Of a DNA stretch of 60,519 nt, positions 1 to 60,519 are shown piece by piece. The stretch is taken from NCBI GenBank assembly GCA_038229115.1, contig JBBROQ010000001.1, forward strand, positions 1-60,519, in the 5' to 3' direction. This stretch comes from Planctomycetota bacterium (GTDB lineage: Bacteria; Planctomycetota; UBA11346). The position numbers and the translations under genes are program-made. A model generated the notes under the pieces. That model searched no databases. It saw nothing but the letters and a program-made list of their open reading frames with translations, and was not told the origin of the DNA. How positions within the stretch are numbered: position 1 is the stretch's first letter; the number at the start of each line of letters is the position of its first letter.

Positions 1-2567
1 CGGCTAATGGTCAGGCCCAAACCGGTGCCGCCGAAACGCCGAGCGTGACTGCCGTCGCCCTGGATGAAGGGCTGGAACAGGCGCGGCAGCACCTCAGTTG
101 CGATACCGATGCCGGTGTCACGAACGGTCATCGTCAGTCGGTCGACGACGCCGACCTGATCAACTGCGCAGCGCACCGTTACCTCGCCACGCTGGCTGAA
201 TTTCACCGCATTGCCGACCAAATTCAGCAGCACCTGACGCAGTCGGCCGACGTCGCCCAGCAGCCACGGCGGTACCGCCGATGCGACTTCCGCGCGCAGT
301 TCTAGCCCCTTCGCGCGCGCCGACCCGGCCAACATCACCAGCACCTCGTCGACCAGTTCCTGCGCTGCGAATGGCGCGCGTTCCAGTTCGATCCGGCCGG
401 CCTCGATCTTGGAAAAGTCGAGGATGTCGCTGACCAGCATCAACAGCGCATCGGCCGAGCTTTTTGCGGCGTCCAGCCAGGCGCGCTGCTCGGGCGAGGT
501 GCGCGTACCCTGCAGCAGCAACACGGCCCCGATCACACCGTTGAGCGGCGTGCGGATTTCGTGGCTCATGGTTGCGACAAATTCCGACTTCGCGCGGCCG
601 GCGGCTTCGGCCGCGTCGCGGGCTTGGCGCAGGTCCTGTTCGTGCCGCAGCTGCGCGCTGATATCGCGCGCGATGGTCGAGAAATGCGTGACCGCGCCGT
701 GCCGATCGCGATGCGCCAGGATGGTCTGGTGCATGGTGAACACCGAGGTGCCCGGCAGGTCATACCATTCGGTGATGCCCACCCACAGGCCATCGCGCAC
801 CGCGGTCGGCAGCGCTTCGCCCTGCAGCATCGCCAAGGTCGCCGGAGGATGGAGCGACTCGATGCGAACCGAGCCCAATTGCGCGGGATCATGCAGGCCC
901 AATTTGCGCCGGCCGACGGCGTTGCTGTAGAGGATCGCGCCGGTGGCCGCATCAGCGACGTCAATGTAGTCGGGACACAGCTCAATGATGTCGGCCAAGC
1001 GGCGAATGGCCGCCTCCATTTCAGCGCGTTGGGTGACGTCGTGTTCCAGCCCAATCATGCGCCGCGCGCGCCCCTGCGCGTCGCGTTCAATCACGCGCCC
1101 GCGACAGGCCAACCACCGCCAACTACCATCGCGATGACGGATGCGGTATTCGGCGTCATAGCGCTCGCTGCGCATGTCCAGGTGCTCGGTCAGGTGCCGT
1201 TCGCACAGCGGAAAATCGTCGGGGTGGACGCGTTCCTGCCACGCCGCAAAGCCCGGTGGCAAGTCATCTGCCTGAAAGCCCAACAGCGCGCACCAACGCG
1301 GGCTGCGATAAACCGTGTCGGTCAGCAGATCCCATTCCCACAGCCCCTGGCCGGTGGCATCCAGCGCCAGTTGCAGTCGCGCTTCGCTTTCGGCCAGGCG
1401 TAGCGTCGCCAGTTTGCGCGCGGTGATGTCCTGCGCGGTGCCCCAGAGTTCGGTGATCACGCCGCCTTCCGCACGGGCGAAACCGCGACCAAACAGCCAG
1501 GCTTCAGTGCCATCCGGACGGCGAACGCGGTATTCGATTTCGTCGGCCACGCCGCTGCTGCTCAGGCGCTCGACATAGGCCAGGAACGCCGGCGCATCGT
1601 CGGGATGGACGATGCGTTCGGTCAGCTCGGCATACGACGGCGTCGGGCCGTGCGGATCGCGGCCGAAGGCGATGAACAACTGCTCGCTCCAAACGATCAA
1701 CTGCGTGTTCAGATCGAACGACCAGTGCCCGATGCCGGCGACGGTCTGCACCTCATTCAGCCGCTCCGCCGCAGCGCTCAGTCGTGCCGCCGCGGCGCGC
1801 TGCTCAGTCAGATCGCTGAACGTACCGATGAGACGCAGTGGATGACCTTCGGGCGTGCGCCCGACGACGCGCGCGCGCCCCTCGACCCAACACCATGAAC
1901 CGTCGCGGCGCAGCATCCGGTGCTGATGCTGAAATCGTGGCGTCTCGCCCATCAGGTGCGCGGCAATGCCGGCTTTTACCGCCATATAGTCGTCAGGATG
2001 GATCAGCTGATCCCATACCGCGACGGTGTTCGGCAGTTCATCAGCGCCATAGCCCAAAATCTCGCGCACGCGCGCCGACAGGAACACGCTGTTGTCGACC
2101 GCATTCCAGTCCCATACGCCGTCGCCGCTGGTTTCGATGGCGTAGTTCCAGCGCTGTTCCATGAGCGCCAACGCGACCTCGGCCTGCCGGCGTTCGGTAA
2201 CGTCATGCAGCAGCCACAGCTCGCAGCCCGCCACTACCGACACCGCCCATTCGACCTGCCGTTCGCTGCCGTCGCGATTCCGGATCGGCAGCATGCGCAC
2301 GGTCGAAAAGCCGGCGGCGCGGTCGGCATCATAGCGCGCTCGGACCACCGCCGCGTCATCGCCATGCAGGCGCGCGAACCAGGTATCGATATCTGATAAT
2401 TCGGCGCCGGCATAGCCGGTCAGCGCCATGGCCAGACGGTTGAGCGTCAGCTGCTCGCCGGTCCGCAGCACTGCGCCAGCCGGCAGGTGCTCGATCAGCG
2501 ACGACAACGGCAAGGACGGTGAGGGCTGGGCGTCGGGGGCGGGAAAACGATTCACAGGCCGCAGCAT
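1..2567 (-). CDS. multi-PAS sensor histidine kinase (C-terminus runs off the left edge of the window)
   Basis: Absent from the ORF track because there is no stop inside the window. Manual reverse translation from the ATG (complement of cat 2565-2567) gives MLRPVNRF... followed by PAS-like segments (GDGVWDWN, LIHPDD, RMLRRDGSWCWVEG). The HisKA H-box FVATMSHEIRTPLNGV lies near 560-600 and the HATPase G2 box RRFGGTGLGLTIS at 1-60. Both ends are in the same frame, and no listed minus-strand ORF uses that frame. Confidence 0.85.
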   Translation of the reverse strand, partial: MLRPVNRFPAPDAQPSPSLPLSSLIEHLPAGAVLRTGEQLTLNRLAMALTGYAGAELSDIDTWFARLHGDDAAVVRARYDADRAAGFSTVRMLPIRNRDGSERQVEWAVSVVAGCELWLLHDVTERRQAEVALALMEQRWNYAIETSGDGVWDWNAVDNSVFLSARVREILGYGADELPNTVAVWDQLIHPDDYMAVKAGIAAHLMGETPRFQHQHRMLRRDGSWCWVEGRARVVGRTPEGHPLRLIGTFSDLTEQRAAAARLSAAAERLNEVQTVAGIGHWSFDLNTQLIVWSEQLFIAFGRDPHGPTPSYAELTERIVHPDDAPAFLAYVERLSSSGVADEIEYRVRRPDGTEAWLFGRGFARAEGGVITELWGTAQDITARKLATLRLAESEARLQLALDATGQGLWEWDLLTDTVYRSPRWCALLGFQADDLPPGFAAWQERVHPDDFPLCERHLTEHLDMRSERYDAEYRIRHRDGSWRWLACRGRVIERDAQGRARRMIGLEHDVTQRAEMEAAIRRLADIIELCPDYIDVADAATGAILYSNAVGRRKLGLHDPAQLGSVRIESLHPPATLAMLQGEALPTAVRDGLWVGITEWYDLPGTSVFTMHQTILAHRDRHGAVTHFSTIARDISAQLRHEQDLRQARDAAEAAGRAKSEFVATMSHEIRTPLNGVIGAVLLLQGTRTSPEQRAWLDAAKSSADALLMLVSDILDFSKIEAGRIELERAPFAAQELVDEVLVMLAGSARAKGLELRAEVASAVPPWLLGDVGRLRQVLLNLVGNAVKFSQRGEVTVRCAVDQVGVVDRLTMTVRDTGIGIATEVLPRLFQPFIQGDGSHARRFGGTGLGLTIS

Positions 2568-2637
2568 GTGCGTTGGCAACTCGAGTACCAAGTCCGGATG
2601 TTGCTGAGACCCCTGGTTTTACCGCACGCAAGCGGGT

Positions 2638-3153
2638 GTGAGCAGAACCTTGTCGCTGACTGCGTTGCCCCCCACGCTGGCGCGCATGCTGAACGAACTC
2701 GCGCCCCTGGCCGCCACCTACGCCCGTAACACCACTTTTTTGGACACCTTGGTGCGTGGCTTCACGCCGGCCGATTGGCGCGATCGCCGCGCCGGCAATC
2801 ACGCGCTGTGGCTCATTGGTCACATCGCCTGGACCCGCAACGCGGCGCGCCGGCTGTTGGGCGAAACCACCTTGCTCTCGCCGTGGGAAAAGTTGTTCGG
2901 CTTCGGCTCATCACCCGACGACGGCGACGCCTGCGACCCCGCCGACCTGCTGGCCGCGATCCGCTCCGGCGAAGCGCCGCTGCTTGCCGGGCTCGCACTA
3001 CGCACCGACAGCGACCTCGCCGCCGCGCTCTCCTTCAGCCATCCGATGGGCAAAACCCTCGGCGAATTTCTGAATTTCCTGCCCTGGCACGAAACCTACC
3101 ACCTGGGGCAGTTAGGCACGGTCAAGAAGCTGCTGGGCAAAACGTCGGCATAG
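2638..3153 (+). CDS. DinB-family (DinB_2/YfiT-like) putative metal-dependent protein
   Basis: 171-aa ORF with a GTG start. HALWLIGHIAWTRN and WHETYHLGQLGTVKKLLG resemble the histidine-containing helices of the DinB superfamily. Confidence 0.6.
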   Translation: MSRTLSLTALPPTLARMLNELAPLAATYARNTTFLDTLVRGFTPADWRDRRAGNHALWLIGHIAWTRNAARRLLGETTLLSPWEKLFGFGSSPDDGDACDPADLLAAIRSGEAPLLAGLALRTDSDLAAALSFSHPMGKTLGEFLNFLPWHETYHLGQLGTVKKLLGKTSA

Positions 3154-3158
3154 ACGGG

Positions 3159-5375
3159 TCAGCCGAAAATCCGCGCCCCGGTTTGCGCCTTGGTCACCAA
3201 AAGTGTCGCCGGCCGAAAGCGTGGACCGACGCGGTCGGCTAGGCGATTAAGCGTTTCGACCACGTCGCGCACGCCGCGCTGTTCGGCGTAATGCAGCGGT
3301 CCACCGCGGCTCGGCGGGAAACCGGTGCCCATCACCATCGCCAGATCCAACGTGCGCGCGTCGGTGACGATCCCTTCCTCCAAACAGCGCGCGGCTTCGT
3401 TCACCATGATCAGCAAACAGCGATCGAGGATTTCCTGCGCGGTGATGGAACGCGGCGTGATGTGACGCGCGTCGCGCACCTTGGTCACCGCCGACGCGAT
3501 CTCGGGATTCACCGTCGCGGCCGCGCGCCGGCCTTTACCACGGACGTAGAAACCTTTGCGCTCCTTCGCGCCTTTGAGCTTTAATTCTTCGGCGACGACG
3601 CTGAGCACGTCGGCGACATGCATGCGCTCGCCATAGCCGGCCGCGAGAATTTTTGCGACTTTGTAGCCAACATCGATGCCGACTTCATCGGTCAGCGTGA
3701 ACGGCCCCATCGGCAGGCCGAAGTCGAACAGCGCACGATCGATCTGCGCGATCTCGCCGCCTTCCTGCAGCAGCCACGCGGCCTCGTTCAGGTACGGCAG
3801 CAAGATGCGATTGACCAGGAATCCTGGGCAATCCTGCACAATCACCGGGGTCTTGCCCAAGCGCCGGCACAGCGCGACGGTCGCCGCGACGGTCGCGGAA
3901 TCGGTACGCGCACCGGGCACCACTTCGACCAGCGGCATGCGGTTCACCGGATTGAAAAAATGCATGCCGACAAAGCGCTCGGGCTTTTCGAGTGCGCTCG
4001 CCATCGCGGTCACCGACAGCGATGAGGTGTTGCTGGCGATGATCGCGTCCGGCCGAATGTGCCGTTCCAGTTCGGCGAAGACTTTTTGCTTAACGCCCAA
4101 GTCCTCGACCACCGCTTCCACGATCACATCCGCACTCGCGAAGCCGCGAAAGTCGAGCGTGCCGCTGATGCGGTGCAGGCGCAGACTGGCCGCGGCCGGT
4201 GTCAGTTTGCGCCGCTTCACCATCTGCTGATCGTAGTCGTTGGCGGTGTGAAACGCCTTGGCCACCGCGTCCCAACCCAGGTCCTTAACGCGCACCGGAA
4301 TCTCGGCCGCTGCGAATGCCCACGCGATGCCGCCGCCCATCACGCCGGCGCCCAGGACCGCCGCATTGGCGATCGGGTGCGTGGACGCGGTTGGCAACGC
4401 GCTCGGCGAACCCCCCTGTTTTTTCAGCCCTTCGTTGGCGAAAAACAGATCGACCAGATTCTTGCACTGCGCGCTGGGCGCGAGTTCGCTAAAGATCAGC
4501 GCTTCGTAGGTCAGGCCCTGGTCCAGATCCCCGGCGATGGTGTGTGCGACGACTTTCAACGCGCCTTCTGGCGCCGGCATCAAGCCACGCGTTTTCGCGC
4601 GCAGTTGTTTGCGCGCCTGCCGAAACAGCAGCATGCGCCCGAATGGATTGCCTTCAGTCAGCCACGGGCGCGGGCGTTTCGCGCGCTGCGCGGCAATCGC
4701 CGCAACGCCCAGTGGCGTGATAATCGCGGCGACAAACGCCGGCACCTCGTCGCTCAAAAACGCGCGTGCGCAGCACCGATCGGCCAAGCCCAATTTGAAC
4801 GCCTTCGGCCCGTTCACGGTCTTGCCGGACAGAATCAAATCGAGCGCCGCCGCGATCCTGATCAGTCTCGGCAAGCGCTGGGTGCCGCCCCACCCGGGGA
4901 TGATGCCCAGGGTCACTTCCGGCAGGGCCAAACTGGTCTTGTCGGCGTCGGTGACGATGCGGTAAGTGCAGGCGAGCGCGAATTCCAGGCCGCCGCCCAA
5001 ACACGCGCCATCGATCACCGCGACGCTGGGCATCGGCAGATCCGCGACCTGTTGAAACAACTGCTGCCCGGCGCGGGCTTTGGCTTCGGCATCGGCGGGA
5101 ATGGTGATCGCCTCGATCTCGCGGATGTCGGCGCCGGCAATGAAAATCTCGGGCTTAGCGCTGGTGAAAACTACCGCTTTCACATCGGTGCGCGCGGCCA
5201 ACTGGCCCAGCACACTCGATAGTTCAGCGCATACATCCTTGCGGAATTTGTTCACCTTTTCGCCAGGCAGATCGAACACCACCTGCGCGATGCTGTCGAC
5301 CACTGTGAGCGTGAACGCACCAGGAAAACTGGCGCGCAGTTCGTCGAGTTCGCTCATGGTGCCTGCCTTGTTCAT
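3159..5375 (-). CDS. fatty-acid oxidation multifunctional enzyme (enoyl-CoA hydratase / 3-hydroxyacyl-CoA dehydrogenase, FadB/FadJ-like)
   Basis: N-terminal crotonase fold (FIAGADI, ACLGGGLEFALAC). NAD-binding GAGVMGGGIAWAF followed by a 3-HCDH domain. The track ORF extends to 5420. The ATG at 5375 overlaps the thiolase stop (ATGA), so I prefer it; MSELDEL at 5357 is an alternative start. Confidence 0.9.
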   Translation of the reverse strand: MNKAGTMSELDELRASFPGAFTLTVVDSIAQVVFDLPGEKVNKFRKDVCAELSSVLGQLAARTDVKAVVFTSAKPEIFIAGADIREIEAITIPADAEAKARAGQQLFQQVADLPMPSVAVIDGACLGGGLEFALACTYRIVTDADKTSLALPEVTLGIIPGWGGTQRLPRLIRIAAALDLILSGKTVNGPKAFKLGLADRCCARAFLSDEVPAFVAAIITPLGVAAIAAQRAKRPRPWLTEGNPFGRMLLFRQARKQLRAKTRGLMPAPEGALKVVAHTIAGDLDQGLTYEALIFSELAPSAQCKNLVDLFFANEGLKKQGGSPSALPTASTHPIANAAVLGAGVMGGGIAWAFAAAEIPVRVKDLGWDAVAKAFHTANDYDQQMVKRRKLTPAAASLRLHRISGTLDFRGFASADVIVEAVVEDLGVKQKVFAELERHIRPDAIIASNTSSLSVTAMASALEKPERFVGMHFFNPVNRMPLVEVVPGARTDSATVAATVALCRRLGKTPVIVQDCPGFLVNRILLPYLNEAAWLLQEGGEIAQIDRALFDFGLPMGPFTLTDEVGIDVGYKVAKILAAGYGERMHVADVLSVVAEELKLKGAKERKGFYVRGKGRRAAATVNPEIASAVTKVRDARHITPRSITAQEILDRCLLIMVNEAARCLEEGIVTDARTLDLAMVMGTGFPPSRGGPLHYAEQRGVRDVVETLNRLADRVGPRFRPATLLVTKAQTGARIFG

Positions 5376-6661
5376 ACGGCCTCCAACGCCAGCGCTGCGC
5401 CCTGGCCGCCACCGACGCACAGCGTCGCCAACCCACGGCCCAGGCCGCGCCGCTTCAGTTCTTTGAGCAAAGTGACGATCAGCCGAATGCCGGTCGCGCC
5501 CACCGGATGGCCGAGCGCAATCGCGCCTCCGTTGACGTTGCGCTTGTCCGGATCGATCTCGCCCAGCGCTTCACTGCGACCGAGCTCTTTCTCCGCAAAC
5601 GCACTGGAGGCGAATGCGCGTTCACAGGCGATGACCTGCGCCGCGAACGCCTCGTTGAGTTCGAACAGATCGAAGTCCTTGAGCGAAAGCCCTGATTTAT
5701 CCAACAGTTTCGACGTGGCGAACACCGGCCCCAAACCCATCCGCCGGCCATCCAGCGCCGCGTAGGCGTAATCACGCAGAAAGCCCAGCGGCGTCAGGCC
5801 ACGCGCGCGCGCTTCGCTTTCCGCCATCACCAGGACCGCGCCGGCGCCGTCGGTCAACTGCGACGAACTGCCGACGGTGACGGTGCCGGCGACCTTGTCG
5901 AAATACGGTTTCAGTTTCGCGAGCGCGGCCGCGTCCTGATTCGCGCGCACGCCGTCGTCGACGGTTTGCATCGCGGTGTACGTCGGCGGCGCGGGGACGG
6001 CGACGATCTCTTCGGCAAACCGCCCAGCCGCGATCGCCTGCGCCGCGCGTTGATGACTGAGCAGCGCGAACGCGTCCTGTTCAACCCGGGTGATGTGAAA
6101 TTCGCGCGCCAGCACTTCGGCCGTCAGACCCATAATCATGCCGTTGATCGGATCAGTCAGGCCGACCTGCACGCCCACGATCGGCTGCAAATGCGCCGGG
6201 CGCAGTTGCGCCCACACACCTAATTTTTGCCACACCGTTTTGGCCTTCATCAGCTGCGCGAACAGCGCGGTCATCTTTGCGTTGTAGACCAGCGGAATAT
6301 TGCTCATCGATTCGGTGCCGACGGCCAACAACACACGCGCTTCGCCGGACAAAATCTTCGCCGCCGCGGTGGTCACGGCTTCCATGCCGGATGCGCAATT
6401 GCGATGCACGGTGCTGGCAATCAGCGACGACGGCAGCCCGGCCTTCAACGCGATCACGCGCGCGACATTGGCCGCGTCCATCGGCTGCGCGACATTGCCC
6501 GCGACCAATTCGTCAAGTTCCTGCACCGGAAAGCCGGTGCGCACCAGCAATTCGTGCACTGCGCGCGCGCCCAAATCGTCAGCACCGGCCGCGGCGAACA
6601 CGCCGCCGGCTTTGCAAAACGGCGTGCGCACACCGTCGATGATGGCGAGACGTTCTCTCAT
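5372..6661 (-). CDS. acetyl-CoA C-acyltransferase (thiolase, FadA/FadI-like)
   Basis: 429 aa with thiolase signatures VHRNCASGMEAV (active-site Cys), NEAFAAQV and GGAIALGHPVGATG ... CVGGGQG. The order thiolase then multifunctional enzyme resembles fadI-fadJ. Confidence 0.92.
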   Translation of the reverse strand: MRERLAIIDGVRTPFCKAGGVFAAAGADDLGARAVHELLVRTGFPVQELDELVAGNVAQPMDAANVARVIALKAGLPSSLIASTVHRNCASGMEAVTTAAAKILSGEARVLLAVGTESMSNIPLVYNAKMTALFAQLMKAKTVWQKLGVWAQLRPAHLQPIVGVQVGLTDPINGMIMGLTAEVLAREFHITRVEQDAFALLSHQRAAQAIAAGRFAEEIVAVPAPPTYTAMQTVDDGVRANQDAAALAKLKPYFDKVAGTVTVGSSSQLTDGAGAVLVMAESEARARGLTPLGFLRDYAYAALDGRRMGLGPVFATSKLLDKSGLSLKDFDLFELNEAFAAQVIACERAFASSAFAEKELGRSEALGEIDPDKRNVNGGAIALGHPVGATGIRLIVTLLKELKRRGLGRGLATLCVGGGQGAALALEAV

Positions 6662-8466
6662 GGTGACTCCTTGGGGCCGTTAGCGGCGAGCTCGCGATAC
6701 ATGGCGTCGATGTCAGTCGCGAAGCGCGCACTGACCACCGCGCGCCGGATTTTCATGGTTGGCGTCAGGTCTCCATCGGCGATCGACAGCGCGACGCTTA
6801 CCGCTCGCCATGCGCGGATGCGACTCCACGGATCCGTCACGGCATTGGCGCCGTCGATCAGCGGTTGGATGCGCGCAGCCAGCAACGGCGAGCGCAGGAA
6901 CTCGGCGTCATCGCCGGTGACATTCAACTGCCGCTTGAGCGTGGTGAGCTGTGCCGGCTCGATGAACAGCAGCGCGGCTGCGCACGGCCGACCATCGGCC
7001 AACACCAACGTTTGATCGAATAGGCCGGACGACATCAGTTCCTGCTCCAGCGGTACTGGGCTGACATATTTGCCGTTCGAGGTCTTCAGTAGTTCCTTCA
7101 CTCGGCCAGTGATGGTCAGATAGCCATCGGCATCGAGCGCGCCCAGATCGCCGGTGTGCAACCAGCCATCAGTGTCGATCGCCACCGCGGTCGCAATCGG
7201 ATCGCGGTAATAGCCACGCATGATGCCGGGGCCGCTCGCGAGGATTTCACCGGCGTCGGTAAAGCGCACCGCAACACCCGGAAACAGCCGGCCAACCGTG
7301 CCCAACTTGCGCCGGCCCGGTGCGTTCACCGCAATCACCGGCGACGCTTCAGTAAGGCCGTAACCGGCAAACAGCGGCACCCCGATGTTGACCAAAAAGC
7401 GCGCCAGCGTGTCGGCCAGCGGCGCGCCGCCGACGATCAGATAGCGCAAATTACCGCCGAGTGCCGAGCGCAATTGCGCATACAGCAACTTGTCGGCCAC
7501 CGCATGTGCACGCGTCGGCTGCGCCGGATCTTCACGCTCGGCTAAGCTGAAGGCCCACTGCCCCACGCCGCGTTTCATCGCCCATCCGGCCGCGATCTTC
7601 GCCGCGATCGAGGCGTGAATTTTTTCCAACAGGCGCGGCACCACCGTGACCACGGTCGGATGCACTTCGCGCAGCAGCGTGCCGACATTTTTTACGTCGT
7701 CCGCGAACCACACGCCGATGCCCTGCGCGAGATAGCTGAACAGCACCACGCGCTCAAACACATGCGGTAGCGGCAGGCAGGTCAGCGCGCGATCGACGCC
7801 CGGCGTCAGCGGAAACAGCGCGCACGCGCCGCGCACCTGCGACACCACATTTGCGTGCGTCAGCACCACGCCTTTGGGCAATCCAGTCGAGCCACTGGTG
7901 TGGATGATGGTGGCCACGTCATCCGGTTCGACCGCCGCACGCAGACGCGGAAACAGCGTCGGATCTTGCGCTGCCACGCGGTCGCCATGGTCCAGCGCGT
8001 CATTCCAGGTGCAGGTGTGACGATGCCGTAATCCGGGCACGCCCTTCACGATCGCGTGCGCGGATGGGATCAGTGACAGATGCGGCTGCAGCGCGGCCCA
8101 GGCTTCGGCGCCGAGCACGATCACAGCGCGCTGCGCGGTGCTTTTCAGCTCATGCGCCAAGTGCTCGGCGCACAGCGTCGCGAACATCGGCACCGTCACC
8201 GCGCCCAGGCTCATCACCGCTAGATCGGCCACTACCCATGTTGGTGACGACGGCCCCAACAGGCCCACCGCGTCGCCCCGTCGCACCCCCAAGTGATGCA
8301 GACCCAGGGCCAAGCGCCGCACCTGTTCGGCCACGGTTTCGCTCGACCAGTGCCGCCAGTACCCGGCCTCGCGCCAGCTCATGCAGGCCGGCTGAGGCGC
8401 TTGCGCGACGCCCGCGGCGAACACGTCAGGCAGGGTCAGAAAGGCTTCGCGCGCGTGCCAGTCCAT
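6658..8466 (-). CDS. long-chain acyl-CoA ligase (AMP-dependent synthetase/ligase)
   Basis: AMP-binding motif IIHTSGSTGLPKGV, plus GYGLTE and TGDLG...DGYLTITGRVKE. The track ORF starts at 8514. The ATG at 8466 (MDWHAREAF) seems the more plausible start. There is a 4-nt stop/start overlap with the thiolase gene. Confidence 0.88.
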   Translation of the reverse strand: MDWHAREAFLTLPDVFAAGVAQAPQPACMSWREAGYWRHWSSETVAEQVRRLALGLHHLGVRRGDAVGLLGPSSPTWVVADLAVMSLGAVTVPMFATLCAEHLAHELKSTAQRAVIVLGAEAWAALQPHLSLIPSAHAIVKGVPGLRHRHTCTWNDALDHGDRVAAQDPTLFPRLRAAVEPDDVATIIHTSGSTGLPKGVVLTHANVVSQVRGACALFPLTPGVDRALTCLPLPHVFERVVLFSYLAQGIGVWFADDVKNVGTLLREVHPTVVTVVPRLLEKIHASIAAKIAAGWAMKRGVGQWAFSLAEREDPAQPTRAHAVADKLLYAQLRSALGGNLRYLIVGGAPLADTLARFLVNIGVPLFAGYGLTEASPVIAVNAPGRRKLGTVGRLFPGVAVRFTDAGEILASGPGIMRGYYRDPIATAVAIDTDGWLHTGDLGALDADGYLTITGRVKELLKTSNGKYVSPVPLEQELMSSGLFDQTLVLADGRPCAAALLFIEPAQLTTLKRQLNVTGDDAEFLRSPLLAARIQPLIDGANAVTDPWSRIRAWRAVSVALSIADGDLTPTMKIRRAVVSARFATDIDAMYRELAANGPKESP

Positions 8467-8647
8467 CGCTCGCCCTCCACGTGAAAGCATACGCCGAAAA
8501 TGCGCCGGCAGCAAACGCTCGATAGCATTCAGACGACGGTTTTTGCCGTGGCTTGCGGCGTTTTTCTGTCAACGTCCCGGTCGCACCGGAGCACTTCCGG
8601 AGGTATGCTCTTCCACTCGCACATGCGCCAATCCGCGAAGGCACGCG

Positions 8648-9052
8648 ATGCACGTCTACGATTACACCATCCAACTGCACGACACCGACGCCTACGCGAT
8701 CCTGTTCTTCGCGAACCAATTTAAGATCTGCCACAACGGCCTGCAGGGCTATTTGGAATCCATCGGCATGCCGCTCGGCAAAAATCGCGCGAGCGCCGGC
8801 TTCGTGGCGGTGGTGGTGCGGGCAGAAAGCGACTACCTGGCACCGGTCGAACTCGGCGACCGCCTACGCTGCGAGATGCGCACCGCCCATATCGGCACCA
8901 CCGCGTTCACCAATGCCTTCACCTTTACCAACCAAGCCGGCGTGAAGGTCGGAACCGCGACTATCGTGCAGGTCACGCTCGACCCGGTGACCGGCAAGAA
9001 GGCGCCGATTCCTGCGGCGTTTCGCGCCGCCCTAGAGCGCAACCGCGACTGA
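8648..9052 (+). CDS. acyl-CoA thioesterase (4HBT/YbgC hot-dog family)
   Basis: MHVYDYTIQLHDTDAYAILFFANQFK is typical of the 4HBT N-terminus with a catalytic Asp. The track ORF begins at 8543, but that extension is Arg/Cys-rich and unlikely to be real. Confidence 0.75.
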   Translation: MHVYDYTIQLHDTDAYAILFFANQFKICHNGLQGYLESIGMPLGKNRASAGFVAVVVRAESDYLAPVELGDRLRCEMRTAHIGTTAFTNAFTFTNQAGVKVGTATIVQVTLDPVTGKKAPIPAAFRAALERNRD

Positions 9053-9816
9053 TGACACCGAAATCGCGACTGATGGCGATGAGCCGGCACGCGCGTCCGC
9101 TGGTTATCGCGCATCGCGGCAGCGCCTGGGATCATCCGGAAAATACCCACGCTGCGTTTGCTGCCGCGATCGCGGCCGGTGCCGACGCGATCGAACTTGA
9201 TGTGCGTCTGAGTGCCGACGGCGCGGTGGTGGTCGCGCATGACGCCGACCTAATGCGCTGTGGCGGCATGCGCCGCGCGATCAGTGCGATGACCTGGGCC
9301 GAATTGAAAGCCGTCGATGTCGGCCGTTGGTTTCATCCGCGTTTCGCCGGTGAACGGGTGCCGCTGCTGAGCGCGACGCTTCGTGCATTTGCGCGCACCA
9401 CGTTCTTCGTCGAACTGAAACCCGCGCGCCGCAATGCCAACGCCCTGGCCGCAGCGACGGTCGCAGTGATTCGCGCTGCGCGCGCACTGTCTCGTGTGCA
9501 GGTGCTGTGCTTTTCCGCCGTGCCATTGGCCGTGGTACAACGGCTGGCGCCGACGCTGCCATTGGTGCGCAATGCCGAGCGCGTACCGCGAGAGCTACGC
9601 ACGCCGGCGCTCGCAGCGGTGGATCTGGATCAGCGCGCCGTGACCCCGGCGGCAGTCGCGCAACTGCATGCGCTCGGCATGAAGGTTTTTACTTACACCG
9701 TCGACACGCGCGCGGATCTGCGGCGCGTGGTCCATGCCGGCGTCGATGGCGTGATCAGCAATCGGCCGGCTTGGCTGCGCGAAGAACTAAAGAAATCAGC
9801 GGAGAAAATGCGGTGA
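9052..9816 (+). CDS. glycerophosphodiester phosphodiesterase (GDPD family)
   Basis: VIAHRGSAWDHPENTHAAF ... AIELDVRLSADGAVVVAHD matches the GDPD catalytic motifs. The start is uncertain (9052, 9073 or 9079). Confidence 0.85.
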   Translation: MTPKSRLMAMSRHARPLVIAHRGSAWDHPENTHAAFAAAIAAGADAIELDVRLSADGAVVVAHDADLMRCGGMRRAISAMTWAELKAVDVGRWFHPRFAGERVPLLSATLRAFARTTFFVELKPARRNANALAAATVAVIRAARALSRVQVLCFSAVPLAVVQRLAPTLPLVRNAERVPRELRTPALAAVDLDQRAVTPAAVAQLHALGMKVFTYTVDTRADLRRVVHAGVDGVISNRPAWLREELKKSAEKMR

Positions 9817-11420
9817 AACGCGAGTTCGCGCGCCTGGACGCGGCCTTCGATCTGCTGGTCATCGGCGGCGGCATCTATGGTGCGTGGATCGCCTACGACG
9901 CAGCGCTGCGCGGTTTGCGCGTGGCGTTGGTCGAACGCGAAGACTGGGGCGCGGGCACCTCCAGCGCCTCGTCGAAACTGATCCACGGCGGCCTGCGCTA
10001 TCTGGAATACGGACGCTTTGGCTTGGTGCGCAAAGCCCTGATCGAACGCCGGCGGTTGCTGCGTCTGGCACCGCATCGGGTGCGGCCACTGCGGTTCCTG
10101 CTGCCGGTGTTCGCCGATGCGCGCGTCAGTTCCTGGCGCCTGCGCCTAGGGCTAACGCTGTACGACCTGCTTGCGGGTCGGCACGCCGGCACGCCACGGC
10201 ACGCTCGCTTTGACGCGGAGCGCATCGGCACGCTCGCACCGTTTCTGGCCGCGTCGGAACTGCGCGCCGGCTTCGCCTATCACGACGCGGTGCATGACGA
10301 CGCGCGCACCACGTTGGAAATCGTCGCCGGCGCGTTGGCCGCCGGCGCGGTCGCAGTGAATCACGCCGCGGCGGTGACGCTGAGCGAACGCGACGGCCGT
10401 GTTACTGGCGCACGTGTGCGCGATGTGCTGAGCGATGCTCAGGTTGAAATTCGCGCGGCCATGACCGTGAATGCCGCTGGTCCTTGGGCGCCGGCGCTTG
10501 CTGGCGGCGCGGCGCCCGCCGTCCGCTTCCCTGGCGTACGTTTCACGAAAGGCGTCCACCTGGTGATGCCGCCACTCGGCCGCGACGACGCGCTGTTGCT
10601 GACTGCGCCGCAAGACGGCCGGGTGTTCTTCCTGATCCCGTGGTACGGCACGACGCTATTGGGCACCACCGACACCGATCATCACGGCGCGCCCGAAACC
10701 GCGGTAATTTCTGCCGCCGACATCGATTATTTGCTGACTGCGGTGAACGCGCGCTGCCCCGGTTTGGCCTGGACGCCTGCCGACATTCGCGGTGCGTTCT
10801 GCGGCCTGCGCACGCTGCAGGCGCAGGCCGGCAAAGGCGCATCAGCAGTGACGCGCGAATGGCTGCTGAGCGAACCGCGCCCCGGCCTGTTGATGCCGAT
10901 CGGCGGCAAGTTCACGTCGGCCCGGGTCGAGGCCGAACTCACCGTCACGCGCGCCTGTGCGGTGGCCGGACGCCACGCGTCACCATCCGAAACCGCGACG
11001 CGCGCTTTTCCGTGGGCGCCAAGCGAACCATGGCCGGAATGGCTGCCGCGCGCGTGCGCGCAGGCCGCGCTGTTGGACATCAACGATACCGATGCACGGG
11101 TGTTGGCAGAACGTCACGGCGCCAATGTCGACACGGTTCTGCGCCTGATCCGTAACGACAAAACCCTTGGCGGGCGGCTGCATCCGGCGTTGCCGTTCCT
11201 GCGCGCCGAGGTCGTCCACGCCGCGCGCGACGAACAGGCGCAGACGCTCATCGATGTGCTGCGCCGGCGACTACCGCTGTTGCTGCTGACGCGCTGGGAT
11301 GACGCCGTGATTGCCGACGCGGCGGCCCTGATGGGCCGCGAATTGGGCTGGGACGCTGCGCACATCAGCGCGGAAATCAGCGCACTACGCACGCAGGATC
11401 GCAACGCGTTGCCCCGCTAA
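9813..11420 (+). CDS. glpD: FAD-dependent glycerol-3-phosphate dehydrogenase
   Basis: DLLVIGGGIYGAWIAYDAALRGLRVALVEREDWGAGTSSASSKLIHGGLRYLE is the GlpD dinucleotide-binding N-terminus. The GTG at 9813 overlaps the GDPD stop (GTGA). The track ORF start at 9507 lies inside the GDPD gene. Confidence 0.88.
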   Translation: MKREFARLDAAFDLLVIGGGIYGAWIAYDAALRGLRVALVEREDWGAGTSSASSKLIHGGLRYLEYGRFGLVRKALIERRRLLRLAPHRVRPLRFLLPVFADARVSSWRLRLGLTLYDLLAGRHAGTPRHARFDAERIGTLAPFLAASELRAGFAYHDAVHDDARTTLEIVAGALAAGAVAVNHAAAVTLSERDGRVTGARVRDVLSDAQVEIRAAMTVNAAGPWAPALAGGAAPAVRFPGVRFTKGVHLVMPPLGRDDALLLTAPQDGRVFFLIPWYGTTLLGTTDTDHHGAPETAVISAADIDYLLTAVNARCPGLAWTPADIRGAFCGLRTLQAQAGKGASAVTREWLLSEPRPGLLMPIGGKFTSARVEAELTVTRACAVAGRHASPSETATRAFPWAPSEPWPEWLPRACAQAALLDINDTDARVLAERHGANVDTVLRLIRNDKTLGGRLHPALPFLRAEVVHAARDEQAQTLIDVLRRRLPLLLLTRWDDAVIADAAALMGRELGWDAAHISAEISALRTQDRNALPR

Positions 11421-12886
11421 TCGCGCTTCGCGGTTTTGGTGGTCGCGCCGATCACCGTCGGATCATTCATGTCCCAACCACCGCCAAGCGCCTTACACAA
11501 CGCCACCAATGCGCGCGCGGCCAAACGATCCGCGTCGGTCGCGATGTCGCTGAGCAGATCGTCATCGAGCTGCGCCTGCGCCACGGCGGTGAAATCCGAG
11601 AGGCCCTGGCGATAACGCGCGTCGGCCAGGGTTAGAGCGTCGCGGCTGGCGGCCAACGCGATGCGCAGTGCGGCGGCACGTTCGCGTTGCCGCGCAATCT
11701 GCTCCAACGCGTCGTCGACTTCGGACAACGCGGTACGCACCGTCTGTTCATAACGCAGCAGGGCTTGCTGTTCGCGCGCTTCCAACTGATGGACCTGGTT
11801 GCGGATCTGGCCGCTGGAAAAAATCGGCCAGACGATCCGCGGCGAGATCGACCAGTATTTACTGTCGTGCGACAACAGGTCGCTGAGGTCGACGCTTTGC
11901 AATCCGGCACTGCCGGTGAGTACGAAGCGCGGATACAGATCAGCCTCGCCCACGCCAACACGGGCGGCGGCGGACGCGGCCAAACGCTCGGCGCGCAGCA
12001 CGTCCGGACGCCGACGTAGCAGCTCGCTTGGCAAGCCCGCCGGGACCGGCGCGGGCAGCACCGGTTCGATGGCCAGTGGGATCTCGGCCAGCCTCGCGTC
12101 GATCACGCTCGCGTCATCATTCAGCAGAAGCGCTAGGCGATTGCGTGCGCTGCTCAGTTCCAATGCCACCGCCGGCAGTCGCGCGCGATTTTGTTCCAGC
12201 GCGACCGTGGCCTGCGCCGCGGCCAGATCGGTGCCGATGCCAATCGTCGCGCGCTGCCGCTCGATCGCGACCACCTCGACTTCGGTGCCGATCAGTTGCA
12301 GCAGCACCGCCTGCCGGCGCTGGGCATGCCGCCAATCCAGATACGCCGCGGCGACCTCGGCCGCGACTGATACCTGTGCACCGTGGATCTCGGCCTGCGC
12401 CGCTTCGATTTCGGCGGTGCCGGCTTCCATGGCCCGGCGCACGCCGCCGAACACATCGATTTCCCAGGTCGCGTCGAAACCGGCGGTGAACAGATTGCTG
12501 GTGCTGCCGGCGCCACCGCTGGCGTGGGTATTGTTGGCGCTGGTATTGTTGGCGCTGGTATGCGCCCGCGCGGCCGAGCCAACTGCGTTCACCTGCGGCC
12601 CCAGTTTCCCCGCGACCGTGCGATATTGAAAGCGGGCTTCGCGCAGCCGTTCGCCGGCAATGCGCACATCCAGATTCGCGGCCAGGCCGTCCGCGATCAG
12701 CCGCTCCATCACCGGTTCATGGAAGATCGTCCACCACTGCGCGAGGTCGGCGCCGCCGGCTGTTTCTGACGCTACCTGAGCGTGGTAGGCGTCAGGCAGC
12801 TTCACTGCGGGCCGCACGAAATCGTGCCCGGGACCACAACCGGCGGCCATCAGCAGCGCGACCGCTATAAGCGGCTTCCGGTTCAC
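11417..12886 (-). CDS. efflux outer-membrane lipoprotein (NodT/OprM family)
   Basis: Lipobox LLMAAGC at the N-terminus and two OEP-type repeats. It is the last gene of the efflux operon. Its 3' end overlaps the glpD stop by 4 nt in convergent orientation. Confidence 0.85.
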   Translation of the reverse strand: MNRKPLIAVALLMAAGCGPGHDFVRPAVKLPDAYHAQVASETAGGADLAQWWTIFHEPVMERLIADGLAANLDVRIAGERLREARFQYRTVAGKLGPQVNAVGSAARAHTSANNTSANNTHASGGAGSTSNLFTAGFDATWEIDVFGGVRRAMEAGTAEIEAAQAEIHGAQVSVAAEVAAAYLDWRHAQRRQAVLLQLIGTEVEVVAIERQRATIGIGTDLAAAQATVALEQNRARLPAVALELSSARNRLALLLNDDASVIDARLAEIPLAIEPVLPAPVPAGLPSELLRRRPDVLRAERLAASAAARVGVGEADLYPRFVLTGSAGLQSVDLSDLLSHDSKYWSISPRIVWPIFSSGQIRNQVHQLEAREQQALLRYEQTVRTALSEVDDALEQIARQRERAAALRIALAASRDALTLADARYRQGLSDFTAVAQAQLDDDLLSDIATDADRLAARALVALCKALGGGWDMNDPTVIGATTKTAKRD

Positions 12887-13791
12887 GGCGTCACCGGCGA
12901 GACCGGCGCAGCGTCAATGAACACATCCATCAATTGCCCGACAAACACCGGCAATTTACCGCCGGGAAAGGAGTAGAGCACCTGCAGCACGCGGGTGTCG
13001 ACGCGTTCGCTACTGGCTCCGGTCAGCGAGCGCTTCGGCACCACATATGGCTCGATGCGGTCAAAGGTCAGATCAACGCTCAGGTCGCGATTGCCGCGCA
13101 CAAACGCATGCGCTTTCGCCCCGGCCCGGATGCGCCAAGCGTCGTTCTCGTCGATGTCGACGCGCACGCGCAGCACGTCGGTGCGACCCAACACCAACAA
13201 CGGCCCCGCCGCGCCGCTGACAAATTCGCCGGCCCGGGTGTTGACCTGAAGAATGGTGCCGGCGATCGGCGCGTGGATCGCGAGCTGCGCCACCGCGGCC
13301 TGCGCCTGCGCCAGTTCGGCGCCCGCGCCTGCCTGCCGCGCGGCCGCAATCGCCAAAGCTTGTTTGCGCCGTGTGCGTTCTTCGGCGCTAACTGCGCGCG
13401 TGTCGGTGAGTTTTTCGACCGCGGTCCATTGGCTTTGCACGTCGGCCAACGCCGCCGTGATTTCGGCGACGTGGGCCTCGGCCAATTGCACCGCCGCGCG
13501 TTGCGGCCGGTCGTCTAACTGCACCAGCAACGCGTCCGCTTTCACCTCATCGCCGACCTTCACCGCGATCGCTTGCACGATCCCGGCCAGTTGCGTGCCC
13601 AGACTGAAATTGTCGCTGCCGGCCTCGACGATGCCGGCACCGGCGACGGTCAGCGCGAACGGGGTTTCGGCCGGCGCCGCGATCGGCTGCGCCACCGCCA
13701 TCGGCTTGGCGCCCTGCACCACCGTCCACCCGGCAAGGGCCAATCCGGCGACAGCCAGCGCGGGCAGCACAAACGGACGGACATTAACCAT
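12883..13791 (-). CDS. HlyD/MacA-type membrane-fusion (periplasmic adaptor) protein
   Basis: N-terminal TM segment, a coiled-coil hairpin (AQAQAAVAQL...) and barrel domains. I prefer the ATG at 13791, 5 nt after the ATPase stop, over the track start at 13917. Confidence 0.85.
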   Translation of the reverse strand: MVNVRPFVLPALAVAGLALAGWTVVQGAKPMAVAQPIAAPAETPFALTVAGAGIVEAGSDNFSLGTQLAGIVQAIAVKVGDEVKADALLVQLDDRPQRAAVQLAEAHVAEITAALADVQSQWTAVEKLTDTRAVSAEERTRRKQALAIAAARQAGAGAELAQAQAAVAQLAIHAPIAGTILQVNTRAGEFVSGAAGPLLVLGRTDVLRVRVDIDENDAWRIRAGAKAHAFVRGNRDLSVDLTFDRIEPYVVPKRSLTGASSERVDTRVLQVLYSFPGGKLPVFVGQLMDVFIDAAPVSPVTP

Positions 13792-14542
13792 GATCAAGCT
13801 CCTGAGATTTTTCGCCGGTAATTTCAGCGCTTTCAGCGCCTTCGCCAACCACGCGGCCATCGTCCATACGCACGATGCGGTCGGCGTAGGAAAAGATGCG
13901 CGCGTCGTGGGTGACAATGATCAGGGTGCGGCCGTCGCTGCGCGCGAGGTCGCGCAGCAGCTCCATCACGGACTGACCGGTCTGATGATCAAGCGCGCTG
14001 GTCGGCTCATCGCACACGATCAACTTCGGCGCATGCACGAGCGCGCGCGCAATCGCCACCCGCTGCTGCTGTCCGCCCGACAGCTCTGCGGGCAGCGCGC
14101 CGGTGCGTTCGCCGAGTCCGACCCGATCCAACATGAGCGCGCCGCGCTTCACTGCGGCCGCGAACTCGACCCCATTGATCAGCAACGGCACTGCCGCGTT
14201 TTCCGCCGCGGTCAAAGTCGGCAGCAGGTTAAAAGCCTGAAACACGAAGCCCAATTCGCGCCCGCGCCGCGCGGTGCGTTCATGTTGCGACAGTGTGGAA
14301 AAATCAGCGCCGAACACCAAACACTCGCCCTCGTCGCGATCCAAAATGCCGGCAATGATCGAGATCAACGTGGTCTTCCCGCAGCCCGACGGCCCGACCA
14401 ACATCAGCACCTCACCCGCAGCCACCTCCAGATCGACCCCGCGCAGGGCCGGCACGCGGTTTGCCCCGCTGCCATAAAACTTGGTCACGCCGCGCAGGCG
14501 AACGGCCTGCGTATCGGTAACAGAACGGGTGGCAGTGGTCAT
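13784..14542 (-). CDS. ABC transporter ATP-binding protein (MacB/LolD-like)
   Basis: Walker A GPSGCGKTT, signature LSGGQQQR and Walker B LIVCDEPTSALD. Confidence 0.95.
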   Translation of the reverse strand: MTTATRSVTDTQAVRLRGVTKFYGSGANRVPALRGVDLEVAAGEVLMLVGPSGCGKTTLISIIAGILDRDEGECLVFGADFSTLSQHERTARRGRELGFVFQAFNLLPTLTAAENAAVPLLINGVEFAAAVKRGALMLDRVGLGERTGALPAELSGGQQQRVAIARALVHAPKLIVCDEPTSALDHQTGQSVMELLRDLARSDGRTLIIVTHDARIFSYADRIVRMDDGRVVGEGAESAEITGEKSQELDHG

Positions 14543-14546
14543 GGCA

Positions 14547-15710
14547 TCAGCCCTTAAACACGATCGCGGGCTCTAACTTGAACACGGTGCGAATCGCCAG
14601 CGCTGCCGACAGCATGCAGATACCCGCGACCGCCACCGCAGAGATGAACAGCAACTGCCAGGGCATGCGAAACGCGAGCTCGGTGCCCTGCACCGCCAAG
14701 CCAAACAGCGCCGCCAAACCGACGCCCAATCCGTAGCCGATGAAGCCGACCAGCGCTGCCTGCATCAGGATCATCCGCAGCAACATGCCGTTGGTCGCGC
14801 CCATCGCTTTTAACGCGCCGAATTGTTTCAGGTTGTCGTGGGTGAAATTGAAAAACGTCTGCCCAGCTATGGCGGTGCCGACCAAAAATCCGAGCAGCAC
14901 CGAGATTCCAAAATTGATCGGAATGCCGGTGTTGGTGAAGAAATAGTGATAACTGGCCTCACGGAACTGTGCCTGCGTGCGCGCGATCAAACCGGTGCGC
15001 GACGCAATGCGCACACACAGCGCATTGCGATCTTCGCCCGGCTTTGCGCTGACCAACACATACGACAGCATCTTGCGCGAAGTTGGCGCATAGCGCAAAG
15101 CGCGGCTGTAGGTGGTGTAAACCTGCGGCGCGAAGATGAAGCTCCGCGACGCTTGGCAGATGCCGACCACCACCGCGCGATGATCGTTAAGCTCAAGATT
15201 ATCGCCGACTTTCAGTGGGATCTTCGCGCCGGTCATCGGATCAGTGCGCGCAAACTGACGGTGCGCGCCGACCTCATCCACGATCACGCTGTCCTCGCGC
15301 TTCAGGTCGGCCAACGTCCCCTGCACCATGATCGCCGGGCCGCCGATCAGACTCGCATCATCCAGGCCGATCACCAAACAGCCCTGTACCCGGCCGCTGT
15401 CCAGGCGCGTGTTCAACAGCGCGCGATAATGCGGCACCGCCCACTGTACGCCCTCGACCGAGCGCACGCGCGACAGCATGGTGTCTGGCATCGGTTTCAC
15501 CCCATCCAGGTCGATGGTGCGCACGTTCGCATCCATGACCCAAATATCAGGCAAACCAACGTCATTGATGGCGGTGTAGGCGCGCGTCATGAGCCCGACA
15601 AATATCGACGCCTGCTGCGTGATCAGCAGCGCCGCGAAGGTCAGCCCCAAGACGATGCCAAGGAACTTCGCGCGATCGCCCATCAGCATTTTCAGCGCGA
15701 TGCGGTTCAT
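14547..15710 (-). CDS. ABC transporter permease (FtsX/DevC-like)
   Basis: MNRIALKMLMGDRAKFLGIVLGL..., a periplasmic domain and C-terminal FtsX-type TM helices. The ATG at 15710 overlaps the TetR stop (ATGA). The track start at 16022 lies inside the TetR gene. Confidence 0.85.
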   Translation of the reverse strand: MNRIALKMLMGDRAKFLGIVLGLTFAALLITQQASIFVGLMTRAYTAINDVGLPDIWVMDANVRTIDLDGVKPMPDTMLSRVRSVEGVQWAVPHYRALLNTRLDSGRVQGCLVIGLDDASLIGGPAIMVQGTLADLKREDSVIVDEVGAHRQFARTDPMTGAKIPLKVGDNLELNDHRAVVVGICQASRSFIFAPQVYTTYSRALRYAPTSRKMLSYVLVSAKPGEDRNALCVRIASRTGLIARTQAQFREASYHYFFTNTGIPINFGISVLLGFLVGTAIAGQTFFNFTHDNLKQFGALKAMGATNGMLLRMILMQAALVGFIGYGLGVGLAALFGLAVQGTELAFRMPWQLLFISAVAVAGICMLSAALAIRTVFKLEPAIVFKG

Positions 15711-16540
15711 CGGCGGGCTTTCTGCCGTAGCGGTTTCGCGGCTGACGGTTTTGCCGCTGAAAGTTTCGAGCGCTTCGCCGTGGGCGGTTTGATCGGCGGC
15801 GGCGGCGGCGCCGGCTGACGGCGTTGGCCCTGAGTACGTTCGGCACGCAGCGCCGGTTTCGACGTGGCCGCGGCACTCGCGCCACGCGCCCGCACGCCGG
15901 CTAAACCGCGCAGCGAAAACAGCGTCACCTGTTCGGCCAACGCATCGATCTCGCTCGCATCGAAGCGCAGATCGGGCTCCAACTGTGCAATAAATGGCCG
16001 CGCGTGATGGTAGAACGCGCATTGCGCGATGACGCTGGCGGCATGTCGACGCAGTTCGGCGTGCGGCAAATCACCCACCAGTTCGCGCACGATGACCAGC
16101 AATTGCGTCCACTGCGGCCGGATCGCGCTGGCGATCATCTGCTCCAACGCGCCGGTCGGCTCGACCATCTCGCGCGCCAACAACCGATCGAACCACGCCG
16201 GGCCTTCCTGGCCCAACATGCAGCGCAGCTTCTGCCGGATCACCACGCGCAGCCGTTCCGCCGGACGCAGCCGCGCCAGTTCTGCGGCATCGACCGGCGC
16301 TGGAATCGAGGCCGCGTGCGCATAGCGGAACACCGCCGCGTACAGCCCAGCCTTGTCACCGTAGTGATAGTTCACTGCGGCGATGTTGGCCTTCGCCCGG
16401 GTGCAGATCTCGCGCACGGTCGCGGCGCGGAAGCCATGCGCGGCGAACACTTCGCCTGCGGCGTCTAACAGCCGCTGCTCGGTGGCGGCTGGTCGGTCAG
16501 GTGCCACGGCGCGGGCGGGACTGTTGCTGTCGATGTTCAT
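15707..16540 (-). CDS. TetR-family transcriptional regulator with a Pro/Lys/Ala-rich C-terminal tail
   Basis: HTH region LLDAAGEVFAAHGFRAATVREICTRAKANIAAVNYHYGDK. The last ~60 aa are low complexity (QRRQPAPPPPPIKPPTAKRSKLSAAKPSAAKPLRQKARR). Confidence 0.85.
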   Translation of the reverse strand: MNIDSNSPARAVAPDRPAATEQRLLDAAGEVFAAHGFRAATVREICTRAKANIAAVNYHYGDKAGLYAAVFRYAHAASIPAPVDAAELARLRPAERLRVVIRQKLRCMLGQEGPAWFDRLLAREMVEPTGALEQMIASAIRPQWTQLLVIVRELVGDLPHAELRRHAASVIAQCAFYHHARPFIAQLEPDLRFDASEIDALAEQVTLFSLRGLAGVRARGASAAATSKPALRAERTQGQRRQPAPPPPPIKPPTAKRSKLSAAKPSAAKPLRQKARR

Positions 16541-16665
16541 ACGCGTGATATAAACGCACGATTCAAACTGTTGTTTACATTCAAGCCAAACTTGGCCGCC
16601 GGCGCGCGCGAGCCAAACGCCGACCGGTGCGGTTGCTGCCTCCTGCGCCCCGCAATGCTGCGCGC

Positions 16666-17520
16666 ATGCGCTTCACGAAAATGCACGGCTGCGGCAACGA
16701 TTACGTCTATGTCGACGCTTGGCGCGAAACCCTGCCCGCAGATCTGCCATCCCTGGCGCAACGCATCAGCGACCGCCACACCGGCATCGGCGCCGATGGC
16801 CTGATCATCGTCGGGCCGTCGGACGTGGCCGATGCGCGCATGACCATGTTCAACGCCGACGGCAGTCAGAGCGAGATGTGCGGCAACGGCTTGCGCTGCG
16901 CCGCGAAACTGGCCTTCGACCATCGTCATGTCCGCGGCCCCGCCCTGCGCGTGGAAACCGGAGCCGGCGTGTTGGACGTGACGTTGCTGATGCAGAAAAA
17001 AGTCTGCGCCGGCGCACAGGTAGTGATGGGCCGACCGCGCCTGACGCCGATCGCGGTGCCGGTCACACATCCCGGACCCGGACCGCGCCTGGAGCTCATG
17101 GTCAGCGTCAACGGCGAGCGACTGCGCCTATTAGCGGTGGGCATGGGCAATCCGCATGCGGTGCTCTTCGTCGATGACCCGGACAGCTTCCCGGTCGCCA
17201 CCGTCGGCCCGCGCCTGGAACACCACCCGCGCTTCCCGCGCCGCACCAATGTCGAATTCGTCGCGCGCCTCGCCGACGAAGCCGGCCTGCCGGTACTGCG
17301 CCAACGCACCTGGGAACGCGGCAGCGGCGAAACCCAAGCCTGCGGCACCGGCGCCTGCGCGACGCTGGTCGCCGCCGTCCTCACCGGCGTAATCCCCGGC
17401 CGCGAAGCCACCATCCGCCTCAACGGCGGCGACCTACACGTACGCTGGGCCCGCGACGACGGCCCGGTGGTGCTGACGGGGCCGGCGGTGGCGGTGTTTA
17501 GCGGCGAGATTGATGACTAA
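16666..17520 (+). CDS. dapF: diaminopimelate epimerase
   Basis: MRFTKMHGCGNDYVYVD, the first catalytic Cys in SEMCGNGLRC and the second in ETQACGTGACA. I prefer the ATG at 16666 over the track GTG at 16627. Confidence 0.93.
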   Translation: MRFTKMHGCGNDYVYVDAWRETLPADLPSLAQRISDRHTGIGADGLIIVGPSDVADARMTMFNADGSQSEMCGNGLRCAAKLAFDHRHVRGPALRVETGAGVLDVTLLMQKKVCAGAQVVMGRPRLTPIAVPVTHPGPGPRLELMVSVNGERLRLLAVGMGNPHAVLFVDDPDSFPVATVGPRLEHHPRFPRRTNVEFVARLADEAGLPVLRQRTWERGSGETQACGTGACATLVAAVLTGVIPGREATIRLNGGDLHVRWARDDGPVVLTGPAVAVFSGEIDD

Positions 17521-17607
17521 CGGACAAGCATCGGCCGGCGCGAGCCAGCATGGTGGGATGATGCGAAAACCACACGTCCAGCGCTAGGAAGCATGCGCTT
17601 GTTAGGC
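17515..17607 (-). repeat. ~90-nt boundary repeat, copy 1 (attC-like candidate: GCCTAAC ... GTTAGTC)
   Basis: Minus strand: GGCCTAACAAGCGCATGCTTCC...GATGCTTGTCCGTTAGTC. It is homologous (about 65-70% by eye) to 28617-28703, including an identical 11-mer cttgttaggcc on the + strand. It is GC-richer than the ORF it follows. The repeat is directly observed; the attC interpretation is tentative. Confidence 0.5.
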
Positions 17608-17610
17608 CGA

Positions 17611-17988
17611 TCACCATCCAAGACTGGTGAAATACCCCCTATAAACGCAAAGACACAGAGCAATCGTAGATATAGCCATCAAAGCTGAGCCAAAGATACG
17701 TACAGAGTGAGTGCTTTTTTTTACAATCATTAGCACGGATAGACCAAGTAAGATTGACGCTAGAAGGTACTGTATCAGGCCAATGGATTCGACTGCTGAT
17801 CGCAGTTGATCGCGCGCCGTGTGTTGAGCTGAAATTCGCCATTTTCCATCTGCGAATGAGCCGTCCAGATTCCTGTCCGTTCTGGGCAAATAGTAGCCGG
17901 CGTTTGCATTTAGTATTTCGATATCTACTGCAATCGAAGAGACCACGATCCCCAATATTGCCAGAATGGCAAGAATGACGTACTTCAT
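17611..17988 (-). CDS. hypothetical small membrane protein (about 3 TM helices)
   Basis: 125-aa AT-rich ORF with hydrophobic segments YVILAILAILGIVVSSIAV, IGLIQYLLASILLGLSVLMIV and IFGSALMAISTIALCLCVY. I recognise no family. Confidence 0.6.
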   Translation of the reverse strand: MKYVILAILAILGIVVSSIAVDIEILNANAGYYLPRTDRNLDGSFADGKWRISAQHTARDQLRSAVESIGLIQYLLASILLGLSVLMIVKKSTHSVRIFGSALMAISTIALCLCVYRGYFTSLGW

Positions 17989-18223
17989 CTCGTAGGCCTA
18001 ACATAAAGCTAAAACGGACCATTTACTTATAATGCAGCATAATGGAACAAGTAGCGTGGTGGGTGATTGGAAAGAGAACAGAGACGTAGCGTGAAGAACT
18101 GAGCGGGACATGGCGCCAGGATTCACTGATAACCTTAGTCCGCGAATTCTTGATTGGAGCTGGGTGACTGGAAAAAATAACACGAAATGGGCTCGTTTTC
18201 AACGTCTGGTTAGTCAATATTTC

Positions 18224-18514
18224 CTATTTATTATAATAATTCCATTGAGTCCGGTGAATCAGCTCTGTGTCAAATGCAATACATGGAAAGTAGAAATAAT
18301 AAAGAAACCTAGAAGGAGAAACACATTCTCCTGATCTTTGAAATATCACAGAAGGACACCATACTTTTTCTTCATGAGACATACTGCGAAACGAAGAAAC
18401 GTACTTTCCTCTAATTGACATTGGAACATAAGAAACAAAATAAATTAAAACCAATGCCCCAAATATTCGATCGACAGATTTATTATTGCAGCAAAGAATA
18501 CGCATAATATTCAC
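18224..18514 (-). CDS. hypothetical small protein (one TM segment)
   Basis: 96-aa AT-rich ORF with a GTG at 18514 or an ATG at 18505. Cys/aromatic-rich. I recognise no family. Confidence 0.4.
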   Translation of the reverse strand: MNIMRILCCNNKSVDRIFGALVLIYFVSYVPMSIRGKYVSSFRSMSHEEKVWCPSVIFQRSGECVSPSRFLYYFYFPCIAFDTELIHRTQWNYYNK

Positions 18515-18532
18515 TAAATGTATTTAGGTATT

Positions 18533-18694
18533 GGCTGACAGTTTATTAGGCGGCGGTGCGCATTTGCGCTGTTGGTACGGACTGCGGTCTATTGCATGCC
18601 ATGATGGCGGCACTATGGAGCACGCGCATGTCAACGTCAACTGTTCGCTCTACAGTTCGTGGTACGTCCGATAGGCGACTGAAGACTGTTGGAA
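18533..18694 (-). repeat. ~160-nt boundary repeat, copy A (attC-like candidate)
   Basis: About 80% identical by eye to 29194-29311 over ~118 nt (cagtttattaggcgg...ggtctattgcatgccat...cacgcgcatg.caacgtcaa). A second conserved block, actg..gttgg, sits at the same distance in both copies (18684-18694 versus 29340-29354). The minus strand ends GCCTAAT-AAACT-GTCAGCC. Confidence 0.6.
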
Positions 18695-18745
18695 TATTTA
18701 CCTTCAAGCTGTTTTACTCCAAGGTGTTTCCATGTTGGCGCTGGC

Positions 18746-19155
18746 TTAGTATCGGCGCCGGATTGAGCGGTTGCTAGAGCGTTTTCCGGGCTGCTGATCT
18801 ACAGCCTTAAACGAAGAAATTAGTACGCCCTCGTTGTCGTGCGCCATAATTATTGCGCAGAACATGTCTATCTCCAATAGGTCTCGTTGCTTTTCCCATA
18901 CTGTTAGATTATTAGATACTTACACAGTATTTCGTATTTTTGACCGTCAATATTTCCAGGCCCCCTCACTGCATTTTCGACGCTCCTTATTCCAGAGCTT
19001 TAGATCCTTTGCAATTATAATGCTCAACCTATAGCGCCGTCGCCTTTCAGATGAGCTGTTGTAGGCGAACATTGAAGTAATCGTGTAATATCGGCAGGAA
19101 TTAACTTCGCGCCCTTGATCCAAAAGCTGACGGTAGATTTTATGATTTTGTGCAT
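18746..19155 (-). pseudogene. DUF4279-like gene disrupted by frameshifts and stops
   Basis: My manual minus-strand translation finds an ATG at 19155 giving MHKIIKSTVSFWIKGAKLIPADITRLLQCSPTTAHLKGDGAIG*. Fragments follow in other frames (KERRKCSEGAWKY*, EIDMFCAIIMAHDNEGVLISS...). The N-terminal pattern and the D-x-FC...N-G motif resemble DUF4279 proteins as I remember them. Confidence 0.5.
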
Positions 19156-19229
19156 GGTTGGCAATTGATGCACTGTAGAAGTTCGGAACAATATGTCAGG
19201 CTATTGCTCAAACTAATCAGAGCTAGGAG

Positions 19230-20099
19230 CTAGGCGGAGTCCGCATTGAGTATTTGTTCAATGGTTTTCAACGAGGAAGGATGTCCGTATTGCCTGTACA
19301 GCCAATACCTGGGCTCCGCATAAATATCGGCTATATTGTTTGGTACATCACTGAATTGCTGCGAGTAAATACTATCAACGAAAAATGCGTTGGCTCCGGT
19401 GTGCGAATTACAACACACCACTCGGTAATTGGAATGAGCGAAAAGCTTCACAAAGCTAGTAAGCGAGGCGCCGAAATAATCATCGCCAAGCCAGCGATGA
19501 TTGGCGTCATAAGCAATCTTGAATTCAATCGGTGGCAAAAATTTGGCATTGTATTCAATGACGAATAGTTTCGGGCGGAATCCGTCCGATAATAAAGCCT
19601 CGACTAAATATATGTCGTTGCCGTCCAGATCGAGTGAGGCAACACTCGGTGAAGTTGCCCCAATCCGCCGCAGGCCCAGCCTTGCCAATTCGACGATATT
19701 TTCCCGCGTGATCCAATTTTGGAGGTATGTAAAGCGACTAGAAGCTGACTCCTTTATTTTTGGCCTAATCGCTTCTACACCAACCCAAAACCCCCTCCAG
19801 CCTAAAGCGGCTAGTATTAAAGTATTGTTTTCCATGCCGTCACCAACGCCAAACTCGACATAGACTCCTTCAGATATCAGATCTAAACGCCTTAGGATTT
19901 CTAGGGTTATGCCGTCCTCGTCGGTTTGGCTGAAACATTTTTTCCCGAATGCGTTCAAGGGATTTTTGTATTGGGATTGCAAATTCTTCGTTTGCTGGAA
20001 GAGGGTTAAGTCATAAATCGCTTCAATCAGGTTAGCGATCCTCCCGATTTCAACGCGTTTCCAGTGAAGGTGTCGCTTAATTTTTTTGAGAAAATTCAT
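19230..20099 (-). CDS. FkbM-family SAM-dependent methyltransferase
   Basis: 289 aa and AT-rich. YVEFGVGDGMENNT (SAM-binding glycine-rich loop) and LDLDGNDIY resemble Methyltransf_21/FkbM proteins. Confidence 0.65.
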   Translation of the reverse strand: MNFLKKIKRHLHWKRVEIGRIANLIEAIYDLTLFQQTKNLQSQYKNPLNAFGKKCFSQTDEDGITLEILRRLDLISEGVYVEFGVGDGMENNTLILAALGWRGFWVGVEAIRPKIKESASSRFTYLQNWITRENIVELARLGLRRIGATSPSVASLDLDGNDIYLVEALLSDGFRPKLFVIEYNAKFLPPIEFKIAYDANHRWLGDDYFGASLTSFVKLFAHSNYRVVCCNSHTGANAFFVDSIYSQQFSDVPNNIADIYAEPRYWLYRQYGHPSSLKTIEQILNADSA

Positions 20100-20260
20100 G
20101 TGTTGAGGTTCGTGTTGGGGTTGTCTGATTATTGTAGAAAACGCAAACGAATTGTGACGTCTGATACACCCAGCGTCTGCAATCAGGCGCCATGGCCAGC
20201 GATGCAGGACGAAGGCAATATTGTACCACAGTTCGTTGCATTGCCTTGTTGGTCATCCAT

Positions 20261-20330
20261 CAGATTATCTTTGTGCATTTCAATTAAATTTTCAATCGTT
20301 AAGTGTTATGGCCAATGCAAAGATAATCTG
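20261..20330. repeat. long imperfect inverted repeat in a 650-nt AT-rich non-coding gap
   Basis: cagattatctttgtgcatt (20261-20279) pairs with aatgcaaagataatctg (20314-20330): 13 perfect bp plus 6 more bp across a 2-nt bulge. Confidence 0.7.
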
Positions 20331-20752
20331 GATACATTCGAGGCCTGCATTTTTTGTGTATAAAAATCGCAGCACAATGAAATAAGTTGATCTTAATACT
20401 GGGCTTCAGGCTTCTATCCTAAATGCTTGGTGCCTCTCTTGTGAACTTTAGAAATATTTCATGGGGTTATTCATATTTAATTGGTTCTCTGAACGCCCGA
20501 CTTCCTAGTCAGCAAAGCACCGAGTGACCTCATACTCAGGCAAACCTACTTGATAATTTCAGCCCTGCATTCCGCAGTGAGTCTCAAGCACGCGGCGTTG
20601 ACTCTGCACGAAAATGTGAGTGTTATGACTTGATATGTGTTCTACGGCATTGGCATGTCTATCGCTCTAAATCTGCATGCTCAAACCCAGTGTTGCTTTA
20701 GTAGTGGTAATATTTTTTAACAATATTCCGGTAACTTTGTCGCGGGGTAATT

Positions 20753-21292
20753 ATGTCTACGCATATTGAGTGTGTTGCAGGATCACTGGCCCAGGCACAA
20801 AGCATTGTTCACAGCCTTCACGAAGCGGGAATTGCTCAGGACGCGGTTTCCTACCGCTTGCCAAGTAGCAGCCAGCCCGAGAAATTCGATCGAGAATTCG
20901 TAGGATTGGGTGCGCCCAGCGATGAGGTTCTGCCGCCGGGTGGAGTGAAAGGCATGCTTAGTGGTCCGGTGGGCTGGGGCATTGGTCTGGGAATCCTCGG
21001 TTGGCTAATCGGTCTGTGCTTGGTGCTTTTTTCGGGTGCCGAACCGCGGTTGAACACAGGCAGCAATCGTGCGCTGCTGCTCCCGCTGATTGTTGCCTGC
21101 GGTGGCGGCGTGTTGGGATTAATTATCGCCAAAGTCATGTCACGCCGCGAGCGGCGCCGCTATCGGGATAAGCTCCGCGATGGTCGCATTTTGATTTCCG
21201 CTAAACTTCCTGAAGGCCCTGACAGAGATCATGCCCTGTCCATATTCCGACAGTCCGGAGCAGAGCACATCGCTTTACAGCCCCAGGATTAG
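20753..21292 (+). CDS. hypothetical membrane protein with a central Gly-rich TM region
   Basis: 179 aa with intermediate GC. Soluble N- and C-terminal modules flank GPVGWGIGLGILGWLIGLCLVLF and LLLPLIVACGGGVLGLIIA. A strong terminator follows. Confidence 0.55.
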   Translation: MSTHIECVAGSLAQAQSIVHSLHEAGIAQDAVSYRLPSSSQPEKFDREFVGLGAPSDEVLPPGGVKGMLSGPVGWGIGLGILGWLIGLCLVLFSGAEPRLNTGSNRALLLPLIVACGGGVLGLIIAKVMSRRERRRYRDKLRDGRILISAKLPEGPDRDHALSIFRQSGAEHIALQPQD

Positions 21293-21337
21293 GCACGACC
21301 TCGGTCACCTCGCCGCCGACGGCCCTCCGACCGGCCG

Positions 21338-21380
21338 CAGGCGGGCGCGCCCTTAAAATGCGCGCCCGCCTGGGGTTTTG
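21338..21380 (+). terminator. rho-independent terminator
   Basis: caggcgggcgcgc-ccttaaaat-gcgcgcccgcctg (13-bp GC stem) followed by gggttttgggg. Confidence 0.8.
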
Positions 21381-21632
21381 GGGCGGCTTTACTGTGATAG
21401 CGCAGGCGCACGGGCTCCTTGAATTGCCATTCGAGGCAGCGATAGCGATTGGGTAGATCTCACTTCTTCGAACACGGCCCGGCGAAATACGCAGGGCCAT
21501 CGGTTGCGACTTTCAGTTGTAAGATTGATTTATATACGGCAGACGTCGCCGCGCGCGTTTGCTGAATCGCCAACGACAGCCGTAGAATTGACAATGCCGC
21601 CGATGTCCGCTTAGTGCCGCCGGCCTGCCGCG

Positions 21633-23099
21633 GTGCTGCGGCCACACTCGTTCGCATCCCCTGGGACTTTTTTCGTGCTGTTCAATTCACTGACCTTTGT
21701 CCTGTTCTTCCTGATCGTCCTGGGCAGTTACCGCCTGATTGGAAATTGGGGCGCGCGCAAGAATCTGCTGTTGGTCGCCAGCTACATTTTTTATGGGGCG
21801 TGGAATCCGCCGTTCGCGCTGCTGTTGTTGCTGTCGACGGTGGTCGATTGGTTGGTGGCCGGGCGGATGGACGCGCAGACCGATCCGGGTCGGCGGCGAG
21901 CTTGGTTGTTGCTGAGCCTGGTGGCCAATTTGGGCATGCTGGGCTTCTTCAAATACGGCGACTTTTTGCTGGCCAATACTGGCGTTCTGCTGGCCGCGAT
22001 GGGCATCCATTATCAGCCGCCGAGCATGGGCATTTTGCTGCCGGTAGGCATCTCGTTCTACACCTTCCACACGCTGTCCTACACCATCGACGTGTATCGA
22101 CGTGAGATCCGGCCGGAGCCTTCGCTGCGTAATTTCGCGCTGTTTGTGTCGTTCTTTCCGCAATTGGTCGCCGGGCCGATCGTGCGCGCGCGCGACTTCC
22201 TGCCGCAGCTACAGACTCCACCGAAGCCCGCGCCGGGACGTTTGGGTTGGGGCCTGTTTTTGATGACGTTGGGCCTGTTCGAAAAAGTGGTGGTCGCGGA
22301 CACGCTGTTGGCGCCGACCGCCGATGCGGTGTTCGGGCATACCTTCCCGCTGCATGCCACTGATGCCTGGGCCGGGGTGCTGGCGTTTGCCTTTCAGATC
22401 CTGTTCGACTTCGGCGGCTATTCCCTGTGCGCGATCGGCGCCGACCTGTGTTTCGGATTTCACATCCTCGACAATTTTCGTTTCCCCTACGCCGCGATTG
22501 GGTTTTCGGACTTCTGGCGGCGCTGGCACATTTCGCTGTCGAGCTGGCTGCGCGACTACCTGTACATTCCGCTCGGCGGGAATCGTCACGGCGGTGTGCG
22601 CACCGGCGTGAACATCATGGTGGTGATGTTGCTGGGCGGGCTGTGGCACGGCGCGGCGTGGACCTTTGTGGTCTGGGGCGGGCTGCATGGACTGTTCCTG
22701 TTGGCCGAGCGCGGGGTGCGCTGCGTGGTCGGCGACGCGGCCTGGGCCAACACCCGCGGCGCGGCATTTGTTGGCTGGGCCGTGACCTTTCTGGGCCTCT
22801 GCATCACCTGGGTATTTTTCCGCTCGGGCAGTTTTGGCGCGGCGATGAAAAACTTGGCCAGCATGGCCGGCGCGTTCGGCGCCGAGGGCGATCAAATCCT
22901 GAGCACGCGCGCGCTGTTGCAGGTTGGCGCGGTGGTGGTGATCGTGTTGTTGGTCCACGCCCGCCTGCGCAAAAGCAGCTTAGAAGCCGCGGTTTCGACT
23001 TGGCCGACGTGGTTAGTGACGGTGGCCTGGATCGCCATGGGCGCGGCGATTCTGCTCGCGCAGGGCAACGGCAGTGCGTTCATCTATTTCCAGTTCTGA
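21633..23099 (+). CDS. membrane-bound O-acyltransferase (MBOAT; AlgI/DltB family)
   Basis: Polytopic protein with the conserved FWRRWHISLSSWLRDYLYIPLGGNR motif containing the catalytic His. GC-rich. The likely true start is the GTG at 21675 (VLFNSLTFVLFF). Confidence 0.9.
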   Translation: MLRPHSFASPGTFFVLFNSLTFVLFFLIVLGSYRLIGNWGARKNLLLVASYIFYGAWNPPFALLLLLSTVVDWLVAGRMDAQTDPGRRRAWLLLSLVANLGMLGFFKYGDFLLANTGVLLAAMGIHYQPPSMGILLPVGISFYTFHTLSYTIDVYRREIRPEPSLRNFALFVSFFPQLVAGPIVRARDFLPQLQTPPKPAPGRLGWGLFLMTLGLFEKVVVADTLLAPTADAVFGHTFPLHATDAWAGVLAFAFQILFDFGGYSLCAIGADLCFGFHILDNFRFPYAAIGFSDFWRRWHISLSSWLRDYLYIPLGGNRHGGVRTGVNIMVVMLLGGLWHGAAWTFVVWGGLHGLFLLAERGVRCVVGDAAWANTRGAAFVGWAVTFLGLCITWVFFRSGSFGAAMKNLASMAGAFGAEGDQILSTRALLQVGAVVVIVLLVHARLRKSSLEAAVSTWPTWLVTVAWIAMGAAILLAQGNGSAFIYFQF

Positions 23100-23108
23100 G
23101 GGCCAACC

Positions 23109-24206
23109 ATGCGCTCACTTTCTTCTGCCTCAGCCACCACTGCCACTGCCTTCCAACGCCCGATCCCGGCCCTGTCCTGGACCGCTCTTGCCTCCATCAC
23201 CGCGATCGCGTTGGTGCTGTTGGTGGCCGCCTGGGAACGGCACTGCCGCGCCATCGGCTATGCGCCGGGCCTGGACGACACCAGCGATTTGTGGGTCGAA
23301 CAACGCCGTAGCGTGCGCCCCGACGAAACCGTCATCATCGGCGCCTCGCGCGGACTGTACGGCCTTGATTTGGATGAGCTGGAATCGGCCCTCGGGCGCC
23401 GGCCGGTGCAGCTGTGCTTGGTCGGGTCCTGCGTGTATCCGATCCTTCAGGACTTCGCCGATGACGCGTCGTTTCATGGCACCGTGATTTGCGACCTGGT
23501 GCCGGGACTGTTGTTGGTGCCGCCGATGGCGCCGCCCTACCACAACGCTGAAAAAGCGCTGGAGCGCAAGCGCACGCAAAGCCTCACGCAGCGCGCCAGC
23601 CACCTGCTGTCGCTGCCGCTCGAACGGACCTTCGCCTGTCTGCAAATGGACGATCTCACCCTGGCCGACCTGTTGCGTGACCTGCGCATTCCCAATCGTG
23701 CCCACGCGCAATTAGGCGCGGCCCTGCCGCCTTATTTTGGCCGCATCGATCGCGACCGCCGCACCTGGATGATCGACCGCGTGCAGACCGACGCCGCGCT
23801 GCGCGATCGGATCCAACGCGGCTGGATCCCGCTGTTCTCACCACCGCCGAAACCGCACTGGATCCCGGATCAGGCCTTCGGCGCCTACATGCACGCCATG
23901 GTCGACGGCCGCTTCGCCGCCATGGCCAAGGCCGTCGACACCATCCGCCAACGCGGCGGCAAAGTCGTCTTCCTACGCATGCCCTCTACCGGCGACCTGC
24001 GCGTGGTCGAAGACCGCCTCAGCCCGCGCACCGAGGTCTGGGACCGGCTGTTGCGCGAAGCCAACGCCCCCGGCGTGTACGCCGAGGATCACCCCGAACT
24101 GTGCGGCTTCGATATTCCCGAATCATCGCATTTGAGCGCCACGGCTTCGGTGGAGTTTACCCGCCAATTGGCGCCGTATATTCGCACGGCGCTGGCCGCG
24201 CACTGA
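23109..24206 (+). CDS. hypothetical membrane-anchored protein, probable partner of the MBOAT enzyme
   Basis: 365 aa, GC-rich, starting 10 nt after the MBOAT stop. It has one N-terminal TM segment (WTALASITAIALVLLVAAW). I recognise no family; its position corresponds to AlgJ/DltD-type partners. Confidence 0.6.
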   Translation: MRSLSSASATTATAFQRPIPALSWTALASITAIALVLLVAAWERHCRAIGYAPGLDDTSDLWVEQRRSVRPDETVIIGASRGLYGLDLDELESALGRRPVQLCLVGSCVYPILQDFADDASFHGTVICDLVPGLLLVPPMAPPYHNAEKALERKRTQSLTQRASHLLSLPLERTFACLQMDDLTLADLLRDLRIPNRAHAQLGAALPPYFGRIDRDRRTWMIDRVQTDAALRDRIQRGWIPLFSPPPKPHWIPDQAFGAYMHAMVDGRFAAMAKAVDTIRQRGGKVVFLRMPSTGDLRVVEDRLSPRTEVWDRLLREANAPGVYAEDHPELCGFDIPESSHLSATASVEFTRQLAPYIRTALAAH

Positions 24207-24215
24207 AAAACAATC

Positions 24216-25073
24216 TTATCTGACATGGATTTTTTTCAGAATGACCAATGCAATACCGCCGAGTATTGCCACCGAGGCCAACACCAAGCGCACGGTCATG
24301 GGCTCGCCTAAAATCAGGACGCCACCGAATGCGGCGATAATGGGAACACTCAGTTGCACGGTCGCCGCGCTGGTTGACCGCAATGCCGGCAAGACGCTGT
24401 ACCATATAATATAACCCAATGCAGACGCGACTGCTCCGGACATGACGGCGCATAGCGCACCGGCGGTATCGACAGAGGCATTCCCCCGGACAAACACGAC
24501 CAGAATGAAGGCCGCCGCTAATACCGCCGCACGCTTGAAATTACCGGCAGATACATTTGCGGGATCGCCCGCCCCTTTTCCGCGCAGCGAATAAATACCC
24601 CACGCCATACCGGCGGCCACCATAAGCAATGCACTGACGAGGGGCGGCGACGCCAGGCCGGGCGATAATAAAACCGCCAAGCCTCCTCCAGCTAAAAAAA
24701 TCCCGGCGATTTGCGTCCGCGATAGTTTCTCTCCGGTCCAAATCCCATATCCAATCATGCTGACCTGCACCGCAACAAACAGCAGCAGCGCGCCAGTCGC
24801 GGCCGAAAGATGCACATACGCCAACGAAAATCCACCGGCGTAAATAAACAGTGCCAAAGCAGAACGCCAATTCCCCGCGCCAATAGCCTTTCTGCGCGTC
24901 AGACGAACAATCAGCCACAACACCAGCGCGCCGGAGATCAAGCGAATCGCAGTAAAACTCGCCGCATCAATCGTCGTGCCCCGCAAAGCGGCACGACACA
25001 GCAGCGAATTTCCCGCAAACGCGAGCATGGCCAATGCTGTTAATAGAGCTATTCGCATAGGTGACATTTTCAT
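24216..25073 (-). CDS. DMT-superfamily (EamA-like) transporter
   Basis: 285 aa with about 10 TM helices in two EamA-type halves. GC is intermediate. Confidence 0.8.
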   Translation of the reverse strand: MKMSPMRIALLTALAMLAFAGNSLLCRAALRGTTIDAASFTAIRLISGALVLWLIVRLTRRKAIGAGNWRSALALFIYAGGFSLAYVHLSAATGALLLFVAVQVSMIGYGIWTGEKLSRTQIAGIFLAGGGLAVLLSPGLASPPLVSALLMVAAGMAWGIYSLRGKGAGDPANVSAGNFKRAAVLAAAFILVVFVRGNASVDTAGALCAVMSGAVASALGYIIWYSVLPALRSTSAATVQLSVPIIAAFGGVLILGEPMTVRLVLASVAILGGIALVILKKIHVR

Positions 25074-25209
25074 TTATTCCCCGAGTGTTCAATAGCGCCC
25101 AACGTCTATAACCCCGAGGCTGTTGAAAAGTTTTGACTTAATAGAACATAGCCCATTTCATCAGCCTTGATGTATCACAAGGCCAGACTGCCGTTGGCAA
25201 CAGGGCTAA

Positions 25210-25554
25210 TTATACGTCAAATGCGAGGCGAATTCCGTTATCGACGGAAAACAGCAGTGCCGGATCCAGTTCACAGACAAAGTCCGATATTCTGGTTTTA
25301 TTAATGGTTAGAATCTGCGAAACATTGATAACGCTGTCTTTGGCTAATCCGGACTCTTCGTGTTTTACCAATACATTGCCGGGGGCTTTGGCCAAAGCCA
25401 CGTTCGTCGTTAGCATTGCGACCATTACCGTGGGTATTGAACTGGCATTAAAAAGATCCGACTGGATTATCATAACCGGGCGTCTGTCACCCGGCTCATT
25501 CCCAATTGGGCTATCCAGATTTGCCCAATACACTTCTCCGCGCCTCATTTCCAA
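25210..25554 (-). CDS. type II toxin, MazF/PemK family endoribonuclease
   Basis: RRGEVYWANLDSPIGNEPGDRRPVMIIQSDLFN...TVMVAMLTTN...DSVINVSQILTINKTRI matches the PemK/MazF fold pattern. Confidence 0.9.
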   Translation of the reverse strand: MEMRRGEVYWANLDSPIGNEPGDRRPVMIIQSDLFNASSIPTVMVAMLTTNVALAKAPGNVLVKHEESGLAKDSVINVSQILTINKTRISDFVCELDPALLFSVDNGIRLAFDV

Positions 25555-25781
25555 TCATTCCCAGGCAAATCAGCAATCCCGGCCGATTCAAATGCGGTGT
25601 CAATAGCCACAGATGACGAATACACCTTATTTAATTGATCGGTAATTCCATGGTCGCCTTCCTTCTCAACATACCATCGAATGGCATTCGTATAAAATTC
25701 GCTTCTGCTCATCTTTTTGCGACGCTGAATCCGCTCCGCGGCTTGAAAGACGCTGTCTGGCAGTGATATTGCAGTCTTCAT
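25545..25781 (-). CDS. ribbon-helix-helix (CopG/MazE-like) antitoxin
   Basis: 78 aa. MKTAISLPDSVFQAAERIQRRKKMSRSEFYTNAIRWYVEK has the RHH strand-helix-helix pattern. It overlaps the toxin start by 10 nt. Confidence 0.8.
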   Translation of the reverse strand: MKTAISLPDSVFQAAERIQRRKKMSRSEFYTNAIRWYVEKEGDHGITDQLNKVYSSSVAIDTAFESAGIADLPGNDWK

Positions 25782-25854
25782 GTTTGGAGTATGACCGGTT
25801 ATACCAGTCGATCAAGCATGCGCTCACCCTTGTTGAAAGCACCCCGATGTTTGG

Positions 25855-26006
25855 GAGCGGCCGCTGTGCGAAGCCAATGGCCAGTTGTATTCACTTAGGA
25901 TTACGAGAACCTGTGCGATTTCGACATCCCCGAATGGTCGTATTTGAGCGTCACGTCTTCGGTGGAATTTAACCGCCAATTGGCGCCATATATTCACGCG
26001 GCGCTG
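25855..26006 (+). pseudogene. diverged, frameshifted duplicate of the 3' end of the 23109..24206 gene
   Basis: Aligns with 24050-24200 at about 80% identity by eye. For example, ...cgaatggtcgtatttgagcgtcacgtcttcggtggaatttaaccgccaattggcgccatatattcacgcggcgctg aligns with ...cgaatcatcgcatttgagcgccacggcttcggtggagtttacccgccaattggcgccgtatattcgcacggcgctg. It encodes LCDFDIPEWSYLSVTSSVEFNRQLAPYIHAAL versus LCGFDIPESSHLSATASVEFTRQLAPYIRTAL, with a 1-nt indel and a TAG upstream. Confidence 0.8.
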
Positions 26007-26197
26007 ACGACAACGTCGCGTCAGAGCGTCGAACGACGCGTTCGCCGGACGCAACGGCATGTCATGTTGATTCGGGAATTGGTGTAATCGCCCTCTTGCC
26101 GCCTGCGATTATGTGACGTAAACCAATTCCATTTTCCAGGATCCTGTCGCAGCAGTATCGGGATGAATAGTCATCCCCCTTGCCGGGCATTAATTAT

Positions 26198-26719
26198 CTA
26201 CAGTTTCTGCGCCTTGGTGATTAATGACGCGCCGCAGTTTTCGCACCTCAACGAATCAGGCGATGTCTTGCGGCCGCATTTGGAACAAGCGTTACTGTTT
26301 CTTATTTTAATTCCAAGTATATGATTAATAATTAAGGCGAATCCAATCCACATTGCCATATTTGCGGTCATTCCTGCCCAGGTTACTGGCGCAATCATTG
26401 ATCCCGAAACATTTACATAAACTTCGGTGCCCAGCCAATGAAGGAGCAACCCCGCCGGAAAACAATAAAACATATTAATATACAATCCCATAATAAATGG
26501 AATGGCTAATATTTGCAAATGTAACAACGATCCGACAAGCGCCAATAGTGCGAAGATGGCGAATAGTAGATTTGGTAGCACTCCAATAGTAAATGGAATT
26601 AGATAGTACCCTACTCGGACGTTCCATATTAATTTGTCTGTGATGATAAAGCCTGCTTTGTGGGTCTTGCGCCGGTTCAAATATAATACAAATAAGACGA
26701 TTAGTAGCAATAATAACAT
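26198..26719 (-). CDS. hypothetical polytopic membrane protein with a C-terminal zinc-ribbon
   Basis: 173 aa and AT-rich. About 4-5 TM helices are followed by CSKCGRKTSPDSLRCENCG (CxxC...CxxC). Confidence 0.6.
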   Translation of the reverse strand: MLLLLLIVLFVLYLNRRKTHKAGFIITDKLIWNVRVGYYLIPFTIGVLPNLLFAIFALLALVGSLLHLQILAIPFIMGLYINMFYCFPAGLLLHWLGTEVYVNVSGSMIAPVTWAGMTANMAMWIGFALIINHILGIKIRNSNACSKCGRKTSPDSLRCENCGASLITKAQKL

Positions 26720-26950
26720 TAAAATAAATCCATTATAGACAAGCTCAGCATTAAGAGCTTCGGGGACGGACGCCCAGCGTCCGTGATCAGGGGACTTGGA
26801 TCAGCCCCGCATTGCGAAATGACATAGTCGCAACCGGGATAGACATGCGGCCCGCTGCATCGCTTAGATTGGCATTTTGCAGCTGAAGCAAAATCACAGG
26901 CTAAAATTCTGCTATTGAACATTTATAATTATTCAGTGTTTAATCGGTGT

Positions 26951-27349
26951 TTATTTACGATTATTGCCGTTAGACAACATAGAATGAACAGCGTGGCTTT
27001 CTAACACCACTTCACCAGCAGAAGAAATGCGCACACTTTCCAGAACTTGGTCAAAGCCATCGTTGCTTTCAATCTCGACTGACAGGCTTTGGTCCTTGAT
27101 GTTTATTTTACCGCGAGCCGCTCTAAATTGCCCTTTGCAGGAACTAATCTTTTTATTTAACTGCACTAACTGAACGCCAGACAAGCCGTGCGCTGTCGAT
27201 CTGCGATTCCAGTAAACAAGCGGACTGCCTGACAACTTTCCTTTTATGGTATTTGAAACTGTTGTAAATGTTACCTGTGATATGTTTCTGTTTTCGTCTA
27301 TCTGTATCTGCCTTTCAATATTTACGGATGTCGACATAAGGCATGCCAA
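26951..27349 (-). CDS. hypothetical protein, possibly the nonsense-truncated remnant of a membrane-anchored protein
   Basis: 132-aa ORF with a TTG start. The upstream in-frame sequence encodes a TM-like AFISCGIGILIVILACL, preceded by an in-frame TAA (27401-27403) and an ATG at 27445. Confidence 0.45.
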   Translation of the reverse strand: MACLMSTSVNIERQIQIDENRNISQVTFTTVSNTIKGKLSGSPLVYWNRRSTAHGLSGVQLVQLNKKISSCKGQFRAARGKINIKDQSLSVEIESNDGFDQVLESVRISSAGEVVLESHAVHSMLSNGNNRK

Positions 27350-27772
27350 TATTACGATTAGAATGCCAATGCCGCAGGAAATAAAAGCGTTCCTCGCGTG
27401 TTATCCAATTTCCAAAAAGTAGTTATCGTCTTTTATTCGGGTCATTTGGGTCTGTCCAACGACAAAGATCACAGTGGCCGGCCAAACAAGCTAGCTGAAA
27501 TAGAAGCAAGTATGTTACGAACTCCTGTGCATCACCTCGTTGGACCGCAATTTTATTGTTTAAAGACACCATATTTGTATTACAAGTTTAATTTATTATA
27601 TTTTAAGGAATCATGTACAAAAGATTTCTTAAATAACATCGCTGCGCTTAGGCAATTTTTATTTACCCCATTTGCTAACATAAAGGCAAGGGGGAATGTG
27701 GCCGAAACAACGCTAGACGCGCTGAGTGCCCATGGGGCAATTGGAAGGGCGGTGGGGGTTGGCGATTCGGCG

Positions 27773-28405
27773 TCACATTCTCCCTTTCAGCGACTGGCTA
27801 GGCTGTTTAATGACTTCAGTTATTATTAATTTTTCTTGCGTACATTTAAGAATATCAGCAATTTCTTTAATTTTCGGCCTAACCCATCGGTGATCTGCGG
27901 TAATTTGCCATAGGATCGGAATGAGCCTGTCCCTGGATTCAATGAATACTACTCTCATTCCCTTTCTGTTCAGTCCATTCTTTGCAGTAAAATACACATC
28001 GCGCAAATTTGATACCTCTGTTATTTCAATTTCATCACCATTGTAACTCGTTAATCTTTCATTTATAATAACATATGGTTTCATGGCGATCTGAGTCTTA
28101 TTAATTCTATGTAATATTACACAGAATGACACAGAGGAAAGCAAAGCGCCAGGGGCAATATAATATAAAGACTCACGATCTTTCCAGTAAACAAGGGCAA
28201 CGATAATAATATAAATAAAGCCCGCCCATACACATGTGGTCTTTATTGGAATTGGCGGCAGATCAATGGATATCGTCCCATCTTGGGTTTTATTGATACG
28301 AACATTTGATGAAATTACAGCGGGCCAAGCTTTGAATTTTAAATATTTTAGGATTTCTTCGCTGTTATTCATTAGCGAAGCCCAACGTGGTGTATCGATT
28401 AACAT
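27773..28405 (-). CDS. hypothetical membrane protein (two TM helices plus a C-terminal soluble domain)
   Basis: 210 aa and AT-rich. TM hairpin CVWAGFIYIIIVALVYW / YYIAPGALLSSVSFCVILH followed by a ~110-aa domain. The architecture is reminiscent of bacterial PH (YdbS/T-like) proteins, but this is a guess. Confidence 0.55.
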   Translation of the reverse strand: MLIDTPRWASLMNNSEEILKYLKFKAWPAVISSNVRINKTQDGTISIDLPPIPIKTTCVWAGFIYIIIVALVYWKDRESLYYIAPGALLSSVSFCVILHRINKTQIAMKPYVIINERLTSYNGDEIEITEVSNLRDVYFTAKNGLNRKGMRVVFIESRDRLIPILWQITADHRWVRPKIKEIADILKCTQEKLIITEVIKQPSQSLKGRM

Positions 28406-28616
28406 AAGTGGATATCATTAGGTCAACTATTTTTATCTTAAATATTGTACGATTGGATTCATCAGAATTTATATTTTCAAGATGTCGGTCCAACATCAGA
28501 GAGCACCGTGACCATGCCCGACTGCCGTGGATCGCGCGGAAATCGTGGGTAGCAATTGGAACGATGGCTAGCGGAGCGTCAAGAACTGAGCGGCGGAACA
28601 GATCCCATCCTGAGCC

Positions 28617-28703
28617 ATTAAACCAGGCTGCCGCGAATTCTTGACCATAGCGGTGGGCGGGAACGAACACGTCATGGGCTCCGGTGCATCGACTTGTTAG
28701 GCC
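28617..28703 (-). repeat. ~90-nt boundary repeat, copy 2 (attC-like candidate: GCCTAAC ... GTTTAAT)
   Basis: Minus strand: GTGGCCTAACAAGTCGATGCACCGGAGCCCATGACGTGT...TTCGCGGCAGCCTGGTTTAAT. The GCCTAAC contains the TAA stop of the 163-aa ORF. Homologous to 17515-17607. Confidence 0.5.
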
Positions 28704-29188
28704 ACTTTTTCTATGATAATTGCATCATTATTGTCTTTATCCAAATATCGTTTTACCATGTAATTCCCATTGGGTCTATTTTTCAACAACAATAAAGTCG
28801 GAGATGAGCCATTAACGCTTTTGATTACATCATGGATTTTAGTTGGTGATCCATCTAATGGGAGTATTGCCAACGTTCCGCTATCTGACCCCAAAGGCCA
28901 ATGATTCGGATTTAATGATTTTCCAGTTATGGAATCACTTGAACCAATAAAAATATCACCCATCGATTCTACAACGGAACCTTCGCTGGTAATATCGACT
29001 ATCACTCCGCGTTTCTCTATAAACTTATAAACGTCGCATTGGTCGTCATTAAAGACATCGTCTAAATTGATAGGATCGCATATTAATATTTTACCATCTT
29101 TAACATTTATCGTTTCGTCACCGAAACCAACGCATGACAATTCTTCTTGTTTATCACATTGTGATATAATATATGTTTTTGTATTCAT
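28697..29188 (-). CDS. hypothetical acidic soluble protein (immunity-protein-like flavour, unassigned)
   Basis: 163 aa and very AT-rich, with no TM segment. It is bracketed by an 11-nt perfect inverted repeat, tgttaggccac (28694-28704) and gtggcctaaca (29191-29201). Confidence 0.6.
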   Translation of the reverse strand: MNTKTYIISQCDKQEELSCVGFGDETINVKDGKILICDPINLDDVFNDDQCDVYKFIEKRGVIVDITSEGSVVESMGDIFIGSSDSITGKSLNPNHWPLGSDSGTLAILPLDGSPTKIHDVIKSVNGSSPTLLLLKNRPNGNYMVKRYLDKDNNDAIIIEKVA

Positions 29189-29193
29189 TTGTG

Positions 29194-29354
29194 GCCTAAC
29201 AGTTTATTAGGCGGTTGTCCGCATTTTCGCTGTTGGCAAGGACTGTGGTCTATTGCATGCCATCATGGCATGCACTGTGGTACACGCGCATGGCAACGTC
29301 AATACTTCGCTCCCTTTCATAGAGAAAACTCGGGAACGACACTGCTGGTTGGCG
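29194..29354 (-). repeat. ~160-nt boundary repeat, copy B (attC-like candidate)
   Basis: The minus strand starts CGCCAAC (29354-29348) and ends GCCTAAT-AAACT-GTTAGGC (29200-29194), 5 nt before the ATG of the 163-aa ORF. It contains the perfect palindrome gcatgccat-c-atggcatgc (29255-29273). About 80% identical to copy A. Confidence 0.6.
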
Positions 29355-29419
29355 AAAGAATTATCTTCCCGTCATTTTATGTCGTGGCTCTGCAAGTCGG
29401 CGCAGGCCGAGTATCGGCG

Positions 29420-31486
29420 TCAGCGTTTCCCGCGTCCCCGCCGGTGACCTTTCGGGCGGCCGCGGGCGGGCGCGGTTTCGGCGGGTGCGCTGCCGTCGGC
29501 TTCGATGCGCTTGATTTGATCGCGTAGGCGGGCGGCTTCTTCGAAGCGCAGTTCTTCGGCGGCGGCGACCATGCGGGTGGTTAGGTCTGCGATGTCGGCA
29601 GTGGTCACGCGCGGGGCATCGCCGCCGGCGTCGTAGCCGCTGCCGGTGGGTTCGGCGACGCGACGGGCTTTGATTTGTTCGGCGAAGGTGTGGGCGGTGT
29701 CTTGCTTGGTCGCGGTGCGCGGGGTGATGCCGTGCTCGGTGTTGTAGGCGATTTGATACGCGCGGCGGCGGTCGGTTTCGCCTAACGCTGCGCGCATCGC
29801 AGCGGATTCGCCGTCGGCGTACAAGATCACTTGGCCGCTGACGTGGCGCGCGGCGCGGCCGATGGTTTGGATCAGCGAGGTCTGCGAGCGCAGGAAGCCT
29901 TCTTTGTCGGCGTCGAAGATCACCACCAACGAAACCTCCGGTAAATCCAGGCCTTCGCGCAGCAGGTTGACGCCGATCAGGCACTGCGTTTCGCCTTGGC
30001 GCAGGGCGTTCAGAATTTCGATGCGCTCGATCGCGTCGATGTCGCTGTGCAGGTACGTGGTGCGCACGCCGGCCTCGCTCAGGAATTCGGCCAGGTCTTC
30101 GGCCAGGCGTTTGGTCAGCGTGGTGACCAACGTGCGTTCGTTGCGCAGGCAGCGCGTGGTGACTTCGCGGATCAGGTCTTCGACTTGGCCGCTGGTCGGA
30201 CGCACGCTGACCGGCGGGTCGATGATGCCGGTCGGGCGCACCAATTGCTCGGCACGCATGGTTTCGTGTTTTGCTTCATAGGCGCCGGGCGTGGCCGAAA
30301 CGAAAACCATCTGTTTTACCAACGTTTCCCATTCAGCGAATTGCAGCGGTCGGTTGTCGAGCGCGCTGGGCAGGCGGAAGCCGTGCTGCACCAGGGTTTC
30401 TTTCCGGCTGCGATCGCCGGCGTACATACCGCCGATTTGCGGGACGGTGACGTGGCTTTCGTCGATCACGCACAGGAAGTCGGGCGGAAAAAAGTCGTAC
30501 AGACAGTACGGTCGCTCGCCGGGTTTGCGGCCGGTCAGATGCCGGGTGTAATTCTCGATGCCGCTGCAATAGCCGACCTCGCGCATCATTTCCAAATCGT
30601 AGAGCGTGCGCGAGCGCAGCCGCTGCGCTTCCAACAGCGCGTTCTGATTCATCAGCTCGCGGTAACGCTCTTCCAGTTCCGCTTCGATGGTCAGACAGGC
30701 GCCGGCCAGGGTTTGTTCTTCGACCACAAAGTGCTTCGCCGGGTAGATGTTCATGCTCTCATGCCGGCCCAGAACTTCGCCGGTAAGCGTGTGCACGGTG
30801 GCGATTTCTTCGACCTCGTCGCCGAAGAACGACACCCGAATCGCGGTGTCGTCATAGGCCGGCCACAGCTCGACCACATCGCCGCGCACCCGGAATTTGC
30901 CGCGTTGGAAGTTCAGATCACCGCGGTTGTATTGGATATTCAGCAGCGACAGCAGGAACGCATTGCGCTCCAAGGCCAAGCCGACGTGCAGCGAGACGGT
31001 CAGATCCTGATACGAATTCGGTGAACCCAGGCCGTAGATCGACGACACCGACGCAACGATTAGGACATCGCGCCGCGACAGCAGCGAGCGCGTTGCTGAC
31101 AAACGCAATTTGTCGATTTCCTCGTTGATTTGCGATTCTTTTTCGATGTAGAGGTCTTTGCCGGGCATATACGCCTCGGGCTGATAATAGTCGTAATAAC
31201 TGACGAAATATTCGACCGCGTTATGCGGGAAGAAGCCTTTGAACTCGCTATACAGCTGCGCCGCGAGGGTCTTGTTGTGACTGAGCACCAGCGTCGGTCG
31301 TTGCAGATTCGCGACCACGTTGGCGATGGTGAAGGTCTTGCCGCTGCCGGTCACGCCCAACAGCGTCGGCGCGCGCTGACCCTCCAGTAAAGCTGCGGTC
31401 AGGGCCGCAATTGCCTGCGGCTGATCGCCCATCGGCGGATAGGGCGCGACCAGTTGGAAACCCGCGGCGGTGTCGAGCGATGGCAT
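29420..31486 (-). CDS. uvrB: excinuclease ABC subunit B
   Basis: MPSLDTAAGFQLVAPYPPMGDQPQAIAAL...LLGVTGSGKTF (Walker A), the helicase motifs and a C-terminal UVR domain (ELRFEEAARLRDQI). I use the ATG at 31486; the track ORF is over-extended to 32209. Confidence 0.95.
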   Translation of the reverse strand: MPSLDTAAGFQLVAPYPPMGDQPQAIAALTAALLEGQRAPTLLGVTGSGKTFTIANVVANLQRPTLVLSHNKTLAAQLYSEFKGFFPHNAVEYFVSYYDYYQPEAYMPGKDLYIEKESQINEEIDKLRLSATRSLLSRRDVLIVASVSSIYGLGSPNSYQDLTVSLHVGLALERNAFLLSLLNIQYNRGDLNFQRGKFRVRGDVVELWPAYDDTAIRVSFFGDEVEEIATVHTLTGEVLGRHESMNIYPAKHFVVEEQTLAGACLTIEAELEERYRELMNQNALLEAQRLRSRTLYDLEMMREVGYCSGIENYTRHLTGRKPGERPYCLYDFFPPDFLCVIDESHVTVPQIGGMYAGDRSRKETLVQHGFRLPSALDNRPLQFAEWETLVKQMVFVSATPGAYEAKHETMRAEQLVRPTGIIDPPVSVRPTSGQVEDLIREVTTRCLRNERTLVTTLTKRLAEDLAEFLSEAGVRTTYLHSDIDAIERIEILNALRQGETQCLIGVNLLREGLDLPEVSLVVIFDADKEGFLRSQTSLIQTIGRAARHVSGQVILYADGESAAMRAALGETDRRRAYQIAYNTEHGITPRTATKQDTAHTFAEQIKARRVAEPTGSGYDAGGDAPRVTTADIADLTTRMVAAAEELRFEEAARLRDQIKRIEADGSAPAETAPARGRPKGHRRGRGKR

Positions 31487-31631
31487 GCCGCCAGCGTTGG
31501 CGCGGGTCGCACGCGGCAAGCACGGCGGCCACACAGCCGCGGGCCGACGACGGCCCCTGCGGTTGTGCCGCAGGCAAGGCCGCCAAACTGCGGCCCTTCT
31601 CCGCGGCAGTTGCTGCACAAAGGAATCCGCC

Positions 31632-32942
31632 ATGGCACCCAGGCCCCCGTCCCGTCGCGATCGCGCGCAATCCTCACGCAAACCAGCATCGAGTTCGGTC
31701 AGTGAAGACGCTGAGATCAGCGATGTCGAGGTCGTGATGCCCGGGCGTACGGATTCGGAAGTTGGCGGCGACGCCTTGGGCGACGACGTGAGCGACGACG
31801 CGCAAGCGATGCCGTCGGATACCGCCACTGCCGATCCGATCTCGTCCGATGCCGAAGTCGGCGCGATCAGCCGCACCCCGCGCCGTGGCGCGGACAAGGC
31901 CGCCAGCAGCACCGGCAGCCAGCGCAGTTCCCGCCGCGACCAACGCGCTGCTTCCTCAGCCAAAAATGATCGCGTGTCGCGCAAGAAAACCGTGGTCTCG
32001 GTGGCGCTGACGCCCGCGCAGCTGAAGCAGCGCGCGGCCGCCCGGCGTTTCGGCCGCAACCTGGCCATCGGCATCGTGCTGCTGATGGTCGGCGCGGTGG
32101 CGCTGTGGTGGTTCGTGCTGCGCATCGACAAGGTCGAGGCCGACGCGATCGGCCGTCTGGCGTCGGTTAACGCCAATGTCAGCACCATCACGCAAAACCT
32201 GCGCAACAAGAACGCGGCTGCCGCCCAGATCGCTTACGATGAAGCGCAGAAGACCCTCGAAGGCCTCGACCCGCAGCAGCGCGTCGAACTGGCGGCGAAA
32301 AAGTCTGAGGTGCTCGAAACCCTCAAGACGCTGAACGAGGAAATCGAGCACGTCCGCCGCGATGAAAGAGTCGCCGGCAACCGGCAACGGCTGCTGGATC
32401 AGTTCGCCAAGCTGCTCGATCCCACCACTGATCTCGACAAGTTGGAAGGCGACGCGAAGAAGTTCCTCGACAATCCGGTCACTGCCGATGGCGCCCGTAG
32501 CGAAGCCTTCGCTACCGACTACGCCGGCGAAGCCAACGCAGTCAAAGTGCAGATGCAGAACCTGGCCAGCGAACGCGTGCGGCGGTTGGCGGCGAGCACC
32601 ACCGATCCGGTGTCGCAGGTGCAGGGCGCCACTGAAAACCTGGTGAAACAGGAGAAATTTGGGGAGGCTTTGGCGATGATCGATGAAACCGCGCGGAAAT
32701 TTCCAGACGCCAAATTGGAGCCGGTCCGCGGCTACGTCACCGAAGCCGCGGCGCAGCAATGGACCGCGGTCGAAGGCTTCATTGCGGCCAAACTGGCCGA
32801 CGTCAACGCGATCGGCTCGACCATCGCCGCGCGCAAATCCGCCGTGGCTCAGGCCCAGGCCCGGTTGAAGTCAGTGATCGACACTTTCGGCATCGAGAGC
32901 TACGTCAGCCAAGCGAAGGCGCTGCTGGCTAAGTTCCCGTAA
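31632..32942 (+). CDS. hypothetical membrane-anchored protein with a disordered acidic/Ser-rich N-terminus and a helical C-terminal domain
   Basis: ATG at 31632 (MAPRPPSRRD), one TM segment (LAIGIVLLMVGAVALWWFVL) and a long predicted-helical periplasmic part. Divergent from uvrB. Confidence 0.65.
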   Translation: MAPRPPSRRDRAQSSRKPASSSVSEDAEISDVEVVMPGRTDSEVGGDALGDDVSDDAQAMPSDTATADPISSDAEVGAISRTPRRGADKAASSTGSQRSSRRDQRAASSAKNDRVSRKKTVVSVALTPAQLKQRAAARRFGRNLAIGIVLLMVGAVALWWFVLRIDKVEADAIGRLASVNANVSTITQNLRNKNAAAAQIAYDEAQKTLEGLDPQQRVELAAKKSEVLETLKTLNEEIEHVRRDERVAGNRQRLLDQFAKLLDPTTDLDKLEGDAKKFLDNPVTADGARSEAFATDYAGEANAVKVQMQNLASERVRRLAASTTDPVSQVQGATENLVKQEKFGEALAMIDETARKFPDAKLEPVRGYVTEAAAQQWTAVEGFIAAKLADVNAIGSTIAARKSAVAQAQARLKSVIDTFGIESYVSQAKALLAKFP

Positions 32943-32971
32943 TCGAACGCCCCGAATAAAGCCGAGCGTCT

Positions 32972-34321
32972 GTGCGTTATTTTCTCTCCGGCATCGCCGG
33001 AGCCGGCATGAATCCGCTGGCGCAATTGCTGCGCGCCTGGGGCCACGACGTGCGCGGTTCTGATCGCGGTTTCGACGTCGGTAACCAACCTGATCTGGCC
33101 GAGCGGCTGCGCGCGCAGGGCGTGATGCTGGTGCCGCAGGACGGCGCGGGCATCACCGCCGATCGCGAACGCTTCGTATGTTCGACCGCGGTCGAGGATG
33201 CGTCGCCGGAAGTGCAGGCCGCGCGCCGGCTGGCCATGCCGATGCTGACGCGGCCTCAGTTGCTGGCCGAAATCGTGAACGCCGCGGCGCCCGGGGTCGC
33301 CATCGCTGGCACCTCGGGCAAAAGTACCGTGACCGGTATGCTGGCCTGGATCCTGCGTCGCGTCGGCCGGCCAACGACCATTTTGGGCGGCGCCGCGTTG
33401 GCGGGCGAAGGCACGGTCGGCGGCGTGGTTGCCGGGCCACAAGGCGGCTTGCTGATCGCCGAGGCGTGCGAGTCCGACGGCACTCTGATCGGCTATCGGC
33501 CGACGTTTGGTTTGGTGCACAACATCAGCCGCGATCACGCCGAGCTGGACGCGTTGACGGTGCAGTTCTCAACCTTCGCCTCCCAATGCGCGACGTTGTT
33601 AGTCAACACCGGCTGTGCGCATGCCGCAGCGTTGGCCAACGAACACTCGCGCGTGATCCGTTACGGAACTGGCGGTCGGGCTGACGTGGTGTTGGAAGTG
33701 ATCGCGGCCGGACCGCACACCGCGCGCGGCGTAATTGCCGCCGATGGTGCGGAAGCGCTGTTAGAGCTGCCGCAGCCTGGCGCGCACAATCTGGAAAACG
33801 CCTGCGCGGCGGTGGCGGTGGCGCGCGCGCTGGGCGTTCCGCTGGCCGCAGCGGTCGGCGCTTTAGCGGATTTCCCCGGTGTATTCCGCCGTTTTCAGGT
33901 GTTGGGCGTCACCGACACCGGCATCCGCGTGGTCGACGATTTTGCCCACAACGGCGAAAAGATCCGCGCCGCGCTGACTGCGGCGCAATCCGGGGCGGAA
34001 CGCGTGCTCGCGATCTTTCAACCGCACGGCTTCGGACCGGCGCGCTTTCTGCGCCCGGAATTACGCACGCTGCTGCCGCGTCTGCTGCGACCGCAGGATC
34101 GCTTTTGTTACGCCGAGATTTTTTACGCCGGCGGCAGCGTGACGCGCGACCTGACCGCGGCCGACATGGCGGCCGATATCGGTGCCGACTGCGCCGCGGA
34201 TCACGCCGAGGTTTTGCGTTGGTGCGCTGAACAGGCGCAGCCCGGCGACACGGTGTTGCTGATGGGCGCGCGCGATCCGGCTTTGCCGCGACTCGCGCAG
34301 GCGTTGGTCGAGCTGTTGTGA
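32972..34321 (+). CDS. Mur-ligase family protein (MurC/Mpl-like paralogue)
   Basis: GIAGAGMNPLAQLLRAWGHDVRGSD (MurC-type N-domain) and P-loop IAGTSGKSTVTGML. It is not in a dcw cluster, so the substrate is unknown. Confidence 0.75.
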   Translation: MRYFLSGIAGAGMNPLAQLLRAWGHDVRGSDRGFDVGNQPDLAERLRAQGVMLVPQDGAGITADRERFVCSTAVEDASPEVQAARRLAMPMLTRPQLLAEIVNAAAPGVAIAGTSGKSTVTGMLAWILRRVGRPTTILGGAALAGEGTVGGVVAGPQGGLLIAEACESDGTLIGYRPTFGLVHNISRDHAELDALTVQFSTFASQCATLLVNTGCAHAAALANEHSRVIRYGTGGRADVVLEVIAAGPHTARGVIAADGAEALLELPQPGAHNLENACAAVAVARALGVPLAAAVGALADFPGVFRRFQVLGVTDTGIRVVDDFAHNGEKIRAALTAAQSGAERVLAIFQPHGFGPARFLRPELRTLLPRLLRPQDRFCYAEIFYAGGSVTRDLTAADMAADIGADCAADHAEVLRWCAEQAQPGDTVLLMGARDPALPRLAQALVELL

Positions 34322-34345
34322 TGTTCCTTTGTTGATTTTTTTTCC

Positions 34346-35593
34346 GTGAACAGCGAACCGCTCGACGAACTGGTCGCCGCGTTGCCCGACGGCGCGGCCT
34401 TCGCCGCCTCGCTTACCGGGCCGTTTCGCCGCGCGCTACGCGTGCATCCACTGCGCGGCCGGCCGAGCGGTTGGGGCGAACTGACGCCGCTGCCGTGGAG
34501 CGCAGGCGGATTTTTTCACGGCCCCGACTGCGATCCGGGCGATCGATTGGATCATCACACCGGCGCGATTTATCCGCAGGACGCGGCCAGTCAGGTGCCG
34601 GTGCTGTTGCTCGCGCCACGGCCGGGCGAAACCATCGTTGACGTGTGCGCGGCGCCGGGGTCGAAGAGCACGCAGATCGGACTGCTGTTGGGCGACGACG
34701 GCCTGCTGTTGTGCTGTGATGCCAGTCCGCAGCGCCGGCGCGTGCTGACCGAAAATCTGGCGCGTCAGGGCATCACCTGCGCGTTGGTGACGCCTATGCC
34801 GGTGGACATGTTGGCGACGCGGCAGCCGGGCTGCGCCGATGGCGTGTTGGTCGACGCGCCGTGCAGCGGCCACGATCTGCGCTCGGCAAAACAAGTCGCG
34901 CGGCAGGCGTCGCGGCAGCTGGATCTGCTGCATCACGCCAGCGTGCTGACGCGGCCGGGCGGGCGCATCGTGTACAGCACCTGCACGCCGTGGCGCGGCG
35001 AGAACGAAGGCGTGGTGCGCGCGTTTCTGGACACGCATGCCGACTGGCGCGTGGAGCGGATGGCGCTGAACGGGGTCGATGCAGATCTCGACGATTTGGG
35101 CGCGGTGCGCCTGTGGCCTCAGCGGCATGGCACCGAGCCGTTTTTTGCCTGCCGATTACGCGCGCCGGGCGATGACCAATACCCATCCACGTCGTTGGTG
35201 GGGCTGCCGCCGCGGCCGGTGTCCATTCCCCACCTGCCGCCCGGATTGCTGGCGTGGGAACGCGGCGCGACGGTGTTCATCGGCACGCCGCAGGTGGGCA
35301 GTTGTGCGCTGCCGTCAGAAGCGCGCGGGCTGATCATCGGCCGGCGCACGGTCGATGGCCTGCGCTATGACGCGTGGGGCGCGCAGGCACTCATCAGTCG
35401 CGGCGCGCCCGCGCACACGGTCACGCATGCCGACGCGCTGCGCCTGTGGGCCGGCGCGGCGGTCGACGCGCTGCCGCCCGCGGGAACTTTTGTGCGCACC
35501 GAACACGGCGCGCCGCTGGGCGTCATCACCGGCGAGGGTGCGCAGGCGCGGCTCGATATGCCAAGCCGCCTGCGCCGCGCGGGCCTCGTCTAA
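34346..35593 (+). CDS. RsmB/RsmF (NOL1/NOP2/Sun) family RNA m5C methyltransferase
   Basis: IYPQDAASQVPVLLL, the SAM motif DVCAAPGSKSTQI, and catalytic-Cys motifs DAPCSG and YSTCT. Confidence 0.85.
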   Translation: MNSEPLDELVAALPDGAAFAASLTGPFRRALRVHPLRGRPSGWGELTPLPWSAGGFFHGPDCDPGDRLDHHTGAIYPQDAASQVPVLLLAPRPGETIVDVCAAPGSKSTQIGLLLGDDGLLLCCDASPQRRRVLTENLARQGITCALVTPMPVDMLATRQPGCADGVLVDAPCSGHDLRSAKQVARQASRQLDLLHHASVLTRPGGRIVYSTCTPWRGENEGVVRAFLDTHADWRVERMALNGVDADLDDLGAVRLWPQRHGTEPFFACRLRAPGDDQYPSTSLVGLPPRPVSIPHLPPGLLAWERGATVFIGTPQVGSCALPSEARGLIIGRRTVDGLRYDAWGAQALISRGAPAHTVTHADALRLWAGAAVDALPPAGTFVRTEHGAPLGVITGEGAQARLDMPSRLRRAGLV

Positions 35594-35614
35594 AACAACG
35601 GTTTTACCCGCTGT

Positions 35615-38296
<2,682 letters not shown>

Positions 38297-40534
38297 TCAG
38301 GGCACGACCCGTTCCGCCGGCGCGCTGCGCGTCACCTTGAACGCCAGATGCCGACTGAACGTCGGCGTCGAAACCGCCAACATGCCGCCGGGATGGTTCA
38401 GTTCCCGGCGCTCACGTTCCACACCCGTGTCCGCGTCCCACCACGCGATCGTCATCGCGCCGGCGGCGACATTCGCGCCCAGGGTTAGGTTCACGCCCTC
38501 GCGCAGCCGCGCCGTGCCGCCGCGGCTCCACGCTGCGTCCAACACATAGCCAAGCAGGTGCCCAGGCCGGCTCCACGCCTTTGCCCACAGTCCGGCCGTG
38601 TCGGCGCGTAGATCGATCGCTAACGCCGGAGCATCAGCATGCGTGCGCAGATCCTCGCCGGCCAAGAAGCGCGACAGCGCCGTGTACGGCTGCCAAGCGT
38701 CGTGCTGATCGATCCATTCAAACCACCACAACATCGGCGCGCCGCCGTGGCCGCTGACCAGTGCCGCCCACGGGCCAATGGCGTGCTCGGCGGCCAAACG
38801 TGCTGGCGAGGTGCCGCTCCAGTCGCCGCCGAACTCCGTCACCAACACCGGTTTTTTCAGCCGCGCCAGGCCATCGCGCGCCAGCGTGCTGGCGCGCAGC
38901 AACTCGGCGATGCCCTGATCTTCGCCGTGATAGGCGTCGATGGTGACATAACCGATCTCAGCCAAGCGCGTGACCTCGCCGTTGGTTACTTGATAATTCC
39001 CGGCCCAATGGGTGGTCACCGGATGCTGATAAAGGTCGAGCGCCTGAATCGCCGCGGCGGCTTGCTGATGCCATGGCGCTTCGTTGCCGCCTTCCGTGAG
39101 ATTCACCTCTGATGACAGTTTCCAGCCCAGCACCGCCGGATGATCGGCGATGCGCGCCAGCAGATACCGCCGTTGCCGCTGCTGTCCGGCCAATGCCTCG
39201 GGGTCGTGATAGAAATCCTCGGGCCGGGCCAACGGCCCACCGCGGGCGCGATTCCAAGGATTATGCTCCCACTCCGTATCGGCTCTGAGGCTCGTTTGGC
39301 CGTGGTTCTGTAGCACCACATTCACCCGGATGCCACGCGCCCACGCCGCGTCTAACACCTGATCCAAGCGCCACGCGTTTTCCTGGTTGAAGCGTCCGAT
39401 GCCGCCGTAACCGGGCCAATCGCCGCGCCATTCCATCGCCAAATTCCACGAACTCAGCCACACTTCCACTGCGTTGCCGCCGCTGGCCGCCAAGCGCGCC
39501 AAGTACGCGTCATAAGCGAACGTGATGCGATCCGGGGTCAGCTTGGTGTGAAAGACTTCCTGACCGCGGCGATCCCACACCGAGCGCAGGTTCGGCCCCA
39601 GCGGCCAGTAAAAACTACCGTCGACGCTGAAAAATCGGGAGTCATCGCGATCGACGCGCACATAGCCGTCCCATGCTTGGCCGCTGACGTGCAGCGCCGG
39701 CACGCGCACCGTCAGCGGTTCGCCTTCGTGCCAGCGCGCTAGCAACCGCACCTGATGCACGCCGGGCACGCGCGGGCGATAGCGCACGCGAAACGCCGGC
39801 GGGCCGATCGGCGTCACCACGTCGCGATCGCCGCGATCCGCGCACTGCATCGGCGTGGCGCAGAATCCCGGCACGCGTTCAATCACGCCATCCGGCCGCG
39901 TGATTTCGGCGTCCAGACTGAATTCGCGGTCGTCATAGGGATTCGTGGGAAACGGCACGGGCGTGACGTTGAGCGACCAACGTTCGCCGGTGTTCACCGT
40001 CGACGCGGACCGCGTCAGCGCGGTCAGTTCGCCGCTGATCGCGGGCGGTGTGCGCGCGCCGCTTTCCACCAACAACACCGGCACCGTGATCAGCGCGCGG
40101 CTGTTGCTGGCGCTCCAGAAAAAAATCCCAGCACGGTACAGCTCGGCCGCGTCCGCAGTGGTCAGCGCCGCGCGACCCGGTTCGGCGATCAGGCCCTGAT
40201 CCAACGCCACGTCGATGATGCATTCGCCTGCCTTCAATTGCCCCGGCAACAAAGCCTGAAACCAGCGGCCATGCCGATCGGTGGCGAATACGCCCACGCC
40301 CAAATCCGCCGGCGCATCGCGCGGTACCACGATCCGGGCCCGCAATCGCCGCGCGCCGTCGGCAATTGCCGGCAGCGGATCACGACAGCGCATCACCGTG
40401 GTCAGCGGCGCGGCCAGCTGCACGGTGCGCGCAACCGTTTCGTCGCGTGCTGAAAACAGCGCGCCGACATCCACCGCGGATGCTGGCCCCATCAACAGCA
40501 CCAAAATAAACCAACGCCACATTACCGTCATCAT
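38297..40534 (-). CDS. secreted glycoside-hydrolase-like protein (GH5-type TIM barrel with N-terminal beta domains)
   Basis: Signal-like MMTVMWRWFILVLLMGPASA. WLSSWNLAMEW...GIRVNVVLQNHGQ...EWEHNPWN resembles cellulase-family (GH5/DUF5060-associated) proteins. The family assignment is tentative. Confidence 0.6.
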   Translation of the reverse strand: MMTVMWRWFILVLLMGPASAVDVGALFSARDETVARTVQLAAPLTTVMRCRDPLPAIADGARRLRARIVVPRDAPADLGVGVFATDRHGRWFQALLPGQLKAGECIIDVALDQGLIAEPGRAALTTADAAELYRAGIFFWSASNSRALITVPVLLVESGARTPPAISGELTALTRSASTVNTGERWSLNVTPVPFPTNPYDDREFSLDAEITRPDGVIERVPGFCATPMQCADRGDRDVVTPIGPPAFRVRYRPRVPGVHQVRLLARWHEGEPLTVRVPALHVSGQAWDGYVRVDRDDSRFFSVDGSFYWPLGPNLRSVWDRRGQEVFHTKLTPDRITFAYDAYLARLAASGGNAVEVWLSSWNLAMEWRGDWPGYGGIGRFNQENAWRLDQVLDAAWARGIRVNVVLQNHGQTSLRADTEWEHNPWNRARGGPLARPEDFYHDPEALAGQQRQRRYLLARIADHPAVLGWKLSSEVNLTEGGNEAPWHQQAAAAIQALDLYQHPVTTHWAGNYQVTNGEVTRLAEIGYVTIDAYHGEDQGIAELLRASTLARDGLARLKKPVLVTEFGGDWSGTSPARLAAEHAIGPWAALVSGHGGAPMLWWFEWIDQHDAWQPYTALSRFLAGEDLRTHADAPALAIDLRADTAGLWAKAWSRPGHLLGYVLDAAWSRGGTARLREGVNLTLGANVAAGAMTIAWWDADTGVERERRELNHPGGMLAVSTPTFSRHLAFKVTRSAPAERVVP

Positions 40535-40646
40535 ACGTCGACAGCCTGTGCGCCGCTGACCGCTGCATCGGGCGCAGTGCGGCGATCGACCAACCACTCA
40601 GTCACTTCCTGATTGCGGGCGAAGGTCACGCCGCACGGTAGCGCGC

Positions 40647-41579
40647 ATGCGTGATCGCGCGGCTGTTTCGATTCTTGGATCCACCTTGTCCGCCCCTAAA
40701 GCGCTGCCTGCGGCCGAGTTTTTGCGCGCGGCGGTGCCGATCGCCGATGCGGCGTTGGAACACTGGCTGCCCGCCGCCGACGCGTGGCCGGCGCGATTAC
40801 ACGCGGCGATGCGTTACAGCGTGTTCGCCGGCGGCAAACGCCTGCGCCCGGCGCTGGTATTGGCGGCGTGCCGCGCGGCCTGTGGAGCCGACATTCTGTG
40901 CGCGCCGGCAATGGCCGCGGTCGAGCTACTGCACACCTACACCTTGATCCACGACGACCTGCCAGCGATGGACGACGACGATCTGCGCCGGGGCGTGCCG
41001 ACCTGCCACAAGGCTTTCGAGGAAGCCACCGCGATCCTCGCCGGCGACGCCTTGCAGACGCTCGCCTTCGAAGCCGTCGCGGCGATCAATGCCGACGCGG
41101 TGCAGGTGCTGGCGCGCGCCGCCGGCAGTCGCGGCGTGGTCGGCGGACAGCAGGACGACATCGACGCCGAGGGCCAGCCGCTGGACACCGGCGCGGCCGG
41201 ACGCGCGCTGCTGGAACGGATTCATCGCGCGAAGACCGCAGCGCTGATCCGCGCGTCGTGCGAACTTGGTGCGATCGCGGCGGGCGCTGGGCCGGACACC
41301 CGCGCTGCCTTGGCGACTTTTGGCGAAGCCGCCGGCCTCGCGTTCCAGATCGCCGACGACGTGTTGGACGCCACCGCCGACGTCGCGCGCTTGGGCAAAA
41401 CGCCGGGCAAAGACGCGACGCAGGGCAAGCTGACCTATGTCGCGGTCTACGGCCTGGACGCCGCCCGCGCCGAAGCCACGCGCCGCGAACAGGAAGCGCT
41501 GGCCGCGCTCGCCAACCTGGGCCCGGCCGGCGAGCAACTGCGCGTGCTGGCGCGCTTCATCGTTGAGCGTGATCACTGA
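40647..41579 (+). CDS. polyprenyl (farnesyl/geranylgeranyl) diphosphate synthase
   Basis: First Asp-rich motif LIHDDLPAMDDDDLRRG and second motif FQIADDVLD. IspA/CrtE-like. Confidence 0.9.
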   Translation: MRDRAAVSILGSTLSAPKALPAAEFLRAAVPIADAALEHWLPAADAWPARLHAAMRYSVFAGGKRLRPALVLAACRAACGADILCAPAMAAVELLHTYTLIHDDLPAMDDDDLRRGVPTCHKAFEEATAILAGDALQTLAFEAVAAINADAVQVLARAAGSRGVVGGQQDDIDAEGQPLDTGAAGRALLERIHRAKTAALIRASCELGAIAAGAGPDTRAALATFGEAAGLAFQIADDVLDATADVARLGKTPGKDATQGKLTYVAVYGLDAARAEATRREQEALAALANLGPAGEQLRVLARFIVERDH

Positions 41580-42538
41580 TGCGCTGCCTGCCAGACCTTG
41601 CTCTCGCTCACCGAAACACTGCATTTTTTCAGCGTTTTTCGTTCATATCGGTAATCGCGCTGCTGCTGTCGGTGCTGCACGCCGCTGACGTTCAACCGCC
41701 GGCTGATGCTGCTGCGCACGCGGCCGACGGCTATCGCTTCACCGTCGGTAAGCCGCTGACCTACGCCTACGAAGTGCGCCAGGACGTCGGTTGGGAAAGC
41801 GCCGGCGATAAGCTCGCCTTCACCAGCACGCTGCTGTGGAAATTGTTGTTGGTGCCGCAGACGGTCACCCCCGAGCGCGTTACGTTGGCGATCACCGTCC
41901 TGCGCGTGAAAGCCAGCCAGCGCGGCCCCGGCGTTGAACTGGCCGCCGACAGCGCCGAGGTCGCAACCGCTGCCAGCGCCAGCAACGCCGACCCCCTGCT
42001 CGGTCCATTGCTGGCCGCCGAAGGCGTGACCCTGACGCTCGACCTCGACCCGCGCTCCGGCGTGGTCAGCGCGGTCAGCGGCGGCGAACAGTTGGTCGCT
42101 GCGATCGACAAACAAAATCCCAGCCGCTTCGCCGGCGACCCGCCGCCGCTACACGCCGGCGCGGTCGCCGCGTATTCGTCTGCCGCCCTCGCACGACTGT
42201 GGAGCGGCATTCTGGCCTTGCCCGCCGCCGGCACCCAGGCGCTCGCCATGGGCCCGCCGCTCGACGCCACCGTCGAGCGCACCTGGACCGGCAGCACCTA
42301 CACCCTCGCCTTGCCCACGAATGCGAAGCCCGCGACCGGCACCCTCGCCAATGATCCGACGCCGGTCAGCGCGACGCTGAAATCCCTCGCCGGCAGCGGC
42401 GCGCTGACCCTGGTCGACGGCCTGCCGACGCTGGTGCGCGGCGAGCTGACCTACGACCTGTCGCTGTCGGCGCTGACGCAGCCGGTGACGCAGCATCATA
42501 AATTAAATTGGCAGCTGACGGCGCTGATTGGCGAATGA
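41579..42538 (+). CDS. hypothetical secreted protein
   Basis: 319 aa with an N-terminal hydrophobic signal-like segment. I recognise no family. The last ~15 codons are AT-rich, unlike the rest of the gene. Confidence 0.6.
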   Translation: MRCLPDLALAHRNTAFFQRFSFISVIALLLSVLHAADVQPPADAAAHAADGYRFTVGKPLTYAYEVRQDVGWESAGDKLAFTSTLLWKLLLVPQTVTPERVTLAITVLRVKASQRGPGVELAADSAEVATAASASNADPLLGPLLAAEGVTLTLDLDPRSGVVSAVSGGEQLVAAIDKQNPSRFAGDPPPLHAGAVAAYSSAALARLWSGILALPAAGTQALAMGPPLDATVERTWTGSTYTLALPTNAKPATGTLANDPTPVSATLKSLAGSGALTLVDGLPTLVRGELTYDLSLSALTQPVTQHHKLNWQLTALIGE

Positions 42539-42586
42539 CTAAACGAGTTGTTTTGATCCGGTGAAATACCCCTCAGGAGAATTGGC

Positions 42587-42898
42587 GTGAGTAACAAAAG
42601 CGAAACAAAACCACTTTTCGGCAAAAGCTTAAATGAGTGGGTTTTCGCCGGTATATTCCTCTTTGCCGGGCTTGCCCTAAGCAATGTTCCTTTTCTATTT
42701 TCAGTTAATTGGAGGTTCGCCGCCACTGTATTTGTCTTCGCGTTTCTCGTGATTTTGCAGGCTAGGTTTCTAGCGTTTTCCCTGAAAAGTATGTGGATTT
42801 ACCCTAAAAATAAGTCTGGATACGTTTTGGTCCTGCTGATTTTGATAACGTTCTTATTTTCCTGCAATTCGCTCATCGCCGAATTCGCGCGCCAATAG
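42587..42898 (+). CDS. hypothetical small membrane protein in an AT-rich mini-insert
   Basis: 103 aa with a GTG start preceded by aggag, and 3 TM helices. Composition is sharply different from the neighbours. Confidence 0.55.
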   Translation: MSNKSETKPLFGKSLNEWVFAGIFLFAGLALSNVPFLFSVNWRFAATVFVFAFLVILQARFLAFSLKSMWIYPKNKSGYVLVLLILITFLFSCNSLIAEFARQ

Positions 42899-42982
42899 CA
42901 GATTTATTGGAATTCGCTGGGTTTTTACAGTAAATTGAAAATGGTTTATGCGCACAACTGGGTCAAGGTGCAGTTATTTTTA

Positions 42983-43615
42983 TCACCCCACCACCGCTCC
43001 ATACCACGCCGCCGCAATCAACCCGTGTCCAGCGGTGCCCGGATGGCAGCCGTCGGGTGTCCATGGGATCTGCGGATTGGTGGCGCGGGCCAACAGCAGC
43101 GGCCGACGGGCGTCGACCCAGGTCGCGCCGATTTCGGCGGCGAACATTTTCAGCCAGTCGGCGTACTCGCCGGTCATGCGGTTGGCCCAATGGTGGTCGT
43201 CGCGGTGGATGGTGGTGGGACTGACCAGCACCAGTTCGCGCACGCCGCCTGCGCGGGCTTGGGCGCACAGCGCGCGCACGTTGCGCTCATACGCGGGCAG
43301 GTCGACGTGGGTCTGGCCGTTCCATGACGCCATCTTCCGCCAGATGTCGTTCACGCCGACCATGATCGACAAAACATCCGGGCGCAGGTCGAGCGCATCG
43401 TACCGCCAGCGCGCCAGCAGCTCGACCGTGCGGTCGCCGCTGACGCCGCGGTTGATGATGGTGGTGCGCAAATCCGGCCGGCGCGCGGCCAGCATGCCGG
43501 CGACTACCGCGACATAACCGTAACCCAGGCCGCCGCTGGCCGTGTCGTTGCGGCCGCAATCGGTGATGCTGTCGCCTTGAAACAGGATGCGGTCGCCGGG
43601 ACGTAGAATGCTCAT
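42983..43615 (-). CDS. SGNH/GDSL-family hydrolase
   Basis: Block I ILFQGDSITDCGR, block III (GVND) and a C-terminal D..H (PDGCHPG). Confidence 0.85.
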   Translation of the reverse strand: MSILRPGDRILFQGDSITDCGRNDTASGGLGYGYVAVVAGMLAARRPDLRTTIINRGVSGDRTVELLARWRYDALDLRPDVLSIMVGVNDIWRKMASWNGQTHVDLPAYERNVRALCAQARAGGVRELVLVSPTTIHRDDHHWANRMTGEYADWLKMFAAEIGATWVDARRPLLLARATNPQIPWTPDGCHPGTAGHGLIAAAWYGAVVG

Positions 43616-43755
43616 CGGAAACTCCTTAAGGCGGGCACGCTATCGGCGTCGGTTCGGCAACAACTCCAGCCGGACTTGAGGGCGTGGACTTTCGGGAGTA
43701 GCCTCTGTCCAGGACTCGTCGCTGATCGGTCCGGACTTCGTCCTCAGGAGCACGC

Positions 43756-45291
43756 ATGTTTTTCGCACAGCCAAAGACGGTGGTCGGACTCGATGTCGGC
43801 AGTTACGCGGTGAAAGCCGTCGCGCTGCAAGGCAATAAAGACCGGGTCACGCTACAAGGCTACGCGCAGGCGCGCGTGGATGGCGGCGACGTGGGCGACA
43901 CCATCCGCCGGGTGATGGAGCAATTGGGCGTCAAAGGTCGCCGCGTGGTTAGCAGCGTGTCGGGTCGGTCGGTGATCGTGCGCCAGGTCGAAACGCCGAA
44001 ATTGGCGCCGGACGAACTCAAAGCGCACATTTCCTACGAGGCCGACAAGTACATCCCGTTCGGCACCGAAGAGGTGATCATCGACGCGCAACCACTGCCG
44101 GATCGCGCCGGCGCAAAGGCCAGCAATCAGCAGGTGATGCTGGTCGCAGTACGCAAAAGTTTTGTGCAGGAACACATCGCGCAGTTGCGTGCCGCCGGCG
44201 CGATGCCGCAGGTGATCGACGTCGACGTGTTCGCACTCGCGAATGCCTATGAGCTATTGGGTCCGCCCGCGCCGACCAACGAAGCTGAGGCAAAAAAAGC
44301 CACCGCGCTAATCGATATCGGCGCCAGCAAATCCAATATCGCGATCGTGCAGGGCTCACGCGTGTTGTTCACGCGCGAAGTCTATCTGGCCGGCAACGAG
44401 ATCAGCGACGCCGTCGCGCGCACTTTCAACGAACCGGTTGAGGACATCGACCGCATCAAACTGGCACCCGGCGAAGCGCTGGACGCTTTGATCGACGCGG
44501 CGATGCCGGCGTTCGAGGATCTGGCCAACGAGATCCGCTTAAGTTTCGACTATGTCGAAGGGCAGTTCGACGCCGAAGTCGGCACCGTGGTGCTGACCGG
44601 CGGATCCAGCCAACTGCCGAACGCGGCCAGTATCCTCGGCAATATTTTGGGCCGGCCGGTGCATGTGTTCGATCCGCTGGCTGGGCTCGATCTGGTGCCC
44701 AGCCGCTATGACATCCACACCTTGGACGCCAACAGCCCGGGGCTGACGGTCGCGTTGGGGTTGGCCGCGCACTTGCTCAATCACGGCAGCGTCGGTTTGG
44801 GCGGACAGCAAAGCCACAATTGGCAACCGCGTCACGCCGGCGCCGGAGCCGCAGCGCGTCCAGTGCCCGCCGCCGGCCCCGAAGTTCCGGCCGCGCCAGC
44901 GACCACGGTGCTGCGCCAACATTCGCCGGTGATGCCGTCGCCCACGATCACGGCACCGCCGCCGACGCTGCCGCCACCGCCGCTTTCCCATCATATGGCG
45001 CCGCTGATGGCGCCGCCGTCTGCGCCTGCCGTGGTGACGCCCATGCAGGAAATCCGCGACGAACCGGGCACCGCCACCATCCGCAACACCACCGAAATGT
45101 ATCTGAACGATAAGCAGCGCAGCGGACTGTTGGTCGTCCTTGACGACGATGACGAAGACATGCCGAAGAGCGAACGCATCGAACGCAGCAGCAAAACCAA
45201 CGCGCGCACGCGCAGCGGCGAACTCAAAGTCGAAGGCTTCGGCGATGACAATCCGTCCGGCGTAGATCTGCCGGACCTGCCAAAGCTTTAA
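43756..45291 (+). CDS. pilM: type IV pilus assembly ATPase-like protein PilM with a long Pro-rich C-terminal extension
   Basis: N-terminal ~340 aa: VVGLDVGSYAVKAVAL...ISYEADKYIPF...IDIGASKSNI...LTGGSSQL (actin-like fold). The C-terminal ~170 aa are Pro/Ala-rich and then acidic. Confidence 0.8.
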   Translation: MFFAQPKTVVGLDVGSYAVKAVALQGNKDRVTLQGYAQARVDGGDVGDTIRRVMEQLGVKGRRVVSSVSGRSVIVRQVETPKLAPDELKAHISYEADKYIPFGTEEVIIDAQPLPDRAGAKASNQQVMLVAVRKSFVQEHIAQLRAAGAMPQVIDVDVFALANAYELLGPPAPTNEAEAKKATALIDIGASKSNIAIVQGSRVLFTREVYLAGNEISDAVARTFNEPVEDIDRIKLAPGEALDALIDAAMPAFEDLANEIRLSFDYVEGQFDAEVGTVVLTGGSSQLPNAASILGNILGRPVHVFDPLAGLDLVPSRYDIHTLDANSPGLTVALGLAAHLLNHGSVGLGGQQSHNWQPRHAGAGAAARPVPAAGPEVPAAPATTVLRQHSPVMPSPTITAPPPTLPPPPLSHHMAPLMAPPSAPAVVTPMQEIRDEPGTATIRNTTEMYLNDKQRSGLLVVLDDDDEDMPKSERIERSSKTNARTRSGELKVEGFGDDNPSGVDLPDLPKL

Positions 45292-45298
45292 CGCAAAA

Positions 45299-45832
45299 CT
45301 AATTCAGGCTTGGCTGCGGCATGCCGCCCGGCCGGTCGGTGCTCAGGCGGTGCCAGAGATCCGTAATCGAGGCCGGGTCGACCAACCACGCATGTTGGCC
45401 GGGACGCACCAGCCACGAGCCAGCGCGGATCTCGCGCTCCAATTGGCCGGCGCCCCAACCGCTGTGGCCCAAAAATAAACGCGGACCACCGCGGTCTGGA
45501 CCGTTGGCGAAGCGTTCGGCTAGCGCTTCCAGATCGCCGCCGATGGCCACGCCAGGGCTCATCGGTTGGCAGCCGGGCAGGTCAGGGCAGGCGTGCAGCA
45601 GCAGGCCTTTTTGCCGTTCGACCGGGCCGCCATCGGCAGCCGTACGAGCGTGGGCGAGACCTTCGGGCACCTCGCTCCACAATTCGCCCAAAATGGTATT
45701 GAGCGGTCGATTGACGATGAAACCGAGCGCGCCATCGCCGCTGTGCTCGACCAGATAGACCACGCTGCGCATGAAGTTTGGATCGCCCAACGCGGGGGTC
45801 GCCACCAGCACGGTTCCGGCGGCCGGCGTCAT
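45299..45832 (-). CDS. YqgE/AlgH-family (UPF0301) protein
   Basis: GTVLVATPALGDPNFMRSVVYLVEHSGDGALGFIVNRPL is the family signature. The ATG at 45832 lies 4 nt after the lpxC/fabZ stop. Confidence 0.85.
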   Translation of the reverse strand: MTPAAGTVLVATPALGDPNFMRSVVYLVEHSGDGALGFIVNRPLNTILGELWSEVPEGLAHARTAADGGPVERQKGLLLHACPDLPGCQPMSPGVAIGGDLEALAERFANGPDRGGPRLFLGHSGWGAGQLEREIRAGSWLVRPGQHAWLVDPASITDLWHRLSTDRPGGMPQPSLN

Positions 45833-45836
45833 GGGC

Positions 45837-47162
45837 TTAGTCCGCCGCGGCGGCGACGGGTTGAGCCTGATCGACCAGCACCGAACGGATCTCGGCCTCG
45901 CAGCACAACTGCCCATCGACCGTGATGCGGCCCATGCACGCGCTCATTTTCGGGCGCAGGCGCAGCACTTCGATCTCGATGCGCAGGACGTCGCCGGGGT
46001 ACACCGGGCGACGGAACTTCACCCGGTCCATACTCATGAAGTATGGGATTTTTCCGGCGTTGTCCGGTTGCAGCAGCAACAGGATCGCGCCGGTCTGGGC
46101 GATCGCTTCGATCTGCAACACGCCCGGTGATGCCGGGCGGCCGGGGAAATGGCCCTGGAAAAATGGCTCATTCGCGGTCACGCATTTTTGACCGATGATG
46201 AATTTACTGAGGTCGTAATCGATGATGCGGTCGACCAACAGGAACGGATAGCGATGCGGCAGCAGTTGCTGAATGCGCGTGACATCGAACAGAAACTTGG
46301 GTTTTTCCGCGAGTTCGATGCGGCGGTTCAGTTCCTGCACCAGCAGCATGTTTTCGCGATGCCCGGAACGCACCGCGATGATGTGCGCATTCAGGCGGCG
46401 GCTGGCGTGGGCAAGGTCACCGATCAGATCCAGGATCTTATGCCGCGCGGCTTCGTCGGCGAAGCGCAGTTCGTTGTCGATCACGCGCGTGCCGTCGTAG
46501 ACGCAGGTGTTTTGCGTAGTCGCGCCCTTGCCCAGGCCCAACGCGCGCAGCTGCTCGACTTCCTTTGCCAAGCAAAAAGTGCGCGCCGGCGCGATTTGCT
46601 GCGCAAAACTGTCGGCGTTGAGTTCGACCTCGACCACCTGCGCACCGCCGATGGCGCCGCCGTGATCGTCCAGGGTGTAGGTGATCTTCAGGCCGTTGGC
46701 ATACGGCAGCGCGACGATCGAACTTTTGCCGACCGTCACCGCGACCGGTTCGGTGACGTCGAACATGCGGCGTAAAACCGGCTGTTCGACGATCCCGGCG
46801 GCGGTCAGGCAGGTGACGAAATCCTTGGCCGAGCCGTCAAGCCCAGGCAGCTCGACCGCGTCCAGTTCGATGCGCAGATTGTCCAGGCCCAGGCCCTGCG
46901 CCGCGGCCAAGAAATGTTCGGTGGTGTGGACCTCGACCTCGCGCTCGTCGATGGTCGCGGCCAACGCGGTGCGGCGCATGCGCTGGCACAGGCGGCTGGG
47001 GTGCGCGGCGATCGCGGGCCGGCCGGGCAGGTCGGTGCGCACGAACACCATGCCGGTGTCCGGCCCGGCCGGCAGGAACGTGACGGTGCACGCTTCGCCC
47101 GAATGCAGGCCAATGCCGCTAACGGTGGCCGGCGCGGCGATGGTGCGCTGATGGGTGCTCAC
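45837..47162 (-). CDS. bifunctional UDP-3-O-acyl-GlcNAc deacetylase / (3R)-hydroxyacyl-ACP dehydratase (LpxC-FabZ fusion)
   Basis: The N-terminal LpxC domain ([11 protein letters not shown]..., HTTEHFLAA) is fused to a C-terminal FabZ hot-dog domain ([15 protein letters not shown]...[10 protein letters not shown]). Confidence 0.92.
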
Positions 47163-48244
47163 GCGCCGGCCGGCCTGGCGGCAGACTTTTCAGCCTGCTT
47201 TTCTGCTAAAAGCGCGTCGAGCTTGCGCTCCAGCTCGGCCACCCGCGCGCGCAGTTCTTTGACCGTCGCCTGGGTTTCCGGCAGACGCCGTACCGCGATT
47301 TCGTTCCGCTGCGCAGTCTTGAACTCCATCGCGGGGCTACCGCGCACGACCGCACGCGCGCCGAAGTCCTTACTGACGCCGGCCTGGCCAGTGATCACCA
47401 CCTGATCACCGATGGTCAGATGGCCACTGATGCCGCACTGACCGGCAAGGGTCACGAATTTTCCGAGCTTCGTCGAGCCAGCGATGCCGGCCTGCGCAGC
47501 GATCAGGCCACCGGCACCGACCTCGACGTTGTGCGCGATCTGCACCAAATTGTCGAGCTTAGCGCCGCGACCGATGCGGGTGGCCGCGAGCCGTGCGCGG
47601 TCGATGGCGGTGTTGGCACCGATCTCGACGTCGTCCTCGATCACCACCGTGCCGACCTGCGGGATCTTGTGATGCACGCCTTCGACCGTCGCGTAACCGA
47701 AGCCGTCCGAGCCAATCACCGCGCCCGGTTGCAGGATCACGCGATGCCCCAACACGCAGCGCTCGCGCACCGTGACGTGCGGATACAGCACGTTGTCATC
47801 GCCAAGGGTCGCTTCCGCGCCGATCACCACCTGCGGATACAGCACCGTGCGCGCGCCGATCACCGCGCCGTCACCGATCACGACGAACGGGCCAATCGCG
47901 ACGTCGGCGCCAAACTGCACGCGTTCGCCGATCACGGCGCTGGGATGGATGCCCGCCGGCGGCGGCACCGGCTGCGGCCCGTATACGGACATCAACATAG
48001 CGAAGGCGAAGTCAGCGCTTTTGACCACGATCTGCGTGACCAGCGCATCCGTCTGCGCCGCGTTTACCAACACCGCGGTCGCCTTCGTGCTGACCAACAG
48101 CGGCGCGTATTTTGGATTAGCGAGAAAGCTGATGTCGCCGGCGTTGGCTTCGGACAGCCCAGCGAAACCAGTCACGCTTTGGGCAGCGTCACCAACCACC
48201 GTGCCGCCAATGCGCGCAGCAAGCTCTGCGACCGTCGCCTTCAT
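47159..48244 (-). CDS. lpxD: UDP-3-O-acylglucosamine N-acyltransferase
   Basis: Left-handed beta-helix hexapeptide repeats throughout, an LpxD-type N-terminal domain and a C-terminal helix. Confidence 0.9.
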
Positions 48245-48909
48245 TTTTTCGTGCCCGCGTCCGCAGGTGCAGGAGCGACCGCAGCCGGCGGCACTGCTTT
48301 CGCATCTTCAGCGGCCAGCGATTCCGGGGTCAGGTTCTTGTCGAGGTAGGCCAGGAACGCGTCGGTGATGTCGGTCGAGGGATCGAAATACAGCACGGTT
48401 TGGAAGCCGAGCTGCACCTGGATTTCGGTCGCGCTGGGCGCGCCCAGGTCGGGATTCGGCGCCAGATGGACGATCATGATGCCGCGCTCTTTGCAGAACG
48501 CGGCCAGTTTTTCGCGCATGCCGGCGAACACCTGCCGGATCAGTACCACCCGGGTGTGATCGATGTCGGCGGTGACCCGATCGATGAACAATTTGCGCTT
48601 CAGTTTCAGCGTTTCGAAAGCTTCGTTGGCTTCAGAGAACTTGGGCGAGCCCTGCTTCAGCACCTGCATCTGGCCTTCCAGTTTCTGCAGGTCTTCATCC
48701 ATCGCCTTGACCTGCGCGTTGGCCTCGGCGCCGGACTTTTTCACCTTGTCCATGCCGATGGTGAAAACCTTGGCCGAGCCCATCAGGTCTTCCAGGCGCA
48801 GTACCGCGATCTTCGGCGCGGCGGCGTCACCGGCCTGGGCCGCGGGCGCGCACCACAACGAGACGACAACAAAAAGCGAAGCGAAGACTGCGAATGGGGC
48901 GGCGCGCAT
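48241..48909 (-). CDS. OmpH/Skp-family periplasmic chaperone
   Basis: Signal peptide, a Lys/Glu-rich coiled-coil core, and the canonical position upstream of lpxD. Confidence 0.8.
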
Positions 48910-49020
48910 GCGGTTTCCTAGCGAGGGGCGGCGTGGGGCGCGCAGGCTAGAGCGCAGGCCGCACAGGGCAACTCGGCATGGTGATGGTGCGCGGTGGGAA
49001 AGTCTGCCGGAGATCTGCGG

Positions 49021-49680
49021 TTATTTTGGTGGTGGCGGGATGAACGTGCTCACCAGCCGATCGGATACATAGCGGCTGAACATCTGCGGACTTTGCAAAG
49101 TCTGTTTCCACCCCGCGATGCCGGCGGTGGTGGTGCCATTTAGTCGTTGATGCCACCATTTCACATCAGCCTGGATTTCCTTGCGCCCGCCATCGAACTG
49201 GCCGGTGGCGCTCCACGCGACTTCGCCATCCAAGCAACTGACCAAGTGCACGGCTAATCCTACCGAAATCGGATCGAAGCTGGTGAATTGCTCGATGCGG
49301 CCAATCACCACCGCGTCGACATGCAGGCGGTCGCGCAGGCGCAGCAAATCGGTCGAGGTGATGGCGGTCGCGCTCGGTTCGATATGCGGCAGCAGTTCGT
49401 CGCGCAGCGCTTTGGGCACCAGCTCCACTTCGTGTTTGCCCAGTTCGCGCAGCGCCTGCGCAAATTCCGGGGTGAACGCCTCGGCCGCGCGGCCCAAACC
49501 TTCGCCGGTATACAGCGGCAGCACCGCAACTCTTTGCACCGCCAACGCCGCCGGGGTGGTACGGAACGACACCTGCACCGGCAGCGGTCGCTCGCGCGGG
49601 GTGAAGGCGCAACCGGCGGCCAGCAGCAGCAACGCGAGCAGCCCAAATCCGGATGTGCGGACGGTGACGTCAGCGTGCAT
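49021..49680 (-). CDS. lipoprotein, DUF799/GNA1162-like (tentative)
   Basis: Lipobox LLLLAAGC. VAVLPLYTGEG...DAVVIGRIEQF...CLDGEVAW fits the pattern of LpoB/GNA1162-type lipoproteins. The start is at 49680 or 49698. Confidence 0.6.
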   Translation of the reverse strand: MHADVTVRTSGFGLLALLLLAAGCAFTPRERPLPVQVSFRTTPAALAVQRVAVLPLYTGEGLGRAAEAFTPEFAQALRELGKHEVELVPKALRDELLPHIEPSATAITSTDLLRLRDRLHVDAVVIGRIEQFTSFDPISVGLAVHLVSCLDGEVAWSATGQFDGGRKEIQADVKWWHQRLNGTTTAGIAGWKQTLQSPQMFSRYVSDRLVSTFIPPPPK

Positions 49681-50446
49681 GGATCGACTCTTTCGCATGG
49701 GTGGTGGTGTTAGCCGAGTCGGCCGCGCCGGTGGTGTCGTCGACCCCGTCCGGGCGCAGCGCGCGCGCTTGGTTGCGCACACGTTGCTGCAATTCGCCCA
49801 GCTCGGCGGCTTGACCGGGCGCGAGTTTCAGCAGGTCGCCGGCGAGTTGGTAAAACTCGCGTTCGGCGCGCAGGCGGGTGAGTTCGCTGGCGATTAACTG
49901 GCCCTGCGCTTGGTCCAAACGGCGGTTGCGATCAGCGAGTTCCTGCTGCGCGGTGACCAAATGGTCGCGCACGTGGCCGAGCGAATCGACCTGATCGGCG
50001 GTGCTGTTGACGTGCGCCTGCGCATCGGCCAATTGCGTGTCCAACGTGCCCAAACGCTGATCGCGAGCCGCCAATTCCGCGCGCGCCGCGGCCAGTTCTT
50101 GATCCAGCCGGCGCGCGCGTTCGAGCACCGATTCACGCCCGCCATCGACATGCAGCGATGAACCGTCGCGATACGCACCGCGCCCGTTGACGGCGCCGCC
50201 GCCAAGCTTGCCTTCCAAGGCCGCGATCTTCGCGTCGAGGTTGCGAACCTGCGCCGCCAACGCGGCCTGCTCACTATTTTCGGTGTGAGCGTCGCCGTGC
50301 GTGGCTGCGGCCGCACCCGCCGCCGGCGCGGGTGCGCGCGCATGCGCGCGCGGGGTCAGCGCACAGCCGCTCGACAAACCGGCGATGGTCAGACTGAGCG
50401 CGGCAAAGCGCGGTGAAAACCAGGAAAAATGGCGCGCGAAACTCAT
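49670..50446 (-). CDS. coiled-coil lipoprotein, paralogue of the upstream gene
   Basis: Lipobox IAGLSSGC and long heptad-like Ala/Gln/Leu/Arg stretches. The C-terminal motif RAEREFYQLAGDLLKL is shared with the next gene. Confidence 0.65.
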   Translation of the reverse strand: MSFARHFSWFSPRFAALSLTIAGLSSGCALTPRAHARAPAPAAGAAAATHGDAHTENSEQAALAAQVRNLDAKIAALEGKLGGGAVNGRGAYRDGSSLHVDGGRESVLERARRLDQELAAARAELAARDQRLGTLDTQLADAQAHVNSTADQVDSLGHVRDHLVTAQQELADRNRRLDQAQGQLIASELTRLRAEREFYQLAGDLLKLAPGQAAELGELQQRVRNQARALRPDGVDDTTGAADSANTTTHAKESIHAR

Positions 50447-51456
50447 GGCGTCGACTCCGCGTGGTGCAGCTCGAGAGGTGCTGATTCGCTGCTGATCGCG
50501 TCAAAACTGCGCCGAACCGAATCCTTCAGCGCGGTCCCTGCCGCAGCGCTGCCGTCCAAACGCAGCACCCGCGCCGCCAACGCATACCACTCGCGCTCGG
50601 CATCTAAACGCGCGCGTTCGATGCTGGCCACGCGCGTCTGGATTTGTGCCAACGCCTGCTTGGCCGCATCGCGCTCGGCCAGCGCGGTGTGCGCGGCTTC
50701 GACCTCAACCCGCAGCGCCTCCGTCTCAACCTGTAGCACTGCGAGGTCGCGGTCGCGTTCGGCCAGGGTTTTCGCGGCTTCGGCGGCCGCCACCTGTGCG
50801 GCATGCAGAGCTTCGACGTCGGCCGGTGCCGCGGGGGCCGGCCGCAGCGCCAGCTGCTCCTGAGCTGTCTGCAATTGTTCTTCGAGCGTGGTGCGCGCGA
50901 CGATTTCTTGCGCGAGTTGCTGTTCCTGCTTGGTCGCCGCCGCTTGTCGCTGCGCGGCGTCCGCTCGTAGACGTTCGACCTCGGCGTGGGCTTGAGCCAG
51001 GTCGGTGTTGGACGTGCTGTCGTTGGTCGGGTGGAAGACTTCCGCTGCCGGCGAGGCGAGGTCCAGCGCGCCCAGACGCACCGCATCGCCTACAACAATC
51101 GGCAGTGCGTGGTCGCTGAGACCCGCGAGGCGTGCGACCGCGCGTTCAGGCGTCGGCAGATCCGTAATCAGGGCGGTGCCCACCAAGCGCTCGCCGCGGC
51201 GCACCTGCACGATCGCGCCGGGTTCGGGCGCCTGACCCTGCCAGCTCAGATCCAAATAGGTCGCACCGTCGACCGAGGTGACGGCAGTGACTTGTCCGGT
51301 CCAGGCCGGCGTCGGTGCACTGGCGACAGCGGGCGCGACGGCGGCGCGCGGTGGGGGCAGCGCGCAACCGGCAGCGGTCACTCCGGCGAACAACGCGACA
51401 GCGAGCGCCGAGCGGCGTGCGAAAACGCGACAGAGAATGTGGTCCGAGCTGGCCAT
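50443..51456 (-). CDS. coiled-coil lipoprotein
   Basis: ATG at 51456 (MASSDHIL...) and lipobox VTAAGC. An N-terminal beta-rich domain precedes a long coiled coil ending DAEREWYALAARVLRL. The track ORF is over-extended to 51687. Confidence 0.65.
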   Translation of the reverse strand: MASSDHILCRVFARRSALAVALFAGVTAAGCALPPPRAAVAPAVASAPTPAWTGQVTAVTSVDGATYLDLSWQGQAPEPGAIVQVRRGERLVGTALITDLPTPERAVARLAGLSDHALPIVVGDAVRLGALDLASPAAEVFHPTNDSTSNTDLAQAHAEVERLRADAAQRQAAATKQEQQLAQEIVARTTLEEQLQTAQEQLALRPAPAAPADVEALHAAQVAAAEAAKTLAERDRDLAVLQVETEALRVEVEAAHTALAERDAAKQALAQIQTRVASIERARLDAEREWYALAARVLRLDGSAAAGTALKDSVRRSFDAISSESAPLELHHAESTP

Positions 51457-51755
51457 GCGCTTGGCTCCCAGGGGCTGCTGACGCAGGGAGCACCGCGCGT
51501 GCCGAGACCTCGACGAGCACCTCGAAAATGCCTTCACCGTACGATTGACCCGAATGCTCGCGCCGCTATGACACGCGACCCCTGCGAGCAGCCGGCATTC
51601 CGCCAGCGCCCGCACCGTCCTCCGCCCCACTGCCTTACGGCACGGGACGCGCCGGAACGACGGCCTTACCCAGCGCGTCTCGAACATGCCCAGTGCGCTT
51701 GCGGCTACCGCCGTGAAAAGCGTACGCGCTCAAAAGAGCAGGGCGCAAGGACACC

Positions 51756-52472
51756 ATGACCATCGTCAACGTTAAAGAACTCCTCGAAGCCGGCGTGCAT
51801 TTTGGCAGCGCCGCCAGCCTGTGGCATCCGCGCATGGCGCCGTATCTGTACGGCAAGCGCGGCAACATCCACGTGGTCGACATTAAGCAGACCGTCCGTG
51901 GCCTGATTCAGGCCTATTATTACGCCGCGAAATTGGCCAAGGCGAACAAGACCATCCTGTTCGTCGGCACCAAGCGCCAGGCGAAGGACGTGATCCGCGA
52001 AGCCGCGCGCGCCGTCGGCATGCCGTTCGTCGCCGAACGCTGGCTGGGCGGCACGCTCACCAACTTCGAAACTGTGCGGCAGTCGATCCGCCGCCTGGAC
52101 GGCATCGAAGATCAGATCGCGCGCCCCGACTACATCCGTGAATCGAAGAAGGTGCAGGCCCGCCATCAGCGCGAACGCCGCCGCATTCTGCGCAACCTCG
52201 AAGGCGTGCGCGCGATGAGCAAGATGCCCGACGCGGTGTTCATCGTCGATCCGAAGAAGGAAATGAGCGCGGTGCGCGAGGCGCAGCGCCTGAACATTCC
52301 GATCATCGCCCTGGTCGACAGCGACACCGATCCGGCCCTGGTCAACCTGCCGATTCCCGGCAACGACGACGGCATCCGCTCGATCCAGGCGGTGGTCAAA
52401 GTCATCCTCGACGGCATTGCCAAAGGCCGCAGCGAACAGAACCAGCCCGCGCCGGCCGCCGCCACCGCCTGA
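51756..52472 (+). CDS. rpsB: 30S ribosomal protein S2
   Basis: [13 protein letters not shown]....WHPRM..Y.YG.R..IH..D..QT and the rest match S2 throughout. Confidence 0.97.
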
Positions 52473-52565
52473 TGGTGATGGCTAGCGCTCGCGCGGCCAA
52501 CCGCGCGAGCGCGCTGCATTCTCTTCCTCTTTTTTCAGCCCATTTTTTAGACGAGCGAGCCCGCC

Positions 52566-53420
52566 ATGTCCGACGCCAAGATCGAGATTTCCGCCAAGCT
52601 GGTGATGACGCTGCGCGATCGCACCAATCTGCCGATGATGAAGTGCAAACAGGCGCTCGAAGCCTCGAAGGGCGAGCACACCACCGAAGAATCGTGGCTG
52701 AGCGCGGCGATCGAAAACTTGCGCAAGCAGGGTCTGTCGGCGAAGGATAAGTTCGCCGGCCGCGAGACGCCCAATGGCTCGGTCGGCATGGCGCTGGGTT
52801 CCAGCAATGGACAGGGAGCGGGCGTATTAGTGTTGCTTGGCTGCCAAACCGACTTCGTGTCGGGGAACGATAATTTCAAGGCCTTCGCCGCAGAACTGGC
52901 ACAACTCGCCCTGACAACCGGCGCGACCAGCGTCGAGACGCTGAAAACGCACAAGTTGGGTGCGCTGACGGTCGATGAGGCGGTAACCGCGAAGATTCAG
53001 CTGATCGGTGAGAATATCGTCCTGGTGAAGGTCGAGCACCTGACCGGTGCGCAGGTCGTCGGCTACAACCACGGCGGCAAAATTGCGACGTTGGTCTCGG
53101 GCACCGGCAATGAAAAACTGCGCACCATCGCGCTGCATGTCGCCAGCGCCAATCCCGCGCCGGTGGCGTTGAACCGCGGTCAGGTTGATCCGGAGTTGGT
53201 GCAGAAGGAAAAGGACATCATCAGCGCAACGCCCGATGTGCAGGCGAAGCCTGAAGCGATGCGTCCGAAAATCGTCGAAGGCAAGCTTGGTCGTTTCTTT
53301 AAAGAAAACGTGCTGCTGGAACAGGAAATGCTGCTCGACGCTGACAAAGGTGAATCGGTCGAGAAATACGCGGCGCGTCATGGTTTGACCGTGACTGGCT
53401 TCGCCCGCCTCGCGGTCTGA
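52566..53420 (+). CDS. tsf: translation elongation factor Ts
   Basis: UBA-like N-terminus ISAKLVMTLRDRTNLPMMKCKQALE plus the dimerisation/core domains. It immediately follows rpsB. Confidence 0.95.
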   Translation: MSDAKIEISAKLVMTLRDRTNLPMMKCKQALEASKGEHTTEESWLSAAIENLRKQGLSAKDKFAGRETPNGSVGMALGSSNGQGAGVLVLLGCQTDFVSGNDNFKAFAAELAQLALTTGATSVETLKTHKLGALTVDEAVTAKIQLIGENIVLVKVEHLTGAQVVGYNHGGKIATLVSGTGNEKLRTIALHVASANPAPVALNRGQVDPELVQKEKDIISATPDVQAKPEAMRPKIVEGKLGRFFKENVLLEQEMLLDADKGESVEKYAARHGLTVTGFARLAV

Positions 53421-53459
53421 ACGCTTGGCGCGTACACGCGCCCAAGCCATGCTGCCATC

Positions 53460-55955
53460 ATGCCGCCGGTCGATCACGCTGCGCTGATTCAACATCAATC
53501 GGGTGCTGATCCGTTCGGTGATGCGCGGTTTTTCGACTGGTGTTCGGATCTGCTGTGCGTGATCGCGCCGGAAGGCCGATTTGTGCGCCTGAATCTGGCC
53601 TGGAGCGACGCGCTCGGTTTCACTCGCGCTGAATTGATGGCGGAAACGGTGTTCGCCTTCATCCACCCCGACGACCACGCCAGCACTACGGCCATGGCGC
53701 AGGCGGTGATGTCCGGGCAAGCGCTGCGCAATTACGAAAACCGCTACCGCTGCAAACACGGCGGCTGGAAGCATCTGTTGTGGACCGCGAACGTGCTCGC
53801 CGATGGCTTGGTCTATGGCGTTGCACGCGACATCACTGAACGCCGACGGATGGAAGACGCGCAGCGCGCAGCGGCGCAGAAATACCGCGATTTGTATCAA
53901 TCTTTAGGCGATGGCTTAGCGCGGCTGGATGGCGCCGGCCGATTCACCGATGCCAACGCTGCATGTGCGCAGATGCTCGGCCGGACGGCGGACGAACTGT
54001 GCGGTCTGCCGTTTGCGACCGTAGTCCACGAACGCTTCCGCGCCCACGATCGCGCGTTCGCCGCGGCCGCACGTCAGGGCGATGATGGTGAGCATGAGCT
54101 TGAGCTGCTGCGCGCCGACGGCTCGTCCTTTCCGGTTGCGGTGCGACGCTGGACCGCCGGTGACACCGCCGATCCCGAGGCGCTATGGACCATGTTGCGC
54201 GACCTGGGCGAACGCCGCCATGACCAGGCCGAATTGGCGCGCGCGCGCGCCGACGCTCTGGCTGCCGCGCGCATCAAGGACGAATTCCTCGCCGCCATCG
54301 GTCATGAATTACGCACGCCGTTAGGCGGCGTGGTCGGCCTGATTGAGCTGCTATCGCGCGAGACGCTGAACGATCTGGCGCGGGTACAGCTCGATAATCT
54401 GCGTCATGCCAGCGATCACCTGACCACCGTGGTCGACGAGTTGCTCGACCGCGCCCAGGCGCTGCCGGCGGTGCCAACAGCGGCCGACAACACTGTTGAA
54501 ATCCTACGGCCGAACCTCGCCGCATTCGCGCCGCGGCGACTGGCGCAGGAACTGATTGAACTGATCACGCCCGAGCTACGCGCCAGTCACTTGGCCCTGA
54601 TCCACGCCCAGAGCGACCATCTGCCGGCGTGTCTGATGAGCGACGTAAATCGTCTACGCCAGGCGCTCCTGACGCTGCTGGGTACGGCGATGCGCTTTGC
54701 CGGCGCGTCGGCCACCGACGGCATGGGGCGCCGTGGCCCTGATCGTGATCGCGCTGCACGGTACGACGACAGTGCGGGCACCGTGACCTTTGCGCTGGAA
54801 TGGCGGCCCGCAGCCGCCCGCGCAGCGCCGCCGCCGCCGCACGCGTCGGGAACCGTGCCAGCAGCGCAGCTGCGCATCACCATCGCCACCTGCGCCGCCG
54901 ACCCGTCCAAGGCCGGCCTGCCGCCAGAAGTACTGGCGGGCCTATTCGCGCCATCCCATGGCGCCGCACTGCGACCTGGGGCCGTAGCCCTGGACGTTAG
55001 CCGCCGTTGGATCGAGGCGCTGGGCGGCACCGTAACGGTCGACTCGGATCGCAGCGGCAGCCGCTTCACCGTGCTGCTGCCATGTGCGCTCGCGGCGGTC
55101 GCCGATCCGGTCAGTGGTTCAGGCGCTACCGCTCCGCCGCAGCTGCGTGGACGGGTGCTGTTGGTCGAAGACCACGCGGTAAACCGACGCATTGCTGAGC
55201 GCATGCTGTCGGCCATGGGGCTGGTGGTGGATCTGGCCGTGTGCGGCAATTCAGCGTTGACGGCCGAAGCTCAAGTGCGCTACGACGCGATTTTTCTCGA
55301 CTGCCAGTTGCCGGGTTGTGATGGCTACGCGGTTGCAGCGAGGATCCGTGCACGCGAACACGAACGCAGTGACGCGCGCGTCCCGATCATCGCCATCACT
55401 GCGCACACCATGCCAGGCGACCGTGCGCGCTGTCTGACCGCGGGCATGGACCAAGTGCTGACGAAACCGCTGCGCGCCGACGAACTGTACGCCAGCGCGC
55501 GCCGGTGGTTGCCGCCGGCGACCGCCGCCGCAGGTCAGCCTGACGCAGGGCTTGGTACCGAACGCTTAGCCGAGCTGCTGGCCGCGGTCGGACCAGAGGT
55601 AGTGGCGCAGGCGATGGCTGAATTCTTCTCGACCGTCGGCGCCGAGATTGAGGCACTGGCGACCACTCCCAGCGGCGGCGCGGCGGACAACAGCGGCGGC
55701 GCGGCAGAAACCTTCATCACCAGTCCATCGAGCAATCCACTCACGCTCTTAGCACGTCGCCTGCATCGCATCAAAGGCGCCTCGGCTAATCTCGGCTTCG
55801 CGCGTCTAGCGCAGATGACCGGCGATCTGGATCGGGCGGTTGCCGGGGGCGCGGACGTGACGGCGGTCGCCGAACGCATCGCCGCCTTGCGCCAGGAATT
55901 CGCGCGGCTGCCGGCGGCGGCGGCCGCGGCGCTTAGCCCGCTACGCGGTGGATGA
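53460..55955 (+). CDS. PAS-containing hybrid histidine kinase (HisKA-HATPase-REC-HPt)
   Basis: Two PAS segments, the H-box FLAAIGHELRTPLGGV, a degenerate ATPase domain with an Ala/Pro-rich insert, the receiver VLLVEDHAVNRR...DAIFLDCQLPGCDG...TKP, and a C-terminal HPt (LHRIKGASANLGF). Confidence 0.85.
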   Translation: MPPVDHAALIQHQSGADPFGDARFFDWCSDLLCVIAPEGRFVRLNLAWSDALGFTRAELMAETVFAFIHPDDHASTTAMAQAVMSGQALRNYENRYRCKHGGWKHLLWTANVLADGLVYGVARDITERRRMEDAQRAAAQKYRDLYQSLGDGLARLDGAGRFTDANAACAQMLGRTADELCGLPFATVVHERFRAHDRAFAAAARQGDDGEHELELLRADGSSFPVAVRRWTAGDTADPEALWTMLRDLGERRHDQAELARARADALAAARIKDEFLAAIGHELRTPLGGVVGLIELLSRETLNDLARVQLDNLRHASDHLTTVVDELLDRAQALPAVPTAADNTVEILRPNLAAFAPRRLAQELIELITPELRASHLALIHAQSDHLPACLMSDVNRLRQALLTLLGTAMRFAGASATDGMGRRGPDRDRAARYDDSAGTVTFALEWRPAAARAAPPPPHASGTVPAAQLRITIATCAADPSKAGLPPEVLAGLFAPSHGAALRPGAVALDVSRRWIEALGGTVTVDSDRSGSRFTVLLPCALAAVADPVSGSGATAPPQLRGRVLLVEDHAVNRRIAERMLSAMGLVVDLAVCGNSALTAEAQVRYDAIFLDCQLPGCDGYAVAARIRAREHERSDARVPIIAITAHTMPGDRARCLTAGMDQVLTKPLRADELYASARRWLPPATAAAGQPDAGLGTERLAELLAAVGPEVVAQAMAEFFSTVGAEIEALATTPSGGAADNSGGAAETFITSPSSNPLTLLARRLHRIKGASANLGFARLAQMTGDLDRAVAGGADVTAVAERIAALRQEFARLPAAAAAALSPLRGG

Positions 55956-56508
55956 CTTCGCTCAACGCACGGAAATTCACTGGTTTTATCAGGTGTTCTT
56001 CGAATCCCGCGGCGCGCGATAGTTCGATGTCGGCCTTGCTGCCGCGGACGCTGATAGCGATGCCCTTCAGACGATATTTAGCTTTCAGACTACGCATCAG
56101 GTCATGGCCGTTGCCGTCGATCAGTACGATGTCGCTGATGACCAGATCGATCGGGATTGAATCAGCGACCGACATCGCCCGGGTTGAACCCGAAGCGGCA
56201 TGGACCACATAGCCACGGCCCTGCAGGTAGTGCCGCATCACCATCAGGTTGGCCGGGTCGTCTTCGACCACCAAGACGTGCAGCCCGGTGCGGGTAGGTG
56301 CGGCAATGCGTTTTTCATGCGCAATTAACCGGCCTAGTTGCTGATACTGCAGCCAGCTCGACATCATAAACAGCATCCGCCAACGCGCTTCGTGTTCGGC
56401 GGCCGGCAGGTCGTCACCAAAGGCCGGCGACCAGGGCAAATCAGGACGGTAGGCGGGGTGCGAGGTGGGCGACATTGGACGCGATGAATCAGGATTCGTA
56501 TCTGGCAT
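55933..56508 (-). CDS. single-domain response regulator (receiver) with an N-terminal extension
   Basis: HVLVVEDDPANLMVM...DLVISDIVLIDGNG...IAISV...HLIKP. Its 3' end overlaps the kinase 3' end by 23 nt in convergent orientation. Confidence 0.8.
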   Translation of the reverse strand: MPDTNPDSSRPMSPTSHPAYRPDLPWSPAFGDDLPAAEHEARWRMLFMMSSWLQYQQLGRLIAHEKRIAAPTRTGLHVLVVEDDPANLMVMRHYLQGRGYVVHAASGSTRAMSVADSIPIDLVISDIVLIDGNGHDLMRSLKAKYRLKGIAISVRGSKADIELSRAAGFEEHLIKPVNFRALSEVIHRVAG

Positions 56509-56608
56509 GCGTCTCTCCGGCAGGACTCGCGCGACCGTAGGGCTGGTGCATGCAGATGCATGCGGAAATGCGATTGGCTACGTCCGGGCATGGTCGTAGC
56601 ACCTGCGC

Positions 56609-57811
56609 ATGATCACTGCCACGACCAGCGCCGCGATCGGCACTCCGCTCAGTCCATCTGCCGTGCGTGTGCTGCGGTTGGGTGCGGGCGAATTGGGCAA
56701 GGAAGTGGTGCTCGAATTCCAGCGTTTCGGCTGCGAAGTGATTGCTTGCGACCGCTATGACGACGCGCCAGCAATGCAGGTCGCACACCGTCGGCAGGTA
56801 TTTTCGATGCTTGATGGCGCGCGCCTGCGGCAGGTGGTGGAGCTAGAAAAGCCGCACTTCATCGTGCCCGAAATCGAAGCCATCGCGACCGACGTATTGG
56901 TTGAGCTTGAGCGCGAAGGTTGGCGCGTGGTGCCGTCGGCGCGCGCGGCGCAATTGACCATGAACCGCGAGGGCATCCGCCGGCTGGCCGCTGAAACCTT
57001 GGCGCTGCCAACCTCGCCGTACCGCTTCGTGTCGACCGCGGCCGAGTTCGCCGCGGCGGCGGAAACGCTCGGTTGGCCGTGCGTGATAAAGCCGGTGATG
57101 TCGTCATCTGGCAAAGGCCAAAGCGTGGTGAAATCCGCGGCCGACCTCGACCGCACGTGGGCCTACGCGCAGGCCGGCGGGCGCGCCGGCGCCGGACGCT
57201 GCATCGTCGAGGGCTTCATCCGCTTCGACTACGAGATCACTGTCCTGACCATCGCCGCGGTCGATGGCGTGCACTGCTGTCCGCCGATTGGACACCTCCA
57301 AATCGACGGGGATTACCGCGAATCGTGGCAGCCGATCGCGATGAGCGCGTCCGCTTGGGCGCGCGCGCAGACCATCGCCCGTGCGGTAGTGGCGGCGCTT
57401 GGCGGCCATGGGCTGTTCGGGGTCGAGTTGTTTGTCCGCGGTGAAGACGTGATCTTCAGCGAAGTCAGCCCGCGTCCGCACGACACCGGCCTAGTCACCA
57501 TCGGCAGTTTGCAGGCGAGCGAATTCGCCCTGCATGTGCGCGCGATCCTAGGTTTCCCAGTCGCGCCTGTGTTGCGCCAACTGCGCCCGGCGGCCAGCGT
57601 CGCGCTGTTGGGCAACGGCACCGGCGTACCGCGTTTTGATGGCTTGGCCGACGCGCTCGCGATTCCCGAAAGTCAGGTGCGGCTGTTCGGCAAACCGCGC
57701 TGCGACGGCCAGCGCCGCCTGGGCGTCGCGGTCGCCAGCGCCGACACGGTTGAAGAAGCCCGCGCGCGGGCGCAGCAGGTCGCCGCAGCGGTGCGCATCA
57801 CGTTCGATTAA
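56609..57811 (+). CDS. purT: formate-dependent phosphoribosylglycinamide formyltransferase
   Basis: [39 protein letters not shown] and an ATP-grasp core ([12 protein letters not shown]). The length of 400 aa fits PurT. Confidence 0.9.
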
Positions 57812-57870
57812 GCGCGGGCGCGCTGGCGACGGCGCGCGGAATCGCACCCGCGACCAAATCCATACGGCGC

Positions 57871-57887
57871 TTGGTCAGGCTGACCAA
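57871..57887. promoter_or_regulatory. perfect palindrome TTGGTCAG-G-CTGACCAA upstream of the hsp20 pair (possible operator)
   Basis: 8-bp arms with a 1-nt centre, about 140 nt upstream of the first hsp20 start and about 60 nt downstream of purT. No T-run follows, so it is not an obvious terminator. Confidence 0.3.
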
Positions 57888-58027
57888 AACCCGCGACTAA
57901 TCTCTCGGCGCTGCGCCAATCCACCAGATTTTACCGTGGTTTAGGCGCGTCATGGTTTTGGCACGCGCGCTGCATATGGGCCCGTGGCATCAACCACTAA
58001 CCCGCCCTTTTCAGAAAGGAGCCTCCC

Positions 58028-58528
58028 ATGTTTGCCGATCATCTGTCCAACCAGTACTGGGCCCCCACTGCGTTCCGCGATCTGGAACGGATGGTGGATG
58101 AACTTCAGCGCGCCTTCACCCACGGCCTCGGCCGCGCCAGTTGGCGCGATGGCAGCCACGCCCCCGTGAACGTGTGGGCCAACGACGACGCCATCGCCGT
58201 CACCGCTGAATTGCCCGGCGTCGATCCTGCGTCGGTGAGCGTCGGCCTCGCCGGCGACACCCTGACTATTCAGGCTAAGCGCGCGGCTTCGACCACCTCC
58301 CCGCTCGACAGCACGTCGACAGAAAAAACCGCTGCCGGAGCCAAGGCGGAAGCGGTGACGTGGCATCGCCGCGAACGCGAAGCGTATGACCTTAGCCGCA
58401 CCATCGGGCTGCCGTATCACGTTGATCCCGCCAGCGTCGAGGCACGTCTGAAAAACGGCATTTTGACCGTCGCGCTGCGCCGCGCCGAAGCCGATAAGCC
58501 ACGTCGTATCACCGTTCAGGCCGCCTGA
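58028..58528 (+). CDS. Hsp20/alpha-crystallin family small heat-shock protein
   Basis: PVNVWANDDAIAVTAELPGVDP..V.V......LTI...R and a C-terminal ...GILTVAL.R...... tail. Confidence 0.9.
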   Translation: MFADHLSNQYWAPTAFRDLERMVDELQRAFTHGLGRASWRDGSHAPVNVWANDDAIAVTAELPGVDPASVSVGLAGDTLTIQAKRAASTTSPLDSTSTEKTAAGAKAEAVTWHRREREAYDLSRTIGLPYHVDPASVEARLKNGILTVALRRAEADKPRRITVQAA

Positions 58529-58573
58529 ACGGTGCTCAACCACCACCAGCATCGTCCACGAAAGGAACCAGCC

Positions 58574-58987
58574 ATGTTTGGAAGCCTGATGAAAAAAGAG
58601 CTGCCGGTCACGGCGGCTGCCGCCTCGTCCACGACCACTCCCGCCGCCACCACGCGCCCGGTTGCTGTACCGGCGGTCGACATCATCGAACGCGACACGC
58701 TGCTCGAACTCCATGCCGACCTGCCGGGCGTCGACCAGACCGGGGTCGAAGTAACGCTCGATCACGGCGTACTGACCATCCCCGGGCGTACCCAACAGAC
58801 CACGCCCACCGGCTTCGAGGCTGTACATCGTGAATATCAGCCGGTTGATTTTGAGCGCCGTTTCAGCGTTGGTGAAGCCATCGATGGCGCGCGCATCAGC
58901 GCCAGCATCAGCAATGGCGTGCTGACGTTGCGACTGCCAAAGGCCAGCGCGGCGCAGCCCAAACGCATCACCGTCACGGCTGTCTGA
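58574..58987 (+). CDS. Hsp20/alpha-crystallin family small heat-shock protein (second copy)
   Basis: PAVDIIERDTLLELHADLPGVDQTGVEVTLDHGVLTI...F.RRF......D...I.A...NGVLTLRLPK. I prefer the ATG at 58574 over the track start at 58532. Confidence 0.9.
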   Translation: MFGSLMKKELPVTAAAASSTTTPAATTRPVAVPAVDIIERDTLLELHADLPGVDQTGVEVTLDHGVLTIPGRTQQTTPTGFEAVHREYQPVDFERRFSVGEAIDGARISASISNGVLTLRLPKASAAQPKRITVTAV

Positions 58988-59009
58988 GCGCTAGACGCTA
59001 CCAACGCAT

Positions 59010-59048
59010 GCGGGCGAGCGGCAGTTGCCGCTCGCCCGCATTTTTTTT
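59010..59048 (+). terminator. rho-independent terminator between convergent genes
   Basis: gcgggcgagcggca-gt-tgccgctcgcccgc (14-bp stem) followed by attttttttc. Confidence 0.85.
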
Positions 59049-59083
59049 CACCACAGCGTCGGTTTTTACCGCGCTTTATACGT

Positions 59084-60130
59084 TTATTCCGGAGCTTTGA
59101 CCCGAGCCAGAATGCCGATTTTGGCGAAGCGTTGGCGCGCGGCTTCGGCCTCGTCTTTGGTCACGCCTTTGAGCACGGGAATGATGACTTTTTTCGACAG
59201 CGCTTCGGCATCGGCGGTCGACAACTTGCCAAGTTCGGCCAGCACTGGGACCGCTTTGGCGCGCCGCGCCTCGTCACTGATCTTGGCCAGGAACAACGCG
59301 TAACCGCCGCTGGTGACGGCAATGATCGACACCACTTTTGAAGTCGAGTGCAGCGAGCTATTCAGGTTCTGCGTGCCCGCTTTCAGCGCGTCGCGTCCGG
59401 CCGAGGACGGTTCCTCTTCTGGCAACAGCCCATCAAGGATCTTGGCGATATCAGCGTTGTCCGGCACAAAGCCGCCACTGCCATCTTCGACCGGAAACAA
59501 CTGATCCAGCCGCGATCGCACATCATCGTCGGCCGTTGCCGGCACGGTCGGGGACGAAAACGGGGTGATCTCGGGCAGCGTGGCACCGGCGAAAGGTTGG
59601 GTGCCGGCTCGACTTTCCCCCTGTGGAGGGGCGCTTGGCGCGTCGGCGCGCGCTGGCTGCGGCAAGGAACGCGGTGCTTCGGCAACCGGCCGTGGAGGCG
59701 ACGATGGGCGAATGGCCGACACCGCCACCGTCAGGGCCTGGCCGGTGAGGTTGGCGATCAGCAGGCTGATAACGGTGCGCGTGCTGCCGTCGGGGCAGGG
59801 CACGATGGTATTCAAGTCGCTTAAATGATCGGCCAGTTCGCGCTTAAAAATCTGCGGCCGTTTCGGCCAATCGATCTTCGGCAGGTCATCCATATTGGCG
59901 TCGGTAAACTCGATTTGCGCGTTCAGCCGCTTCAGGCCCGAGAGCACCAAGCTCATCGCTGCGGCCTCGTCCAAGGCTAGATCCGGCAGCAGGACAATCG
60001 GCGCGGCTTCCGCGATCGCGACGCAGGTGCCGTCCTTCAGGCTGAAGGCCTTGCCCAAGAACTGCCCAACCGCTTGGCGTGATGCCTCCGGACACGCGCG
60101 CAAAACCAAGGCGAAGGATGCGGCCATCAC
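59084..60130 (-). CDS. hypothetical protein with ribosomal L7/L12 C-terminal-domain-like modules and a Pro-rich linker
   Basis: The C-terminus, VLAELGKLSTADAEALSKKVIIPVLKGVTKDEAEAARQRFAKIGILARVK, resembles the L7/L12 CTD. The N-terminal ~90 aa may have a similar alpha/beta pattern. The middle is Pro/Ala/Ser-rich. Confidence 0.55.
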   Translation of the reverse strand: MMAASFALVLRACPEASRQAVGQFLGKAFSLKDGTCVAIAEAAPIVLLPDLALDEAAAMSLVLSGLKRLNAQIEFTDANMDDLPKIDWPKRPQIFKRELADHLSDLNTIVPCPDGSTRTVISLLIANLTGQALTVAVSAIRPSSPPRPVAEAPRSLPQPARADAPSAPPQGESRAGTQPFAGATLPEITPFSSPTVPATADDDVRSRLDQLFPVEDGSGGFVPDNADIAKILDGLLPEEEPSSAGRDALKAGTQNLNSSLHSTSKVVSIIAVTSGGYALFLAKISDEARRAKAVPVLAELGKLSTADAEALSKKVIIPVLKGVTKDEAEAARQRFAKIGILARVKAPE

Positions 60131-60233
60131 GATGTGCTGAGGCTCCGGTGAGGCCGGTGGGAGTCAATTCCGGCGCGGCCACAATAGCAGCGGCAATGCT
60201 GGCCCTGTGCCGCATTTCGCGCACGCTGCCAAC

Positions 60234-60519
60234 ATGTCCATCACCCGCTGCGCAACGCCTGCCGACGCCGCTGCCGCCCTGGTCGCGTTGCAGGCCGACA
60301 GTGGTTCGGCCCTGTTTCTGTTTTTCGGTTCAGAAGATCCGCAGACCGGCAACAGCTGGTGCGCGGATTGCGTCACCGCCGATCCGGTTCTGCGCCGCGC
60401 CTGCCGCGACCTGCGCCCTGAACTGACGCTGTACGAATGCCCGGTCGGGGTGCGCAGCGCGTGGAAAAATCAGCCCGAGCATCCCTATCGTCAGCATCCC
60501 GCCTGGCGCCTGGCGCGCA
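60234..60519 (+). CDS. DUF953 / TXNDC17-like thioredoxin-fold protein (3' end runs off the window)
   Basis: My manual translation from the ATG at 60234 gives MSITRCATPADAAAALVALQADSGSALFLFFGSEDPQTGNSWCADCVTADPVL... The G.SWC.DC motif is typical of DUF953. Confidence 0.7.
   Translation, partial: MSITRCATPADAAAALVALQADSGSALFLFFGSEDPQTGNSWCADCVTADPVLRRACRDLRPELTLYECPVGVRSAWKNQPEHPYRQHPAWRLAR

Follow-up and report, generated by a model that had tools for sequence, protein, structure and literature searches.

The DNA analyzed here, referred to below as the window, is a 60,519-nt stretch from the chromosome of an uncultured Planctomycetota bacterium. The host gene dapF (diaminopimelate epimerase; PF01678, E 6e-57) lies on its plus strand at positions 16666–17520. 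Next to it, on the minus strand, lies orf125, an open reading frame (ORF) of 125 aa (17988 to 17611, stop codon TGA). Read on the minus strand, the order was GTTAGGC (18002 to 17996), C-TACGAG, the ATG at 17988, the ORF, TGA, TC, G and GCCTAAC (17607 to 17601). About 80 nt followed, the last seven of which were GTTAGTC (17521 to 17515). A preliminary description of this DNA had given the positions of these motifs and of the ORF, and all were re-found as placed when the sequence was read on the minus strand. It had also taken the TTA of GTTAGTC as the complement of the dapF stop codon TAA (17518–17520), which held, and the PF01678 match confirmed the identity of the gene. An independent 1956-nt Logan assembly (SRR19962015) covered positions 19420 to 17465, the dapF junction included, with 99.95% identity.

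The interval between dapF and uvrB (17.6–29.2 kb) was mostly of low GC content (40–48%; host about 65%). Its ORFs were for the most part small, without a family match, and on one strand. GC-rich, host-like genes (MBOAT, orf365) were present in the middle of the region, which counts against an integron reading. The 8-mer GGCCTAAC was found five times in the window against 0.97 expected, a count reached in one of 100 shuffles, and all five copies fell within the low-GC interval. The 7-mer alone was weaker (8 copies versus 3.2 expected) and was also found in core genes, in line with the earlier caveat that such 7-mers arise by chance. Scans for tRNA and tmRNA genes were empty, and an island at a tRNA gene was rejected. 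The possibility that the repeats were a known RNA was also rejected, as an Rfam scan of the window gave no match at the gathering threshold, nor at E values up to 5.

The upstream core at 17996–18002 proved to be the R' box of a full-length attC-type element, site X. This long form of 220 nt occupies 17996–18215 on the minus strand, with R'' GACTAAC at 18215 to 18209 and R' GTTAGGC at 18002 to 17996. A profile built from metagenome elements only matched it over positions 3–216 of 217 (nhmmer, E 1.5e-29). Across its whole length, site X shared 79% identity with a site of metagenome contig L159, and its arm duplex gave z scores of -2.2 to -2.6. Site B, a long form of 216 nt (28488–28703, minus strand; nhmmer positions 2–216, E 3e-54), closes the cassette of orf163 (28697–29188). 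It was 88–91% identical to sites in five metagenome contigs (L143, L112, L177, L159 and L189), and its bottom-strand fold gave a z score of -2.9. Site B is the homologous copy that the preliminary description had noted at 28.6 kb; the copy is real, but its likeness to the site at the dapF junction (site A, below) was limited to the first 43 nt or so. Direct reading of the flanks of X and B showed no direct repeats of the kind left as target-site duplications.

The central motif of X and B retrieved at least 120 metagenome contigs. Many of them carried two to six same-strand copies at a spacing of 500–800 nt, with ORFs between them. One contig (L100) contained six sites and five same-strand ORFs, each ORF beginning shortly after an R' box; alternating arrays of sites and ORFs were also seen in L154 and L160, and homologs of MazEF lay between attC sites in L121. 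Conservation in the family ended exactly at GCCTAAC and GTTAGGC.

Covariation was examined in an alignment of 44 sequences of this family. The family helices lay at columns 8–11/230–233 and 21–35/208–220, and the unpaired spacers measured 5 and 6 nt. In the resulting architecture, R''-5 nt-L''...L'-6 nt-R', bases bulged out of just one of the arms. In the L''/L' helix, 11 of 12 pairs showed compensatory changes. Paired cells amounted to 96.1%, against 87.2% in shuffles (none of 500 reached the observed value) and 28–42% in slid controls. A trimmed alignment agreed: 16 of 22 pairs had changed on both sides, and its covariation score was 0.374 versus 0.125 in shuffles (again 0 of 500) and at most 0.10 in slid controls. 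In these alignments, structure was conserved beyond sequence across the sites of the family. In the L'' arm, the top-strand G and A were unpaired throughout the family and in site A. The extrahelical bases of classical attC sites are reportedly on this same arm, as described by Bouvier in 2009.

A covariance model, R1, was trained on metagenome sites only, without any sequence of the window. Its source was long-form sites from which the central 140 columns or so had been excised, and its E values are only roughly calibrated. Background scores, taken over about 150 kb in total, did not exceed 13.6 bits elsewhere in the window or 18.2 bits in 96 kb of DNA of relatives. Real sites outside the training set, many of them 92–95 nt long, scored 23–57 bits. 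The sites of the family fell into size classes of about 60, 93, 133, 215 and 264 nt, and the long forms (about 215 and 264 nt) contained a conserved central module. The recombination sites of the window belong to this large, little-described attC family.

The best-formed site in the window was site D, a short form of 93 nt (27454–27546, minus strand), which R1 matched with 42.8 bits (E 1.6e-10). Its arm duplex gave a z score of -4.1 (p 0.001), and its minimum free energy structure was the canonical R/UCS/L hairpin. The example of D marks the short form as a natural class. Site C, about 130 nt long (27675–27804, minus strand), has an R'' box mutated to GCCTAGC and holds the stop codon of orf210. 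It was matched by nhmmer in two parts (positions 138–214 at E 0.12, positions 2–34 at E 1.7), and its arm duplex gave a z score of -2.4.

Site A, at the dapF junction, is an attC-type short form of 94 nt (17515–17608, minus strand), with R'' GCCTAAC at 17607 to 17601 and R' GTTAGTC at 17521 to 17515. R1 matched it from end to end (17608 to 17514; model positions 1–87 of 87) with 28.1 bits (E about 6e-6). This was the second-best R1 match in the window, about 10 bits over all background. In the R1 alignment 17 of 22 pairs were canonical and five were broken, and the unpaired G and A of the family were kept. A position weight matrix of the family 3' end ranked A third among 120,996 positions. 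On the other hand, nhmmer matched only its 5' 43 nt (positions 2–44) with a marginal E of 0.043, and plain folding and the arm duplex were not significant against shuffles (z -1.1 to +0.1). The suggestion that the ends of this stretch pair as in an attC site therefore stood in the register of the family (17 of 22 pairs in R1) but not in simple folding or arm-duplex calculations (z about 0), and A can be called an attC palindrome in a model-based sense only. The fit of A to the integron core was likewise partial. Both the AAC and GTT triplets are present in A, but the T at position 6 of the R' box GTTAGTC departs from strict GTTRRRY; the same R' box is also present in family member L110.

Site A was at first held to be a 5' fragment of a long-form site, based on the arm duplex (z +0.1), folding (z about 0) and the nhmmer match to positions 2–44. 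This was withdrawn in view of the natural 93-nt form D, the third rank with the 3'-end matrix and the end-to-end match by R1. Because 17 of its 22 pairs form in the family register, we interpreted A, on the R1 model, as a somewhat eroded short-form attC. Its crossover point (G|TT) would lie between 17521 and 17520, directly after the dapF stop codon.

The window contained two local arrays: U2-orf96-X-orf125-A and U-orf163-B-orf210-C-(no ORF)-D. In the first, orf96 (18224–18514, minus strand, from the ORF list) represents the preceding cassette ORF, with U2 and X on either side of it on the array strand; the distance between X and A was about 390 nt. In the second, B, C and D are no more than 1.3 kb apart. 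The invariant GTT/AAC triplet was lost in U2, in C and in the weaker candidate sites F and G.

Element U (29193–29419, minus strand) heads the second array and starts right after the uvrB stop codon. It ends in GCCTAA-TAAACT-GTTAGGCC, that is, an L box, a spacer and an R box, directly followed by the first cassette. Element U2 (18530–18757, minus strand), which ends in CCTAATAAACTGTCAGCC, is a degenerate second copy of U, with 85% identity over 117 nt plus flanks. Both arrays are thus headed by an element ending in an L-spacer-R simple site. A promoter scan found a sigma-70-like match facing the cassettes in U2 (TTGACG-17-CATAGT, 18640 to 18612) but not in U. We hypothesized that U and U2 are attI sites, with U2 as a candidate dead one; two attI-like heads in one locus would be a departure from the textbook layout.

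In the metagenome, a single attI junction was shared by five contigs and led into four different cassettes; one of the five, L176, also carries an integrase fragment. Integrase fragments adjoined arrays of the family in L176 and L134, with TIGR02249 as the best match (E 3e-21 and 1e-29, respectively). The last 16 nt or so of U and U2 resemble the L176-type attI junction (..CAATTAACTGTTGGGC). An attI profile built from the L176-type contigs gave no match to U or U2, with no homology beyond these 16 nt; a 21-mer of the U core had no exact match in JGI metagenomes; and U, U2 and A had no BLAST match in 120 family contigs. A tblastn search of the 60.5-kb window with IntI1 gave a best E of 0.44, and no tyrosine recombinase was detectable. 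The IntI1 query was validated by its matches in L134 and L176.

The product of orf125 had been described as an orphan membrane protein. The orphan status did not hold, as 12 homologs were found with E values down to 7e-31. Their alignment contained 19 invariant columns and the motifs RIE.LN, AGYYLPR, GKWR.S, PRDQLR, GLLQY and a C-terminal YRGYFTSLGW. The call of a membrane protein was borne out by three hydrophobic segments and a three-helix AF2 model (pLDDT 80). Judged by its alignment, orf125 belongs to a conserved family of small, predicted membrane proteins. It had no match in Pfam, NCBIfam or PADLOC, and the AF2 model had no fold match in the PDB. Homolog P0004 lies inside a cassette array of contig L086, where the attC sites are of a different type; P0005 and P0007 had no adjoining sites of the attC family of the window.

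In the window and in the metagenome arrays, sites and ORFs alternated, and a site followed one ORF on the same strand. This integron-type cassette structure is an already known kind of mobile-gene structure. The suggestion of an integron-type array that abuts dapF, with 17515–18002 as its terminal cassette and an attC-like site closing it, was supported at both ends (A, 28.1 bits with R1; X, E 1.5e-29). We consider it very probable that this segment is the distal gene cassette of an integrase-less array (CALIN). At least two attC sites lay less than 4 kb apart, and no intI was present in the window. The locus is a CALIN rather than a complete integron, because no intI lies within 60.5 kb and hence none adjoins the array there. 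The array is now decaying: there is no integrase in the 60.5 kb, five of 22 pairs are broken in A, and core triplets are lost in U2, C, F and G.

In the proposed mechanism, the cassette would start at the G|TT of the X R' box on the minus strand. By the integron definition, and as placed from the R' positions, it would comprise 481 nt (17521–18001, minus strand), beginning with TTAGGCC... past the G|TT of X and finishing on the G of the A R' box. It would carry one promoterless gene, for the small conserved membrane protein, and end in its own 94-nt attC (A), whose R' box GTTAGTC would provide the TTA opposite the dapF stop codon. Judging by characterised integrons, IntI would recombine these sites at G|TT as folded, single-stranded attC hairpins, in which R''/R' and L''/L' form the stems, the central spacer stays unpaired and some bases are extrahelical. 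Cassettes would enter at an attI-type site, for which U and U2 are the local candidates. The DNA beyond the last attC would be whatever flanked the insertion site on its right to begin with, in this case the end of dapF. We infer the recombination as such, the role of U as attI, the expression of the cassette and this history of the dapF junction. At present, a cassette could move only if its flanking sites are still intact and another part of the genome provides the integrase.

Relatives were also compared at the junction. The closest dapF relatives (at most 79% identity) end in ..GEW(xx), and the dapF of the window ends in ..GEIDD. In the nearest relatives (dapF 79%, UvrB 80%), other genes lie downstream of dapF, and neither U nor attC sites were found downstream of uvrB. 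Exact-protein look-ups for an empty site or a variant array returned nothing for dapF and orf163, and only a contig of the same organism for orf125.

A different route of entry would be that a trans-acting IntI put the orf96 and orf125 cassettes into a secondary attG-type site (G|WT) at the dapF stop codon, without entry at an attI, U2 then being cassette-borne or unrelated. Insertion of cassettes by IntI at genomic GWT sites is documented, and small CALIN/SALIN are so formed (bioRxiv 10.1101/2022.09.11.507474; PMC4889954). The crossover (17521/17520) one base past the dapF stop codon, which leaves dapF intact, and the absence of intI nearby are in keeping with this route. The junction itself does not discriminate between the two histories, because ordinary attI insertion also leaves a terminal attC and the original right flank. 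On the other hand, homologous U elements head both arrays, with L-spacer-R followed by the first cassette, and an attI head fits this better. Secondary-site entry is possible, and we hold it to be the less probable history.

Two further explanations would dispense with integron recombination. If the elements were non-integron repeats (MITE- or REP-like, with GGCCTAAC/GTTAGGCC as terminal inverted repeats), their likeness to attC would be superficial and the ORFs would be ordinary island genes. Such repeats could account for long forms (about 215 and 264 nt) that contain a central module and exceed the classical attC length, and for a window without an integrase. They would not account for same-strand arrays with one ORF per interval, for stems that covary as the sequence drifts, or for the R''-5 nt-L''...L'-6 nt-R' architecture with bulges on one arm only. 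Nor would they be expected to lack target-site duplications at X and B, or to form arrays adjoining integron-integrase fragments and sharing a common attI junction. This makes the repeat explanation very improbable. Mere coincidence of the 7-mers around orf125, with the ORF as part of a horizontally acquired low-GC island, is still harder to credit. It is true that the 7-mers also occur in core genes and that the 94-nt stretch folds no better than shuffles. Yet the 8-mer is over-represented, with every copy inside the island, independent models place A (28.1 bits) and X (E 1.5e-29) in a family of hundreds of sites, and both scores are far over background; coincidence is already contradicted. 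An Xer/dif-module reading of the inverted 8-mers was dropped in favor of attC, given the hairpin covariation and the linkage to integron integrases.

Among known structures, the CALIN of Cury et al. 2016 (PMC4889954) share with this locus at least two attC sites within 4 kb, small same-strand cassettes of mostly unknown function, and the lack of intI or a recognisable intI pseudogene nearby. The origins proposed for them (intI loss, rearrangement and secondary-site insertion) all fit. The present locus differs in that two homologous attI-like candidate heads (U and U2) are kept without an integrase, GC-rich host-like genes are interleaved, and mutated core triplets in several sites make the decay visible. 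The SALIN/attG insertions of Loot et al. (bioRxiv 10.1101/2022.09.11.507474) are alike in having a terminal attC whose R' box is hybrid with host DNA at G|TT, outside any integrase-bearing integron platform. The present locus, in contrast, combines several cassettes with an attI-like head and is not a single isolated cassette. With the taxon-specific attC covariance models of Ghaly et al. 2021 (PMC8352920), a Planctomycetes model among them, the present analysis shares the idea that attC sites of one lineage are alike enough in sequence and structure to be modeled and to assign cassettes to a taxon.

There are also likenesses to sedentary chromosomal integrons: an attC family typical of the lineage with a strong consensus, long arrays of small ORFs of unknown function with toxin-antitoxin cassettes, and a chromosomal position beside housekeeping genes. 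The Vibrio VCR and Xanthomonas arrays are such sedentary chromosomal integrons with homogeneous attC families. The present arrays differ from them in the absence of an integrase in the window, in attC sites of discrete size classes, and in the terminal structure of the long forms, which exceeds 150 nt versus the 20–100 nt reported. The phylum range of chromosomal integrons includes Planctomycetota (PMC8618304).

A further-reaching view, which we consider unlikely, is that in the long forms the variable terminal structure was replaced by a conserved module of about 125–170 nt with an invariant hairpin (CAAGAATTCGCGG...CCGCTCAGTTCTTG). The family would then be an attC superfamily in discrete size classes, the module a separate functional or mobile insert, and the U elements attI-like pads. 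Possible roles of the module include binding of a host factor or regulator, insulation or termination, and that of a miniature element with attC as its target. Standard integron finders may systematically overlook arrays of such sites longer than 200 nt. The U elements, in turn, could be landing pads of attI type that are retained where housekeeping genes stop (uvrB and dapF), with the integrase encoded elsewhere.

The locus itself is an ordinary decaying CALIN, which would not surprise a specialist. With this reading, the 12-kb low-GC patch between two housekeeping genes is explained as integron-derived accessory DNA, and the orf125 family is given a mobile-cassette context. Public metagenomes yielded a large attC family with strong covariation support and members of up to about 265 nt. 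The default attC size limit of IntegronFinder is 200 nt. If this limit is correct, long-form arrays would be under-detected, and diversity surveys of integrons, in Planctomycetota and other such phyla, would be biased.

Re-reading of the sequence confirmed the layout given in the preliminary description. On the minus strand, GTTAGGC (18002->17996) is followed by C, TACGAG, the ATG (17988) of the 125-codon orf125 and its TGA at 17611. Downstream of this stop are TC, G, GCCTAAC (17607->17601), about 80 nt, and GTTAGTC (17521->17515). The TTA within GTTAGTC is the complement of the stop codon (17518-17520) of dapF, a genuine diaminopimelate epimerase gene. The host genes dapF and uvrB are convergent; the stretch that separates them (17.6-29.2 kb) was mostly 40-48% GC versus about 65% for the genome, and contained 5/5 of the window's copies of the GGCCTAAC 8-mer (0.97 expected).

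Independently, a 1956-nt Logan assembly reproduced 19420->17465, including the dapF junction. The host is an uncultured member of the Planctomycetota, and the closest DapF and UvrB proteins were only 79-80% identical to those of the window. The C-terminus encoded by dapF reads ..GEIDD*, versus ..GEW..* in relatives, and this may or may not be connected with the junction. At the other boundary, the frame of uvrB (29420-32209, minus strand; recorded as 688 aa) extended without a stop for 241 codons ahead of the conserved start, MPSLDT.. (31486).

Sites X (18215->17996) and B (28703->28488), both about 218 nt, showed patchy sequence identity, matching ends and compensating changes in the stems. 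A pattern taken from their conserved centre (CAAGAATTCGCGG, 25-45 nt, CCGCTCAGTTCTT) matched at least 120 metagenome contigs, many with 2-6 same-strand copies spaced by 500-800 nt. Start codons often lay 10-30 nt or less after the 3' 7-mer. Alignment of 42 non-redundant metagenome elements with X and B gave a consensus of about 215 nt, GGCCTAAC-AAGTC-[L'' arm]-...-[L' arm]-TTTGAC-GTTAGGC, with the outer 7-mers as the exact limits of conservation.

RNAalifold and explicit pair counts revealed an R''/R' and an L''/L' helix in this alignment, the latter with changes on both sides in 11/12 pairs. Overall, 96.1% of cells were paired versus 87.2% after shuffling (0/500 shuffles as high), and sliding the partner by 1-3 columns left 28-42% paired. 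Two positions in the L'' arm were unpaired throughout. This is the attC architecture, R''-spacer-L''...L'-spacer-R' (Cury et al. 2016, PMC4889954).

One contig (L100) was a textbook array of six sites, and its five ORFs (112-163 aa) all had the array's orientation. Array-adjacent fragments in L176 and L134 matched TIGR02249 (integron integrase) best, far above XerC/D, and one attI-like junction (...TTAACTGTTGGGC) occurred in five contigs, followed by four different cassettes. The family is therefore part of real integrons. About 405 nt beside the attI junction were common to six contigs (L179, L185, L155, L189, L193 and L176). Beyond them, L193 shared about 100 nt more and only L176 had the integrase fragment; this may reflect many platforms without the integrase, or breaks in the assemblies at that point. 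A cassette leader, (G)TTGGGCAGACCCGAA.., occurred after the attI of L176 and after attCs of L127, L132 and L199; a similar one (TTGGACAGACCCAAATGACCCGAA) follows site D in the window, from 27454-27460 onward.

The 42 metagenome elements alone, without any window sequence, were made into a profile HMM. It matched B (28702->28488, HMM 2-216, E 3e-54) and X (18214->17996, HMM 3-216, E 1.5e-29). Lower-scoring matches were D (27545->27502, HMM 2-45, E 0.023), A, the site at the dapF stop (17607->17565, HMM 2-44, E 0.043), and the 3' and 5' parts of C (27751->27675, HMM 138-214, E 0.12; 27803->27771, HMM 2-34, E 1.7). With a family 3'-end PWM (13+7 nt), 27454-27460, in D, ranked first among 120,996 positions, B second and the GTTAGTC of A third.

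The arm pairing of A was no better than that of shuffles (z +0.1) and its fold z was about 0, so it was first read as the truncated 5' half of a long-form site. This reading was rejected on the PWM rank, the natural short form D and an end-to-end covariance match. The fold of D (27546->27454; 93 nt) was a clean hairpin with R, spacer and L (arm z -4.1, p 0.001), and thus the short form exists naturally. The covariance model, R1, has 22 pairs (covariation 0.374 versus 0.125 shuffled) and derives from 30 metagenome sites whose alignment was stripped of its central columns. An unfiltered search of the whole window scored D at 42.8 bits (E 1.6e-10) and A (17608->17514) at 28.1 bits (E 6e-6), the latter over 87/87 model positions. 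Background scores peaked at 13.6 bits elsewhere in the window and at 18.2 bits in relatives' GC-rich DNA (96 kb).

By its model score, A is a genuine, low-scoring short-form member, because it lies above this background and untrained sites of metagenome arrays (classes of about 60, 93 and 133 nt) scored 23-57 bits. The 93-nt attC proposed at the dapF stop was thus supported. The hairpin proposed for it held in the family register, with 17/22 pairs formed and both unpaired positions kept, but not in the plain fold and arm tests. The L stem accounts for four of the five broken pairs, the R box for the other.

The sites form two parallel runs on the minus strand: U (29419->29193), orf163, B, orf210 and further sites; and U2 (18757->18530), orf96, X, orf125, A and dapF. 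The ORFs of the region were mostly small, on the same strand and without family match. No Rfam family or tRNA gene was found in the region, and no tyrosine recombinase in the whole 60.5 kb (tblastn with IntI1). The interval between C and D (27547-27674, minus strand) has no array-strand ORF of at least 50 aa and may be an ORF-less cassette. A MazF/PemK toxin gene with an upstream antitoxin ORF (25210-25781, minus strand) is probably a toxin-antitoxin cassette, since metagenome contig L121 has homologs of the two (37% and 35% identity) flanked by a pair of attC sites. On the plus strand, an MBOAT acyltransferase gene and a 365-aa ORF, orf365 (21633-24206), are host-like and GC-rich (GC3 0.80), with a low-GC patch on either side; orf365 has its 3' end (24026-24194) duplicated at 25839-26006 (77-82% identity).

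The head elements U (29193-29419) and U2 (18530-18757), about 230 nt each, were 85% identical over 117 nt. U starts immediately at the stop codon of uvrB and includes a perfect palindrome of 21 nt, TGCATGCCATGATGGCATGCA (29254-29274). No homologs of either were found anywhere, the L176-type attI profile matched neither, and there was no adjacent integrase. They are the best attI candidates, because they head the arrays and end in L box-spacer-R box, with the last ~16 nt resembling the L176-type attI.

The description of orf125 as an orphan was not borne out: 12 homologs were found, sharing conserved motifs that include a C-terminal YRGYFTSLGW. The protein has three hydrophobic segments, and its structure model shows three helices; searches for a matching family or fold found none. 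The homolog P0004 (49% identity) is itself a cassette: in L086 it lies between attC sites of a different, ~125-nt type (arm z -4 to -8.6); two further homologs had no adjoining sites of the window's family. The contig of another (P0002), L082, carries IntI C-terminal fragments. There are two copies (3540-3831 and 10891-11141), which share up to 75% identity with residues 287-330 of IntI1, and after each comes a hairpin, TCCG(C/A)ATAAAACCG..CGGTTTTATACGGA.

Two weak candidates, F (20255->20167) and G (26874->26771), both on the minus strand, scored 14.3 bits each (E 0.12), within noise by score alone. One lies just upstream of orf289, the other between orf132 and orf173. They share homologous 3' ends with R' mutated to GCTGGG (GCT replacing GTT). 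The R box of U2 is GTCAGCC and R'' of C is GCCTAGC. The array looks old because of these mutated boxes, the broken pairs of A, and the host-like genes and duplicated fragment in mid-region.

The crossover of A would lie exactly after the dapF stop. Ordinary insertion at attI would place the last attC against the DNA that originally flanked attI on the right, and insertion at a secondary, attG-type genomic site (G|WT; Loot et al., bioRxiv 10.1101/2022.09.11.507474) would leave the same arrangement. The junction with dapF cannot tell these histories apart.

The observation of core-type motifs around orf125 was confirmed, and its interpretation as a terminal integron-type cassette abutting dapF was supported, A and X both being matched by models without window sequence. 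The locus agrees with the definition of a CALIN, an attC cluster without integron integrase (Cury et al. 2016, PMC4889954), and resembles sedentary chromosomal arrays of several phyla, including Planctomycetota (PMC8618304). A Planctomycetes attC model has already been published (PMC8352920).

Sites of the same arrays (contigs L089-L208; X and B in the window) fell into discrete length classes of about 60, 93, 133, 215 and 262-266 nt. The long forms (~215 and 262-266 nt) exceed the 20-100 nt reported for variable terminal structures of attC (PMC4889954). Apart from a conserved module at their centre, which has an invariant hairpin (CAAGAATTCGCGG..CCGCTCAGTTCTTG) as well as a TTCCAATTGCC motif, they equal the short form, and they are the less familiar feature of the family. 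The default attC size limit of IntegronFinder is 200 nt, and sites above it may escape such programs.

Follow-up and report, generated by a model that had tools for sequence, protein, structure and literature searches.

Two copies of a repeated element in a Planctomycetota contig as probable integron platforms without an integrase

A repeated element found twice between dapF and uvrB of a Planctomycetota contig is, with high probability, the platform of a decayed integron; sequence comparison indicates that each copy consists of an attI site, a promoter region and what is left of the 5' end of a dead integrase gene (intI). The element is of a known kind, and the locus is one more case of an integron without its integrase. 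The 11.9-kb island that carries both copies is what remains of one sedentary integron or of two, and its orphan ORFs are gene cassettes. Less ordinary are the presence of two platform remnants at one locus, the way in which the island fits exactly from one stop codon to another, and attC sites that are long and well conserved in sequence. The window, by which is meant the whole stretch of 60.5 kb that was analysed, is a metagenome contig, and assembly across its repeated attCs could be chimeric.

The repeat and the island that carries it

The two blocks that a preliminary description of this DNA had judged by eye to be about 80% identical, 18533-18650 (copy A) and 29194-29311 (copy B), are 118 nt long and 82% identical (100 of 122 columns; MAFFT and global alignment). 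A second short conserved block, which had been placed at a like offset in each, is likewise present in both copies (ACTGTTGGAA at 18685-18694 in copy A and ACTGCTGGTTGGCG at 29341-29354 in copy B). The repeat is thus real, but the lengths first given to it, 162 and 161 nt, are too short. Sensitive blastn extends the homology to 18519-18757 versus 29180-29419 (243 columns, 71% identity, E 2e-35), and the element measures about 240 nt in copy B and about 290 nt in copy A rather than 160 nt. The copies are direct repeats in tandem orientation, 10.6 kb apart, and a profile built from both finds no third copy in the 60.5-kb window (nhmmer). At its outer end the homology of copy B stops one base before the stop codon of uvrB (29420-29422, minus strand).

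Several other features of the first description hold as given. The terminal 7-5-7 motifs of both copies read exactly as quoted, and each copy lies just upstream of a minus-strand ORF: ORF163 (ATG 29188) starts 5 nt downstream of copy B and ORF96 (GTG 18514) starts 18 nt downstream of copy A. The two proteins had been called unrelated, and blastp detects no similarity between them. Both copies are also richer in GC (0.52-0.55) than the ORFs that they flank (0.33-0.35).

The low-GC island (about 42% GC, versus about 65% in the host DNA) runs from the dapF stop codon (17518-17520, plus strand) to the uvrB stop codon on the minus strand. It fills the gap between these two convergent housekeeping genes exactly, stop codon to stop codon, and the R' box of its last, truncated attC (GTTAGTC, 17515-17521) overlaps the dapF stop codon. 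Its content is mostly orphan ORFs, together with a MazEF pair, an EamA transporter and an MBOAT gene, and on the minus strand it reads as an integron cassette array. Apart from the stump in copy A, the 60.5-kb window contains no tyrosine recombinase motif or integrase-like translation, and exact look-ups of the window proteins gave no match. The host contig is placed in Planctomycetota by homologs of its DapF, the closest relative showing 79% identity. In L001 and L002 dapF is not adjacent to uvrB, and with the closest DapF only 79% identical the relatives are too distant for an empty-site comparison of the dapF-uvrB intergenic region.

The island also contains a separate imperfect direct repeat, 24026-24194 versus 25839-26006 (77% identity, 1.8 kb apart). 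The former is the 3' end of ORF365 (23109-24206, plus strand) and the latter a non-coding fragment; between them lie the EamA transporter gene (24216-25073, minus strand) and the MazEF toxin-antitoxin pair (25210-25781, minus strand). The arrangement has the look of an insertion by which the end of a gene was displaced or duplicated. A diversity-generating retroelement was rejected as its source, the mismatches not being adenine-specific and a reverse transcriptase being absent. Just past ORF179 (20753-21292, plus strand), a GC-rich palindrome of 41 nt (21335-21375, GGCGGGCGCGCCC...GCGCGCCCGCC) looks like a terminator. The stretch 21310-21460 was considered as a displaced 3' end of uvrB and rejected as well; its weak similarity to the 3' coding region of that gene (blastn, 63%) is set in a GC-rich background, has no counterpart at the protein level and appears to be compositional.

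Table 1. Positions of platform remnants, candidate promoters and cassettes in the window
Feature	Position	Strand	Remarks
Conserved core, copy A	18533-18650		attI, promoter-like block and intI start CCATGATGG at 18599-18607
attI-A simple site, degenerate	18533-18551	-	L GCCTAAT, spacer AAACT, R GTCAGCC
Candidate Pc, copy A	18612-18640	-	TTGACG-17-CATAGT; consensus match only, promoter scan
intI stump, copy A	18601-18809	+	N-terminal ~60 codons, frameshifted, two in-frame stops
Conserved core, copy B	29194-29311		attI, promoter-like block and first codons of dead intI
attI-B simple site	29194-29212	-	L box GCCTAAT 29212->29206, spacer AAACT 29205->29201, R box GTTAGGC 29200->29194; matches attI simple sites of L068, L073, L071 and L017
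Candidate Pc, copy B	29274-29302	-	TTGACG-17-CACAGT; consensus match only
Putative intI stump, copy B	29260-29419	+	Start-codon region CCATCATGG; heavily decayed, cut at uvrB stop codon
Cassette 1 of array B	28489-29199	-	ORF163 (29188->28697) and attC
attC of ORF163 cassette	28702->28488	-	R'' GCCTAAC, R' GTTGGAC; family profile E 7e-38
Partial attC, 3' half	27745->27674	-	Family profile search; R' GTTAGCA at 27680->27674
Short attC variant, 92 nt	27454-27545	-	After ORF210 cassette; R'' GTCCAAC, R' GTTGGAC
Cassette after copy A	17997-18538	-	ORF96 (18514->18224) and full-length attC
attC of ORF96 cassette	18215->17996	-	R'' GACTAAC, R' GTTAGGC; family profile E 4e-41
Last cassette	17515-18001	-	ORF125 (17988->17611) and truncated attC (17607->17515)

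Gene cassettes and a family of long attC sites

The cassettes of the island are recognised by their attC sites, which belong to a family of unusual length. ORF163 has a single homolog in the protein collection (82% identity), carried on two short JGI metagenome contigs. One of these contigs, L004, is a plain cassette array of three small ORFs with repeats of about 216-222 nt between them. The repeats start with GCCTAAC, GGCTAAC or GCCCAAC and finish with GTTAGCC, GTTGGGC or GTTAGGC, and each ORF is preceded by six bases exactly complementary to the box that follows it. This complementarity is the signature of integron cassettes, in which recombination takes place between the G and the TT of the core site. 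Two repeats that appear in a self-comparison of the window, 18055-18227 and 28544-28714, belong to the same family.

A gapped pattern drawn from three conserved blocks of these repeats matches 48 loci in the species-genome collection. A single Planctomycetota MAG, JALHRW01, contributes most of these. A profile of 87 sites detects 130 full-length attCs of modal length 217 nt in all the DNA fetched, and the same MAG again supplies the majority. Between the TTRRRY of an R' box and the R'' that follows in the next cassette there is agreement in 48 of 73 adjacent pairs, versus 30 of 130 for the R'' of the same site. The fold predicted by RNAalifold for 21 diverse sites comprises an R''/R' stem, an unpaired spacer of 5 nt and a bulged L''/L' stem, and 16 of its base pairs show compensatory changes.

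Members of the family share a conserved internal hairpin (TCAAGAATTCGCG...CGCTCAGTTCTTGA) and fall into two subtypes (GGTGCAG... and GTTGAAACC...). They occur in the window at 17996-18215 and 28488-28702 (minus strand) and in L003-L052 and L068-L073, and a few are on contigs binned as Kiritimatiellae, Uliginosibacterium and Saccharibacteria. In L003 a transposase-like ORF of 336 aa (1319-2329, minus strand) stands directly behind the ORF164 cassette, where an attC is expected, and the R'' box is disrupted there (GGCCTCCTAATGAAC), which suggests an insertion sequence inside the array. In the literature searched, neither an earlier description of the 217-nt family nor a stated size limit for attC sites was found. 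Classical attCs span 57-141 nt, and the size limit of attC finders is probably near 200 nt. A hand-written search of the island for canonical attCs of 45-170 nt (minimum match 6/7 for R''/R' and 6/8 for L''/L') found none, since the true sites, at about 217 nt, exceed that length.

The boxes of the window cassettes correspond in the manner seen in L004. The TTAGGC that leads the ORF163 cassette is the complement of that cassette's own R'' GCCTAAC, and the leading TTAGGC of the ORF125 cassette is likewise the complement of an R'' GCCTAAC. The R'' of the 92-nt attC variant, GTCCAAC, complements the R' that precedes it, GTTGGAC. Between this variant and the partial attC lies what is apparently an ORF-less cassette of about 135 nt (27546-27679, minus strand).

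The attI site, the promoter-like block and the intI stump

The boundary between platform and cassette can be placed to the base in copy B. The same ORF163 cassette lies behind an ordinary attC in L004 and behind copy B here, and the switch falls exactly at G|TTAGGC: before the R box the identity of window and L004 is at background level, and from GTTAGGCCACAAATG onward it is about 88%. The crossover point of attI-B is thus between G29200 and T29199, and the early remark that the 7-5-7 end resembles the simple site of an attI or attC is borne out by a cassette junction that maps exactly to G|TT. As the junction is undamaged and agrees with the cassette beside it, uptake or release of cassettes at copy B could still take place if IntI were supplied in trans from elsewhere in the genome. 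In attI-A the GTT of the R box has become GTC, which departs from the 7-bp consensus GTTRRRY, and its TCAGCC has two mismatches to the R'' GACTAAC of the cassette that follows. With the GTT lost and the R box no longer matching the next cassette, copy A is probably inert, to judge by its bases.

Ordinary attCs on unrelated marine contigs can also end, at L'-R', in the 20-nt simple site CCGCCTAATAAACTGTTAGSY, so that the simple site alone is no proof of an attI. A metagenome scan with it returned 15 loci, of which seven are coincidences within coding sequence (a conserved ATGGCTGACAGTTTATTAGGCGG gene start). The other eight are at the start of an adjacent ORF and have no adjacent intI, and none of the 15 contains a closer homolog of the repeat, apart from about 45 nt in L064. 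These eight occurrences (L053, L054, L055, L058, L059, L062, L064 and L067) are mostly on AT-rich marine contigs and in most cases stand 8-20 nt upstream of the apparent ORF start. In L058 and L059 the sequence is the L'-R' end of an ordinary attC of 75-90 nt, and in L064 it is a bare palindrome of 25 nt between two cassettes.

Complete integrons with the same attC family provide the comparison for the rest of the element. One of them, L017 (JALHRW010000028.1), encodes an intact integrase of 453 aa, and integrase relatives at 75-77% identity to it led to three more complete integrons (L068-L070, L071/L072 and L073) in JGI and Logan metagenomes. Their attI simple sites read GCCTAAT-TAAACT-GTTAGGC in L068, CCCAAT-TAAACT-GTTAGGC in L073, CCCACT-TAAACT-GTTAGGC in L071 and TCCAAT-TAACT-GTTAGCC in L017. 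The match between attI and the R'' of the first cassette is perfect in three of the four and 6/7 in L071. Both window copies are collinear with the attI-intI 5' regions of all four, the order being simple site, promoter-like block, intI ATG and the motif WW...WYRVR. In the complete integrons the block ahead of the intI ATG resembles an intI promoter (TTGCGT...TATAAT), and the coding motif past the ATG is WW..YLQSLL.QG.P.K...WYRVRVEQLL.

With 413-453 aa or more, the integrases of this clade are long (L017 3584-4945, P0122-P0161). They carry an N-terminal extension with WW..YLQSLL..G.P.K..WYRVRVEQLL before the usual SAM-like and catalytic domains, and this extension is the part that survives as a stump in the window. 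The window thus shares with the complete Planctomycetota integrons the 217-nt attC family, the attI simple-site consensus and, as a stump, the IntI N-terminal motif WW...WYRVRVEQLL. Unlike the window, the complete integrons have an intact IntI of 413-453 aa, and their promoter-like block is about 29 bases further from the simple site; they lie beside glmS/glnE or clpB and not between dapF and uvrB.

The integrase remnant is clearest in copy A, where the translation reads ATEDCWNIYLQAVLLQGVSMLALA-stop-YRRRIERLLERFPGC-stop-STAL. When seven integrases were compared with the whole window by tblastn, 18675-18809 (plus strand) was the only region with a significant match (51-53% identity to integron integrases over 39-45 residues, E 3e-7 to 9e-7). 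A DNA profile made from the four complete integrons alone likewise has its best window match in copy A (18645-18775, E 1.6e-4), followed by the simple site of copy B (E 0.43). In copy B no protein-level match to IntI was detected by tblastn of the whole window. Its stump is homologous to that of copy A at the DNA level and retains the residues CW...YRR; the assignment of this stump follows from its homology to copy A. The stump of copy A is about 50 nt longer, and a continuation of the intI remnant of copy B beyond 29419 into uvrB is not significant (129 of 500 shuffles score as well). The second conserved block of the repeat consists of the Trp-motif codons of the stump. The sequences TTCCAAC and CGCCAAC, earlier described as inverse-core-like, are the antisense of GTTGGAA and GTTGGCG, the codons of that same motif (Cys-Trp here), and the former description is accordingly abandoned.

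With a profile of the repeat, the non-coding part of attI in the complete integrons gives nhmmer E values of 0.016-0.028 and is weakly similar outside the simple site, so that it is chiefly the intI-stump part that gives statistical support (E 1.6e-4) to homology of the attI region. The non-coding part is assigned as a putative attI by where it lies, by its simple site and collinearity, and by the stump next to it.

A candidate cassette promoter, TTGACG-17-CAYAGT, is conserved in both copies on the cassette strand. The promoter scan reported the site in copy A only, its equivalent in copy B falling below the scan threshold. The distal part of the repeat, the intI stump, is 59% identical between copies versus 82% for the core (Fisher p 1.4e-4), and the better-conserved core would carry the cassette promoter. 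Its conservation fits retention of the promoter, of attI or of both; gene conversion could give the same pattern.

Alternative readings, origin and significance

The general scheme of attI and the integron platform has been described (PMC4889954). In a working integron, IntI binds the L and R boxes of double-stranded attI and recombines with it the folded bottom strand of the attC of a circular cassette, between the G and the TT of the R box. The new cassette lands directly downstream of attI, where a platform promoter can transcribe it. Each copy of the repeat would be the platform end of such an integron, from which the integrase has been lost and some 50-60 intI codons are left on the opposite strand. 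[quoted passage not shown] Capture of cassettes at attI would account for the unrelated orphan ORF that starts a few bases downstream of each copy.

The preliminary description had offered decayed attCs as one reading of the repeat, and the copies could be taken for long sites with TTCCAAC or CGCCAAC as R'' and GTYAGSC as R'. In L058 and L059, ordinary attCs finish at L'-R' with the same GCCTAAT-AAACT-GTTAGGC, and copy B can form a mini-hairpin of 45 nt in which GCCAACAG is paired with CTGTTAGGC. However, this hairpin is not conserved in copy A, and neither copy matches the profile of the local attC family at an E value of 10 or below, whereas the two true attCs are detected at E values below 1e-37. 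A scan for R''/R' and L''/L' complementarity was empty at both copies, and the proposed inverse cores lie, as Trp codons, inside the translated IntI-like stretch. The folding of both strands that had been proposed as a check was carried out for RNA and DNA and for both copies, and it reveals no shared structure; the full-length folds leave the ends unpaired and differ between copies. The repeat does have the L'-spacer-R' motif of attC sites (59-base elements), in the form of the 20-nt sequence discussed above, but it has no R''-L'' half, no imperfect palindrome and no stem with extrahelical bases. Decayed attCs are therefore a very unlikely reading, and the suggestion is set aside. It is also highly improbable that the copies are direct repeats of the attL/attR type, left by a 10.6-kb island that inserted just behind uvrB and brought a copy of the target region with it. 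The direct orientation, the abutment of copy B on the uvrB stop codon and the second imperfect direct repeat (24026-24194, 25839-26006), which brackets other inserted genes, would agree with such an event. Between the repeats, however, there is no integrase or excisionase; the identity is only 71%, with no identical crossover core; the extra intI stump of copy A, some 50 nt, has no counterpart beside uvrB; and integron cassettes with attCs come after each copy.

A shared promoter, 5' leader or small RNA without any present role in recombination is an improbable account of the element as a whole. The better conservation of the ORF-proximal core, the presence of TTGACG-17-CAYAGT on the ORF strand of both copies and the minus-strand fold of copy B (z = -3.25) argue for it. 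Against it, the folds differ between copies, those of copy A having z-scores of -1.9 and -0.06, and Rfam gives only two weak matches (E 0.5-0.9), far below gathering thresholds. Such an account also leaves the IntI-coding remnant and the exact G|TT junction unexplained. A promoter is compatible with the platform, as a sub-function of it (Pc) rather than a true alternative. The earlier proposal of a shared promoter or leader thus survives as the platform's candidate cassette promoter, a consensus match conserved in both copies, and fails as a substitute for attI. There is next to no probability that the repeat is a dispersed element of the MITE or REP type, as had also been proposed. As might be expected of such an element, it is non-coding, spans 160-240 nt and has a short inverted repeat at one end, but only two copies exist in the 60.5-kb window and the 21-mer of the core and hairpin (TCTATTGCATGCCATNATGGC) has no exact match in 185,579 species genomes. 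Nor are there terminal inverted repeats or target-site duplications, and both copies head cassettes and have a gene remnant inside them.

The preferred reading, a platform remnant with attI and a dead intI stump, can be set beside known integrons. With the attI of integrons (attI1 of class 1 and those of sedentary chromosomal integrons) the repeat shares two inverted 7-bp boxes with a spacer of 5-6 bp and an R box GTTRRRY. It also shares the position between intI and the first cassette, the crossover at G|TT and a cassette promoter, here a candidate, in or next to the platform. The window differs in that intI is reduced to a stump of about 50-60 codons with no intact integrase on the 60.5-kb contig, in its two tandem platform copies 10.6 kb apart, and in the mutated R box (GTC) of copy A. 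No accessory direct repeats like DR1 and DR2 of attI1 were identified in the window copies.

Clusters of attC sites without an integron integrase are known as CALIN (Cury et al. 2016, PMC4889954), and the occurrence of integrons in Planctomycetes, of CALIN, and of intI pseudogenes beside some CALIN is established (PMC4889954, PMC8352920). Like a CALIN, the window has a cassette array without a functional integrase, which is read as loss of intI from a once complete integron; its attCs of about 217 nt are much longer than classical attC sites. Pseudogenes of intI were found near 15 of 279 CALIN in a search that needed more than 50% coverage of the integrase profiles (PMC4889954), and a short N-terminal stump would therefore be missed by it.

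Both copies lack the roughly 29 nt found in the complete integrons and are each other's closest relatives in an alignment of six sequences, which suggests a common ancestral platform. The two copies thus presumably arose from one platform by duplication, although two acquisitions from related donors are possible. That the platforms are maintained as solo landing pads and expression sites, served by an IntI encoded elsewhere in the genome, is rather unlikely but deserves mention; if this were true, one integrase could feed several attI sites.

The general view of how integrons work is unchanged by this locus. It does indicate that an N-terminal intI stump together with attI can mark the origin of an integrase-less attC cluster, in cases where searches based on the C-terminal domain would find nothing. 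Attention to site length may matter as well: attCs of 217 nt are beyond the usual size and perhaps beyond the defaults of attC finders, and such arrays may be systematically under-detected. The by-products of the analysis, an attI consensus YCCWAWT-(T)AAACT-GTTAGSC and a covariation-supported family of 217-nt attCs, describe a Planctomycetota integron clade and can be used to annotate large cassette arrays in environmental genomes.

Follow-up and report, generated by a model that had tools for sequence, protein, structure and literature searches.

The 163-aa ORF located next to uvrB and the 215 nt downstream of it very probably form one integron gene cassette (cassette A, 29199-28494). This cassette heads a minus-strand array of at least four or five, placed between uvrB and the next host genes. 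The window analysed is a stretch of 60,519 nt from a Planctomycetota bacterium (contig JBBROQ010000001.1); the features discussed are listed in Table 1. The array represents a well-delimited integrase-less cassette array in Planctomycetota in which both outer junctions can be read, one being an attI-like core in a host spacer and the other a GTT overlapping a host stop codon.

Table 1. Positions of the features in the window (all on the minus strand).
Feature	Positions	Strand	Description
uvrB	29420..31486	-	flanking host gene; Pfam UvrB domains; 80% identity to Planctomycetota UvrB
Spacer	29201..29419	-	from the uvrB stop to the first cassette; holds the 160-nt repeat; host sequence, outside the cassette
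attI-like core	29194..29212	-	at the cassette insertion point; GCCTAA (29212-29207), TAAACTG, TTAGGC (29199-29194)
Cassette A (main feature)	28494..29199	-	first base: T at 29199 (G↓TTAGGCC); last base: G at 28494, at the crossover G↓TT of its own attC
Cargo ORF of cassette A	28697..29188	-	163 aa, acidic; orphan next to uvrB
attC of cassette A	28488..28702	-	215 nt; GCCTAAC to GTTGGAC
Cassette B	27673..28493	-	210-aa ORF (28405-27773); attC 27803-27673, ~130 nt, second family
Cassette C	27454..27678	-	no ORF; attC 27545-27454, R'' GTCCAAC, R' GTTGGAC
Cassette D	26772..27459	-	132-aa ORF (27349-26951); attC 26873-26772
Cassette E (probable)	26198..26771	-	173-aa zinc-ribbon membrane ORF (26719-26198); same strand and low GC
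Sister cassette	17996..18538	-	96-aa ORF (18514-18224); attC of 220 nt (18215-17996, from GACTAAC to GTTAGGC), in the family of the cassette A site
Last cassette of the other island	17515..18001	-	125-aa ORF (17988-17611); short candidate attC 17607-17515

Boundaries, cargo and mobility of cassette A

Read on the minus strand, GTTAGGC (29200-29194) is followed by the five nucleotides CACAA and then by the ATG at 29188, and this direct reading confirms the arrangement given in an earlier note on this DNA. The acidic orphan ORF described there was also recovered. Its product has no match in Pfam and none by exact look-up and, among 1.84 billion representatives, its homologues are limited to one close sequence (P0241, 82% identity) and three remote ones. 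The AlphaFold model of the product has a pLDDT of 71, and its comparison with the PDB gives no significant fold match (best TM of 0.18). The GC content of the ORF is 35% versus about 65% for the host. The ORF ends with the codons GTG GCC TAA followed by a C, and the sequence GCCTAAC overlaps the stop codon. The motif GGCCTAAC, which had been placed at 28704-28697, is found one base away at 28703-28696; this motif or its complement occurs five times in the window for 0.97 occurrences expected, always within two low-GC islands. The perfect 11-nt inverted repeat reported to frame the ORF is present, with TGTTAGGCCAC at 29201-29191 and GTGGCCTAACA at 28705-28695.

The 5' boundary of cassette A was set by comparison with the metagenome locus L040, where the similarity begins exactly at TTAGGCC and the sequence upstream is unrelated. 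The 3' boundary was set by the alignment of the attC family and by the attC model. The TTAGGCC at the start of the cassette matches its own R'' at 7 of 7 positions, and the match extends to 11 nt. With a crossover at G↓TT (the arrow marks the crossover), the cassette would carry at its 5' end TTAGGCC, complementary to its own R'' (GGCCTAA), and this complementarity accounts for the 11-nt inverted repeat. The core of the previous interpretation is supported, namely a cassette of integron type bounded by inverse core sites, with the stop codon of the ORF overlapped by one of these.

P0241 is encoded in another cassette array, that of L040. The cassette that contains it (L040/L039) displays the identical 5' junction G↓TTAGGCCACAAATG, with the attC of a different cassette upstream and a different neighbour downstream, and a transposase gene of the IS110 family has inserted at the attC of this cassette. 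The ORF has therefore moved between arrays, and the cassette shuffling for which the earlier note suggested to look in other genomes is observed. The low-GC orphan genes beside uvrB and dapF can be annotated as integron cargo.

The attC site of 215 nt and its family

The 5' side of the attC of cassette A is composed of R'' GCCTAAC (28702-28696), a spacer AAGTC and L'' GA(T)GCACCG, and its 3' side of L' CGGTGCTC (28508-28501), a spacer TCTGAT and R' GTTGGAC (28494-28488). This layout is canonical, with R and L boxes, unpaired spacers of 5-6 nt and L boxes that have one extrahelical base. Folding of the bottom strand gives a long, imperfect hairpin in which the R and L boxes pair (z = -2.66; none of 200 shuffles was as good). 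The 5' arm GCCTAAC-AAGTC-GATGCACCGGA matches those of genuine class 1 attCs, for example estX, GTACAAC-AAGTT-GCTGCACCGGA. Between R'' and the site's own R' (GTTGGAC), only 5 of 7 positions pair, and the L boxes contain one mismatched position. The central region, of about 170 nt, is beyond the range reported for the variable regions of attCs, which is of 20-100 nt (PMC4889954). This excess length is a difference of degree and the recombination boxes are unaffected by it.

The downstream element had first been described as a unit of about 87 nt ending in GTTTAAT. The motif exists (28623-28617), but it belongs to the least conserved part of the 215-nt unit and is not a boundary. A candidate hairpin limited to these 87 nt was rejected, its folding being no better than that of shuffled sequences (z of +1.3 and -0.4). 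The homology claimed with the element beside dapF does not hold beyond the first ~20 nt; the true homologue in the window is 18215-17996, after the 96-aa ORF.

Full-length homologues of 28702-28488 are found in 122 metagenome loci, with identities up to 91%. A scan for the core pattern detects the family in at least 120 metagenome contigs, many of them with two to six copies on the same strand, spaced by 450-1500 nt. An alignment of 81 full-length members (212-222 nt) was realized. The AAC of R'' is invariant in all 81 sequences, the GTT of R' is invariant or nearly so, and the sites end in GTTRRRY with few exceptions. The multi-alignment reveals covariation of the stem: 93.8% of cells are paired, versus 85% in shuffles and 29-43% with slid partners, and in 20 of 34 pairs both sides change (222 cells). 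The covariation score is of 0.233 versus 0.073, a value reached by none of 500 shuffles. R'' pairs perfectly with the GTTRRRY of the upstream junction in 19 of 35 cases, and with its own R' in 7 of 35; such a better fit to the upstream junction is expected if the crossover occurs at G↓TT. Within the family, sequence conservation is higher in the central region than in the L boxes. In two contigs, L124 and L084, fragments of integron integrases (top match TIGR02249) adjoin arrays of these attCs.

Two covariance models (R1 and R2) were built only from attCs of plasmid class 1 integrons; as a positive control, they recover 26 attCs at E values of 1e-15 to 1e-5. The verification by attC models proposed in the earlier note gives a divided result with them. 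The family is recognized with 14-33 bits (best E of about 5e-6), and its members 83-88% identical to the window site reach about 33 bits with the same ends and an E of about 5e-6. In contrast, the site 28488-28702 itself obtains 11.2 and 10.7 bits (E of 2-3) with these class-1-trained models, its ends being exactly those expected, and this score would not pass by itself. With both models, the three best matches of the window, the site 28488-28702 and a partial match at 18175-18215 are all on the minus strand and in the two low-GC islands. The same models applied to the uvrB loci of relatives gave no match at E ≤ 1.

These sequences point to an environmental family of attCs that is abundant, about 215 nt long and conserved in sequence at its centre. 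Standard attC detection has a default size limit of 200 nt. Sites of about 215 nt may exceed this limit, and their cassettes may be under-counted.

The rest of the array and the sister island

Downstream of cassette A, the attC of cassette B has a degenerate R'' (GCCTAGC) and an R' GTTAGCA. It has 26 homologous metagenome sites ending in TAAC..GTTAGC, with compensatory changes in the L arms, and its hairpin has a z of -3.9. The attC of cassette C scores 14.1 and 14.9 bits with the class-1-trained models, and homologous sites are present in L104 and L121. The attC of cassette D is the best or second-best match of the attC models in the window (15.8 and 18.4 bits, E of 0.13 and 0.034). No attC model match was found downstream of cassette E. 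A toxin-antitoxin pair (MazEF) adjoins the array.

The 60.5-kb window contains no integrase: the scanned ORFs have no Phage_integrase match, a tblastn search with IntI1 is empty and no tyrosine recombinase is detected. As previously noticed, the expected position of intI is occupied by uvrB, which ends at 29420. In the definition of PMC4889954, a CALIN has two or more attCs on the same strand within 4 kb, with intI missing from the vicinity. The minus-strand attCs at 28702-28488, 27803-27673, 27545-27454 and 26873-26772 correspond to this definition, and since there is no intI in the window the locus is a CALIN and not a complete integron. Any further movement of its cassettes depends on an IntI encoded elsewhere. 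Among the relatives compared (UvrB identity of 78-80%, also searched via the 365-aa neighbour), none has dapF, the spacer or cassettes after uvrB; these relatives are distant, and the region downstream of uvrB differs in each of them.

The sister cassette in the other low-GC island is preceded by a second copy of the spacer (18757-18539). Its attC (18215-17996) has full-length homologues of the family in 78 loci, and three of its L-box pairs differ from those of 28702-28488 by changes on both sides. The candidate attC that ends this island (17607-17515) shares with the attC of cassette A only the first ~20 nt (GGCCTAACAAG..) and obtains 4.1 bits with the attC model, the R boxes alone being aligned. 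Its R' is GTTAGTC, of which TTAGTC is the reverse complement of the last codon and stop of dapF (GAC TAA). A GTT is present at both outer junctions, at 29200 and at 17521, where it overlaps the dapF stop. The idea that the repeats are displaced gene 3' ends of an integrative element at dapF was rejected: pseudo-3'-end copies exist, but a locus duplication, with a proposed junction within 21440-21480, explains them better and the cassette boundaries would be left unexplained.

The spacer after uvrB

The 160-nt repeat reported upstream of the ORF is real, the region 29180-29312 being 82% identical to 18519-18650 over 133 nt, but it is not a part of the cassette. A more sensitive search extends the match to 243 nt at 71% identity (29180-29419 versus 18519-18757), and the similarity stops right after the stop codon of uvrB. 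Searches of 120 metagenome cassette loci, and of the region after uvrB in the relatives, gave no match to the spacer or its 160-nt repeat. The spacer is without match in all the cassette loci retrieved and is host sequence, not a mobile one. The 160-nt repeat does not move and forms no part of a cassette; it is the host spacer after uvrB that holds the insertion point, and the repeat proximal to uvrB should not be read as a mobile element. A 17-mer of this element gives 15 chance-level matches, without extended similarity, in 185,579 species genomes. The spacer has no match in Rfam, and the tRNA scan was empty as well. A scan for sigma-70 promoters on the cassette strand of the spacer was likewise empty. 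The spacer was also folded as a candidate long attC, which was rejected as its ends do not pair.

The crossover in the attI-like core is located between G29200 and T29199. The core shares its geometry with that of attI1, GCCCTAA-AACAAAG↓TTAGGC, as read from plasmids, and matches at 13 of 16 positions the integrase-proximal junction CAATTAACTG↓TTGGGC of L124. The same left half, without any change, is found in the second spacer copy (18551-18539). Both copies of the locus have their cassette junction at one and the same spacer position, after ..CCGCCTAATAAACTG. By this resemblance, with one junction (L124) and attI1 as comparators, the end of the spacer may act as an attI-like site; each attI is specific to its integrase.

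Alternative explanations

The array could be one arm of a complete sedentary chromosomal integron, whose intI and true attI would be elsewhere in the genome, either past the end of the 60.5-kb contig or separated by a rearrangement, the junction proximal to uvrB being a rearrangement breakpoint. We regard this account as rather improbable. It agrees with the integron-integrase fragments that adjoin the same attC family in L124 and L084 and with the signs of duplication and insertion shown by the region, and rearrangement is listed as one origin of CALINs (Cury et al., PMC4889954). However, site-specific insertion fits better than a random breakpoint with junctions that fall at the same spacer base in both copies, and also with a distal junction of the sister island placed on the GTT at the dapF stop. 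Moreover, no integrase remnant is present in the window. An artefact of assembly, in which metagenome contigs would have been joined via repeated attCs to produce the low-GC islands, appears very unlikely. The window is indeed a metagenome contig and attC repeats are abundant in such samples, but high-GC host genes of the same contig border each island to its left and right, the junctions are at core sites and not inside long identical repeats, and the two copies of the repeats in the window, only 63-82% identical, are too diverged to mislead an assembler.

A three-part mobile unit composed of the 160-nt repeat, the ORF and the 87-nt repeat, where the 160-nt element would be a long attC or a part of the cassette, is hardly credible. 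In its favour, both copies of the 160-nt element in the window stand immediately before an orphan ORF and stop at the junction. Against this, it has no match in the 120 contigs with cassette arrays, versus hundreds for the attC, and it is absent from the homologous cassette of L040. The homology of its two copies also runs 107 nt further, to the stop codon of uvrB, no attC model matches it, and GTTTAAT is situated in the variable middle of the 215-nt unit. The refuting alternative put forward in the earlier note, that the inverted repeat is a terminator or operator pair, here taken as framing a host gene without any recombination, can be practically dismissed. The inverted repeats frame the ORF and a structure after the stop codon could act as a terminator, yet there is no T-run and the terminator scan is empty at these positions. 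The element after the stop codon is one of a family with hundreds of copies in arrays, with the logic of core sites and linked integrases, and the ORF, with 35% GC in a 65% GC genome, moves between contexts.

Proposed mechanism

By analogy with characterised integrons, the 215-nt attC, as a single strand, would adopt an imperfect hairpin in which the R and L boxes pair. An IntI would then cut between the G and the TT of GTTRRRY, excise the cassette as a circle and re-insert it at a core site. The last bases of the spacer (GCCTAA-TAAACTG) may represent the left half of a double-stranded insertion site, either attI-like or attG. In the sister copy, the TTAGTC that overlaps the dapF stop, at the distal end of the array, would be the surviving right half of this site. 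The ancestral arrangement was presumably uvrB-spacer-dapF.

A broader proposal, which we hold to be unlikely, is that the spacer is a fixed integrase-less attI-like landing pad, reused by an IntI encoded elsewhere and kept through the duplication of the locus. The centre of the attC would in this proposal have a second function, for example as an outward promoter (TTGACG-N16-TCCAAT). The empty site would read uvrB-spacer-..GCCTAATAAACTG↓TTAGTCATC-dapF. With such a promoter, each cassette would drive the next one, and long arrays would be expressed without a Pc promoter. The standard size limits for attCs would then systematically miss an abundant environmental pool of cassettes.

Comparison with known systems

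Like the CALINs described in PMC4889954, the array has no intI nearby, contains no antibiotic-resistance gene and is small (about five cassettes), as are most of them. It differs by its attCs, of at least four sequence types and with one of 215 nt, by its position abutting a host gene and by the conserved spacer that ends in an attI-like core.

With the cassettes of sedentary chromosomal integrons (Vibrio VCR-type; Planctomycetes, for which an attC model was published by Ghaly et al. 2021, PMC8352920), it shares a large family of similar attCs, compensatory changes in the stem, intI in some contigs and MazEF beside the array. Contrary to them, there is no integrase at the locus and the attC centre is more conserved than the L boxes. 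The VCRs measure about 120-130 nt, and the family described here is longer (212-222 nt).

The site GCCTAA-N7-TTAGGC is similar to the simple site of attI1 of class 1 integrons in its half-site sequence, its spacing and the position of the crossover. It differs in that it has no adjacent intI and no recognisable DR1/DR2-type repeats established, and that it is found 220 nt past a housekeeping gene's stop codon. Insertion of cassettes at genomic GWT sites (attG, SALIN) has been described without attI-like sequence (Loot et al., bioRxiv 10.1101/2022.09.11.507474). As in these insertions, the cassettes are outside of an integron platform, the junctions are at G↓TT and the distal junction shares its bases with the end of a host gene, which stays intact. 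However, the proximal site here has a clear attI-like inverted half-site, and several cassettes have accumulated at one point, which suggests a repeated use like that of attI.

The cassette beside uvrB and its attC site

The cassette beside uvrB is a genuine integron gene cassette, as the earlier note had claimed from inverse core sites that were correctly read. The 163-aa ORF ends with GTG GCC TAA followed by C, which gives GGCCTAAC at positions 28703-28696; the overlap of this motif with the stop codon had been noticed, with a position (28704-28697) that had to be corrected. Direct reading also bears out the perfect 11-nt inverted repeat TGTTAGGCCAC / GTGGCCTAACA framing the ORF. Counted together with its complement, GGCCTAAC has five occurrences in the window (0.97 expected), each inside one of the two low-GC islands.

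The sequence downstream of the 163-aa ORF is an attC site of 215 nt with a canonical layout. Folding of 28484-28708 as bottom strand gives a single long imperfect hairpin in which the R and L boxes are paired (z = -2.66; none of 200 shuffles folds as well). A homologue of 220 nt was found at 18215-17996 (GACTAAC to GTTAGGC), where it follows the 96-aa ORF in the dapF-side island, and between the two sites the L box is changed on both sides (GCACCG/CGGTGC versus AAAACG/CGTTTT). The downstream repeat of about 87 nt ending in GTTTAAT that had been proposed here does not hold: taken as a unit it folds no better than shuffled sequence, and the similarity to the other island extends much further.

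Features of the window relevant to the cassette arrays
Feature	Position	Strand	Size or composition	Remarks
Upstream core	29200-29194	minus	GTTAGGC	direct reading
163-aa ORF, acidic	29188-28697	minus	163 aa	ATG five bases past GTTAGGC
5' arm of its attC			R'' GCCTAAC, 5-nt spacer AAGTC, L'' GA(T)GCACCG
3' arm of its attC	28494-28488 (R')		L' CGGTGCTC, 6-nt spacer TCTGAT, R' GTTGGAC	~170 nt on
Second-family attC of 210-aa ORF cassette	27803-27673		~130 nt	26 homologous sites in retrieved metagenome loci
Cassette without ORF on array strand	27454-27678		225 nt	includes 92-nt attC (GTCCAAC...GTTGGAC)
attC of 132-aa ORF cassette	26873-26772			after the ORF
Low-GC island, dapF side	~17.5-20.7 kb		40-46% GC
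Low-GC island, uvrB side	~25.1-29.2 kb		40-46% GC
Diverged dapF 3'-end copy	21465-21560			tblastn E 0.02 and DNA alignment (compare 17455-17545)
Diverged uvrB 3'-end copy	21310-21460		GC-rich	63% identity, tentative (compare 29435-29588)
Diverged 365-aa gene 3'-end copy	25839-26012			77% (compare 24026-24200)

IntI1 was used to locate class 1 integrons on plasmids, and eleven genuine attC sites delimited by hand served to build the covariance model R1, with which 26 attC sites were detected in the plasmid loci (E 1e-15 to 1e-5). A second model, R2, was rebuilt from 20 sites aligned with Infernal. Run on the window without filters, both models gave as top three matches 26772-26873, 20168-20254 and 27454-27545, all on the minus strand and in the islands. 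The fourth island match is exactly 28488-28702 (11.2 and 10.7 bits with the two models). The island matches have E-values of 0.008 to 3, each weak alone; elsewhere in the window the matches are scattered on both strands, all with E > 1. On members of the 215-nt family R2 finds the same ends with up to 33 bits (E ~5e-6), and it has no match at E <= 1 in the uvrB loci of relatives.

One close homologue of the 163-aa product, P0241 (82%), was found among 5.8 billion proteins; a search of 1.84 billion representatives gave three remote homologues. P0241 is encoded on two short JGI contigs (L039 and L040) that represent a cassette array of three small ORFs, each followed by a repeat of ~216 nt of the attC family. 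The 5' junction of its cassette, G/TTAGGCCACAAATG (slash at the crossover), is identical to that of the window; upstream of it, L040 carries the attC of another cassette (..GACCTTGTCG) and the window the uvrB spacer (..AATAAACTG), so that the similarity begins exactly at the crossover point. In L039, an IS110-family transposase gene (Pfam Transposase_20, 1319-2329) is inserted downstream, at the attC of the P0241 cassette, which is reminiscent of the attC-targeting IS1111 group. The predicted model of the 163-aa product is alpha/beta and moderately confident (pLDDT 71). It has no significant fold match in the PDB, so that no function was assigned.

A family of long attC sites in metagenomes

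A pattern that combined the two blocks with the highest conservation in the repeat detected the family in at least 120 metagenome contigs, many with 2-6 copies on the same strand spaced by 450-1500 nt. Among the retrieved metagenome loci, full-length matches were obtained at 122 loci for the 215-nt site (up to 91% identity) and at 78 loci for the 220-nt site. The alignment comprises 81 distinct full-length members of 212-222 nt; the AAC of R'' is kept in all of them and, with few exceptions, they end with GTTRRRY. On a structure that we named ourselves, 93.8% of cells are paired, versus 85% in shuffles and 29-43% with slid partners; both sides have changed in 20 of 34 pairs (222 cells), and the covariation score is 0.233 versus 0.073, a value reached by none of 500 shuffles.

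At its outermost positions, R'' is a poor partner for the R' of its own site and a good one for the GTTRRRY of the upstream junction. Among 35 consecutive sites, R'' pairs perfectly (7/7) with the upstream junction in 19 and with its own R' in 7 (random pairings, ~20%). This is the signature of recombination at G/TT, with TTRRRY moving with the cassette. Two contigs carry tyrosine recombinase fragments (L124, 1-726; L084, 129-491) whose best NCBIfam match is TIGR02249, "integron integrase"; both are divergent from the arrays of the family. The junction CAATTAACTG/TTGGGC of L124 (within 1-900) is a putative attI of integrons of this type.

In the centre of the family sites (window 28560-28640; columns 59-78 and 120-148 of alignment A9), sequence conservation exceeds that of the L boxes. 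The conserved blocks of this centre are TCAAGAATTCGCGG, CCGCTCAGTTCTTGACGCT and TTCCAAT, the first two of which also pair together, and TTGACG-N16-TCCAAT resembles a weak promoter directed at the next cassette.

The uvrB spacer and an attI-like core

The 160-nt repeat that had been counted as part of the cassette is a real repeat, with 82% identity to 18519-18650 over 133 nt (29180-29312). A sensitive search extended the match to 243 nt (71%), ending directly after the uvrB stop codon, and the spacer runs from this codon to the crossover. It has no match among the retrieved metagenome cassette contigs, is absent downstream of uvrB in relatives and has no match in Rfam; it is therefore a host spacer and not a part of the cassette.

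The end of the spacer, GCCTAA-TAAACTG/TTAGGC, agrees with the attI1 core read from plasmids, GCCCTAA-AACAAAG/TTAGGC, in half-sites, in the distance between them and in the position of the cut. It shares 13 of 16 positions with the integrase-proximal junction of L124. The second spacer copy has exactly this left half. There the array ends with ..GTCCG/TTAGTCATC, where TTAGTC is the complement of the last codon of dapF and its stop. All these observations would fit an ancestral uvrB-spacer-dapF junction, GCCTAATAAACTG/TTAGTC, that acted as an attI-like (or attG) site and as the entry point of all cassettes. Insertion of cassettes at genomic GWT sites outside integrons has been reported (bioRxiv 10.1101/2022.09.11.507474). 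The length and sequence conservation of the attC family, the readable outer junctions and an attI-like core without integrase may interest specialists.

We consider with moderate confidence that the spacer was doubled by tandem duplication of the whole dapF-uvrB segment, the cassette content diverging later, since the uvrB and dapF fragments adjoin (21460/21465) as such a duplication would leave them. The fragment of the 365-aa gene flanks an inserted EamA and MazEF block. The spacer also contains a perfect palindrome, GCATGCCAT-G-ATGGCATGC (29255-29273), partly retained at 18592-18610, which may be a protein-binding site or the end of the uvrB transcript.

Other elements of the low-GC islands

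The window is a metagenome contig of 60.5 kb with ~65% GC, and the best matches of its UvrB (80% identity) and of the neighbouring 365-aa protein (70%) come from Planctomycetota assemblies. It contains no integrase gene. Nearly all plausible ORFs of both islands are on the minus strand, and none has a Pfam family except a MazF/antitoxin pair and a zinc-ribbon protein. The MazF (PemK-like) toxin and a small antitoxin gene (25210-25781) have the orientation of the cassettes and are located at the far edge of the array region; chromosomal integron arrays commonly contain such toxin-antitoxin pairs. A third low-GC orphan ORF (103 aa, 43% GC, 42587-42898) is located between two convergent high-GC genes, with no attC-like site seen next to it.

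The model match 20168-20254 (20.4 and 17.7 bits) is located in the dapF-side island, upstream of a 289-aa ORF. In place of GTT..., its R' reads GCTGGGT, and the same variant (GCTGGGC) is present at 26772-26778. The final ~12 codons of the 210-aa ORF are contained in the 5' arm of the second-family attC, and the R'' of the window copy is degenerate (GCCTAGC instead of ..TAAC). A further GTTAGGCC within this ORF (27876-27883, minus strand) is a potential secondary core site.
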